From Amphiscolops sp. MND2022 (taxonomy: Eukaryota): DNA of 64,000 bases. The notes beneath the pieces are model-generated. The model saw only the letters and a list, made by a program, of their open reading frames with translations. It was not told the DNA's origin and did not search any database. The translations under genes and the position numbers were made by a program. Position 1 is the first letter of the stretch, and every line of letters begins with the position of its first letter. Shown here one piece after another: positions 1 to 64,000 of this stretch. The DNA lies in the NCBI GenBank assembly GCA_964187785.1, contig OZ076409.1:24738001-24802000 (forward strand), given 5' to 3'.

Positions 1-3000
1 GGGTTACTGATAGAAGAAAATGGATATAAGAAACAGTTTTTTCACCGCCCTTTGATTTTCTTTATCCGAGTTAGACTCATTAATCGAGAAAAAAGTCAAA
101 CTATTCAGGACTAAGTATGGAACATGGAAGAAGAAACAATTGGAATGAATATCTATAGTAGCGTTCTACATTATTCGCTTGCTTGAAATAGCAAAATTCA
201 AATCCAGCTATCGTCATAGATTTCTCCTAATTCTACCGTAGTTTACAGAAATGTTGAAGAATTCAATTATTGCAGGTCGACGCTATATCTAAGACTCAAA
301 TAAAATCGAAGGGGGATCCTTTGGAGACAAAAAAATTCGAGAAAAAGTCGCACAGTGCCGAAAAAAACCAAAAGGGAGCACCCTTTAATCCCGTCCGGTT
401 TTGTAGGTTACGTTTAAAAAGTAAAAAACCAAAGCGGGACCCTTTGAAATAACTTAGTTGCGTTTCCCAAGTAATCGTTTAGTTTCCTTTAGTTGAACAT
501 TAACGCTCGTCGCTTCGAGTCTGGCTTAAAGAAAAAAACGAGTGGCTGTAATAGTCGGGCTCTTTTCTTAAGGAAGGCGCCGACTAAAAATACTTGCTGT
601 TGGCAACAGAGGCACTCACATTTTATACCAAATTGTCACAAATTATGATATTCACAAATCAATTTTGACAAAAAGTTTTCAAAAAAGATTACCATGAAAG
701 CATTCCCCGTCGAACGAGAAAACGCAAATATCTCAAGGAAGGGTTACTGATAGAAGAAAATGGATATAAGAAACAGTTTTTTCACCGCCCTTTGATTTTC
801 TTTATCCAAGTTAGACACATTAATCGAGAAAAAAGTCAAACTATTCAAGACTAAGTATGGAACATGGAAGAAGAAACAATTGGAATGAATATCTATAGTA
901 GCGTTCTACATTATTCGCTTGCTTGAAATAGCAAAATTCAAATCCAGCTATCGTCATAGATTTCTCCTAATTCTACCGTAGTTTACAGAAATGTTGGAGA
1001 ATTCAATTATTGCAGGTCGACGCTATATCTAAGACTCAAATAAAATCGAAAGGGGATCCTTTGGAGACAAAAAAATTCGAGAAAAAGTCGCACAGTGCCG
1101 AAAAAAAATTGAAAGGGAGCACCCTTTAGTCCCGTCCGGTTTTGTAGGTTACGTTTAAAAAGTAAAAAACCAAAGCGGGACCCTATGGAATAACTTAGTT
1201 GCGTTTCCCAAGTATTCGTTTAGTTTCCTTTAGTTGAACATTAACGCTCGTCGCTTCGAGTCTGGCTTAAAGAAAAAAACGAGTGGTAATAGTCGGGCTG
1301 TAATAGTCGGGCTCTTTTCTTAAGAAAGGCGCCGACTAAAAATACTTGCTGTTGACAACAGAGGCACTCACATTTTATACCAATTTGTCACAAATTATGA
1401 TATTCACAAATCAATTTTGACAAAAAGTTTTCAAAAAAGATTACCATGAAAGCATTCCCCGTCGAACGAGAAAACGCAAATATCTCAAGGAAGGGTTACT
1501 GATAGAAGAAAATGGATATAAGAAACAGTTTTTTCACCGCCCTTTGATTTTCTTTATCCGAGTTAGACTCATTAATCGAGAAAAAAGTCAAACTATTCAG
1601 GACTAAGTATGGAACATGGAAGAAGAAACAATTGGAATGAATATCTATAGTAGCGTTCTACATTATTCGCTTGCTTGAAATAGCAAAATTCAAATCCAGC
1701 TATCGTCATAGATTTCTCCTAATTCTACCGTAGTTTACAGAAATGTTGGAGAATTCAATTATTGCAGGTCGACGCTATATCTAAGACTCAAATAAAATCG
1801 AAAGGGGATCCTTTGGAGATAAAAAAATTCGAGAAAAAGTCGCACAGTGTCGAAAAAAAATTGAAAGGGAGCACCCTTTGGTCCCGTCCGGTTTTGTAGG
1901 TTACGTCTAAAAAGTAAAAAACCAAAGCGGGACCCTTTGGAATAACTTAGTTGCGTTTCCCAAGTATTCGTTTAGTTTCCTTTAGTTGAACATTAACGCT
2001 CGTCGCTTCGAGTCTGGCTTAAAGAAAAAAACGAGTGGCTTTAATAGTCGGGCTCTTTCCTTAAAAAAGGCGCCGACTAAAAATACTTGCTGTTGACAAC
2101 AGAGGCACTCACATTTTATACCAAATTGTCACAAATTATGATATTCACAAATCAATTTTGACAAAAAGTTTTCAAAAAAGATTACCATGAAAACATTCCC
2201 CGTCGAACGAGAAAACGCAAATATCTCAAGGAAGGGTTACTGATAGAAGAAAATGGATATAAGAAACAGTTTTTTCACCGCCCTTTGATTTTCTTTATCC
2301 GAGTTAGACTCATTAATCGAGAAAAAAGTCAAACTATTCAGGACTAAGTATGGAACATGGAAGAAGAAACAATTGGAATGAATATCTATAGTAGCGTTCT
2401 ACATTATTCGCTTGCTTGAAATAGCAAAATTCAAATCCAGCTATCGTCATAGATTTCTCCTAATTCTACCGTCGTTTACAGAAATCTTGGAGAATTCAAT
2501 TATTGCAGGTCGACGCTATATCTAAGACTCAAATAAAATCGAAGGGGGATCCTTTGGAGACAAAAAAATTCGAGAAAAAGTCGCACAGTGCCAAAAAAAT
2601 CGAAAGGGAGGACCCTTTAGTCCCGTCCGGTTTTGTAGGTTACGTTCAAAAAGAAAAAAACCAAAGGAGGACCCTTTGGAATAACTTAGTTGCGTTTCCC
2701 GGGTATTCGTTTAGTTTCCTTTAGTTGAACATTAACGCTCGTCGCTTCGAGTCTGGCTTAAAGAAAAAAACGAGTGGCTGTAATAGTCGGGCTCTTTTCT
2801 TAAGAAAGGCGCCGACTAAAAATACTTGCTGTTGACAACAGAGGCACTCACATTTTATACCAAATTGTCACAAATTATGATATTCACAAATCAATTTTGA
2901 CAAAAAGTTTTCAAAAAAGATTACCATGAAAGCATTCCCCGTCGAACGAGAAAACGCAAATATCTCAAGGAAGGGTTACTGATAGAAGAAAATGGATATA

Positions 3001-6000
3001 AGAAACAGTTTTTTCACCGCCCTTTGATTTTTTTATCCGAGTTAGACTCATTAATCGAGAAAAAAGTCAAACTATTCAGGACTAAGTATGGAACATGGAA
3101 GAAGAAACAATTGGAATGAATATCTATAGTAGCGTTCTACATTATTCGCTTGCTTGAAATAGCAAAATTCAAATCCAGCTATCGTCATAGATTTCTCCTA
3201 ATTCTACCGTAGTTTACAGAAATGTTGGAGAATTCTATTATTGCAGGTCGACGCTATATCTAAGACTCAAATAAAATCGAAAGGGGATCCTTTGGAGATA
3301 AAAAAATTCGAGAAAAAGTCGCACAGTGTCGAAAAAAAATTGAAAGGGAGCACCCTTTAGTCCCGTCCGGTTTTGTAGGTTACGTTTAAAAAGTAAAAAA
3401 CCAAAGCGGGACCCTTTGGAATAACTTAGTTGCGTTTCCCAAGTATTCGTTTAGTTTCCTTTAGTTGAACATTAACGCTCGTCGCTTCGAGTCTGGCTTA
3501 AAGAAAAAAACGAGTGGCTGTAATAGTCGGGCTCTTTCCTTAAAAAAGGCGCCGACTAAAAATACTTGCTGTTGACAACAGAGGCACTCACATTTTATAC
3601 CAAATTGTCACAAATTATGATATTCACAAATCAATTTTGACAAAAAGTTTTCAAAAAAGATTACCATGAAAGCATTCCCCGTCGAACGAGAAAACGCAAA
3701 TATCTCAAGGAAGGGTTACTGATAGAAGAAAATGGATATAAGAAACAGTTTTTTCACCGCCCTTTGATTTTCTTTATCCGAGTTAGACTCATTAATCGAG
3801 AAAAAAGTCAAACTATTCAGGACTAAGTATGGAACATGGAAGAAGAAACAATTGGAATGAATATCTATAGTAGCAATCTACATTATTCGCTTGCTTGAAA
3901 TAGCAAAATTCAAATCCAGCTATCGTCATAGATTTCTCCTAATTCTACCGTCGTTTACAGAAATCTTGGAGAATTCAATTATTGCAGGTCGACGCTATAT
4001 CTAAGACTCAAATAAAATCGAAGGGGGATCCTTTGGAGACAAAAAAATTCGAGAAAAAGTCGCACAGTGCCAAAAAAATCGAAAGGGAGGACCCTTTAGT
4101 CCCGTCCGGTTTTGTAGGTTACGTTCAAAAAGTAAAAAACCAAAGGAGGACCCTTTGGAATAACTTAGTTGCGTTTCCCGGGTATTCGTTTAGTTTCCTT
4201 TAGTTGAACATTAACGCTCGTCGCTTCGAGTCTGGCTTAAAGAAAAAAACGAGTGGCTGTAATAGTCGGGCTCTTTTCTTAAGAAAGGCGCCGACTAAAA
4301 ATACTTGCTGTTGACAACAGAGGCACTCACACTTTATACCAAATTGTCACAAATTATGATATTCACAAATCAATTTTGACAAAAAGTTTTCAAAAAAGAT
4401 TACCATGAAAGCATTCCCCGTCGAACGAGAAAACGCAAATATCTCAAGGAAGGGTTACTGATAGAAGAAAATGGATATAAGAAAGTTTTTTCACCGCCCT
4501 TTGATTTTCTTTATCCGAGTTAGACTCATTAATCGAGAAAAAAGTCAAACTATTCAGGACTAAGTATGGAAAATGGAAGAAGAAACAATTGGAATGAATA
4601 TCTATAGTAGCGTTCTACATTATTCGCTTGCTTGGCATAGCAAAATTCAAATCCAGCTATCGTCAGATTTCTCCTAATTCTACCGTAGTTTACAGAAATG
4701 TTGGAGAATTCAATTATTGCAGGTCGACGCTATATCTAAGACTCAAATAAAATCGAAGGGGGATCCTTTGGAGACAAAAAAATTCGAGAAAAAGTCGCAC
4801 AGTGCCGAAAAAAAATCGAAAGGGAGGACCCTTTAGTCCCGTCCGGTTTTGTAGGTTACGTTTAAAAAGTAAAAAACCAAAGGAGGACCCTTTGGAATAA
4901 ATTAGTTGCGTTTCCCGGGTATTCGTTTAGTTTCCTTTAGTTGAACATTAACGCTCGTCGCTTCGAGCCTGTCTTAAAGAAAAAAAACGAAAGGCTGTAA
5001 TAGTCGGGCTCTTTTCTTAAGAAAGCGCCGACTCAAAATACTTGCTGTTGACAGCAGAGGCACTCACATTTTATACCAAATTGTCACAAATTATGATATT
5101 CACAAATCAATTTTGACAAAAAGTTTTCAAAAAAGATTACCATGAAAGCATTCCCTGTCGAACGAGAAAACGCAAATATCTCAAGGAAGGGTTACTGATA
5201 GAAGAAAATGGATATAAGAAACAGTTTTTTCACCGCCAAAAAATGAAAGGGAGCACCCTTTAGTACCGTCCGGTTTTGTAGGTTACGTTTAAAAAGTAAA
5301 AAACCAAAGCGGGACCCTTTGGAATAACTTAGTTGCGTTTCCCAAGTATTCGTTTAGTTTCCTTTAGTTGAACATTAACGCTCGTCGCTTCGAGTCTGGC
5401 GTAAAGAAAAAAACGAGTGGCTGTAATAGTCGGGCTCTTTCCTTAAAAAAGGCGCCGACTAAAAATACTTGCTGTTGACAACAGAGGCACTCACATTTTA
5501 TACCAAATTGTCACAAATTATGATATTCACAAATCAATTTTGACAAAAAGTTTTCAAAAAAGATTACCATGAAAGCATTCCCCGTCGAACGAGAAAACGC
5601 AAATATCTCAAGGAAGGGTTACTGATAGAAGAAAATGGATATAAGAAACAGTTTTTTCACCGCCCTTTGATTTTCTTTATCCGAGTTAGACTCATTAATC
5701 GAGAAAAAAGTCAAACTATTCAGGACTAAGTATGGAACATGGAAGAAGAAACAATTGGAATGAATATCTATAGTAGCAATCTACATTATTCGCTTGCTTG
5801 AAATAGCAAAATTCAAATCCAGCTATCGTCATAGATTTCTCCTAATTCTACCGTCGTTTACAGAAATCTTGGAGAATTCAATTATTGCAGGTCGACGCTA
5901 TATCTAAGACTCAAATAAAATCGAAGGGGGATCCTTTGGAGACAAAAAAATTCGAGAAAAAGTCGCACAGTGCCAAAAAAATCGAAAGGGAGGACCCTTT

Positions 6001-8840
6001 AGTCCCGTCCGGTTTTGTAGGTTACGTTTAAAAAGTAAAAAACCAAAGGAGGACCCTTTGGAATAACTTAGTTGCGTTTCCCGGGTATTCGTTTAGTTTC
6101 CTTTAGTTGAACATTAACGCTCGTCGCTTCGAGTCTGGCTTAAAGAAAAAAACGAGTGGCTGTAATAGTCGGGCTCTTTTCTTAAGAAAGGCGCCGACTA
6201 AAAATACTTGCTGTTGACAACAGAGGCACTCACATTTTATACAAAATTGTCACAAATTATGATATTCACAAATCAATTTTGACAAAAAGTTTTCAAAAAA
6301 GATTACCATGAAAGCATTCCCCGTCGAACGAGAAAACGCAAATATCTCAAGGAAGGGTTACTGATAGAAGAAAATGGATATAAGAAAGTTTTTTCACCGC
6401 CCTTTGATTTTCTTTATCCGAGTTAGACTCATTAATCGAGAAAAAAGTCAAACTATTCAGGACTAAGTATGGAAAATGGAAGAAGAAACAATTGGAATGA
6501 ATATCTATAGTAGCGTTCTACATTATTCGCTTGCTTGGCATAGCAAAATTCAAATCCAGCTATCGTCAGATTTCTCCTAATTCTACCGTAGTTTACAGAA
6601 ATGTTGGAGAATTCAATTATTGCAGGTCGACGCTATATCTAAGACTCAAATAAAATCGAAGGGGGATCCTTTGGAGACAAAAAAATTCGAGAAAAAGTCG
6701 CACAGTGCCGAAAAAAAATCGAAAGGGAGGACCCTTTAGTCCCGTCCGGTTTTGTAGGTTACGTTTAAAAAGTAAAAAACCAAAGGAGGACCCTTTGGAA
6801 TAAATTAGTTGCGTTTCCCGGGTATTCGTTTAGTTTCCTTTAGTTGAACATTAACGCTCGTCGCTTCGAGTCTGTCTTAAAGAAAAAAACATAAGGCTGT
6901 AATAGTCGGGCTCTTTTCTTAAGAAAGCGCCGACTCAAAATACTTGCTGTTGACAGCAGAGGCACTCACATTTTATACCAAATTGTCACAAATTATGATA
7001 TTCACAAATCAATTTTGACAAAAAGTTTTCAAAAAAGATTACCATGAAAGCATTCCCCGTCGAACGAGAAAACGCAAAAATCTCAAGAAAGGGTTACTGA
7101 TAGAAGAAAATGGATATAAGAAACAGTTTTTTCACCGCCCTTTGATTTTCTTTATCCGAGTTAGACTCATTAATCGAGAAAAAAGTCAAACTATTCAGGA
7201 CTAAGTATGAAACATGGAAGAAGAAACAATTGGAATGAATATCTATAGTAGCGTTCTACATTATTCGCTTGCTTGAAATAGCAAAATTCAAATCCAGCTA
7301 TCGTCATAGATTTCTCCTAATTCTACCGTCGTTTACAGAAATCTTGGAGAATTCAATTACTGCAGGTCGACGCTATATCTAAGACTCAAAATCGAAGGGG
7401 GATCCTTTGGAGACAAAAAAAATTCGAGAAAAAGTCGCACAGTGCCGAAAAAAAATCAAAAAGGAGGACCCTTTAGTCCCGTCCGGTTTTGTAGGTTACG
7501 TTTAAAAAGTAAAAAAACCAAAGCGGGACCCTTTGGAATAACTTAGTTGCGTTTCCCAAGTATTCGTTTAGTTTCCCTTAGTTGAACATTAACGCTCGTC
7601 GCTTCGAGTCTGGCTTAAAGAAAAAAACGAGTGGCTGTAATAGTCGGGCTCTTTTCTTAAGAAAGGCGCCGACTAAAAATACTTGCTGTTGACAACAGAG
7701 GCACTCACATTTTATACCAAATTGTCACAAATTATGATATTCACAAATCAATTTTGACAAAAAGTTTTCAAAAAAGATTACCATGAAAGCATTCCCCGTC
7801 GAACGAGAAAACGCAAATATCTCAAGGAAGGGTTACTGATAGAAGAAAATGGATATAAGAAACAGTTTTTTCACCGCCCTTTGATTTTCTTTATCCGAGT
7901 TAGACTCATTAATCGAGAAAAAAGTCAAACCATTCAGGACTAAGTATGGAACATGGAAGAAGAAACAATTGGAATGAATATCTATAGTAGCGTTCTACAT
8001 TATTCGCTTGCTTGGCATAGCAAAATTCAAATCCAGCTATCGTCAGATTTCTCCTAATTCTACCGTAGTTTACAGAAATGTTGGAGAATTCAATTATTGC
8101 AGGTCGACGCTATATCTAAGACTCAAATAAAATCGAAGGGGGATCCTTTGGAGACAAAAAAAATTCGAGAAAAAGTCGCACTGTGCCGAAAAAAATCAAA
8201 AGGGAGTACCCTTTAGGCCCGTCCGGTTTTGTAGATTACGTTTAAAAAGTAAAAAAACCAAAGCGGGACCCTTTGGAATAACTTAGTTGCGTTTCCCAAG
8301 TATTCGTTTAGTTTCCTTTAGTTGAACATTAACGCTCGTCGCTTCGAGTCTGGCTTAAAGAAAAAAACGAGTGGCTGTAATAGTCGGGCTCTTTTCTTAA
8401 GAAAGGCGCCGACTAAAAATACTTGCTGTTGACAACAGAGGCACTCACATTTTATACCAAATTGTCACAAATTATGATATTCACAAATCAATTTTGACAA
8501 AAAATTTTCAAAAAAGATTACCATGAAAGCATTCCCCGTCGAACGAGAAAACGCAAATATCTCAAGGAAGGGTTACTGATAGAAGAAAATGGATATAAGA
8601 AACAGTTTTTTCACCGCCCTTTGATTTTCTTTATCCGAGTTAAACTCATTAATCGAGAAAAAAGTCAAACTATTCAGGACTAAGTATGGAACATGGAAGA
8701 AGAAACAATTGGAATGAATATCTATAGTAGCGTTCTACATTATTCGCTTGCTTGGTATAGCAAAATTCAAATCCAGCTATCGTCAGATTTCTCCTAATTC
8801 TACCGTAGTTTACAGAAATGTTGGAGAATTCAATTATTGC
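1..8840. repeat. Tandem array (satellite), ~740-bp unit, 12 units plus a partial one; continues beyond the window start
   Basis: The marker GGGTTACTGATAGAAG recurs at 1, 741, 1493, 2234, 2973, 3713, 4452, 5189, 5616, 6355, 7091, 7830 and 8570. Unit 8 is shortened to 427 bp. The array stops at 8840 (TTATTGC|AAAAC instead of TTATTGC|AGGTCG). Confidence 0.98.
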
Positions 8841-9076
8841 AAAACTTCATTTGAAATTTGAATTTTTATGAAATAGTGACTTACAATCAAGTTCTTGGAA
8901 ACGTCTATTCTGAGACTCTTTGTAAATTCCTGAATCCTTCGAATTGTGTCAATTTCATTTTTTTTGGAATTGGGGGAAAGAATACGCCATTTTTTCTCAT
9001 CAGCACTGCATTGCACATATTGAGATTTGCACATATTGTTTCATTTGGAAAATTGATATTTTGAAATCGAAAATTT

Positions 9077-9753
9077 AAACAAGCCGGCAACGGTCCAAGC
9101 CGGCGCCATATTTAAGGCTCAACAAGACGGGAACGTCTAAAGTCGGCGCTATATCTAAGGCTCAAAAAGCGCAGAGTTTTCTAAATATGCCCAGGATGTA
9201 TTCATGAAAAGCTTTGAAAACACTTTCGAGACACCCAAAGTGTGCCTTTCATGCTCGATATGACTGGAAAATCACTTTTCCCGACTGGAAACAAAAAAAA
9301 TTTTGAAAATTTTTTTGAAAATTTTTTTTTGAAAAAAAAAATTTGAAAAAAACTTCGAAAACGTCGCATAGTGCCGAAAAATGAAAAAGGGGACCCTTTG
9401 GGATTCATTAACATACTGTCTGTTGCAAAATATCAAAAAATCCGAAGGGGGGACTCTTTTGAGATATTAAAAAGTTTCGAAAAAAATTCGCACAGTGCCG
9501 AAAAAAATTGAAAGGGGGGACCGTTTGGAGTCTTCCGGTTTTCTAGGTTACGTAAAAAAGGTAAAAAACGAAAGGGGGGACCCTTTGCAGTAAGTTTGCA
9601 TTGGTCGAACTTGGCCTGAGTGAACTTATCAGTTTCTGTAAAAAGTGGTACATACGCGATGAGCTCTGTGGTCTGACGAAAAAAAAAGAAAAAAAACTAG
9701 CCACTGTAATAGTCGGGCTTTTTTCCTTAAAGGAAAATGCGCCGACTAAAAAT
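9077..9753 (-). mobile_element. Helentron/HINE (DINE-1-like) non-autonomous element
   Basis: On the minus strand: T-rich 5' end with subTIR AGTCGGCGC, a nearby partial inverted repeat GCCCGACT, a core with GTGCCGAAAA/GGGACCC modules, a 3' subTIR GCGCCGACT, then the short hairpin AGACG-TTCC-CGTCT and TGTT. The same termini recur elsewhere in the window. Confidence 0.7.
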
Positions 9754-9804
9754 AGCAAAAGTACATCAAAGTGTAAAGTATTCTCTTCTACAGTACTCGA
9801 ATGA

Positions 9805-10140
9805 GGAAACATTTTTTTCGATTTTTTTGAAGTCTCCGGTAAGTCGCATAGTGCCGAAAAATGTAAAAGGGGGACCCTTTGGGATTTTTAAACATCCATT
9901 GTGTTGCAAAATATAAAAAATTGAAGGGGGCCCTTTTGAGACATTAAAGAATTGCGAAAAAAATCTCACAAAGCCGAAATAACATGCAAAAAAACTGTCA
10001 AGGGCGAGACCCGAACCCACGCCCTTCTGCTTGGCAGACCTCAACGAATCCTAATTAACCTCTATGCTAAGTGGCAGTAGAAGTTACAAGCGTGGCAGTT
10101 AGTGGACGCAGCTTATAACGCTTATAAAATCTGTCACGTC
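9805..10140 (-). mobile_element. HINE-family core fragment carrying a tRNA-like segment
   Basis: Core motifs shared with 9077-9753 (GTCGCATAGTGCCGAAAA, GGGGACCCTTTGGGAT), followed by a degenerate tRNA-like sequence at 10001-10075. Confidence 0.6.
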
Positions 10141-10607
10141 GTTGGTCTTAATGAAAATTAAGAAAAAGTGTCAAACTTTGCAAAGTCGCAAAAATTATAC
10201 CAACATTTCTGAAAACTACAAAAAATTCCAAGAAACTTCCCTAGCTGGCATTTGAACTTAGCTGCTTTAAGCAACGGAGTCTTGTTAATTTGAAATGCTG
10301 TTGAACATCTGAAAGGATCTCACGAGTTAAGGTGATATCATCACAAGTCACGCAAAATTATAACATTTCTGGAGTTTTACAACTATAGCTTTCGTTATAC
10401 AGTTGGACCTCACTATAAAGAACCATCTCTACAACGCAAATCTCGCAATACAGCAATTTGATTTCTATCTAAAACCATCAAAATTGAGTACACAAACAAG
10501 TATTCGAAACAACGTAAACTCTTTTTAACGCAATGAATGAAATACTCTGAGAGGTGCGGTAAACCGAGGTCCGACTGTAACCAATTGTTTCCACACTTCA
10601 CACTTAC

Positions 10608-13600
10608 TTGTTCATGCTCTTCATTCTCATCTTTCGTTGCTTCAGTCGAACTTGACTCCTTTTTAGTTGAAACAGAGGCTATCTTGGAACAGGAAGGCGG
10701 GGGTGACTCAGTTACTACTGACAACTGGGGAGTCATTTGGTGTATTCCCGCCCGGGAGGAGGAGGGGAGAACCATGTGAGGGGAGTGGGTGGCCCCCGCG
10801 GAGTTGCCGGATCGGTAGCACTTCTTCTTGCGAGAGTGGGAGATCTTGCCGCCAGACGGGGTGACTGACTTCGAGACTGAGGACCCGCTGCTATTGCTAT
10901 CAGGCACTGATCGAGGAGAAAAGGGTTGCAAACTCGCATTGCCATCAGAGCCTGTTTAAAAAACAATTCATTGAGAATACATTACAACAAAAAAACAGCG
11001 ACACATGGCTTAAAAAACTATTACACTTTCACAATACTGTCTAGCATATGAAAAAAAATTAATGACCTAGAAAACTTTTGCTGTGAACTGCAGCCTAAAG
11101 TCACGCAAAGTAACTATTTATTCAAATGGAAGAGGAAGCCAAGAATGGAGTTTTAGTATCTTCATGGCACCGAGCTCCAACGCACACATAGATGTCATGA
11201 TTTACCAAATGAGCACCATGCATAAATTCAAAACGCATAATTAGGGAGTTCAGAGCCCATGGTTAGTTAACACGATGTTTCTCTAAGAGCCCTCAAACGG
11301 TGCCCGAGCGAACGACCAAGTAGTACATACCTGACTTCAATCTTCAAATCCTGACTGAAGATTCAGTCAAGAAATTTGCAACGAACTTCTAAATTTCATC
11401 AAAACATTCAAAACCAAATCAGCTTTCTGGTTCAATATTTAGCATCATCTCTGTAAAATTAACTCAATTCATGAGTTCAAAATTGAGCCCTACGGTTCTA
11501 CAGAAATCGGTGGTTCCATGCTCTGAAGGCGAAGCGCTAAGGCTGAATGCAGAAATCGAGCGGTTATGAATGGTAAATCATGAGAACACGGTAGATGGAT
11601 AATTTTGAAACTAAAAAGTTGTAAGTAAAAATAATCAAATTTCTCAAAGCCAGTAGCCAGTTTGTTTAGTAGAGGAAAACAAACTTGTGAACACACAAAG
11701 GATGACGTTTATTTTATATTCAGACAGACTGACTAAAATCTCACCAAACAGGCAACTGTTTCTCAATCATATACTGAAAAACCACATCTTTCTCAGAAGT
11801 TTTGAAAATTCGGGATTGTTTGCATCAAGATTTGTCACTCGAAACGAAAAATTTTCATGAGTCAATGGGCGTACTTCTTACATGATACTGTAAACTAAGA
11901 AAACTACTGTTGAAACACTCATGAAACGTCCGAAACGAAGGACAACTTCCTGAATCCTTTCCGTAAGTCAACGACGATTCGGAAACATGAAACGAAAGTA
12001 GAAGCGACTGCATAGCATTTCCTAACCTTATTGCGCTCTTAATATCCCAGGCCGACATTGACACAATTTAGTCACTCTAAAGTCGGACAAGCGGGACCGG
12101 CCCAAGTCGGCGCCCCGCTCAAGTTTCTTGAATATGTAAAGGACAAGTTTTAAATTTTTACTAACTTTCTTAGTGCCAAAAAATACCCCAAAAGATACGC
12201 GTAAGACTCGGAAACCACATTTTCCCAACTGGAAACAAAAAATCCATTTTTTGAGAAAAAAACTAACTTTCCGGAAGAGTCTCATAGTGCCGGAAAAGGA
12301 ACTTTCAGCTCGAAAAACTACCTTTTCTCAACCCGAATCCGCTATAAAAGCGGGAGGGCACCCTTCGACCAAATGAAAGTTTTGGAAAAGCACAGAACCA
12401 TAAAAGCTTAAACAAGTATGATAAAGTATTGAGAATAAAACAGCTGTTAGATTGAAGAGCTGTTGAAAAAGAATAAGGTCTCACAATTCCGACAAAAATC
12501 CAAGGGGGGCAACCATTTTTTATCATTGAAAAATTCTCGCTACATGAAGAATCGTTATATCCGGAATTCGTTACATCCGGTTGGCGTTAAATCCGGGAAG
12601 CATTTTTTACAGCTCAAATGTAGTATGTAGATTACCAAAAGACATTGCCAAAATTGAAGAACTTTTGGTAGAACTATTTTGGACAGTTCACGTCTATCGA
12701 AAAAAAACTGACGAAAAGCGATGACGCTATAGTCACTTCTAAAGAAAAGCGCCGACTAAAAATGTTTTAGTATTTCGAGTCCAATAGTACAGTACAGAAG
12801 AGTGCGACTATAACGAATGCGGCTATAACGAAATGTGCTTATAACGAACAAATTTTAATTCCGCGAATTTTTTCCCATGCTTTACATGCAAAAAATCACG
12901 GCTATAATGAATGCGGCTATAACGGAATATGTGTATACCGAACCAATGATAATCACCCAAGCAAGAAAAATGTGGGCATATAACGAAATTGAGTCTCTTC
13001 ATTCATGTCAACAATGTAACTTGGCCGTTCAACAGACAAACAACCAGTCTGAAGATCAAGTTGTAAGCGACGATGAGTTTATAGTTGAAGACCCTGAGCC
13101 GGTACCTAAGCCGTCACTTATCAATTGTTTGGAGGCATTGGTGACACTCCGCTCATATTTCCATTATGACGGTACTGAATATGATGAGGACATGGAACTA
13201 ATCGAGAAAGTGCTCCGGAAGAAAGCAGAAATGAAAAAGCAGACCGCGATAACAAACTATTTTCGTTAAAATTGCAGTTTAATGGATACTTAACTAATGT
13301 CGGATTTAATTCACCATTGTGCTTATTGTCTTGCTTATTATTAAGCCTATGTCTTGTGTAATCTAGTAACGATTTTCTTTTGGTTAACTTTGGTACGGTT
13401 AAGTTATCTTCGATATATTTAAGGCATTCCCGAACCAAATGTTTTTATAACGAACATTTGAGCTTTAGATTGCTCCGAAACTGCCCTATAACGAAATGCG
13501 GCAATAACGAAGTGCGCGAATAACGAACTTTTTTTGTTTTCCCGAGGGGGTCCGTTATAGCCGCAGTCTACTGTATTACCAGTGTTTTAAACAGTCTACT

Positions 13601-16600
13601 AAACGACTGTTTTGAGACTGCAAGCCTGAAGGATCGATTTTGTATCACTGGTAGTTTGGGCTTACGCAAAAAGTCAAAAGCGCATGTTAAGACTTTTTTC
13701 AGCTGACGGTTTGCTATACAAATCCTCAGTAGCGCCAGCCACTGGCTGACAACAAGGATATACTTTTTGCAAAACTTTTTGTAAGCACAGAACTTTGACT
13801 CTCCGTTACAATGCGTTTCTAACCTGATCGGATGTAATCGGTGGGAAACTCGAGAAGTTCCATGATGGAAACCATTTTGGCTTGTCTGGCTGCTTGGCGA
13901 CCTTTCATTATTCTTTGACGAGCTGCCATTACACTAAACACAAGAAAGCTATCTGAAAATGTAAACAGGAATTAGCTGTATTCGACAAAGAAAGAAGCGT
14001 CTGCAATTAGAGTTAGATAATAAAACTGGAAAACAACAAAATTTATGGCCAGTATTGTATACTAAATATCCAACATAATAAATGAGCGCATTAGTGAGTT
14101 ATGAACTGGAAAATGATACCAGAACTGGCGTTTCCTCTAAGACCAACATTCACACATATCACTAATTCGATTGCTGATTAGGGATATGAGTCATTTGAGT
14201 GGATACAATTCAATCGGACAAACTGACCTGGGAATGTCATCAGTTCTACGCAAAACAGAAACTAATCATGAACATTTAGTTATCACTCACATACCAAAAA
14301 TTTCGACATTATGAACGACAGCAAACTAGTCATAAAAACGTTGCACCGTTGATTCCCTTAAGAACACTCTTTTCTGTTCATATTTATAAAGCCAGCAATT
14401 ATCAAGAAAAAACCTTTTATAAAATTATCTTCGAAACTTCTATGGCATATACTGCAGATGTTAGCTATTAAGTCTCTACGTACATGGATTGATATTTGGT
14501 TTGCGATCTCATTTTTGAATTTTGAGTTAATCTGGAAACAATTGTGATTGTTTTTATTTATCCTCCGATTCATCATTGTCAAGTGATTGCAATCTCAAAC
14601 TTTGAGATCTTTAGTGTCAACCAGTCCGAAAAAAAACGAAAACCTCCCCTAACGTAATCCCGATACATGTATTAGGAGTATAGATTGAAGACCTCGGATC
14701 TGTGATTGTCTATTGACATGTGCACATTGGAGAGTTCAAAATTTCCGACGGTATGTAGTCAATAATGGGCATTTTCATCAAAATAAAACAAGACGGGAAC
14801 GTCTCAAGCCAGCGCAATACGTAAGGTTCAAAAAGCGCAAAGTTTTAAAAATATGCCTAGGACGTTTTTATGAAAAACTCAGAAGTTTCGAACACACAAA
14901 GGGAAAATATTTTAAAAATTGAAGGATGGACCACTTGGAGACATTACAAAATTTTCAAGAAACATCTCACAAAGCTGAAAAAGGGGGAAGTCAGAGAGTG
15001 CCGAAAAAAAATCGAAAATGAGGACCCTTCTGCTTTGGAATGCTTTTGTATTCTATGTTAGAGGCTTTTGTATTCTATGATCAAATTCAAGAACAAAGTA
15101 CTTATGGCGAATGTGCACAAAAAGTTGACAATTCAGAGTGAGGCTGCTCAAAAAAGACACAAAAAAGTCACTGTAATAGTCGGGCATTTTTTCTTAAGGG
15201 ACAATGCGCCGACTAAAAATGACTACCTTCTGCTCTTGGTTTAGACTACGCAGCTGTCCAATACATTACAAATGAAAATTTTCATTTCCAGACTTGTCCC
15301 ATACCGGTGCGACTTCCAAAATTTATGAATAATGTGAACTGGATAAAAACCGAGAAACTTTCGCTATCATGTTTGGCAAAAATGACAAATTTTGAGAATC
15401 AATTCTCAAGTCGAAAATCATTACGCGTTCCAAACTTTTTTCCAAACAACCGAACAATTTTCTTTACAACAACACAGGACTATGTAACTTGCTACAACAG
15501 GCAAAATGCCACCAATTGGGTGGGTATTCCAGCGTAAGCGTAAACAATCGGACTAATTAAGGGAACATAATAAAATTGACAAATTCTAGCGGTTTTGACA
15601 AAATTTAGTAAATTTGGTCAAAAAACAGGCATCTGCCTCAATTTTGCGGAAATTGCTGATAATTTGTTTGCTGAACATGCTTCAAAGGGATCCACCAACG
15701 AAGGATTTTTGTTTCATCCTTAGACTCAGTTCAAGAAAAACTGATAAATGGTCCCATAGTCAATTGTAAATTAGCATTAGTCACAAAATGTTTAGTAGCA
15801 AACTCTCTGTAACAGTTATTTCAGGGCCTCATAAACTGTGAAACTAAGAAAGGAACCCCTAATTGAGTTTAATGATTGGAATATTCTATTTTCTGTTCCA
15901 AACTTAATTACCAAACAGGGGTCTCACTGTTTTATTACTAAATTGTACACACTGTGATCAAGAAATCGTCCCCCATAAGCCCTGCTGTTATCACCCAATT
16001 AAAACTTTTCACAATTAAAATATTTTCACTCTTGCCTCCAGTTTTCAGATTTGATGGATTCTGAATACTGCCTAGAATTCAGTTGTATTTTTTGTGCTAA
16101 AAGATTCTAAAAGAAATAGCCGTTTTGCTTTTGAGTGTTGAAATCAAAACATTCAAGCCTCCAGTAGATTTTGGAGAGTTGGCAAAGCTTTGTAGGTGAA
16201 AGTCAAAAATCAGACACACGGCAATAAGCCTCAATTAAATCAAGAATTAACAAAGAATAAGGATCTAAGAAAACCTGACACACCCCGAAATTTTCAACCC
16301 GCTGCGAGATATTCAAGTCCGAAATGCGCCTGGGGAATAATTTCTTAATCACACCACTGTAGCTTAAGACTAAATCTAAATAAACACAATAATTGAGGGC
16401 AAAGTGAGCTTGGTGATAGCATTAAATTACATGATAATCATTAAATTCACAAGCATTTTGGACTGAAACATATAATATTTATTGAAAACTTTTTTCCCAA
16501 CTAATATTTTGTTTAATGTCTGCCTTGATTTAAACAGCGATTTCGAAGCTTGACAACAAAGAACAATCACACGAGAAATTTATGGGGGCAAGTTCCTCAA

Positions 16601-19600
16601 GAATTCATTTCTGGGTTACCTATGTTGTGTTTGGGGGGTTTGCTATTGGGATTTTTTGTCTTGCAGCAAAAAAGTTTGAAATCGATCAGACAAAAACATT
16701 TTCTAGAAAAACACCTGATTGATGGAGCATGCTAAGAAAGAACCAAATGAAAATCTAGCAACTTTCTGCATCATTTTGAGACATGCACGCAAGAGAACAG
16801 AATAGTAAACATTTTATAACAGTTTTCCTAATAGAAAATTAGTATTCACTCTAACTACTTTATACGATTTCTTTATACGAGTTTGAGTAATCATAATTTT
16901 CTATCATCATCTCTCGTCCAGAGTTGTCCAATCATCAAAAAACTAAACTGGCAAAACCATTTTAAACTCGGCCACATAAAGATAACATTTAGCGTTTCGA
17001 AAACATACCATGGGGCGGGCGGCGGCCGGAAATCCAACAGTACAAAGGAGCTAGTTGTTTTCATGAAGTTAACTCGAAATGAGACGACAAGGTGTAATGA
17101 TGTTGATGTTTACCAACCGGATGTGGTCGTCGAACTTGAGCTGGGCGGCGAACAAGGGCGTGGAGTTGAGGCTCTCTGAAGTGGGGCCTGTCATGGGCGA
17201 AGGGGGCACCGTTGGTCTGTGCATGGCCAGCTGCAAACTGTGGTTGTCATCCGCACACCCTGTCACCTCAGTGTTCTAAACACTCACCAACTAAGCCATT
17301 GTTGATTCAAGTTGGCTGATAAAACTAGAAAAAGATCGATTTGAAACATTGTAGAATAGTTACTCTATTCAAAATCCAGTTTTCTCAAAAGTCTTTGATC
17401 AATAGAAAAAACCAACCACATATCCTTCCACAGCAAGTCCTGGTGCAACAACCCCCAATATTCTGTTGTTACTACAAGCCCCTACGCAGCGGGCCGCCCG
17501 AGATATCGGAAAAAGACTAAAATTCTGAAGGAAGGGGCGCGCGGCGACAGAGGCTCACCCGACCAAAATGAAAGCCCAGTACCAGACCTTTCCAACGCGC
17601 TATAGTTCGGTCCTCTGGTACGCGTAGTTGTGGAGATATTGATGATTTAAAATTTTTTAATCAAATTTTTTGAAAATTTTCAAAAACGCCCAGGTCAATT
17701 GGGGTTAAATGATTGAACAACTGGGCATCCTTTTCGACAATGTTTTGCAACACTGATAGCATATCTATATTCCACGACGTCGTTTTTAAGCACCATCAAC
17801 GCGAACATCACACACGATTCAGCGATCTCGCATCCGAGTTTCGACCGGAAACAAGGTTAATTCAATACATGGTCTATTCTTACGTTTACGCCTTTGTTTC
17901 TATCATCCCAATCTGACACGTAAACATCAGACGGTACAGTTCAAGTAATCTGCTTGGGCAAACATCTGAGTTCAAATTAGTGCTGATGATCGCCAAATGT
18001 CTTACCAGCACCGCCCAAAGTGGTCTTCAATTATCAGAACATCCTGAAGTGAAACATTTACTCAAGCCTCTGATTGATTCAAATGAGGAACTCTGATCTC
18101 ACTCAAAATCATTTATCGCCTGAAATCAAATGTCACTTTCCGTTCAATTACACGTGCATCACAAATTCCATTTGCAAAGATACACTGAACTCGATTAGGT
18201 TATAGGTTATCACAAAAGAATTACAAGGGGACGGGACAATGGGTAATTGGGAGTACCTGAAGAGGTCCGGTAAATTTGACCACTCCCCATCCCAGCACAG
18301 AGTAGTCGGGCTCTACAAACATCAACTGGTACTTTCCAACCACTAGGAACCGCTCTTCAATTCTGAAACAATAATATAATGTCGACTTAAAATCAGAAAA
18401 GTCATTTTATCACTGCCACGAAAAGGTGAAGTCTTGTTTATTCGGCAACTCGTTATTTCGAAAATGAATATTCGGTTCTGTTGCTTCAAAAATAAGATTA
18501 ATTTTTCTCAGTACAAACGTTTCACATGCGCTAGACAGGCGGCGATGTCGAACAAGCAGGAATTTCATATTCAGTGTTGAAAACCTTTTCAACTGTTTAG
18601 CATGTGCCATCTTAACCTGTTACTTATGTCTAGAATCTGTTAAATTCAACGGAAACGTTGTTTTTGGCAACAGGAAACGCATAAACAGGAAACCCAAAAA
18701 ACAGGAACCGCATATCTTCATGGAATCAGCTGTAAAAACTTACCTAAATAGGTTTTTTTCAGAATCGAATTATATTGTTTTGATAACTGGCACTAGATAA
18801 GTATCCGAACATAAAATATGCAAAAGTTCGAAGTCACAACACACTATTTTCATGGAAGTAACAACCAAAAATGCGAACCGAAAAACCACTCACCCCGATT
18901 TAGTAATAACTTTGCACCCGAGGAGATCACTGTTACCTGAAACGTAAAAGTCTGCTGTTAGACATGAACAGTATCAACCAAATCTGAAGACTTTTCATAC
19001 ATGTTTTCACTCAAGTAAATTTTTGAACTTTTGAAGGCTCGGAGGTTCTCTTGAAATGCGAAATTCAATTCAGAATACAAAAAATATACGTTATACGCAT
19101 ATCAGAGTCTTCTGTGACGCTGTGAAATTCCGGCTCAAAAAGACAATCCGAATATTGGTGGACAGAGGACATGAAAATTATAACGAACAAGACATTTGTT
19201 GCACGTTGAGATTAAATGTCTTGAAAATAAATGCTGAGATTTTCAGTCTTGTGGCAAAATGCCTGAAATGCATATTTCCATGAAATCAGTGGTAATCGCT
19301 TGGAACAGTGTCAAAGAGCATGTGGATCCCCGAGGACTACTCACTCACGCATTCTTACATCTTACTCAAATGGGAGTAATTCAAGCTAACTGAGATTGAG
19401 TCTGTCGCCTTCCTTGACCAAGTCGCACTCTTTGGCCAGGGGGAGCAGGGTGTCAATGCGCCCCTGGAGATCCAGAGACAAGTTGCGCAGGTTGAAGAAA
19501 CAGCTCATGGCCTGTTTGGTCAACTCCATCTCTCCACAAGGTAGCCTCCTATTGGCCGAGATGCCGGACATGGGCGTCGAAATGGGCTGCAGAATTATTG

Positions 19601-22600
19601 GGGCGTCTTGGATCAACCGCGAGACATAAGTTGGCTTTGTCTGGACAAAATAGATTGAAAATTGTCATAGTCAGCAAACAATTTGCAATTGAATACATTC
19701 CAGGACTAATAATTTTTGGGTGTCAGGACACTTCATCCTATGCAACTTCAACCGTTCACAATTTCAACCTATTGCATTTTCATTCAACCTTCCGTAATTT
19801 CGAACTAAACTAATGTTGGCAAATGAATCTTAATTAGTTATATAATTTGGCTTTCATTTTCATACATTTCTAAATTCAAACGTGATAATTTTTACACCAG
19901 TTTTGATAAGTTTTGGGTCCATGAAAAATAACTTTTAATTAGGGCTGTTTGATTCAGTGCTATTTCACTGAGATAATCCCTCAACCGAATTAAGACTAAA
20001 TAGCAAAATTTAGTTTGGGTAGAAATTGCTTAAGTTGAAAATGCAGTTGGTCGAAATAGCAGCGGTTAATATGGCATAGGACGAAATGCCATATAACCAA
20101 TTTCTTGTAATACATTGCACAAAGTTCAAACTATGTGGGACAAGCCAAAAAAAGTGTACACTTACGTTTTCCACCAAAAACTACCCACCAAGAATTTTTA
20201 ACCTGATAGCTGAGGTTTTCATTGAACTGGTGGATCAAAATTGGTCAAGACAAGATGAATTTGTCTAATGACGAAAAGATGTCACAACCAGCATAAATAA
20301 TGCAGGACTTGGGCTATGACGACGCTTTAGATTTTCACCAAGTTAAATCATCCAACAATTCATGAATTATCACCGAATGAATTGAATATCAACGACTATG
20401 AAACATTATCCATATTGAAAATGTGAATGTTCTACCAAGCAACTTAATTGTTTTCATTGCCGTAAAAACTTTCTTCCTGGTAACACTCAAGAAACCCAGC
20501 AATGCACAAAAACACCAATAAATGAGAAAGGATCTCAGCTTACTTTGCAGGTGTTCAACTCATCTTCGAACAGGTCCAAAAACATGTCGTCACCTTTATA
20601 GAATCGTCTCAGGAACAAACAACTCAACTCTTTCACGTTCTAAACATAAAGAAGGACTTATCAGCAAAATGCTAGACATGTTAGGAAACATGTTAAGGTT
20701 TTTTTACATGCAAACTGAAGATTGAGGACGTCTGTCATTTGTTAGGAACCCATTAGTTACTAACTTAAGTAACTGTCGGAGACAAAATCTCTCGAGATCC
20801 CTACTGATTTAGTTGTCAGCAGAATAATAATGTCAATTAGATACGGAGACGGTGCTGTTTTGACGTCATACTGATAATGCACTTTTGGATGGTTTAGGCT
20901 TTCAAATTGCATATGGGTTTGAATTTTCATGATGAACTTGGCAAAACACGATACAAAACCAATACAAGGAAATCAAGATGGTAGAAGATTGCAGAAAAAT
21001 TTGAAACATTCTAAAAGTAGAAAAAATCTGTCTTAGCGACTACTGAGAAATTGGATAAGCTTAGTATTTATTAAGGATCGGAATTTTACTGATGCGGAAA
21101 AATTTTTACTGACGAATTTTGTTGCTTAAACCACCAACAAAGTGTACTGTGCCACATACACTATGGTACCGAAAAGCCGAAGACAGCTTATATTACAGGC
21201 TTTGAAAGCGCTTCAAATTTTTGTCGGCGCTTCATGAAACGAAACGCGACTATTATAGTGACTTTCATTTCAATTTTTTATTCGGCGCTTCATGAAGTGA
21301 AACGCGACTATCATAGTGACTCTTTTTTTCAATCCACACGAACTGACCAAAATAGTTCTACAAAACTTTAAGTCCCAAATTGAATCATTTGGCCTAGCGA
21401 ACTGAACCAAAAAGGTTTTTACTGTTTTCCCGCGTACCATACCATACCGGGAGAGACTAAATAGTCCCCCCTTTCAGTTTTTTTCGGCATTGTGAGACTT
21501 TTCCGAAAAACTACCCCCCCCCCCCAAACGGTGGCGGGGCGGAATAAGACAGAAGGTTCAAATACCATTATGTCGACATTGTTTGCGTTGAAATTTTGGT
21601 CCAATAAAATAATTGATGTCGACATAATCCTATCCATTACATTTACTGTCAGTTAAAAGTTGCTCATTAGATTTTATAGTGGGGACAAAATTTGCGCTGA
21701 AATAGGACCTTTTTATACGATTTTCGTTTGTTTCAAACGTGAATTTCTGCTATTTTGGACAATAATATCAAAAAATTATGGTAATTTTTACCTGAAGTGT
21801 CCAAACAGTTGTAGAGACAATCCTCTAAGTATATACATTCATATAATATTCCCTTATAAGAGAAATATTTTTATTCAAGAACAAAATGTGCTTTAGCGTT
21901 GGGGGGGGGGGAATTCGCAAAAAGGTGTACCATGGTCCAAAAAATTTCCCCAAAGGGTCCCTCCTTCAATTTTTTGATGTTTTGCAACAATGGATGTTAA
22001 AAAATGCGAAAGGATCCCCCTTTTAGCGCGCCAGGGGTCCACGCTAGCGGGCAACTGGCGCGCCAGTTCCGTCGTTTGGGTTTTTCCTGAGTTTGATACT
22101 CTTTTTGTGAGTTTGATACTTTGAGTTTTTTGACACTTTCGTGTTCTTTTGCTATTTTTGAGCCTTAGATATGGCGCCGACTTATGCCATTCCCGGCTTG
22201 TTTGGATATGCATTTGAAAAGAAGTCTCAAGAGCAAAAAACCGCTGTAATTCAGATTTTTACACAGAGGCGAAGCCGTGCTTTAGAAGAAAACCAAATAA
22301 GCAATATCATAAGGAGAACCAAGGGTAAAAGAACATTAAAAATTCATCAATTTTACGATATACAGCGCCAAAAAATACCCGAAAGGATACGCATAAGTCT
22401 CGAAAACCATTCTTCCCCAACTGAAAACAGCAAAAAATCCATCTTTCTCAACGAAAAACCTATAAAAACAGAAAATTGAGGAAAAAAATTGCGAAAATAT
22501 TTTTGATGGTCTCCGGTAAGTCGCATAGTGCCGAAAACGTTGAGGAGTCCTTAATTCTCGCAAAACGTTTCGTTTCTGGCAAAAATTGAGGAGGGGCTTC

Positions 22601-25600
22601 GGTGGAACAAATTTCAAGAAAGTCGCATAGAAAAAACACCGGTCTTTTAAAACAACAAAAATCGGATAGAGAGTGCCGGACCTGAGAAAACCTAATTTTA
22701 ACACGAAAATTATTCCTTTTGAAAAATGTCACAATGCCGGAAACTGTGAAAGAGTGACCCTTTGAGATTTTTTAAAATCCATTCTTGAGTTGAAGGAGGA
22801 CTCTTTGGAATCTTTAATAAAAAATTTTCGAAAACAAAAATGAGAAATTTTAATTGCAGTCTTATAGTGCCGAAAAATCTGAAAAAAAAGGGACCCTTTG
22901 GGATTTTTTAACATTCGTTTTGTTACAAGATATCAAACAAAGAGAAGGGTGGACCCTTTGTAGACATTAAAAAAGAGAAGGGAAAACAAAAAATGAGAAT
23001 TTTGAACAGTCTCATAGTGCCGAAAATTCTGAAAAAAGACCCTTTGGGATCTATAACATTCATTGTTGCAAAATATCAAAAAAATGAAAGGACTCTTTGG
23101 GGACATTTAAAAAATTTCGAAAAAAAGTCTCACAAAGCCGAAAAGTCCCATAGTGCCGAAAAAAGTGAGAACCTTCTGCTTCTGAATACTTGTAAAAAAA
23201 TAAGCACATACCCACGGGTTCGAACGCGAAAACTCTGGGTTGAAAAGCAAGCATCTTACCACTAGACCACGAACGCGTGAAATGTGTGAATTGCCGCGTG
23301 AAATGAGAGAGCTGTCTTTCCCATAACACTTGCTTATCGCAAGTGTAATTAAAATTTTAACGGTATTTTTCATATCGAATCAGTTCTTTTTGACCAGCAG
23401 TATTCGAGATATCTTAACGATAAATTTTTAAACGGCCATAAAAATTCCCACATTTGCCAACTGAAATAACTTATTTTTCCAAAACATAAAACACCATAAT
23501 TTTGATGGAAATTCGAGAAGGTTGCATCTGAAACTTTTTTGGCAATTGAATACATAAAACGTATTGCGCTTTGAAATTATTGCCAGCGAAATTTAGTGAC
23601 TGATTTCGGAACTAATTTTGGAATCTTAGTGTATGTAGGAGCCAAGCGACGTGCCACTACTTTAACAGCAATACACGTTCTAACGAGAACCAAATCATGC
23701 ATGCTAACATTTGATTTTTTTACTAAGGCCATGTCATATTGGGGCGTCGATATTACGAAATTCCCGCGTATTACTTCCAAACTAAGCCTGAACAAATCAT
23801 GAAAACTGGCGACGGGTGCAATAATCAATCGATCAATGTTTGAATGGTTCATTACCTCTACAGCAGCCAGGTGTTGGTCAGTGATGAAGAAGGAGATGTT
23901 GGCAGAGGAGGAGGTGGTGTTGCTGATGTTGCTACACACACTCTCGGTGCTGGTCGTCGTCTTCATGTTGGATGCCGCCACCGCCGCCCTGCTGACGTCA
24001 CAACTCACTATCTCTCTCAGCAGGAGACAGGCCATCTCCACAGTCACACTCCGCACACGCATCTCTACAAACAACATCACCTTCCGGGCTACAGTCCTGT
24101 GATGAGAAAGAATGGAACCCTTGTTTGGTAATAAAGTTTGGAACGCCTGATAATTTTGCGGATATCTCAATCTGTCAACTTCTTCAAAACATGATAGATA
24201 CAAAAGTTTTTCGGATCTAAATTGAGTGTTCGAAACATCAATATCTATCAGGGCTTCCATTTTTGTAAATCAGAGGAATGTATTTAAAATACCACCAATA
24301 CATGGGCACCGATTTAAAAATGAGACGAAATACTCAATTCATATACTTGACGAGAATAGTTTACACAAACAAAAAAATCAAATTTGCAACCGCGATATAA
24401 AAATCATTGGTTTTGTCTCATCTTCTCCACATTGAATCGGTCACTCAAAGAATTAGTGATATCATGTCTTTGAATATTTCCCACTATTTTCGATGTTGAA
24501 CATGTTTCACAAATTAGGACCTTTTTCTAAGTCTATCATTGATCTAAAATTGGAGTTCCCTAATACAGAACAGAACAATATGCCTCACCTCCACCAGCAG
24601 CAAGTGTCAACAAGTCCAGAAGGTACTCAAATAAGTTGCAATTGTATTGATGCTTCAGCTGAAAAAATCAGTAGTGTTATGAACAAATCATAAACCACAG
24701 TCGGTGTGCAAATAACGAATAATTGTCAAGGTGGATAAGATTCATGAATCGCACAAGAATTAAACAAAAAATCTAGATACGGCAAGGTACAGTTGAGGAA
24801 GAACACTTCGTACAAAAACTAGCAGTTGAGAAACATCTACCACATCTAATAAGTGTATATTTAATTGGAATAACTAAACAGACCTTGACACGATTGGTGG
24901 GAAAGTATATCTGTTCGAATGTGAATTGGTTGCAGCTGGCGTTGGAGAACATGACGATGAGGAAGAGGATGGACAGCAGACAGTTCTGGTCGTTCACATC
25001 CTTAGGGGATCCCTTCACCACTCGGCAGTCCATCGAGTAAAACACTTCCGACAAGAACGGCCTGAAAACAGGCTATTGTTAGCTCAGGCGACAAACTTGA
25101 CCAAACCTTTTGACAATCTCGAGTTAAAATTGTTAAAAACTGGAATTTGAAGAACCGATATCCGTTCGAAAATGATCCCTACACAATACGTACTAGCATT
25201 CATTGTGGATAACCACGGCATAAGTAACGCGAGTAATAGGAACCCCATCGTAAAAAGTATGAAAAATTATATCAACCGCATTTCAAACAATAAGCTAATC
25301 ATTTGATAATTCGGGGAGAAAACAGCAACTGTGATTTTCATACGCATGGTTATAAGAAAACTGATAGGCATGTATATTAACCGTTAAGTACCTTTCAGCG
25401 GTTGAAATATATTTGGAGCCTGGGAAACTGTCGCACTCTTCCCCACAACTCTGGATGACGTTGACAACTGCAACCGCCACTGGGTCTTCCAGTACAGGTG
25501 AGCGGGGACCGTTGGCCAATGACGAAAAATCATCCCCACTGGGAACAGGTTGAAGTTCGGGCACCTGCATTTCATCAGCAACGGGAAATACGTTCTGAGC

Positions 25601-28600
25601 AGGTAAATTTGAATCCGAAGCATTGTTGTCAGACCCGATAGAATTGGCGGATGAAGTTTGCGGGATCAGCGGTTGCTCCGAAGGTAGAAAGTCGAAATCG
25701 GATTCCGATTCGCTTACGTTGCTACTTGAATTTGTACCTGCTGTAGATGCAGAAGGCACCGTGAGAGAAGGCCCGAATCCAAAAACGAGTCCTTTCTCAT
25801 CGTCCTCTGCTTTTAATTCACCGATGGAAAAATTTTGCTTGTAGACTTTGGTAGGATCTCTTAAACGCCCAGAGCTGCGTCGAGCAAAAAAGTGAGGAAT
25901 GGTGTCGGTGGGTTTGATCAGTGAAGGAGGCCAGTTATCTAGCATTTCCTTGCTCAAAAGAGTACGAAGATCGTCTTGCTTGCTGCACACAACCCGCGAC
26001 ATGAAGTCAATTATAGGCTGGTAGTGTATGATATGAAACACCTGAAAGCGAAACAAATTATTACAAATGAATCTGATATGAAGAAGACTTCAAAGGTTTC
26101 AATTATCAACTTGCATGTGCCAATAGAAACAAGGCAACAGAAACGGAAACTGTCGGGTTTTCTTCACTCAATTCCGGTTTCTGATTAGTGCCAAAAGATC
26201 CCGTCAAAGACAAAGGCAAGAGGTATAGGGGCAGAAACAGACCAGACGTCAAGTATTCCATCAAAAGTTGAGACAATTTGGCAACTCCCAGATTGAAAAT
26301 GTCTTGGAAGTAAGAGAGGTAATCCATATGCTCAGCGCAAAGATCGCGAAGTTTGTCCATTGATGAGTTGCTGAAATGGAATTGGTGACATTTATGTTTC
26401 AATATTTCCAGATTTCAAAAATATTGGCCTCATGTATATCGCAGTGAGTACCAACTTGACATTCATTACACCAACAACATACATTCTTCACACTCACAAC
26501 TTTTTGAAACGTTTGTAATCTGATCCGTAATACGGCAATGTTTACTCCTTTCAAGAGCTCAAATGTGATGTTAACCGATCGGAGGCTGTCATTTTTCTCA
26601 AAAAATAGTTTGTACTTTATTAAATAGAGTATAACTAAATTTTCAAAAACAGGAGTTTTTAGGCATAACTTGTGAGTCATCTCCAGCTCAACACCATTCA
26701 GATTTCAAAAGTATCGCCCCAATTGGATAGTTGTGGAAAACTAATCTAAATTGAAAGCTCACCCATCTACTGAATTTTTGATTCCTGCATTGAGGGTCCC
26801 AGTAAATTAAATGCTTCACAAAGTCCATGTTTTGCTGGGACCATGAATGGATGAAAAATTAAATTACAAAAAATGTAATTCAAATGTACACTACTTCTTT
26901 TGAAAAATGTATATTTTTCTAAGAAAAGTAGAATTTTTAAGCAACCATATAAAAACCGAACTTGAAAAATGATCTGGATTGCACTGCCAAGATATAAAAA
27001 CACGCAGTGGCATTGCGATATTATCATAATACTGTAACAACAAAAATACAACAAAGACTTTTTCTCAAGTATATCACGAAAAACTAATATTGTAATTTCT
27101 TTCGAGTTACGCATTTTATCAACTGAAAACACCAGAAAACCAAAAGCAGCGATTTTCTAGTGAAAGGTGAAATGTTCTCAAAAAGGATGTTCAAAGTTTG
27201 CAGAAAACTTTTTCTTAAAATGTCGCTCACAGCCGAAAAATTAGTTTTTTTTACAATTAATGAGAAAAGTCTCAACACTGAAAAAGCCTGTCAAGAAAAA
27301 TCTCGAAAAAGTGAGAACAATAATTGAAATGGAAGTACCTGATACTGGCACGAGCGAGTTTGTCAATTTCAAGAACTAGTTTTCCAAGATCGTGTGTGAG
27401 GTTGGCGAAGTAAACATGGGCAGCTTTTTCGCAGATGTAGTCCCGAGTATGCATATCTTTCACACGGAAGCAGCTAAGAGTTATAGTTCGCACGGCTGTT
27501 CTCACCATGCTTTCTGAGTGGTTGAAAAATTTCAGAGCCTCAGTCAAAAGCGGGAAGTCTTTGTTCTGCTCGCTATAGAAAAGGTGAACTGAAACAATTT
27601 TTTTTTCGATAGAATTATCATGACATTGCGTCAAGCATTGCCGTATTCCTTTAAGCACAAAACACGCATCTACTATTTTAAAGTGCTTTTTCCCACTAGC
27701 TTTTTCAAAACTGAAAAACATTGGTATACAGAGAAGAATAATATCTGACAGAAAGTACAGAGCCTTCAGTTTTCTCCAAACTCGATATATTCGTTTGCAC
27801 AAGACTTTTGTTGAGCAAGCAAGCTACAAGCAACTGAGCCAAATGCTCTCCGAGAAAACATTTTCGAGAAAGCCATTCAAAAGAAACCACGGGCGAAGAT
27901 ACTAACTGGTTGAAGGATTCAGCTTTAGAGATAAAATTTTGAGGAAAGAAATGTAATACGCCATAACTTCCTCGTCGTTGAAGTCAAATTTATGTACAAT
28001 GATGGATGTCACATGATTGTTGGATAACAGAAAATCTAAAAAAACTCTTCCATTAATTGAATTGACTACTTTGAAAGTATAGAAGTTCGTTTCAGGAAAT
28101 GTACTCACATAATGACGTCTCGTGTGAAATGTTCTCAAAAAGGATGTTCAAAGTTTGCAGTAATTGGACGCAAACAGACTCGCCTGATTTTTGCTTCATT
28201 ATCTTTTTAAAATAGGATAGCATATTTTTCTCCAGAAAGAAACTGAAACAAAGTAAAAGAACATATCTCATTGAGATACAAAAATGCTTAACAAACGTAC
28301 TCTATAAAGCAACTCACTCAAAAACAGTTGAATCGTTTTGGTCACCCCATATCATGATTTCAGATATACTTCTCAAGGTTTCCACTAATAAATTTCGGTT
28401 TTGATTTGTGACTGTGGAGTTCTTGACAAGCACCATGTGTAGATATCTAAACAAAAACAAAAATAAATTAACCGTGTCTGAAATTCCAAACTAGGAAATT
28501 GGCGAACCCATTGCAATAACCAACTGGTAGTTTCCAAAGAAGATTATCTAAAAGTGCAAAATCTGAATTTTATCAGGCATAATGGCATGAGCACATTATT

Positions 28601-28767
28601 TTTATAACTCAGATTTATAAGTGAAAGCTCAATTGGTGTTTTTGGTGATTGATGAAAAACTTCCAACAAGAAGCAACGACCAAAGGAACTAACTTGAGAT
28701 TTTCTAAGGAGTGGTAGTTCTTGGGTCTCCACCTGGAAGCAAACACCCGCGACAACATTCCAGGCAT
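10608..28767 (-). CDS. CLEC16A: CLEC16A (gop-1/Ema/TT9 family, FPL domain) orthologue, 17 coding exons, ~1062 aa; final 3' end uncertain
   Basis: Exons (minus): 28767-28694, 28446-28318, 28242-28109, 28035-27907, 27588-27339, 26370-26115, 26041-25392, 25061-24884, 24658-24589, 24064-23856, 20639-20544, 19640-19391, 18936-18894, 18362-18257, 17275-17118, 13933-13824, 10951-10608. The sum is 3186 nt with all phases compatible. Peptides match CLEC16A motifs: HSLENLKYL, LVETLRSISEIMIWGDQND, LLQTLNILFENISHETSL, VHKFDFNDEEVMAYYISFLK, EALKFFNHSESMVRTAVRTITL, FYKGDDMFLDLFEDE, RRLPCGE, LGWGVVKF, FDDHIR. Confidence 0.95.
12085..12763 (-). mobile_element. Degenerate HINE-family element(s)
   Basis: 3'-type module ACAAGCGGGA..AAGTCGGCGC at ~12085-12112, core motifs to ~12360, and 5'-type end GCGCCGACTAAAAAT at ~12749-12763. 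The middle is unrelated sequence, so this may be two fragments. Confidence 0.5.
12795..13573 (+). mobile_element. pogo/Tigger-like (Tc1/mariner superfamily) internally deleted DNA transposon
   Basis: TA target duplication at 12793-12794 and 13574-13575. Imperfect ~21-bp TIRs CAG(A/T)AGA(G/C)TGCG(A/G)CTATAACG and subterminal TATAACGAA repeats. The internal ORF ends in the Tigger-type tail EALVTLRSYF...KKQTAITNYFR. Confidence 0.8.
14785..15220 (-). mobile_element. HINE-family element
   Basis: Both termini are present: AAACAAGACGGGAACGTCT hairpin module at the left end and AGTCGGGC...GCGCCGACTAAAAAT at the right end. Confidence 0.7.
21220..22203 (+). mobile_element. Composite HINE-family element (opposite orientation) with duplicated 5' terminus and internal foreign DNA
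   Basis: Two tandem 5'-type modules (TTTT..TCGGCGCTTCATGAA..GAAACGCGACTA) at ~21220 and ~21277. The 3' module GGCGCCGACTTATGCCATTCCCGGCTTGTTT ends at ~22203. Confidence 0.55.
22330..23285 (-). mobile_element. Cluster of HINE-family core fragments with a tRNA-like segment
   Basis: Repeated GTCGCATAGTGCCGAAAA, GGACCCTTTGGGAT and TTTTCCCCAACTGAAA-type core motifs; A-box and B-box at 23205-23277. Confidence 0.6.
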
Positions 28768-29219
28768 TCTTACGGAGTTCCCATTACACTGGAAAGAAAA
28801 ACTCCTGTAGTAGGACACAGTAGTGTTGGCCGGTAACCGATACCAACAGAAAATTGAAACTAGAAACCAGTATCTACTAGTCACAAGATTTATGGTAACC
28901 AGTATGTTTCATAAACGGTCTAAAAAACTTAATTTACAGCATTATTTTTTTCTCTCTATCAGATATCATGGGTCTTCGTCATCAATCAAGTGCCATGTGT
29001 TTCATCATGTTGGGGGGAGAAGACACACACCCGTGGTCTGCTACGAACGTATGGAACCCATACTAGCCACTATCCCAGTAACAAAAATAGCAACCAATAA
29101 GCTACTCATACCAGCCACTATCGCAGTCGACCGATAGAATTTTTTAAGCTGCAATGATATGTTTTTTTCTGAAAAAACTGTAATAAATTTTTTCGACCGC
29201 ATCTCTGTCGCTCACAGTT

Positions 29220-29452
29220 TGTTAGAGATCGATGAAGGTCAAAGGACCATTAAAGGTCAACCATCTCAGACTATACCAGACTGAACTAATTTAGTATATT
29301 ATTGTTGTTTGTAAACATGTACCTGTTATTTTATCTTCACTTGCCTGAATCACTTTATCAACTCACAACACAAAACAAAGTATTGACAATAACCACTCTT
29401 CACCAATCTTCCGACAACCCAGCTACGACCAGAAGGAGCTCAGGCCCTAATA
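29220..29452 (+). repeat. 5' LTR of the copia element
   Basis: TGTTAG...CTAATA; 11 differences from the 3' LTR over 233 bp by manual comparison. Confidence 0.95.
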
Positions 29453-29467
29453 GGTTATGGACCCAGC
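29453..29467 (+). promoter_or_regulatory. Primer-binding site of the Drosophila-copia type (internal tRNA-iMet half)
   Basis: GGTTATGGACCCAGC directly follows the LTR and resembles the GGTTATGGGCCCAG PBS of copia. Confidence 0.8.
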
Positions 29468-29978
29468 AATTTGGCGAGTTTGCCTTTTTCCTTAAAAAAA
29501 AAAACTTTTTCTGCTTACTTTGACTAAGCTCGTCTGATCTTATTTTTCATTCTCCATTTTTTCTTTTTGCGTCTCGGATATCCACAATTTTTGTTATTTA
29601 TGCCGCCCGTTACCGGTGTTTCGCTTTCGCTAACTTTGTAGCTTATCTTCGTGGGAATCCCTGTTTTGCTGCCCTCATTTTTGTTTCAGTTACTTCTTTC
29701 TGCCTGTTTCGGGCTTTTGTTGGAGTTTGTGAGGGATGGATCGACCTTTGCAGTATCTCCATGTCTCTGGCAAGGAAGAAGACTTCGCTGTGTGGCAGGA
29801 GCGATTCGAGGGGTTCTGTTTCACGAAGAAGCTTCTGAACGTGCTGAATGGAACAGATGCTGGCACGAATGACAAGAAGTACGAAATTTGGGCGTACTTG
29901 GTACAGTGTCTTGACAGCCGCAGTATCCTGATGCTGACAAACGACTGCAAGGGTGATGGTCCGAAGGTATGGCAACTA

Positions 29979-30328
29979 GGGTGGGCGGAAATAGGTCGAA
30001 GGAACGGGATCGAAAATCAGAGTTAGTCCTCAGGTCGACAATACCAAATTTTTGAATGGGATCGAATCAACTCGGATCGAAATTTTTATAACGTAGTCAG
30101 ATATGTTCACATACCCCTAGTGCCCTGAATGCAGGAGCGAAGCGAAGCGGAGCGACGTGCCATGTGGCCATGCCTCAATGTTGCTACTTGGCGAAGGGAG
30201 CGAAGCGACCGAGCCATACAACAAATACGATAAAAGTCGACCGCATTCCATTCGATCCCTGTAATTCGATCAAAAGGTTCGACCTCAGTCGTTTCGACCA
30301 GAAAAATTCGACCTATTTACAGCCACCC
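29979..30328 (+). mobile_element. 350-bp MITE, Mutator-like (9-bp TSD), inserted in copia gag
   Basis: Perfect TSD TGGCAACTA; imperfect ~22-bp TIR GGGTGG..AAATAGGTCGAA; the gag frame GPKVWQ/LLRDHF resumes once the insert is removed. Confidence 0.9.
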
Positions 30329-32487
30329 TGGCAACTACTGCGGGACCACTTCAACAGCACCGAAACACCGAGGTTGAACCTATTGGAGAAGTTCACAACC
30401 CTGCGCTTGGAGCCCACGGACAGCATGGTTGACTACCTGACTCGAGCGGAGTATGTGAGTAAGCAGTTGGAGCTCGCTGGTGAGAAAGTTTCTGAAAACA
30501 TGTTAACTTCGATAGTTCTTAAGGGTTTGCCTTCCGAATATGACTATTTCAAAACTGTGCACAATTTTTCGAAAGATAAGGCGTCTTTTGCGGAAGTAAA
30601 GAAAGCATTAAAAAATTTCGAAAGTTCTCGTTCAATGGAAAATGTAAGCGTTGCGGTAAAAGTGGACATAAACAAGCCACTTGTAGAGTATTCCAGTGTA
30701 ACTTTTGCAGGCTTTTTGGCCTTGAAGAGAATAATTGTTTCGAGAAAAACCCCGTTTGATTCCTAAGTCAAGTGCTGAGACAGGAGAGTCAAACCTAGCT
30801 GAGGACTTAGTTTTTTTTGCGATGGTAGTGAGACTGCACTCACTAGCCAAAAATGCGAGGTGAAGGAGCACACTTTGGTCATCGACTCTGGTGCTTCCTC
30901 GCATATGTTTTTTGACCGTTTCCTTTTCTTCGACTTTAGCGAAGAAACACAACGCAAAGTAAAAAATGCGAATGGGACTTTTTCGCAAGTTGAGGGTGTT
31001 GGAAATGTTTCTCTTTTACTTTTGGACAAAGAAGGGATCGAACGCTGTGTGACATTTTCCGACTGTCTTTTTCCTTCCTGATCATTCTCATAACTTGATC
31101 AGTGTTAGCAAGTTGAGACAAAACGGGACTCAAGTGAATTTCGGAAAATCTCTGAGCACTTTTGTGAACTAAAGAGCAACTATTCGTTTTGAAGAGCACG
31201 CTAATCTTTACGTTTTGAAAGGAAAGACATTTGATTTTTGCTCTTTTTCCGACGAAAACGAAGAAGAGGTGTTGTGGCATCATCACCTTGGTCACAACAA
31301 TTTCAAAAATGTGAAACGTTTGGCTCATCATGTTTCGGGGATGAGCTTGAAACACGGTGCTTTTGATAAACTTTGTTGTTGTGAAGTTTGCAAAATTTCT
31401 AAGTCACGACGGCAACCAGTATCGCGAAAAATGGAGAAACGAAAATCTTCGAAACTTGATCTCGTCTTCACTGACATTTTGGGACCGATGCCAACTACTT
31501 CGCTTGGTGGCAATCGATACGCTGTTTCTTTTACGGACAGCTACAGCAGGTACTCAGCGGTATATTTTCTCAAATGGAAAAAGGAGTGCCAAGATAAATG
31601 ATTTTTGGGTTCGGGCCTTACACACTGCTTTTTACATTTCAAACCGTTGCCTCACAGTTAGTTTACCAAAAGGTAAAACGCTCTTCGAAATGTTTTTTGG
31701 TAAAAAACCAGATCTTTCCAACTTGAAAGTTTTTGGATGTACTGCTTTCAAACACATTGAAAAGCAACAAGACAAACTTTCCAATAGAGCCACCAAAAAA
31801 GTTTTTGTTGGTTATTCTGAGGATTCCGAAGCATACATTTTGTACAATCCTTATTCTAAAAAGACTTCGTTTTCTCGCAACGTCTCCTTTGATGAGACTT
31901 CTTTCGAATTTTTTTGCTGCGCACCCAAGTCAAAACGTCCGAGCATTTGTAACCGAAAAACCGGCACCGAAACAAGTTTGACTGAAACACAGAAACACTT
32001 TTGCGAAAAGTCGTCAGTTCCTATTTTACCGACTGAAACATTGAATGATTTCGAAACTGAAACAACTCCTTCCCCCGTTGATGTTGTTTCATCTGAAAAC
32101 ATTGATGCCAATGAAAGTAGTGCTTTTTTGCGGTCTCGAAGTGGGAGAGTTATCAAACCGCCTGCGTATCTAGACGACTACGTTCTTTCAACGGATGACG
32201 GCGATGAGGATCTAACTTATCGTGAAGCAATGAAGTCATCGCTTAAAAGCGAATGGATCGAAGCTACTCAAAAGGAGTACGATGCGCTCATTGAGAACAA
32301 AACCTGGGTGCTTTCTCCGCTTCCCCCGGGCCGAAAAGCAATTGGAAGCCGGTGGGTTTTCTAAATTAGGCGACACGACGACGGAACTATTGAAAAATTC
32401 AAGGCTCGTTTCGTAGCCCGAGGGTTTTCGCAAGTTTTTGGGAACGATTACGATGAAACTTTCGCGCCTACTGCCAAACTTTGTACC

Positions 32488-33627
32488 TTGAGGATTTGTT
32501 TTGCGCTCGCTGCTTCTTGGTCGACTTTTGTTTTTCAGTTAGACGTCCGTTCAGCCTTCCTCAATGCGAACTTGAGTGATGAAATTTATATAGAACAACC
32601 AGAAGGTTTCGCGCAAGCGGGGGCTAATGGTGAAACACTTTATTGCAAGCTTCAAAAATGCCTTTATGGTTTAAAGCAAGCAGGGAGGGAATGGAACAAA
32701 ACTTTAACCCAATGGTTTTTGAAGAACGAATTTGTACAGTCTGCCGAGGATCATTGTCTTTTTCGTTGCGATGGGACTAATGGTTCCCAACTTTTTGTAC
32801 TAGTTTGGGTCGACAACATTTTGTACTTTTCAAACAACGACAAAATGCTGCATGATTTCAAGGCGAAACTCAGCGATGCATTCAGCATCGATGATCGTGA
32901 GAAAATGACTTGGTTTTTGGGATGCAATGTTGAACAGTCACGCGGTCGCATTTCTCTTAGTCAGCGGTCATATATAAAGGACATTTTGCGGAAAAGTCAT
33001 ATGTCTGATTGTAAACCAGTCAGTACTCCAGCTATTCCCCATACGAAACAGTCAAAATCGGACTGCCCTATCGAAGGTAGTGAAAAGTCACTTGATATTT
33101 GCGAACAGAAACAATATCGTAGCTTAGTTGGAAACTTAATGTATTTGTCCGTTGTTAGTCGCCCCGATATTTGCTTTGCTGTCTATAACTTAGCACTATT
33201 CGTGTCAAATCCTGGTAAAGCCCATTGGTGTGCATTGAAACACCTTCTCCGTTTTCTCAGGGGCACCGAGTCTCTATCTCTTGTGTATAATCGCTCTGAA
33301 AATCTCAAACTTTTTGGTTTTTTGGATTCCGATTGGGCCACCGACAAGGACGATCGCAAGTCAACTTCGGGTTTTTGCTTCAAACTAAGTCGTTCTGGTA
33401 GTGTTTTCTCTTGGGTGTCCAAAAAGCAAGGGTGTGTGGCACTTAGCTCTTGTGAAGCCGAGTATGTTTCGTTGGCTTTGGCTGCACAGGAAGCAGTCTA
33501 TTTGCAAGGCTTGCTCACTTTCTTCTGCTTGACGACGGTAGACACGCCTGTTCTGTTGTGTGGTGACAATCAAGGGCACTCGCACTGGCCAGCAACCCTG
33601 TCGCCCACAAACGTGCTAAACACATAG
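32488..33627 (+). pseudogene. Copia reverse transcriptase / RNase H reading frame (pol remnant)
   Basis: QLDVRSAFLNA, LYGLKQ, LVWVDNIL, VSRPDICFAV and SSCEAEYV motifs; upstream pol has stops and frameshifts and lacks most of the integrase core. Confidence 0.9.
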
Positions 33628-34000
33628 AAACCCGACACCACTTCATCCGTCAACTGGTTGAGGACAAACGCATTCAACTGTCTTATGTCTCCACAAAAAA
33701 CAATTTGGCTGATATCTTCACCAAGATTCTACCCAAGCCTGCCTTCAATGAGCTCTCATCGCAACTCTTCGTCATTCAGCCACCCCGATCAACAACTTAA
33801 GCCTTGCCTCCCTCACAATTCAATTATTTTACATTACTCATTATTGTGTTTATGTTATCACTGGGACTATGACGACTTTCAGCTTCTCTTCAACTGATGG
33901 ATAGAGCCCTCTCAATCGCTGCCTTGACACGACAGATGGTCAAGCACAGTGTTTCGCCATCATCAAACAACAACCTTCGGAGTCTCTCATCGAGCGGGGG

Positions 34001-34233
34001 TGTTAGAGATGGATGAAGGTCAAAGGACCATTAAAGGTCAACCATCTGAGACTATACTCAACTGAACTAATTTAGAATATTATTGTTGTTTGTAAACATG
34101 TACCTGTTGTTTTATCTTCACTTGCCTTAATCACTTTATCAACTCACAACACAAAATAAAATATTGACAATAACTACTCTTCACCAATCTTCCGACAACC
34201 CAGCTACGACCAGAAGGAGCTCAGGCCCTAATA
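34001..34233 (+). repeat. 3' LTR of the copia element
   Basis: Preceded by the PPT; about 95% identical to 29220-29452. Confidence 0.95.
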
Positions 34234-34619
34234 CAGCTCCTAGAACACAGGCCGCATTGCCGATCTGAAGAGCCATTGAAATCCGTTGCTTCAAAAAGCT
34301 GCCAGCTCGTTGATCGTCGTGCATTTTACAGAGACGCGTGATGGAAACTTCACTAAAAAACCCTGTACTTCCAAGGCCACCGGTTGAAAAATGTATCCAT
34401 TGTCTATTAATTCGCGATACTTCTCAATTTTACGCGCTTCAGCCTCGGTGGTGGTGGTTCCAGGGTTACATGGAGAGCCTTGATTCAGGCGACTGGGTGC
34501 AAGAGCATCCACAACCGTGACATCCCTCACCAGCTGTTTACCCATTTCCCAAGGAATCATGGTAACACCGCCTGGGCGTTTGTCATCGGTTCGGTACAGT
34601 CCACGCGGTTCGAGCATTG

Positions 34620-34968
34620 GGGTGGGCGGAAGTAGGTCGAAGGAACGGGATCGAAAATCAGAGTTAGTACTCAGGTGGACATACCAAATTTTTTAATGGG
34701 ATCGAAACAACTCGGATCGAAATTTTTATAACGTAGTCAGATATGTTCACATACCCCTAGTGCCCTGAATGCAGGAGCGAAGCGAAGCGGAGCGACGTGC
34801 CATATGGCCATGCCTCAATGTTGCTACTTGGCGAAGGGAGCGAAGCGACCGAGCCGTACAACAAATACGATAAAATTCGACCGCTTTCCATTCGATCCCT
34901 GCAATTCGATCAAAAGGTTCGACCTCTGTCCTTTCGACCAGACAAGTTCTACCTATTTACAGCCACCC
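34620..34968 (+). mobile_element. Second copy of the Mutator-like MITE, inserted in the CRE RLE domain
   Basis: Perfect 9-bp TSD CGAGCATTG; same TIRs and body as 29979-30328. Confidence 0.9.
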
Positions 34969-35000
34969 CGAGCATTGAAGGCAAGTTGAGAGATCCCAAC

Positions 35001-37676
35001 TCTATCGGAAAATTATGGCAAATGATGGTTTGCTGAAGGGCAGTAAATTTTTTATCAAACCCAAATTGTTATGGCGGGACAGATTGATTGAGAAATCTTT
35101 GCTAGACATCAGATACAAGTTAATACAGCATGGATTGTCGAAAACATTTTTCAAAATTCGTGACCTGAAATTATTCTACAATGGCGAGGAAGAGGCAACG
35201 GCATTACCTCTTGATCAACTGGTTTCCTCTTTGACAATGTCTGAAGCAAGGGCCTACCTACGGTGACTACCTCAAAAATTCTGTCTCTTAAACATCAATA
35301 GCTTTACCCATCTATCCAAACGTTCAACATTGCTCGATTATGCTATCAAAGAGGACATTAGTCTCCTATTTCTATCGGAAACTTGGCTAAACGACTCTTT
35401 TGATAACCGAGTACTCTCTCTCTCTCTTCGGCATTTTTGAAGTAATCTCTCGCACTGACAGAAACTGTGGTATTCGAGGAGGAGTACTGATATCAATGAG
35501 ACGCGACACAAATATGAACCTGAGAGTTATTCCTTCTGACTTTGACTTTGTCTGCTCAGTTATTTGGCTCCTACCTGAAATAGCTGTTTTATTCCTACTC
35601 GTTTATCTGCCTCCTAAAGGCAGTCCCTATGTAATAAATCCAGCGTCACTAAATCGGCCTATAATGGAAGCTAAAACAGCAGCATCTGGGCTTGTAGATC
35701 CTCAAACAAACATTGTCACTTGCCTGCCTGAAGATTTTAACCTCCCAAAGACTCAATGGTCGTTAATGTCCAGCAACTGCTTACATAAAACGCCATATCT
35801 AAATATCTTCATTGGTCTTGATTTATACCCCATCAATTATCAAGCAACTCACAAAGCTGGAAATGTCCTAGATAACACTCTGACCACTGATAATTTTTCT
35901 CAATTAGAAGTTACTATTGACTATAATCTTCGGATCAATGATCACTTCCCATTACTTTTCCAGTGCTTTCGGGATAACTCTGCCCATCATGCTGATCCTG
36001 TCTAGTGTGCCTTTTCTTTTAGGCCGAAGAACTCAATTTGTTCATTATTTCGTGGTCTTCTTTAGCTTCGAGAATAGTCCCTCCAATAACAACACAAATC
36101 AGTTTTATGCTCCTCTGTCAATGCTTATTCCAAGGATTTTCCGAAAAAAATCCAAGGGAAGACTTCTGAATCCATTCTATTATTCCTCGCACAGTATCCA
36201 TCGTCAAAACAAAATGAACAACCTGAGACGCAAACGTTTGTCTAATCCAGCAAAGAGCCTTGCCTCTTTGCAAACTGCCACTACGGACTTTCAACAATCT
36301 GTTGAGCATGATAAAATTTGTTTCCTTGCTGGGCACAATACAGGCTCAAAAACTGACGCTTTCAACCTCCTAAAATGTCTGCACTTCTCTGATATCCCTC
36401 TTGAAATGTATCACGGTTCTAAAGTGTTGACCAATGACCGGAATATCGCAAACGAGTTCATCTGTTATTTTGCCTCTAACTTCAACCAGCAAGTTTATAA
36501 CTTGAACCCTGATATACTATATTCCGATACCTATTCAGCTGCAATCAGAACTGATGAATCGTTGCAAGATATTTGTGAAGCCAATTTTTTAGACACCATA
36601 TTAGGGACGAAGCGTTCCTCAGCTGTCGTTTTCGATCAGTTTCCTTTGAAGCTCTTACACTTGTGTCCGAGATTTTTTTCCTCTGTTCCGTTTTGTGCCC
36701 CCTATTGTTTCTAAATTTTGTAAACGACATGCCTGCAAATTTTCTCAATGCTTTATGTTGGTTGTACGCTGATGACCTCAAGCTTTTTTCGACAGCCTGA
36801 ATTTTTCTGCTGACCTTACCAGATTAATGAATTAGAATATCTCAAATGGTATGCTGGTAAATGCTTCCAAAACCAAATGCATTTGTTTCAAAGGAATGTT
36901 AATGTCACATTCGAAGACATCCCAATAGACAACGTTATTGCTCACAGCGACATTGGTGTTATTATCAGTCCTACCCTGAAATGGGACCCTCACTTGTCCC
37001 AAAAACTCGCAAAAGCAACCAAGTCTTTCTTCCTTCTAAAACAGATTGTCCCGTGGAATACACCTTCACATGTTAAGTATTCTTTCTATTACAGTCCCGT
37101 TGTATCAGTTCTACTTTACGCCTCACCTTTATGAGCTGCAAGCTTCACAAAATTACAAAAACTTGAACGATTTCAAAAGCGGTCTTTCTATTGGATTTTT
37201 GGTAGAAACATTTCATACGAGCTGCAATTGGTTAAAAACGGGAATTTTCCACTTAGTCTACAAATTGAATTCAACTGTATCTGTCTGCTCCTAGACTTGT
37301 TAAATGGTAAATACAAATTTGATCTTTCTCACCATATTTCTATTCAGGAATCCCAAGGCAGCTCACGGAAACGGGCCTGGAATCCACTCTCAACCCTGGT
37401 CAAGTACCCAAGAAAACAGCCTGAGTCCTTTTTTGTGCGTGCAGTCAGATCGTATAATTACCTTCATCGGCACTGCATCATTGAAAAAAATACGCTCGGA
37501 ACGAAACAGAAAATCATAGCTTATCTTCGGAACACGTCTTTTAATCTTGAAAATAGCTGGTCTTTTTTCATTTGTTGTAACTGTAGTGTATGCAAGGATA
37601 CGGTAAGTATTTGTTAACTTCTCTGTTACGCCAATTTTGGTGCTCCTAAATCGGAGTATTAGGTCTTCTCTTTCTC
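35001..37676 (+). mobile_element. CR1/L2-group LINE, 5'-truncated and internally deleted, inserted in the CRE element
   Basis: ORF1 end, APE motifs (LSETWLND, VYLPP, DFNLP, AGNVLD, DHFPL), RT remnant (LYADDLKLF) and C-terminus (FFVRAVRSYNYL). It splits the CRE frame between LIKQ and LGSLNLPS. Confidence 0.85.
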
Positions 37677-40404
37677 TCTGCTTTATGAGAGAATTGAGAG
37701 TAGCATGACGTGAGAAGCGACCAGCACTCTTGGTGGAAGAAAGACCGTGTAAACCGTCCGGTTCAACTCTGTTACCACAGTGGCGCTTCTCCGCAACACA
37801 AATGTTGGCTCCGAGACGTAAACCAATTGAAAAACGAAGTTGGTGATCATCAAGTTTCAGGCCTAGGTTCTTACAAGGAACAACTCTCAGCCATTGAGAC
37901 CCGAATTTACCTTGTTGAGCGTTGACAACTTTCGAACGTTTGCCATCCATTTTAGAAATCAAATCTTGGGCGGTTTTGACGAAGACAGGTTGTGTCCAAT
38001 TTTTCTACGTTCCATCGAGAGGACTTCTCTGTTCATTCATCAAACTCAATCATTTCTCAAGCGCTTTTGTAAATGAAACCGTCTTCGAATGTTTCCGAGA
38101 AAATCGTCGTGACAAAGTCACTCGAACCAAAAACTAGCCAAAAAGGCGGGAAGTGCTAATAATGATGCGGATGACAGCCCAAGACCACCCATTTCAGCGG
38201 GCAGATCCAGCTGAGTACTCGAAAGTCAGTCACGTACGGTTTTGTCATACTTTTCCAAGAGAGGTGGATGATTAAAACATCTACTAATTCTCGGGAATTA
38301 CAACAACTTTGACAGACTGAAGCAATTTTTCAACATAAAAAAACGATTGTGCGCAGCTAGTTTTTCAACACTTCCATTAAGATTTTCCAGTTCATTGATT
38401 TTCTTTTCCAATAAGTCTGCTTGTGAAGACCAGCGGTGAACCAAGAATGATGAGTTCATCTTTCTTTGGTGTTTTGATCCCGAGGCAAAGTTTTTGGAAA
38501 GATGCTAAAATTGTCGATTGGCGTTTTTCAGTGATGTTCCCAAGGAAAAAAATTCGCATTTCGTGGGTTTAATTTTGAGTCCCAGCGTTTTCTCCGATTC
38601 AACTAATTTTTGAGACCTTTCAAAACGGTTCTGTAATCATCACTTAGATATCCATCGTCAAGGTAACATAAGTTTAGTTTCGACTGCAAACTGTCAATCA
38701 AATCCTGAATGGAATCCGAAAACAAAGCTGGAGACTCAAGATCTCTTTCCTGGGTCGATTCACAAGATTTGATAACTGAATAACCGTAAAAAAGAAAACT
38801 TGGTTGACTGTACGCCCAGTGTGAGTACTTATTAACTTCAGGGTGTATTTCAAAAGTTTTCTCTAGCATGAACTGTCGGTTTATCAAATTGAAAGCGTTT
38901 TCGAAGTCAATTTTCAAATTTACGTTTTCTTTGGGCTTGGGGCTTTCTATCAAACAACGGAAAACATGTGAGGCCAATTCAGCGCCTCTTTTTGTGCCTA
39001 CACCTACTTTTCGACTTCTGTATCTTGCCTGGCGTGATTCGAAGACACGGTATCTGGCACATTTTGCGGATAATTGGCGGAAGGTATTGCCTACAGCGAT
39101 AGGACAAAATCTTCCATCAGGCCTTTTTTAGCGCAACTAGTTTCGCACCAAAGAAGTACGGCCGAAGTTCGAAAGGTACTTTTCCTTCGAGAATTACTTT
39201 CACACGATTTGTTAAGGCTTTGAGAAAATTCAGTCAAGTTTGCCCGTTCGACTTGGCAGTCAAAGTTTTCAAAATTTGGGGCGGAATGCCATCCAACCCT
39301 GCACTAGAGCCATTGGGGAAGGACATGAGAGCCTTTTGAACAAAAAACTCCAAGGTTGAAAAACAATCGATATCTGTGGGGTCCGGAACAGAGCAAGTTT
39401 CCCTTTGCGGATGTTTCAGCTTGAGGGCAGCGTAGTTGTCGACCGTGAAGTATGCAATCTTGTCGTCGCCTACTGCCATTCTGATTCCGGCCTTAACATT
39501 ACCTTCGTCTAATTTAGTGCAAATGGAACGCAGTCGTCGATTCAACTCGCTTTTTTCCTGCGAATTTCTGTCGCGTTTCGGTCTTTTCTTAATGGCACCA
39601 TGTCGAACACGCTGGTTGATAATTGCACTGAGTGATGACCTCGGACGTTTACTTCCTCGAGATGGTTTTTCCAAAAAACAGCTTAGAGAGGAAAGCAATA
39701 AGCACTACAAGGCAATATTTCACGGGTTTTCACAAATATCCTAAACTTTGGGTATCAAATTTTCAGCAAGAGAAACCCGTGAATTGTTAGGAACTCTTTT
39801 CATGTGAACAACGCCTGAGTTAAAAATGGTGTCTGGTATAAAGTTAACATCGTGACACTGAGGGATTGTGTTCACTGAAGCGCATTTACAACATTTACAT
39901 TCGGCAAGGCTCCGGTCCTCCGTTTTTGATAAATTGGCGCATTTTATATGAACCCATCCGTTGCAAAGCCTACAATTTACCCAGTTTATCAACCCTGAGG
40001 GCTTCAGACACATCAGAGCGTTGCAGGTTTTGTTGTTTTTCATCACAACTCAACCTCGAAACCTAACCAATTGCCGGAATACCACATTTGGGTGTGTGCC
40101 CATCTCCCCAAAAAAACAATCACCACAGCAGTGGAGCAATCCGTGTATAAAATAACCTTGAATTGATAAATTGAAATATAAATGGAATTGTCTCACCGGG
40201 TTGTGATGGTTCTTTCAGCCCAAGTGCAGCGACAAACCAACAAACAGCGTCACAGATGTTGTCCAGTCTCAAATTCAAATCATTGCCATCTCTGAAGCTA
40301 TTCAACAAGCCTATCACAACATTTATCACAAAAATCAGTCCAGTTTGCCCGTTCCACTTGGCAGTCAAATCTTTCAAAATTTGAGGCAAAATGCCATCCA
40401 AAAA

Positions 40405-40900
40405 ACGCTAAAAATGCCAATGTTTTCAAAAAATGCTTTAAAAGACGTGTCGTCTATGAAATAACATGTCCAAAATGCAACGCCTGCTATGTCAGACAAA
40501 CTGTCCGGCATTTAACGACCTGACAATGCGAGCATTTGAAGAATTAGTCACCTTTGGGGACTGTACTTTGAAAGTTGTGGGGTGGAAAAGACCATTATGA
40601 CCGCAGAGAGCATCGATAGTTGCCTTGACAGCAATAAACTTTTGACTTTGGAGGTGTTACATATCGCCAGGAGGAGGCAGGCCCTCAACCAGCGCGAGGA
40701 GTACCGCGAGCGACAGCTGACAAAACGACTTTAGTTTGTGTTTAGTTTAGTTTTGGTAGCTACCTATATCGCGCCCAAATTTATTCTTATTTTTTTCCTC
40801 AAATTTTTTCCCTTTTTGATTACATTCCTTACGTTGAACGGTGCTATACTTTTGGAATAATGCTCAAGATGATCCATCTTGGATCGAAAACGTTCCAATC
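40405..40900 (+). mobile_element. Penelope-like element 3' remnant (GIY-YIG endonuclease and downstream UTR)
   Basis: Translates to VVYEITCPKCNACYV.QTVRHL and LLTLEVLHI..LNQREEYRERQLT, typical of the Penelope GIY-YIG C-terminus. Confidence 0.75.
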
Positions 40901-40999
40901 ATCAATTTATTGTCCAACATAGATATTGTTTTTCCCTGTAATTAGTGGTAGTAAATAGTAGAAGTAAAATAGATTTAGTGTTTAAAAACACAAGGGCTA

Positions 41000-42170
41000 C
41001 GTCCCCACAATTATCACGTTCTAGATGTTCGTTTTGCTTCTGCAGGTATTCATTGTGCAATCGCACGCCATTTTACAGGTACACTAGTCAGAATCAGTGA
41101 AGTTGTTGAAATTCTGCCGAAAAAGAGCCAGGAGCTTCTTCTTCAAATTTGTTTAGTCAGTAATATCCAGCCTTAGAAAGTCTGAGGGTCTGCAAGTTTG
41201 GTAGATGAAGTCATTTTCCAGAGTTTTATTCTTTGGTCTATCCTGTTGAATCAGAGAAGCGCGAGAATGAAGATATGATAGGTATTTGAAGCTTTTGTGA
41301 GTCATGGCGTCCACCTAGTATTTTTGATAGTAGCAGTGGGTTATTGGTTTGAATATACATTGGTAGCTTGCTTGATTCGTTTTTCCACAAATCTTGTCCA
41401 TATGTAAATTTCATTCCAAAACGCCGGAAAAATAAAGACCTAGATCAGGCTGAGTAAAGGCAATTTCAATGAGAGCATTCCCAAAAACAATTTTTTTCCA
41501 TGTTGAAAGGCATGTCGTTTGATAAAATCCAATAGAAGATTTTTAGGTCGTCTTGGATAGCTTTTGTGTCTAATCCAACGCACCATCTGCAAAAAATAAG
41601 GGGTATACTTCATTACAAAGGTCGGTTAAGTCATTTATAAAGATAAGGAAAAGAAGGGGGCCTAGAATGCTGCCTTGTGGAACTGCGCCGGTCGCGAGAA
41701 ATTCTTTTGCGAGAGAATCCCCTACACGGACTTGTTGTCGACGTGCAACTACAAAAGATTTAATCACTTGAAAAAGCTTACCTTGGATACCCATAATTGT
41801 TTGTAAAAGTAGTCTTTAGTTAACTTTGTCGAAAGATTTGCTGAAGTCTGTGAAAATAACGTCAATGTCGCTATTTGTCGCAATCCCTCCATATATTTTT
41901 TGGAGAAAAGGTATCAGTTAAGTAACTGTTGATCGGTTTCTCGGAAAGCAAAACTGTGAATGATGTAGAAAACGAGAACAAAAAGTATATAACTTTTTAA
42001 AAATCTAAGGTTTCGAAAACTTTCCCAGGAATCTTTAGCAGTGATACGGGTCGATAGTTAACAACCTGCGACTTGTTTCCTTCTTCGAACAGAGGAACAA
42101 CGACTGCCTTTTTCCACTTGTCCGCGAAGATTCCTCTTTGCATTATTTTCCGATAGATTTGACACAGAGG
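41000..42170 (-). mobile_element. CR1/L2-group LINE RT fragment
   Basis: DFSKSFDK-type motif, GAVPQGSILGPLLFLIFINDL and FFAD motifs; several stops. Confidence 0.85.
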
Positions 42171-42539
42171 GAACTACCGTCAATGTTTTCACCTTTCATA
42201 CTTTGAAATTGTATTTGAATTGGTTAATTTTCTGTACTTGCAACGAAGTTTCAGCCTTGTATGAATGACCAGGTGTTTCCTTAGAACCATTTTTCCTGTC
42301 GTATGACATAGATCAGTTCATTATTCCGAAGCCATGTATGTGATCATGCAGAGTGGGAAGAAGACACATCCGTGGTCTGCAAACAAGGAAACGAAATTGT
42401 GGTTAAGACAGCGTATTCAGAAGGCTAGAAGGAGCGACAAGATAGTACCTGCCTAAAACAATGAGCTGAAATATTTTCATTACACTGAGTGCTACCAGTG
42501 ATTTCCGTTTAAATATACTCTGATGGTACTGATTGATTT

Positions 42540-43145
42540 GAATTAGGTCCGTTCGGTAGAATAACAGTTTGTAGAATTTTTTTTCCGGTTTGTAGAAGGT
42601 GGTCCAGTTTGCAAAACTTTTTTTACAAACTGCATAAACAAATTCTACAAAATGGATCAATAAATTCTACAAACTAGACATCCGTCACACAAGATCCTGG
42701 GAGCTCCATTGCCTAAGATCTACAGGAACAACATCTAAACACTGAAATGTGGGGCATATCCGGTGTATGCACGCTCGCCCTCACCGTCACAAAGACCTGC
42801 TCCCACTACGATCGCTTCGCGATCTCCGTTCCCGCTAGGTCGTTCCTCCTGTTCAACTTCGCTTAGCAAGATGGAAACATAAGCGGCCCCAAGGAGCCGC
42901 GGGGCACTAGCGGGAATGGGGACATGTCCGAGGCACGGTTTATAGTTTGCACCATTCCTACATTATTAGTCTTATTGTTTTTTGTTCAACTCCAGAATTC
43001 TACAAACTGGTAGTCTACAAACTGGACCTAACCAATTTGTAGAAAACCAGTTTGCAGAGTCCAGTTTGTAGGAAAAACATTCTACAAACTGGACCTCACT
43101 TTTCTACAAATTAGGTTCTACTAACAGGTTTTCTACAAACTGGCT
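42540..43145. mobile_element. Foldback/MITE-like element with TTCTACAAAC/GTTTGTAGAA arm repeats around a hairpin cassette
   Basis: Many TTCTACAAA(CTGG) and TTTGTAGAA motifs at 42550-42690 and 42990-43145 flank the cassette at 42746-42944. Confidence 0.55.
42746..42944 (-). repeat. ~195-bp GC-rich hairpin cassette (copy 1 of 6)
   Basis: Reverse complement of the copies at ~51069-51263, 54982-55175, 58869-59060, 61046-61209 (5'-truncated) and 61560-61760. Confidence 0.9.
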
Positions 43146-43724
43146 CCATGCCATTGATTTTACGTGATTCCTAATCAAAACTCTTAGAAACTTCTCTTTT
43201 CTGGTCGTCTATTACATGGCGCAGTCAGCATGAAGAACAAGAAGACATGGATTCTACTATCGAACCCAATGTATCCGATCAGACGGCTACAAATCAAACA
43301 ACAGTCAATGAGAGAATGGAGAAAAAATACAATACTGTTCCTCTCGGACATAGAAACAAATTGTACAAAACTAACCCGAGGATATGGAAGGAGCAAATCT
43401 CAGAGTACATCGACCTCACATACCAAAAAACTTAAATGAGCTGATTGATCTGGGAACAAACTCTCTTGGCGCACCCAAACACATTATTTCAAGGACGATG
43501 TCATTTGGGCACTGGGCCCTAAGGCGAAAGACTGAAAAATAGGAGGCCGATGGAGAAAAGACCTGAAAGCCATCAGTTCACAAGAATTGTAAAAATTCTT
43601 CAAAAAGACGATCCTTCCTGCAAGAAACGTATTTCACAGCAGAGCCTCGTTCCTCAATATCAGACAAAGAAGATAGCAAAACACTGCCTAAAACACTGTG
43701 GCCGACAACTCTGAACTACTCTGA

Positions 43725-46700
43725 CTACTCGAATATGATCTACAACAACCAGGTGTGACCAAACCTTTCATTGATCTCATTATGGGATGTATTGATTCGA
43801 ATGTTGAAGCATCTATGAATCATCTTTACGATAGGACTGAGCAATTCTCGAACAATATGTCAGAGTGCAAATAGGAAAATGCTAAACCTCAAGACCAAGC
43901 GCAGGAAAAAATTAGTCATAATTTTTTTCCAGAAAGATGATACAAGTTTGCAAAAAAAAACGGTATACCCGAGGCCGATGAAGATCATTAACAAATTTGA
44001 AAAACGAAGAAGAAGATGTGGACGGTGTCATCAAAGTACTCAATGAAAATCCATCTATTATCACAATTCGACGGATTGGAAAGTTTGATCCTCTCAAGGA
44101 GCGACCACAATCATTGATTGTGACGCTCAAAAACCCATTGGATGTCAGAAGAATATTAGCAAAGGCACACGAACTCGAAAAGTTTCGATCAAGACGAATA
44201 TCTTTTTAAAAATCACTAACTCATGGGGAAATACAAGTGGAAAGAACTTTGTATATGTATATACCCCACAAAAGTAACAACTATCAACCTCTTTGTTTTA
44301 GTTTGCACTATCTGTCAATCGTATTCATTTACACAAATTCTTTCGCTCTACAACGTTTGTCGTACTATTGTTCGAACTTCAATATTCCCTTCGAAATGGA
44401 AGGAAGCAAAAGTGATTCCAGTCTTCAAGAAAAGTTCGCTGACAAAAGTCGAAAGTTATCGATAATTAGGTTTGTTAAATATTGTTAGCAAAATTTTTGA
44501 AAAGATCATATTCAAGCAATTACTGGACATCTACACACCCCACATGCAGGAACGACAATAGTGTTTCAGAACTGGTAGATCACCAATCTTGAGAATGTTG
44601 ATGACGCTAGGTGAGGTATACTCCAGTATTACCAATGTTGGATGCGTTTCACTCTTCCTACTTGACTTCCAAAAGGCGTTTGATACGACCATTCACGACA
44701 TTCTTATGAACAGAACTACAAAACCTTGACTTTTCTGCTAAGTTGAGATGTATTCCAATATTGAGAATGTTGAATGCATTACACTCTTCTGGTTCGACTT
44801 TCAGAAAGCGTTTGATACAATCAGGCGCGACATTCTTATGAATTGAAAACGAAAAAAAATGAACTTTCTGCCAAATTGTACAAACTCCCTGAATCATGTT
44901 AAAGAAATCGCTACATGAGGGTCCAAATTGATGATGTCTTATCTGAAGCCAGTAAAGTTTAGAAAAGAGTTCCTCAAGGTTCTTTTCTTGGCTTGTTTTT
45001 TTGTGTTTTTTAACGACGACTTGTCAAATGATATTGTATATTTCTCTTCATACTTCTTTGCTGACGACCTTTTTTCACTGTACACAGGATCCAAAAATCC
45101 AGCCAATTGTTTACAGTCTAAGGTCTGCCGATTTTAAACTTGCATGGAGTGGAATATTTCATTTTTGAATGCTATAAAGTGCCAATATCTCATAAATCAA
45201 ATCGTTTTGCACCAGGACTGTAAAACGAGGAAGTAATAAAAGGGATGTATATACGGACAAGGGCTCGTTATAAATCGCAACTTGAATTAGAACAACCAAC
45301 TGGAGACACGCCTATCTAAAGCTCATAAAGTCTATCGAATGGTAAGAAGAAATTCTGCATTGAATACATCAACTCAGTCAAAGCTGCTAGTATACAAATC
45401 CATGATCATTCAATGCCTACTGGACGGTTCAGAATGTTGGTTTCCAAATAAATCAGAACTGTTGAAACTGAAGTATTTTAATTCTAGAGTGACCAGATGG
45501 ATCATATCAAGAGACGACTACAAACAGAGAATATCAACCCCGAGAATTTTACCCATATCATACTCCATCGAGGAATTGTTGATGTTATCAAACATAATTG
45601 ATGGTCGATTTCATGTAGATATGCGAAGAGTTTGCCATTCAAAGCAAAGTCAAAGAAGCGAAATTCAAATTGTTTGCTTCCAAAAGTAATCACCGAAACA
45701 TTTAGACTAAACTTTTGGTATCAAGCACCCTTTAAGGCAAAGTAATTAGCGAAGATTCAACATCAACATTACAGATTCAACATGTATCAAGAACAAATTC
45801 CTTACATTAAAGTAGAAAAAGTGCAACTCAACTGTCAATGAAGATTTATTTGCATTTACAGCTTCAATTGTTTAAGTGACACTTGCAGAAAAACTGAGGC
45901 AAGTTCAACTGAAGGGAGAAACCCCGCCGTCAAACAGACAGAAATCCATCAAATGTATATGACACATAATGTTACATTCATTTATACATATTGATATTGG
46001 AGGGATAGCATTGTGGGAACAATTACATGGATACTTACTAGAAAAACGTGGAAACGTTCTGGTAAAAATCTGTTTCCCAAAATTCACTGAAAACACAATC
46101 GCTGGACCCTTTCAAGTCTCTTCCTACTCACAATGCTAGGGTGCCAGCTACAAAAGGTTTACAGTAATGTCGGTTCAATTGAACTGCGGTAAAACATTAT
46201 CTTGCGAATAACAGATAGTGCAAACCAAAAGAAAGAGGTTGATATTTGTTACTTTTGTTGGGTGATTGTAAAAATATATATATGAATATAGTTTAGATAT
46301 GTATATATACATTTAGATATATACATTAATGATGGAATGTCGTCTGTTTGACCGCGTGACTTCTCGCTTCAGTTGAAATTGCCCACAGTCTTTCTGCAAG
46401 TGTCACATGATCAAATGAAGTTGTAAGTGCAAAAATTAACTTCATTGAAAGTTGAGTTGAATTTGTCCACATTAGGTTAAGTAATTTGTTCTTGATAGTT
46501 GTTGGGTGCTCGATACCAAAAGTTTAGTCGCAAGGTTCCGCTCGTTACTTTTTAGGTACCAATTGAATTCTTCTTCTTTTGCTTTGCTTTGAATGGTGAA
46601 ATCTTTGCACATCAACAACATTTTGACCATCAAAGATGTTTGATAACATCATCAATTCCTTGAGATCGATAAAATAAGAGATGGGTAAAGTTCTCAGTAT

Positions 46701-49700
46701 TGATCATCTCTGTTTGTAGTTGCCTCTTGATATGATCCAACAGGACACTCTAGAATTAAAAAATTTCAATATCCTCAGTTCGGATTTCTTTGGAAACTAT
46801 TTTTCTGAACCGTACAGTAGAGATGGAATGTTCATGGAATTGTATACTAGCAGCTTTGACTGAGTTGAATTATTCGATGAAGAATTTCTCCGTACCTTTC
46901 GATAGACTTCATGAGTTTTAGATAGGTGTGTCTCCCCAGGTGGTTGTTTCATTTCAAGTTGTTATTTATAACGAGCACTAAGTCCGTATATACATCCGTT
47001 TTTATGAATTTCTCGGAGTACAGTTGAGCTTCAAGACCTAAAGATCTTTTGAAACCGAGATATTAGCACTTTTTAGCATTGAAAAATAACGTATTGCACT
47101 CACTCCAAGTTTGAATTTGGCATAAAGTAGACTTTAAACGATTGGGTGGATTGTTGGATCCTGTGTACACTGAAAAAAGTTCGTCAGCAAACAGGCATGA
47201 AGAAAAATATACAATATCATTTGGCAAGTCGTCGATACGTCGTTGAATAACACAAAAAAGAATAAACCAAGAAAAGAACCCCGAGAAATTCTTTTCTAAA
47301 CTTTATTGGAGTCAGATCAGGAATCGTCAATTTGAACCCTCATATATTGGTTTAAAAATATGATTCAAGAAGTTTGTACAATTTGGCAGAAAGGTGAAGT
47401 TTTGTATTGTTTTCATGAGAATGTTGTGCTTGATTGTATCAAACGCCTTTTGTGAGTCGAACAAAAAGAGTGTAACGCAATCAACATTCTGAAAACTGAA
47501 ATATATTTCATTTAGCGTCATCAACAATCTCGAGATTGGTAATCTACCAGTTCTGAAACGTATTGTCGTTCGAGCATATGAGGGGTGTAGATGTGCAGTA
47601 ATCGCTTGGGTTTAAAATTTTCAAAATACTTGCTACCAATGTTTTCAAAACTTATTATTCGATAACTCTCGTTTTTTGTCTGCGAAATTTTCTTGAATAC
47701 TGGAATGACTTTTGCTTCCTTCCAATTCCAAGGGATAGTGAAGTTCGAACTATAAAACGATGGACGTTGTAGAGCGAAGGAATTCGTGTACCTGCCGTCC
47801 TAACATACAGAATAGGAGGGATAGAATCGTGGAAACAGTTACCTGAAATTTTACCATAAGTACCTGGAATTATCAGCCATGTATAAAAGTCGTCAGCACA
47901 CAGGTTGGAAGAAAAATATACAAAATTGTTTGGCAAATTGACGATAAATAACATAACACAGAAAAGAATCAACCAAGAAATGAACCCTGGGGAACTCCTC
48001 TGTTTATTGGAATAATATAAAGCTTCATCAAATTTGACCCTCATGTAGCGATAACAAGAATATGATTCGAGGAGTTCGTACAACTTAGCAGAAAAGTCAA
48101 GGTTTTGTAGTTTTGTTCATAAGAATATCGTGAATGGTCGTATAAAACGCCTTTTGAAAATCAATTAGGAAGAGTGAAACGCATTCAACATTGGTAATAC
48201 AGGAGTATACCTCACCTAGCGTCATCAACATTCTCGAGATTGGTGATCTACCATTTCTGAAACACTATTGTCGTTCCTGCATGTGGGGTGTGTAGATGTC
48301 CAGTAATTGCTTGAATATATTCTTTTCAAAAATTTTGCTAACAATATTTAACAAACCTAATTATCGATAACTTTCGACTTTTGTCAGCGAACTTTTCTTG
48401 AATAATGGAATCCAATTTCAAGGGAACTGTTAAGTTCGAACAACACGACAAACGTGAACGTTGTAGAGCGAATGAATACGTGTACATGCCCTCCTAATAC
48501 ACAGTAAAGAAGGGATAGCACTGGACCCTCGCGCTTTAGATATTACTACTTCTTGCAGTTTGAATTATCTGATCTCTACAATTTTCAAGTCAAAAGATTC
48601 CAACTCTGTGTACTCTGACCTTATTGTTTCGCTGGTTTCTCTTTATATGGATGCAAAGAATTTCATTAGTAAATTAGTATGGGCTCTAGAACTTCTTGCA
48701 GACTAGTGTTTCCATTCTAGATGCGGCGAGATGGTAGTGTGCTTTATCTGTCTGAAGTGTTCGAACAATAATGATCAATTTTTGGAGGCAAGAGTTTATC
48801 TTGATATGTAGCAAGATCCAGAGCAATCGAAATATTAATCTCTTTTTTTTCTTCAGCTTATACCGATTTGCTTTGAAATACTGGTTGATTGTTTGGCATA
48901 CAATTTTTTGATGATTAAGAGTCTATTCATTAAATTCGAGGTTTGAAGTGTAATCCATGCAGGATACTCTTCTGTGTTGCGTTCGCCTCTGATTGGGGAA
49001 TCCAGTTTTCCAGAAATCCAAGCATACGATTCGTTAATTTTCTGCTCTATATTGGGGTAAATGAAGTTCGCCCTCCATTATTTCCTTTGATAGCCATATT
49101 TTGTTGAAAAGCATATGTTTAGCATGTATTTGCAGATATAGGTGGCAACACTATGACGTCTATCGGCTAAGTGTAAACTTTGGCAATTGAATCATTCAAC
49201 GTCTAACTTGGTATGTTTTCAATCATTTCTTCCAATTTGGATTTCATTTCCATCCTTATACAAATTTTTATCTTCCTCTGTAGTCGTTGAATTCCAGAAT
49301 CGTTTAGCTCTATGCATTTAGGCAGCAGAGTTCTTTCCACTTGTCTTTCCTCATAAATTAGCGATTTTGAAATGAATTTTCGTCTTACTGGAAATTTTTC
49401 TAGTTCATTTGTCTTCGCTAATAGTTTTCTGGCATCCCATGGGTTATTGAGCGTCACAATCATTGATGGTGGTCGCTCCGGTAAGGATCAACTCTTCCAA
49501 TACGTCGAGATTCGATAACAATTGGAGTTTCATTAAAAATTTTTATGATACAGTCCACTTTTTCTCCTTCGTGGTACAAAATTTGCTTATGCTCTTTATC
49601 GGTTTCTGGTATACCGTCAGTTTTTCTTTGCAAACTAGTATCTTCTTGCTGGAAAAAAGAATTGGGAATTCCTCTTTACACTCTGACATATTGATTCATT

Positions 49701-49820
49701 ATTGCTCAATCTTATCATGAAGAGGCTTTGTAGATGCTTCAACAATCGAATCAGTAAATTCCTTAATGGAATCAATGAAAAGTTTGGTTACACTTGGTTG
49801 TTGTAGATCATACTCGACCA
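43725..49820. repeat. Large diverged inverted duplication of a CR1/L2-group LINE (arms ~43725-45990 plus and ~46325-49820 minus)
   Basis: ORF1 end (IRRIGKFDP..LIVTL), RT (KWKEAKVIPVFKK, DFQKAFDT, FADDL) and 3' segments all occur mirrored, e.g. GGTAGATCACCAATCTTGAGAATGTTGATGACGCTAGGTGAGG at ~44594 versus its complement at ~48212. Confidence 0.8.
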
Positions 49821-52800
49821 GTTGTAAACAGGTCTCGCAGAACTATCGGAATCGCTTGATTTTTTTTGTTTGAGGGTAAACTTCCTTCGTCACGTCACTA
49901 CAGGCCAGATGAAACTAGTTAAAGTAGTTTGAGCACTGTTATTCATCGGAGATGTCCGCCACACTGGTTGTACATATTCGATACTTGTAGGTTCTGCTAG
50001 CAAACGTCTCCGTCCACGTGCAGCATGCATTTTTTCTCATACAATTTATTAAGTTTATCACAACAATTTGTTGGCGTGATAGTATTAGTATTGTGAATCA
50101 GATCGTGTCACACACGATTATTCTTGTGTTCTTCAGTTTGTCAGATTTGAGATAGCTGTGAACGTCTTTTGATTTATTCACAGACCCTGGGTTCGGGCTA
50201 AAACCGGTATGGACGAGTGCTCGTTGTTGCTTATTTAAACGGATTTGATGACTTTCAATGGAATTGAACAATTAAGTAGCAGCAATGATCTTGAGCATAC
50301 TAATTTTGAAACATCTTCTGGTCAGGACACCAATTGTGTTTCATGCGGATTAAAACATTTCAACAAAACTAGTATTCATTCATTAGAAGGCACATACCGA
50401 AGAGGCATCAAGTCTTCATCTAAAAAAAAGCAATTTTAATATATACGCAGGTCTATATTGTTATACAACCTCACAATATCATATCGAAAAATCTAGACGC
50501 TTTCCACAGGAAACAGTTCAGAAAGTGTCTAGATATAAACTATCCGAAAATCCTGAAAAATGATGAATTATATGCCATAACCAAAGTAGTTTCTACTTCA
50601 TAACACATTGAGACGAGACGTAAGGCTCACTTGGGGCATGTTCTGCGACGAAATCTTCCAATCAGAAGAACTCTTCACAATATCAAAAAGTTACCACCAA
50701 AGGGACGGGCCAAGGCCAATATCCTGAAGACCTATTCACACGATTTATCCTCTGACAGTTTGCCGACGTGGCTGATGATGGCTCTGGCAAAGAAATTGCG
50801 AACTCATATTTCTATTTGCTAAACTGAACTGAAGTTTTAATAGACATATAAATCAGTGAATACACCCTCCAAGAGTGTGACACGAATCGGGTCGGAAATT
50901 TTCGGTCACAATTCAAGCGATAAGCCGGGGTCGAGAGAACGGAAACGAAATAAAATGATCGAATCCTCGCATCGAAATGTCAAAATTAGTGATCCTGGTC
51001 GAAACAACTTGGATCGACATATGGCGGTCTACATGAAACCTCCCGATTTGGAATTGATTCAGAGAATAAAACGTGCCTCGAATATGTCCCCGTTTCCTCT
51101 AGTGCCCCGCGGCCCTAGGGGGCCGCTTATGCTCCCATCTTGCTGAGCGAGGTCGAACAGAAGCAAAGACCTAGCGGGAACGGAGATCGCGTAGCGATCG
51201 CGGTGGGTGCTGGTCTTTGCGACGTTGAGGGCGAGCGTACATACACCGTATATGACCCCCATTTTTTTCGATCAATTTCGCAAAATTTTGCCATTTCGAC
51301 CTAGTTATGTCCACCGGAAAACTATATCCCTTGAATTTCGACGTAATTTCTTTTCGACTTGGGTTTGTCCACCAAAAATATTCGACTTGGTTATATGTGG
51401 CCCTCTGAGGAACACTGGCTTGCAACTGGCTCGACGGCATTCAGCAAAGCTTCTAAGGACCCATTTACCTGAATTCTCTCAAGTTTTGTTCTGAAATCCT
51501 GATACCCAAATTGGACTGATAAAGACCTCTCTGCTTTGGTCTTGTTTCAATCTAGTTTGTCATCCGTTTTGCTGTTGTTGAAGTATCATTACCTGTATTT
51601 GATGTTTTTCTAATTGATCTATGTTGCTGAAATTGAAGATTGATGTCACGGTTGTGGATGCTCATACACCCAGTGGCCTAAACAGGGGGTATCAAAAATT
51701 AATTGAGTGAAAATTAATTGCAAATATTTGCGGAGAATTAATTGATTGCAGCAAGTAGCAAATAAAATTAAATGATTTTTGCAAATCAATTAATTGCAAC
51801 TATTTGCAACTTTTGAGCAGCCTAAAAATTGACCTATTATCGGTTGCTACCGCAGTGGCATTTACTTTTTTATAGTCGCCAAATAGACGCGGGTTGAGTT
51901 TGTTCGCCTACTTATGTAATTTTTTTTCAGATCAATTTTTGCAACTATCATTGCCAGTCGCAAAAGACATTGAAATATTTTCATCAAATCCCTGATTGTG
52001 ATAGTCAGTGGAAATGTGTCTGTGGTAAAGTGAAACTTATCAAGATTGTTATTACTGGAAAATATCTCACTTAGCGTCATCAACATTCTCAAGATTGGTG
52101 ATCTACCAGTTCTGAAACCCTATTGTCGTTCCTGCATGTGGGGTGTGAAGTTGTCCAGTAATGGCTTGAATATATTTTTTTCAAAAATTTTGCTACCAAT
52201 ATTTAACAAACCTTATTATTGGTAACTTTCGACTTTTGTCAGCGAACGTTTCTTGAATAATGGAATCCAATTTCAAGGGAATTGTTAAGTTCGAACAAAA
52301 CGACAAACGTATAGAGCGAATGAATACGTGTACATGCTCTCCTAATATACAGTACAGGAGGGATAGCATTGGGGCCCCGCGCTTTAGATATTACTACTTT
52401 TTTGCAAGTTGAATTATCGGATTTCTACAATTTTCAAGTCAAAGGATTCCAACTCAGTGTACTCTGACCTTATTGTTTCGCTGGTTTCTCTTTAAATGGA
52501 TGCAAAAAATTTCATTAGTAAATTAGTTCGGGCTCCAGAACTTCTTGCAGACTATTGTTTCCATTCTAGATGCGGTGAGATGGTAGTGTGCTTTATCTGT
52601 CTGAAGTGTTCGAACATTAATGATCCGTTTTTGGAGGCAAGATTTCATCTTGATCAGTAGCAAGATCCAGAGCAATCGAAATATCAATCTCTCTGTTTTT
52701 TTCTTCAGCACATACCGATTTGCCTTGAAATACTGCTTGATTGTTTGACATACATTTTTTTGATGATTGAGAGTCTATTCATTAAATGCGAGGTACGAAG

Positions 52801-55800
52801 TGTAATCCATGCGTTAATCAATGCGTGTAATCCATCCAAGTAGATACTCTTCTGTGTTGCGTTCGCCTCGGATTGGGGAATCCAGTTTTCCAGAAATCCA
52901 AGCATGCGATTCTTTAACTTTCTGCTCTATTTTAGGGTAAATGAAGTTCTTCCTCCATTATTTCCTTTGATAGCCATTTTCTGTTGAAAGGCATATGTCT
53001 GGCATGTATTTGCAGATACAGGTGGCAACACTATGACGTCTATCGGCTAAGTGTAGACTTTGGCAATTGAATTATTTAACGTCTAACTTGATATGTAGTC
53101 AATCATTTCTTCCAATTTGGATCTCATTTCCATCCTTATACAAATTCTGATCTTCCTCTGTAGTCGTTGAATTCCAGAATCGCTAAGCTCTATGCATTTA
53201 GGCAGCAGAGTTCTTTCCACTTGTCTTTCCCCATAAGTTAGCGATTTTGAAATGAATTTTCGTCCTACTGGAAATTTTTCTAGTTCATTTGTCTTCGCTA
53301 TTGTTTTCCGGCATCCCATGGGTTTATGATCGTCACAATCTTTGATGGTGGTCGCTCCGGAGAGGATCAAACTTTCCAATACGTCGAATTTTGATAACAG
53401 TTGGACTATCATTGAAAAATTTTATGATACCGTCCACTTTTTCTTCTTCGTGGTACAAAATTTGCTTATGCTTTTTATCGGCTTCTGGTATACCGTGAGT
53501 TTTTCTTTGCAAACTAGTATCTTCTTGCTGGAAAAAAGAAATAGGAATATTTTTCTCCTGCGCTTGGATTTGATGTTCAGCAATTTCTTCTTTACATTCT
53601 GACATATTGATTGATTATTGCTCAATCTTATCATGAAGAGGCTTTATAGATGCTTCAACAGTCGAATCAGTACATTCCTTAATCGAATCAACAAAACGTT
53701 TGGTCACACTTGGTTGTTGTAGACCATACTCGACCAGTTGTAAACAGGTCTCGCAGAACTATTGGAATCTCTTGTCTTTTTTTACCTTGAGGGTAAACTT
53801 CCTTCGTGACGTCACTACAGGCCAGATGCAACTAATTTAAGCAGTTTGAGCACTGTTATTCATCGGAGATGTCGGCCACACTGGTTGTACATATTCGATA
53901 CTTGTAGGTTCTGCTAGCAAACGTCCCCGTCCACGTACAGCATGCATTTTATCTCAAACAATTTATAAAGTTTATCACAACAATTTATCGGCGTGATAGT
54001 ATTAGTATTGTGAATCAGATCGTGTCATACACGATTATTCTTTTATTCTTCAGTTCGTCAGATTTGAGATAGCTGTGATCGTCTTTTGATTTATTCACAG
54101 ACTCTGGGTTCGGGCTAAAACCGGTATGGACGAGTGCTCGTTGTTGCTTACGTAAACGGATTTGATGACTTTCAATGGGATTGAACAATTAAGTCGCTGC
54201 AATGATCTTGAGCATACTAATATTGAAACGCGTTCTGGTCAGAACATCAATTGTGTTTCATGCGGATCAAAACACTTCAATAAAACTATTATACATTCAT
54301 TAGAAGGCACAAACCAAAGAGACATCATATCTTCATCTAAAATAAAGCAGTTTTAATATATACGCAGGTCTATATTGTTATACAACCTCACAATATCGAA
54401 AAATCTAGACGCTTTCCCAGGAAACAGCTCAGAAAGTGTCTAGATATAAACTATCCAAAAATCCAAAAAAATGATGAATTATATGGCATAACCAAAGTAG
54501 TTCCTATTTCAGAACACATTGAGACGAGACGTAAGGCTCACTTGGGGCATGTTCTGCGACGAAATCATCCAATCAGAAGATTTCTTCACAATATCAAAAA
54601 GTTACCACCGATTGGACGGGCCAAGGCTAATATCCTGAAGACCTATTCACAAGATTTATCCTCTGACAGTTTGCAGACGTGGCTGACGATGGCTCTGGCA
54701 AAAAAAATGCGAACTCATATTTCTATTTGCTAAACTGAACTGAAGTTTTGATAGACATATAAATCAGTGAATACACCCTCCAAGAGTTTGACACGAATCG
54801 GGTTGGAAATTTTCGGTCAAAATTCAAGCGTTAAGCCGGGGTCGAGAGAACGGAATCGAAATAAAATGATCGAATCTTCGCATCGAAATGTCAAAATTAG
54901 TGATCCTGGTCAAAACAACTTGGATCGACATATGGCGGGCTACATGAAACCTCCCGATTTGGAATTGATTCAGAGAATAAAACGTGCCTTATACATGTCC
55001 CCATTTCCTCTAGTGCCCCGCGGCCCTAGGGGGCAGCTTATGCTCCCATCTTGCTGAGCGAGGTCGAACAGAAGCAAAGACCTAGCGGGAACGGAGATGG
55101 CGTAGCGATCGGGGTGGGAGCTGGTCTTTGCGACGTTGAGGGCGAGCGTACATACACCGTATATGACCCCCCATTTTTTTCGATCATTTTCGCGAAATTT
55201 TGCCATTTCGACCTAGTTATGTCCACCGAAAAACTATCTCCCTTGAATTTCGACCTAATTTCTTTTCGACCTGGGTTTTTCCATCAAAATATTTCGACTT
55301 GGTTCTTTGTCGCCCTCTGAGGAACACCGGCTCGCAACTGGCTCGACGGCATTCAGCAAAGCTTCTAAGGACCCATTTACCTGAATTCTCTCAAGTTTTG
55401 TTCTGAAATCTTGATAACCAAATTAGACTGATAAAAGACCTCTCTGCTTTGATCTTGTTTCAATCTAGTTTGTCATCCGTTTTGCTGTTGTTGAAGTATC
55501 ATTACCTGTTTATGATGTTTTTCTATATGATCTATGTTGCTGAAATTGAAGATCGATGTCACGGTTGTGGATGCTCTTACACTCAGTGGCCTGAACAGGG
55601 GGTATCGGAATTTATTTGAGTGAAAATTAATTGCAATTATTTGCGGAGAATTAATTGATTGCAGCAAGTAGCAATTTAAATTAACTGATTTTTGAACATC
55701 AATTAATTGCAATTAATTGCAACTTTTGAGCAGCCTAAAAATTGACCTATTATCGGTTGCTACCGCAGTGGCATTAACTTTTATTATAGTCGCCAAATAG

Positions 55801-58800
55801 ACGCGGATTGAGTTTGTTCACCTACTTATGTGAATACTTTTCAGATCAATTTTTGCAACTATCATTGCCGGTCGCAAAAGACATTGAAATATTTTCATCA
55901 AATCCCTGATTGTGATAGTCAGTGGAAATATGTCTGTGGTAAAGTGAAACTTATCAAGATTGTTATTACTGGAAAATACCTCACTTAGCGTCATCAACAT
56001 TCTCAAGATTGGTGATCTACCAGTTTCGAAACCCTATTGTCGTTCCTGCATGGGGGTATGTAGATGTCCAGTAATGGCTTGAATATATTCTTTTCAAAAA
56101 TTTTGCTACCAATATATAACAAACCTAATTATCGGTATCTTTCGACTTTTGTCAGCGAACGTTTCTTGAATAATGGAATCCAATTTCAAAGGAATTGTTA
56201 AGTTCGAACAAAACGGCAAACGTTGTAGAGCGAATGAATACGTGTACATGCTCTCCTAATATACAGTACGGGAGGGATAGCATTGGGGTCTCGCGCTTTA
56301 GATATTACTACTTTTTTGCAAGTTGAATTATCTGATTTCTACAATTTTCAAGTCAACGGATACCAACTCAGTGTACTCTGACCTTATTGTTTCGCTGGTT
56401 TCTTTTTAAATGGATGCAAAGAATTTCATTAGTAAATTAGGTCGGGCTTTAGAACTTCTTGCAGACTAGTGTTTCCATTCTAGATGCGGCGAGAAGGTAG
56501 TGTGCTTTATCTGTCTGAAGTGTTCGAACAATAATGATCCATTTTTGGAGGCAAGATTTTATCTTGATATGTAGCAAGATCCAGAGCAATCGAAATATCA
56601 ATCTCTTTTTTTTTCTTCAGCACGTACCGATTGAGCTTTGAAATACTGTTTGATTGTTTGACATACAATTTTTTGATGATTGAGAGTCTATTCATTAAAT
56701 TCGAGGTATGAAGTGTAATCCATGCGGGATACACTTCTGTGTTGCGTTCGCCTCGGATTGGGGAATCCAGTTTTCCAGAAATCCGAGCATACGATTCTTT
56801 AACTTTCTGCTCTATATTGGGGTAAAAGAAGTTCGCCCTCCTTTATTTCCTTTGATAGCCATATTTTGTTGAAAAGCATATGTTTGGCATGTATTTGCAG
56901 ATACAGGTGGCAACACTATGACGTCTATCGGCTAAGTGTAATCTTTGGCAATTGAATCATTTAACGTCTAACTTGGTATGTTGTCAATCATTTCTTCCAA
57001 TTTGGATCTCATTTCCATCCTTATACAAACTCTTATCTTCCTCTGTGGTCATTGAATTCCAGAATCGCTTAGCTCTATGCATTTAGACAGCAGAGTTCTT
57101 TCCACTTGTCTTTCCTCATTAGTTAGCGATTTTGAAATTAATTTTCGTCCTACTGGAAATTTCTCTAGTTCACTTGTCTTCGCTAATAGTTTTCTGGCAT
57201 CCCTTGGGTTATTGAGCGTCACAATCACTGATGGTGGTCGCTCCGGAGAGGATCAAAATTTCCAATAGGTCGAATTTCGATAACAGTTGGACTTTCATTG
57301 AAAATTTATATGATACCGTCCACGTTTTCTTCTTCGTGGTACAAAATTTGTTTATGCTCTTTATCGGCTTCTGATTTACCGTCAGTTTTTCTGTGCAAAC
57401 TAGTATCTTCTTGCTGGAAAAAAGAATTACGAATATTTTTCTCCTGCCCTTGGATTTGATAATCAGCAATTTCCTCTTTACACTCTGACATATTGATTGA
57501 ATATTGCTCAACCTTATCATGAAGTGGCTTTATAGATGCTTCAACAGTCGAGTCAATACATTCCTTAATGGAATCAACAAAAATTTTGGTCACACTTGGT
57601 TGTTGTAGACCATACTCGACCAGTTGTAAACAGGTCTCGCAGAACTATTGGAATCGCTTGATTTTTTTACCTTGCGGGCAAACGTCTTTCGTCACGTCAC
57701 TACAGCCCAGATGGAACTAGTTTATGCAGTTTGAGCACTGCTCTTCATCGGAGATGTCGGCCACACTGGTTATACATATTCGATACTTGTAGGTTCTGCT
57801 AGAAAACGTCCCCGTCCACGTGCAGCATGCATTTTATCTCAAACAATTTTTTAAGTTTATCACAACAATTTATTGGCTTGATAGTATTAGTATTGTGAAT
57901 CAGATCGTGTCACACACGATTATTCTTATATTCTTCAGTTCGTCAGATTTTAGATAGCTGTGAACGTCTTTTGATTTATTCACAGACTCCGGGCTCAGGC
58001 TAAAACCGGTATGGACGATGGCTCGTTGTTGCTTACGTAAACGGGGGTTGATGACTTTCAATGGAATTGTACATTTAAGTGGCAGCAATGATCTTGAGCA
58101 TACTAACTTTGAAACGTCTTCTGGTCAGGACACCAATTGTGTTTCCTGCGGATCAAAACACTTCAATAAAACTAGTATTCATTCAATAAAAGGCACATAC
58201 CAAAGAGACATCATGTCTTCGTCTAAAGTAAAGCAGTTTTAATAAATACGCAGGTCTATATTGTTATACAACCTCACAATATCGAAAAATCTAGACGCTT
58301 TCCACAGGAAACAGCTCAGAAAGTGTCTAGATATAAACTATCCAAAAATCCTGAAAAATGATAAATCATATGCCATAACCAAAGTAGTTCCTATTTCAGA
58401 ACACATCGACACGAGACGGAAGGCTCACTTGGGGCATGTCCTGCGACGGAATCATCCAATCAGAAGAATTCTTTACAATGTCAGAAAGTTACCACCAAAG
58501 GGACGGGCCAAGGCCAATATCTTGAAGACCTATTCACAAGATTTATCCTCTGACAGTTTGCAGACGTGGCAGACGATGGCACTGGCAAATAAATTGTGAA
58601 CTCATAATTCTATTTGCTAAACTGAATTGAAGTTTTTATAAACATATAAATCAGTGAATACACCCTCCAAGAGTGTGACACGAATCGGGTTGGAAATTTT
58701 CGGTCAAAATTCAAGCGATAAACTGGGGTCGAAAGAACGGAATCGAAATAAAATGATCGAATCCTCGCATCGAAAAGTCAAAATTAGCGATGCAGGTCGA

Positions 58801-59826
58801 AACAACTTGGATCGACATATGGCTGGCTACATGAAACTTCTCGATATGGAATTGATTTAGAGAATAAAACGTGCCTCGAATATGTCCCCAGTTCCTCTAG
58901 TGCCCCGCGGACCTAGTGGGCCGCTTATGCTCCCATCTTGCTGAGCGAAGTCGAACAGAAGCAAAGACCTAGCGGGAACGGAGATCACGTAGCGATCGTA
59001 GTGGAGCTGGTCTTTGCGACGTTGAGGGCGATTGTACATACACCGTATATGACCCCCCATTTTTTTCGATCATTTTTGCGAAATTTTGCCATTTCGACCT
59101 AGTTACGTCGACCAAAAAACTATCTCCCTTGAATTTCGACGTAGTTTCTTTTCGACCTGGGTTTTTCCACCAAAAATTTTCGACTTGGTTATATGTCGCC
59201 CTCTGAGGAACACTGGCTCGCAACTGGCTCGACGGCATTCACCAAAGCTTCTAAGGACCCATTTACCTGAATTCTCTCAAGTTTTGTTCTGAAATCCTGA
59301 TACCCAAGTTGGACTGATAAAAGACCTCTCTGCTTTGGTCTTGTTTCAATCTAGTTTGTCATCCGTTTTGCTGTTGTTGAAGTATCATTACCTGTATATG
59401 ATGTTTTTCTATATGATCTATGTTGCTGAAATTGAAGATCGATGTCACGGTTGTGGATGCTCTTACACCCAGTGGCCTGAACAGGGGGTATCGGAAATTA
59501 TTTGAGTGAAAATTATTTGCAATTATTTGCGGAGAATTAATTGATTGCAGCAAGTAGCAATTAAAATCAATTGATTTTTGAACATCAATTAATTGCAATT
59601 AATTGCAACTTTTGAGTAGCCTAAAAATTGACCGATTATCGGTTGCTACCGCAGTGGCATTAACTTTTATTATAGTGGCCAAATAGACGCGGATTGAGTT
59701 TGTTCACCTATTTATGTAAATATTTTTCAGATCAATTTTTGCAACTAACATTGCCAGTCGCAAAAGACATTGAAATATTTTTATCAAATCCCTGATTCTG
59801 ATAGTGGAAATGTGTCTGTGGTAAAG
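48200..59826. repeat. Tandem triplication of a ~3.9-kb composite TE unit
   Basis: Markers recur at ~3.9-kb spacing: GTCATCAACATTCTC (~48221, 52077, 55989), ATGACTTTCAATGG (~50248, 54165, 58049), CGTGCCT (~51072, 54983, 58870). Confidence 0.93.
50000..50835 (+). mobile_element. RTE-clade LINE 3' fragment (also at ~53920-54745 and ~57810-58635)
   Basis: LDAFHRKQLRKCL.I.YP..L.NDELY and RRKAHLGHVLRR C-terminal motifs; CTGAACTGAA tail as in RTE/BovB-type elements. Confidence 0.8.
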
Positions 59827-60272
59827 TCTTGAGTCAAAAAAGAATTCCGGGTTTACCAATTTGTTCAATCACAATAAATCGCAACACCCTGCCAGTTCTT
59901 GTAGTGACTTTGCAGTAGAGCTCCTCAAGAAAAAAATATCAGAGCGAAAATCTTCAGAGTACATGAAAGTCAAATTCATTCTTCCAACCTCAAACCTAGT
60001 GGAGAGATTTTTAGTACCGCAACTTACCAATACAGTGATCTGAGAAGAAACCTTTTGCTATACAACCTGGAAATGCAGCTTTCTTTGAAGCTGAACCAAA
60101 GATTCTGGGACTGAAAATTGGTATCATCCGTATTGTAACTGTGTAAATATTAGTCTCTTAGGACTGTTTTAGATTGGCAATCATTTGCAATTATTAGTTT
60201 TCATAGTAGGTAGGTAAAATTAATCGGCTTTTAGAAACAGAGTGTTTTCAATAAAATGCAATTACATTTTGA

Positions 60273-60611
60273 GGGTGGCTGTAAATAGGTCGAATTTTTC
60301 TGGTCGAAAGGACAGAGGTCGAACCTTTTGATCGAATTGCAGGGATCGAATGGAACGCGGTCGAATTTTATCATTTTTGTTGTATGGCTCGGTCGCTTCG
60401 CTCCCTTCGCCAAGTAGCAACATTGAGGCATGGCCATATGGCACGTCGCTTCGCTCCTGCATTCAGGGCACTAGGGGTATGTGAACATATCTGACTACGT
60501 TATAAAAATTTCGATCCGAGTTGTTTCGATCCCATTCAAAAATTTGGTATGTCGACCTGAGGACTAACTCTGATTTTCGATCTTGTTCCTTCGACCTATT
60601 TCCGCCCACCC
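60273..60611 (-). mobile_element. Third copy of the Mutator-like MITE
   Basis: Reverse complement of 29979-30328; degenerate TSD ACATTTTGA/AATTTTTGA. Confidence 0.85.
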
Positions 60612-60812
60612 AATTTTTGATACCCCCTGGGCCTGAATCAAGGCTCCTTATGCAACCGGGGAACCACTGCCACCGAGGCTGAAGCGCATAAGATTGAGAA
60701 GTGTCGCGAATTACTTGTAAAAATCTGAATTGAGACAAGCCAACACAAATAAAACATGATTCACAAGTTAATAGACAATGGACACATTTTTCAACCAGTA
60801 GCAGGGTTCTTT

Positions 60813-62242
60813 GGGCGGTAAATGGTCACTTGGTTTAATGCCATTTGGCTCAAAGTCATTTATCTTAATACAATTGGTCACTTGGCTTAATTTTTAAAGC
60901 TAAGTGTCTCGGGTATTGGTCACTTGGCTTAAAGTAATTTGACTTAAAGCCACTTTAGTTGAAAACACGTGGCAGATTTTGTCGAATTTATCTTTATAAC
61001 GTAGTCAGCGTATTATTATAACATGTCATATCAAGTACCACCGAAGTGCACTGCGGCCCCTTGGGGCCTCTTATATTCCCATCTTGCTAAGCGAGGTCGA
61101 ACAGGAGCAAAGACCTAGTGGGAACGAAGATCGCGAAGCGATCGTAGTGGGAGCTGGTCTTTGCGACGGTGAAGGCGAGCGTGCATACACCGCATATGCC
61201 CCACATTATGATTCTTCCGGGAGTTGACATATTTATTCCTTGAGTTGGAATGGAGTTGGCTTAATTTTGTGGTCACGGCTTAAAATTTTTAATCCAAATG
61301 ACTGGACGAAAAAATTAAGCCAAATGGTTTTAAGCTATAACAACCGGGTACAAGACATATTGCTTAATTTCAAATTGCTTGATGCCATATTGCTTAATTT
61401 TGTGGACATATTGCTTAATATTTTTTAGGCAATATGGATAATGCCATATTGCTTAACTTTGTGGACATATTGCTTGATAATTTTTAGGCAATATGGATGT
61501 GTTTTCACATTGAGTAATGAGTGATGAGTCGAGTAATGCGTCGGCTCTAAGTGACACTTATAACACGTGCCTCGGATATGTCCCCATTTCATCTAGTGGC
61601 CCGCGGCCCCTTGGGGCCGCTTATATTCCCATATTGCTAAGCGAGGTCGAACAGGAGCAAAGACCTAGCGGGAACGGAGATCGCGAAGCGATTGTAGTGG
61701 GAGCTGGTCTTTGCGGCGGTGAGGGCGAGCGTGCATACATCGCATATGCCCCACATTATATTTTCGCTTTCAGAACACATATTAGATCATAAAGGCGTTA
61801 GACCTAAGTATTTTAGATAAAATTAGATCTGAAAGTTAGACCTACCGTTAAATCTAATTCCATACGACACATATCATACTCAGAACACATATTAGATCAT
61901 AAGACCTATTAGATCATAATAGACCTAAGGTCCATATTGTACTGTACTAGGTCCATATTGCTTAAAATGATGTCCATATTGCTTAAAAAATTTTAAGCAA
62001 TTCGTACATGGTCGATTTTTAAGCAATATGGCATTAAGCAATTTGACTTGAAGCCATAACAACCCAAGCTCGGCATGATTGTGAGAAAATAGCCATTACA
62101 GGACTCGAACCTGCATCTCAAGACAGATCTAGCTGGCAGTCAAGCGCCCTTACTCTTAGACCAAATGGCTTATTTAATCTCACCAATCATTCGAGTTATC
62201 ACTAACAACGCCGTTGTTATAAAGCCAAGTGACTGGTAACCC
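60813..62242. mobile_element. ~1.43-kb foldback-type non-autonomous element (GGG...CCC ends, TTT flanks), possibly PIF/Harbinger-like
   Basis: Splits a CRE fragment at CAGGGTTCTTT|TTTAGGCG. GGTCACTTGGCTTAA repeats at the left end have their complement AAGCCAAGTGAC at the right end; CATATTGCTTAA repeats lie inside. Confidence 0.45.
62090..62170 (-). tRNA. tRNA-like gene or pseudogene with a long variable arm and a GCC triplet in the anticodon loop
   Basis: AGCCATT/AATGGCT acceptor stem, A-box TGGTCTAAGAG, B-box GGTTCGAGTCC, T-stem GCAGG/CCTGT, V-arm TCT-GTCTTG-AGA, discriminator A followed by TTTT. The anticodon stem has one mismatch and appears one nucleotide short. Confidence 0.55.
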
Positions 62243-63059
62243 TTTAGGCGAGAGTAGTGAAATTTTCATCACGCGTCTCTGTAAAATGCTGCCTTTCGCA
62301 CGACGATCAACGAGCTCGTAGCTTTTTGAAGGAACGGATCTCAATGGCTTTTCAGATCGGGAATCCTACGTGTGTTCTAGGAACTGTGAGCGACAGATGC
62401 GTTTGAAGTAATTTCTTATATTTTCTGTGTTTCATTAAGAAATATATGTCTTCTTTGCTTCGTAATCGTTACCATTTCACATGCCTCTTTGAGTTTCTGA
62501 ATTGAGATTTCTCCTGGGTCCATTGAACTCTCTGGTTGCATGATCCTTTCCTTATTTTCTTTTATGTTTCCTATGTTGGTTGGATTTTTTTGTCTGCCGC
62601 CCGGGCTGGGGGCACATGATAAATACAGAAGCGTTTTTAAGAAACGCTGATTGATGACGACGATCCAATTCTGATTGAGAGGATTTATTACATAGAGTCA
62701 TTTTTTGAAAGCCTGTATCATAAAACTTGTTTCTACCAGTCGACTGGGATAGTGGCTGGTATGAGTAGTTGGTTGATTGTTTTTGTTGTTACTGGTATAG
62801 CGGTTGGTATGGGGTTTCCTTTCGTTGCAAACCACGGGTGTGTGTCTTCTCCCCCCAACATGATGACACACATGGAATTTGATTGATGACGAAGATCCAT
62901 GATATCTGATAATTGGCAAAAAATTGAAAAGTTTTTTGAAATGAATCCAATTGAATATTTGATTTTTTTCACGTTCTGAATCAGTTCCTAGTGTTATTGG
63001 TTCTTCGTGATTGCGATTTAATGGCGATAGGTTGCATAATTAGTCTTTTTTAGGCGACT

Positions 63060-63250
63060 GTACGCAAGAGCGTCGACAACCGTGACATCCCACCGCAGTT
63101 TTCACCCGTTTCTCAGGAAACTTGAGAAACCTTGGATTTTGCCATCAGTTCTGTTTAGTCCAAGGGGTCAAAGAATTGAAGGCCTGTCGAGAGTTTCCAA
63201 TGTATGCTTGATTAGACAGTTTAAATAAGCATGACGCGAGAAACTGCCAC
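63060..63250 (-). mobile_element. CRE-clade RLE fragment
   Basis: Homologous to the RHA.LN.LIK..L and WDVTVVDALA coding region of the left CRE copy. Confidence 0.7.
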
Positions 63251-63404
63251 CAAGTCTGTTTGACCTTTTTTTCACAGTGACGGTACACATGCGTGGACCG
63301 AAACTAGAAACGATCGAAATTCGTAGCTACGAAATGCCACTTTTTGTCTTCAATTCATACAAAATACATTTTGAATTTGACTAATGCATCGTTTTTTTTT
63401 CAGG

Positions 63405-63798
63405 ATGGCATGTAAGTCGAAAATTGACATTATTTTGGTCAAAGGCGAAGAAAGTCACCTGCAGTTGTTCCAATTTCCATGCTCAAGTAAAGACAGCGTG
63501 TTCAACAATGCGAATGCTATGGCAAAAACAAAGATATCCCAAAACAAGTATGAATTCGATGTTCCTCTGGATACAAAAAGTGCTAATTATTCCAAAGGTG
63601 TGTTTAATTGCTCTACTTGAATTTTATTTGCAACTCCAGGCTGATCAGAGTCCTTGAACAACATAGGTCGAGCTGCTGCTTTATCTGGAGAAGAACACAG
63701 TCATTTGAAGGCAATGAAGCTGGTTTCAAAACCTCTAGACTACCAACAACAGTTTTGCGTCGGAGTTTTCAAAGAAGGAAAATTGTTTATCACACCAG
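63405..63798 (+). CDS. POLR3E: RNA polymerase III subunit RPC5/Rpc37 (Sin-like), first two coding exons; gene runs past the window end
   Basis: Exons 63405-63597 and 63649-63798 (phase 1, 51-bp GT-AG intron). The peptide KIDIILVK..HLQLFQFP..AKTKISQNKYEFDVPLDTKSANYSK and FCVGVFKEGKLFITP aligns by eye with RPC5 EIDVYLAK..KLYLFQYP..AKIKP...ELEMAIDT.NPNY and YAAALYRQGELHLTP. Confidence 0.8.
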
Positions 63799-64000
63799 GT
63801 AGACGAGAATGGTTTTTTATTCTCTGGTAATTTTAGTAAAATTATTTTCTCCAAATATTTTCTATTTTCATACCCCTGTCCTTCCTTATTCGACGCTGAA
63901 TAACGTAAATCAGTCCTATTCCCCATAGTACATATGGGGAAAAATCTGTCACGCTTTTCCCCAAATTTTTATCTCGCTTATTTTGTCTTTGAGAAATAAA

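What the first reader, a model, noticed from the sequence alone, without database searches (positions are those of the whole stretch)
39882..40025. RLE-type retrotransposon with an N-terminal PHD finger of the H3K4me3-reader pattern
Seen: the CRE polyprotein begins MKNNKT-CNALMCLKP..NWVNCRLCNGWVHIKC..CKCCKC, a C4HC3 finger that runs into the CRE motif KRVP..SR. Established: PHD fingers are known in ORF1 of CR1/L2 LINEs, whereas RLE elements normally carry C2H2/Myb modules. The C-x4-C-x2-P, WVxC, WxHxxC pattern resembles KDM5A PHD3, which binds H3K4me3 through two tryptophans, and both equivalent Trp are present here. Inference: a chromatin-reader-guided retrotransposon that could target promoter nucleosomes, in line with both copies sitting next to gene starts. 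I cannot confirm whether this domain combination is already described.
Basis: partly seen in the sequence, partly recalled or inferred. Interest (0 to 1): 0.7.

Follow-up and report, generated by a model that had tools for sequence, protein, structure and literature searches.

The report
PHD-finger retrotransposon with restriction-like endonuclease
A dead copy of a very abundant jumping gene of the early-branching (restriction-like endonuclease) LINE kind starts its protein with a genuine PHD finger resembling H3K4me3 readers, in place of the usual DNA-binding zinc fingers. Whether this finger steers insertion to active chromatin is untested.

Summary
Minus-strand codons 8-54 (window 40025-39885) encode a C4HC3 finger. 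It opens the single ORF (about 960 aa) of a 3.4-kb non-LTR retrotransposon: PHD, RVPKxSR motif, RT, CCHC, PD-(D/E)xK endonuclease.

The family has over 1,400 5' ends and over 2,400 3' ends in this 1.07-Gb animal genome. Young copies are 95-98% alike.

- **Closest structures:** The nearest solved sequences are KDM5B PHD3 (E 6e-6), then Alfin, PHF23, PHF13, BPTF and KDM5A PHD3. All read methylated H3K4.
- **Binding residues:** Both groove tryptophans are kept. The acidic H3R2 pocket of KDM5A (D1629/D1633) is R/N here.
- **C-terminus:** It folds like the R2 endonuclease (Foldseek E 1e-6).
- **Insertions:** They are dispersed, 5'-truncated and A-tailed, with 8-10-bp duplications and only a TT preference. 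The element is not site-specific.
- **Window copy:** It is dead: frameshifted and split by two other retrotransposons. It runs from 40325 to 28946 and ends about 475 bp upstream of a CLEC16A-like exon.

Chromatin tethering is plausible, but promoter targeting is unproven. Assignment to the CRE clade could not be tested. The scan earlier flagged PHD-bearing RLE elements elsewhere in this genome.

The parts
40330..40401 (-). 72-nt piece of the same family's ORF (element positions 1035-1106), joined about 5 bp upstream of the copy's 5' end. This is a chimeric 5' junction.
   Evidence: blastn of a natural full-length copy against the window; sequence read
40047..40325 (-). 5' UTR of the copy (element positions 5-283). 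There is no ORF1.
39885..40025 (-). PHD finger, residues C8 to C54 (C4HC3), with groove Trp W22 and W31
39777..39803 (-). MKRVPNNSR, the conserved L-K-R-V-P-K-x-S-R motif that opens the region shared by all relatives, with or without a PHD
37677..39740 (-). Rest of the ORF up to about residue 803: linker, reverse transcriptase (about 39127-38546), thumb/linker and CCHC knuckle (about 37800-37732, fourth ligand mutated). Several frameshifts and stops are present.
34619..37676 (.). Foreign block splitting the ORF. It holds an APE-type LINE (plus-strand ORFs 35400-37617, Exo_endo_phos_2) and other repeats.
34233..34618 (-). Endonuclease (PD-(D/E)xK) part of the ORF and the start of the 3' UTR (element positions 2720-3127)
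29220..34233 (+). Copia-type LTR retrotransposon inserted in the LINE 3' UTR. Its LTRs are 233 bp and 95% alike. It is not part of the element.
28944..29219 (-). Last 290 nt of the 3' UTR, ending ...ATGATATCTGATAGAGAG(A)7

Best explanation
This is a dead, nested copy of a young, high-copy, non-site-specific RLE-type LINE. Its single ORF begins with a PHD finger of the methyl-lysine reader class (like KDM5 PHD3, BPTF and Alfin). The finger stands where R2-like elements carry sequence-specific C2H2/Myb DNA-binding modules. Shown here: the anatomy (PHD, RT, CCHC, RLE), the PHD fold and its closest relatives, purifying selection on the finger, and dispersed insertion by target-primed reverse transcription with only a TT preference. 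Inferred: the finger most likely tethers the element's ribonucleoprotein to nucleosomes through a methylated lysine held in the two-Trp groove. H3K4me3 is the leading candidate ligand. Under this reading, chromatin state rather than DNA sequence chooses the region of insertion, and the endonuclease then nicks at a short T-rich site.
For: Anatomy. Full-length natural copies are 3.4 kb with a 283-nt 5' UTR and one ORF. An intact 960-aa relative is P0001. RVT_1 scores E 2e-18. CCHC, RH, E, PD, D and K are invariant across 36 relatives. The C-terminal model (pLDDT 92) matches R2Tg, R2Bm and R2Pm at E 1e-6. PHD. A PDB sequence search gives KDM5B PHD3 at E 6e-6, with both Trp aligned, followed by only H3K4me readers. 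The AF2 model has pLDDT 83-86 over the finger, and the top 50 Foldseek hits are all PHD fingers, mostly H3K4me2/3 readers. KDM5A PHD3 aligns at rmsd 1.6 A. In a scan of 1.84 billion proteins, the nearest non-transposon relatives checked were KDM5 C-terminal PHD, PHD-JmjC and PHD-bromodomain proteins. Selection. dN/dS over the finger is 0.13-0.17 between less-decayed subfamilies. The finger plus the RVPK motif recur in relatives at only 29-46% identity (P0097, P0109, P0115, P0130, P0146). Insertion. Flanks are unrelated, copies are 5'-truncated, A tails are 5-10 nt, and one clear duplication is TTTCGGGG. The first two flank bases are T in 19 and 21 of 28 insertions. N-terminal modules are swapped among relatives: one PHD, two PHDs, OTU plus C2H2, other Cys-rich modules, or none. 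This fits a modular targeting role.
Against: No binding data exist. The acidic H3R2 pocket of KDM5A PHD3 (D1629/D1633, PMC9172573) is replaced by R26/N29 (N/K in P0001), and the first Trp is missing in some distant PHD-bearing relatives such as P0026, P0034 and P0146. No test of insertion bias towards promoters or H3K4me3 was possible because there is no annotation, ChIP data or RNA runs. Many copies lie in or beside other repeats, including their own family, which is not what strict promoter targeting predicts. Pfam support is borderline when the whole protein is scored (20-21 bits).
Confidence: 0.55

Rival explanations
1. Strict reading by the first reader: the finger binds H3K4me3 as KDM5A PHD3 does and directs insertions to promoter nucleosomes.
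For: Both groove Trp are conserved and the best matches are KDM5B/5A PHD3. The window copy ends about 475 bp upstream of the 5'-most recognisable exon of a CLEC16A-like gene, in the same orientation.
Against: The R2 pocket is not conserved: R26/N29 stand in place of D1629/D1633 (PMC9172573). Support is a single anecdote and exon 1 was not located. Half of the independent 5' loci sit next to other copies of the family, and several copies sit inside repeats.
Confidence: 0.2
2. The finger binds something other than methylated H3K4. Candidates are unmodified H3, another methyl-lysine context, a host protein, or nucleic acid. It would then serve nuclear retention, RNP assembly or host-factor recruitment rather than site choice.
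For: Basic or neutral residues stand at the R2-pocket positions, and the first Trp is variable in distant relatives. Some relatives do without any N-terminal finger.
Against: All close sequence and fold matches are methyl-H3K4 readers. The two Trp are kept under purifying selection in this family.
Confidence: 0.2
3. The finger draws new copies to the family's own active copies, or to a shared short DNA target. This would explain the tandem and head-to-head clusters and would not involve host promoters.
For: Twelve of 24 independent 5' loci carry another piece of the family within 1.2 kb. Head-to-head pairs lie 10-75 bp apart, and head-to-tail pairs have spacers of about 100-250 bp. The window copy has a chimeric 5' junction.
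Against: Some clusters are post-insertion tandem duplications with periods of 1277, 3690 and 4034 bp. Template jumping or priming on both strands could give the same patterns without any role for the PHD.
Confidence: 0.05

Closest known systems
R2 and other RLE-type non-LTR retrotransposons (R2, R4, NeSL/Utopia, HERO, CRE groups; PMC4640811, PMC7650587)
   Same: Single ORF with a central RT, a CCHC knuckle and a C-terminal PD-(D/E)xK endonuclease. The C-terminal fold matches R2 cryo-EM structures. Copies show 5' truncation and target-site duplications.
   Different: The N-terminus is a PHD finger and not C2H2/Myb. There are thousands of dispersed copies with only a TT preference, and no rDNA, spliced-leader, snRNA or microsatellite target. 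The RT is only weakly similar to R2 (E 1.6e-4).
KDM5A/KDM5B PHD3, an H3K4me3 reader with a two-Trp groove (PDB 2ma5, 2kgg, 3gl6; PMC9172573)
   Same: C-x4-C start, the CL(K/Q)P(S/E)G loop, DW(I/V)xC and xWxH with both Trp aligned. It is the best PDB sequence hit (E 6e-6), and the fold aligns at rmsd 1.6 A.
   Different: The acidic H3R2 pocket (D1629/D1633) is R/N here. The spacing between ligands 3 and 4 is C-x2-C here, against C-x3-C in the KDM5B PHD3 aligned. The finger sits at the N-terminus of a retrotransposon protein.
PHD fingers in other transposable elements: CR1/L2 ORF1 (Kapitonov and Jurka 2003), Chlamys Penelope-like elements, Rehavkus and Chlamydomonas elements (as reviewed in PMC8557442)
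   Same: A PHD finger acts as an accessory domain of a mobile element and is proposed to act on chromatin.
   Different: In those elements it lies in a separate ORF1 with an esterase (CR1/L2) or is inserted within RT or EN (Chlamys). Here it is fused to the N-terminus of an RT-RLE protein and there is no ORF1.
Chromatin-reader-guided integration in other retroelements, such as chromodomain Ty3/gypsy chromoviruses and the LEDGF-PWWP tether of HIV integrase (from general knowledge)
   Same: The concept is the same: a histone-mark reader steers integration.
   Different: Those are integrase-based LTR elements or retroviruses. No non-LTR element with a demonstrated histone-mark guide is known to me.

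Membership tests
PHD finger (PF00628) | C4HC3 zinc-ligand pattern with canonical spacing | tested here: met
   C-x4-C-x11-C-x2-C-x4-H-x2-C-x14-C-x2-C in the window copy and about 35 other copies
PHD finger (PF00628) | Pfam gathering score of 24 bits | tested here: inconclusive
   Excised N-termini of intact relatives pass: L031 26.0, P0001 26.8, P0130 29.8, P0026 28.1 bits. The window copy scores 12.2 bits. Whole-protein scoring gives 20-21 bits.
PHD finger (PF00628) | PHD fold | tested here: met
   AF2 pLDDT is 83-86 over residues 10-45. All 50 best Foldseek PDB hits are PHD fingers, probability up to 1.00.
H3K4me3-reading PHD subclass (KDM5 PHD3 type) | Aromatic residues forming the Kme3 groove (W1625 and W1635 in KDM5A) | tested here: met
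   W22 and W31 align with the two Trp of KDM5B PHD3 in the HMMER alignment and are kept across the family. Their role in KDM5A is described in PMC9172573.
H3K4me3-reading PHD subclass (KDM5 PHD3 type) | Acidic pocket for H3R2 (D1629 and D1633 in KDM5A) | tested here: not met
   The aligned positions are R26 and N29 (N and K in P0001). Ten of 13 host readers in alignment A1 have D/E at the first position.
H3K4me3-reading PHD subclass (KDM5 PHD3 type) | Measured binding to H3K4me3 | not testable with these tools
   This needs peptide or nucleosome binding assays.
RLE-type non-LTR retrotransposon | Reverse transcriptase followed by a CCHC knuckle and a PD-(D/E)xK endonuclease | tested here: met
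   RVT_1 at E 2e-18. C41, C43, H53, C57, R66, H67, D117 and K148 are invariant in 36 relatives. The model (pLDDT 92) matches R2 structures at E 1e-6.
RLE-type non-LTR retrotransposon | Insertion hallmarks of target-primed reverse transcription | tested here: met
   5'-truncated copies share a common 3' end. There is a short A tail and 8-10-bp duplications.
CRE clade | Placement within CRE in an RT phylogeny | not testable with these tools
   No CRE, HERO, NeSL or R4 reference sequences could be obtained. Named database hits were only uncharacterised arthropod and tardigrade proteins.
CRE clade | Site-specific insertion (spliced-leader genes or telomeres in classical members; PMC4640811) | tested here: not met
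   28 independent 3' flanks are unrelated apart from a TT start.
R2 clade | N-terminal C2H2 and Myb motifs with a 28S rDNA target | tested here: not met
   The N-terminus is a PHD and insertions are dispersed. The RT matches R2 at only E 1.6e-4.
CR1/L2-type PHD arrangement | PHD in a separate ORF1, often with an esterase | tested here: not met
   Full-length copies have a 283-nt 5' UTR and no ORF1. Esterase loci in the genome carry no adjacent copy of this family.

The most novel reading that the evidence does not exclude
This would be a non-LTR retrotransposon whose insertion region is chosen by a histone-mark reader. An N-terminal methyl-lysine-binding PHD finger, captured from or shared with KDM5-type host readers, would have replaced the sequence-specific DNA-binding module of RLE elements. 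That change would have turned a site-specific lineage into a chromatin-guided element with thousands of copies.
Probability: 0.25. Interest if true: 0.8.

Novelty: new variant of a known kind. Interest (0 to 1): 0.5.

Why it matters
RLE-type LINEs such as R2 are the model for target-primed reverse transcription and are being engineered for gene insertion. Their site choice is attributed to N-terminal zinc-finger and Myb DNA-binding modules. A successful lineage that swapped this module for a methyl-lysine reader finger, lost site specificity and reached thousands of copies offers two things. It is a natural experiment in how targeting modules are exchanged, because relatives carry one PHD, two PHDs, OTU plus C2H2, other Cys-rich modules or none. 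It also gives a directly testable case of histone-mark-guided integration by a non-LTR element. If the finger proves not to bind histones, the finding is a modest addition to the list of transposons carrying PHD fingers.

Tried and rejected
- **Literature:** Seven full-text searches found no description of a PHD finger in an RLE-type LINE. They found only PHD fingers in CR1, Chlamys, Rehavkus and Chlamydomonas elements. Kapitonov and Jurka 2003 is not held.
- **Clade assignment:** An RT tree was not possible because no reference CRE, HERO, NeSL or R4 sequences were available.
- **Promoter-bias test:** There is no annotation or ChIP data, and no RNA runs exist for this organism. A search for exon 1 of the CLEC16A-like gene by motif found nothing.
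- **Esterase ORF1 link (lead from earlier scan notes):** Twelve SGNH-esterase loci carried no copy of this family and no PHD within 1.5 kb. This family therefore has no esterase ORF1. The esterase-bearing family noted elsewhere was not located.
- **Tandem arrays:** Only partial loci were mapped.
- **Word-based search with the PHD region:** It found only three close relatives. This reflects the method's limits and does not show rarity, because the ESM Atlas holds PHD+RVT_1 clusters of 201, 97 and 97 members.
- **Rejected reading:** The idea that the finger is a chance Cys/His pattern or a decayed relic is rejected on conservation and dN/dS.
Full report
**1. What is at the coordinates**

On the minus strand, an open frame of 101 codons runs from 40046 to 39741. 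It reads VMKNNKTCNALMCLKPSGLINWVNCRLCNGWVHIKCANLSKTEDRSLAECKCCKC...MKRVPNNSR. The ligand pattern is C-x4-C-x11-C-x2-C-x4-H-x2-C-x14-C-x2-C, which is C4HC3. The quoted sequence and the coordinates are correct.

**2. The element**

The same N-terminus was found at 150 scored places out of 1,434 candidates in the window's 1.07-Gb genome. The 3' end gave 2,455 candidates, and the scored copies were 95-98% identical.

Five natural long copies were aligned. They define a 3.4-kb unit with these features:
- a 283-nt 5' UTR that starts GCCTAATTGTTGTG;
- one ORF, with no ORF1;
- a 3' end of ...ATGATATCTGATAGAG followed by 5-10 A.

An intact 960-aa relative, P0001, is 82% identical and lies on a 3.65-kb metagenome contig. 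The order of the protein is:
- PHD finger, residues 8-54;
- the L-K-R-V-P-K-x-S-R motif, residues 81-89;
- reverse transcriptase (RVT_1, residues 307-507, E 2e-18);
- a CCHC knuckle, then RH...E...RPD...D-V-T...K-x2-K-Y.

In 36 relatives the residues C41, C43, H53, C57, R66, H67, D117 and K148 of the C-terminal block are invariant. An AlphaFold model of that block has pLDDT 92. It matches the linker, CCHC and endonuclease part of the R2 cryo-EM structures 9dou, 8gh6, 9nl2 and 8iby at E 1e-6 to 5e-5, followed by Prp8 and cap-snatching endonucleases. The element is therefore an RLE-type non-LTR retrotransposon. Its RT is only remotely like that of R2 (E 1.6e-4).

**3. The window copy is dead and nested**

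A natural full-length copy maps onto the window as follows:

| Element positions | Window coordinates | Identity |
|---|---|---|
| 5-2694 | 40325-37677 | 89% |
| 2720-3127 | 34618-34233 | 90% |
| 3122-3413 | 29219-28946 | 79% |

- The ORF carries several frameshifts and stops.
- The block 34619-37676 holds an APE-type LINE and other repeats.
- The block 29220-34233 is a Copia-type element (gag, integrase SH3, RVT_2) with 233-bp LTRs that are 95% alike.
- About 5 bp upstream of the 5' end lies a 72-nt piece of the same family's ORF, giving a chimeric 5' junction.
- dN/dS between this copy and a young copy is 0.6-0.7, consistent with neutral decay.

**4. Is the finger a PHD, and of which kind?**

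*Pfam.* Excised N-termini of intact relatives pass the PF00628 cut-off of 24 bits: L031 26.0, P0001 26.8, P0130 29.8 and P0026 28.1 bits. The decayed window copy scores 12.2 bits. Whole-protein scoring gives 20-21 bits. By itself, Pfam support is borderline.

*Solved structures.* A sequence search of PDB chains ranks KDM5B PHD3 (2ma5) first at E 6e-6. It aligns from the first Cys through the last and places both Trp on the KDM5B Trp. The next hits are Alfin-like PHDs, PHF23, EBS, PHF13, BPTF, CFP1, KDM7, KDM5A PHD3 and TAF3.

*Fold.* The AlphaFold model has pLDDT 83-86 over the finger. All 50 best Foldseek matches are PHD fingers, mostly solved with H3K4me2/3 peptides. KDM5A PHD3 aligns at rmsd 1.6 A over 50 columns. 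E-values are weak (2e-3 and above), as expected for a 50-residue domain.

*Whole-library scan.* A HMMER scan of 1.84 billion representatives found 199 proteins at E of 1e-3 or better. Below the element's own fragments, 10 of the longer hits were scanned against Pfam: three KDM5-type proteins with PHD fingers, four PHD-JmjC proteins, one PHD-bromodomain protein and two with a PHD finger only.

The finger therefore belongs, by sequence and fold, to the methyl-H3K4 reader subclass, and KDM5 PHD3 is its nearest solved relative. According to PMC9172573, KDM5A PHD3 holds K4me3 in a groove made of W1625 and W1635 only, and holds H3R2 in an acidic pocket of D1629 and D1633. Here the two Trp (W22, W31) are present. 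The pocket positions are R26 and N29 (N and K in P0001), whereas 10 of 13 host readers in alignment A1 have D/E at the first position.

**5. Is the finger maintained by selection?**

- Ligands and both Trp are kept in nearly all copies read.
- Between less-decayed subfamilies, dN/dS over the finger is 0.13-0.17 (the counts are small).
- Fragments from more distant lineages, at 29-46% identity, keep the finger followed by the RVPK motif: P0097, P0109, P0115, P0134, P0130/P0020 and P0146.
- Relatives at 31-43% RT identity carry one PHD (P0026) or two (P0034).
- Other relatives carry different N-terminal modules ahead of the same RVPK motif. These are an OTU protease plus C2H2 fingers (P0056), an unclassified Cys-rich module (P0012, P0019, P0025, P0042, P0052, P0071), a C-x2-C...H-x-H module (P0017, P0029, P0040), or nothing.
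- The ESM Atlas holds clusters of 201, 97 and 97 members of about 1,000-aa proteins with PHD plus RVT_1. Cnidaria and Arthropoda are recorded among their taxa.

The N-terminus is thus a swappable module in this lineage. The PHD version is old and not confined to this genome.

**6. Where the element inserts**

- The 28 independent 3' flanks are unrelated to each other.
- The first two flank bases are T in 19 and 21 of 28 cases, against about 31% expected.
- Many copies are 5'-truncated.
- One clear target-site duplication is TTTCGGGG, and another is about 10 bp with extra bases at the 5' junction.

The element is not site-specific, unlike most CRE, R2, R4 and NeSL elements (PMC4640811). HERO is described there as largely non-specific.

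Copies cluster. Twelve of 24 independent 5' loci have another piece of the family within 1.2 kb. The arrangements include head-to-head pairs 10-75 bp apart, head-to-tail pairs with spacers of about 100-250 bp, and tandem arrays.

**7. The gene-start claim**

Only one PHD-bearing copy is in the window. The pieces at 60.6-63.2 kb are 3' fragments of a diverged relative.

Once the nested Copia is recognised, the copy's true 3' end is at 28946. That is about 475 bp upstream of the 5'-most recognisable exon of a gene with an FPL domain (PF09758). The exon starts near 28470, and the gene's exons run from 28376 to 27470 on the same strand. By my recollection of the human protein, the gene is CLEC16A-like. 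Its first exon was not found and no RNA runs exist. The copy is near a gene's 5' region, but this is a single case, and present-day positions are also shaped by selection.

**8. Mechanism**

The best-supported reading has three steps, all inferred:
- The PHD finger replaces the sequence-specific DNA-binding module.
- It tethers the RNP to nucleosomes through a methyl-lysine held in the two-Trp groove.
- The endonuclease then nicks at a short T-rich site, and the element integrates by target-primed reverse transcription.

The steps shown here are the anatomy, the fold, the conservation and the insertion hallmarks. The ligand and any regional bias are inferred. Rival readings are listed separately.

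**9. Novelty**

PHD fingers are known accessory domains of transposons, including CR1/L2 ORF1, Chlamys elements, Rehavkus and Chlamydomonas elements (PMC8557442). RLE elements are described with C2H2/Myb or protease modules (PMC4640811, PMC7650587). I found no description of a PHD-RT-RLE architecture in the searchable literature. Repbase could not be consulted, and Atlas clusters show that such proteins exist unnamed.

The scan itself had already flagged PHD-bearing 'CRE-like' RLE elements with an esterase ORF1 elsewhere in this genome. The present family has no ORF1.

Verdict: a new variant of a known kind, of moderate interest.

**10. Method note**

All searches and folds used natural copies.

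Noticed in passing
window 29220-34233: A Copia-type LTR retrotransposon (gag, integrase SH3-like, RVT_2) with 233-bp LTRs 95% alike is inserted in the LINE's 3' UTR. The LINE sequence overlaps by about 5-6 bp across the insertion, as expected for a target duplication.
   Followed up: partly
window 27470-28470, minus strand: Exons of a host gene with an FPL domain (PF09758), CLEC16A-like. The 5'-most recognisable exon starts about 475 bp downstream of the LINE's 3' end. Exon 1 was not found.
   Followed up: partly
window 40330-40401: A 72-nt piece from the middle of the same family's ORF is fused about 5 bp upstream of the copy's 5' end. It could come from template jumping at the end of reverse transcription or from insertion beside an older fragment.
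   Followed up: partly
L002/L003, L006, L011, L014, L015, L016, L019, L021, L022, L027, L030; also L041, L047, L059: Copies of the family cluster far more than their genome share predicts: 12 of 24 independent 5' loci. Head-to-head pairs have 5' ends 10-75 bp apart, head-to-tail pairs have spacers of about 100-250 bp, and tandem arrays have periods of 1277, 3690 and 4034 bp.
   Followed up: partly
window 51642-51682, 55555-55595, 59441-59481: A 41-nt stretch identical in origin to element positions 2814-2854 (endonuclease-coding part) recurs three times at about 3.9-kb spacing. It lies inside the region that another note describes as foldback elements sharing a hairpin cassette.
   Followed up: no
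window 60631-63242: 3' fragments of a diverged relative of the family (73-92% identity), three on the plus strand and one on the minus strand. None has a PHD.
   Followed up: partly
proteins P0012, P0019, P0025, P0042, P0052, P0071; P0056; P0034: Relatives with the same RVPK-RT-CCHC-RLE body carry other N-terminal modules: an unclassified Cys-rich CxC-like module with no Pfam match, an OTU protease with C2H2 fingers, or two PHD fingers.
   Followed up: partly
L031 4136-4486, L032 3927-4281, window about 34800-35000: An unrelated repeat starting GGTGGCTGTAAATAGGTCGAATTTTTCTGG lies next to or inside three copies of the LINE. It was not identified.
   Followed up: no
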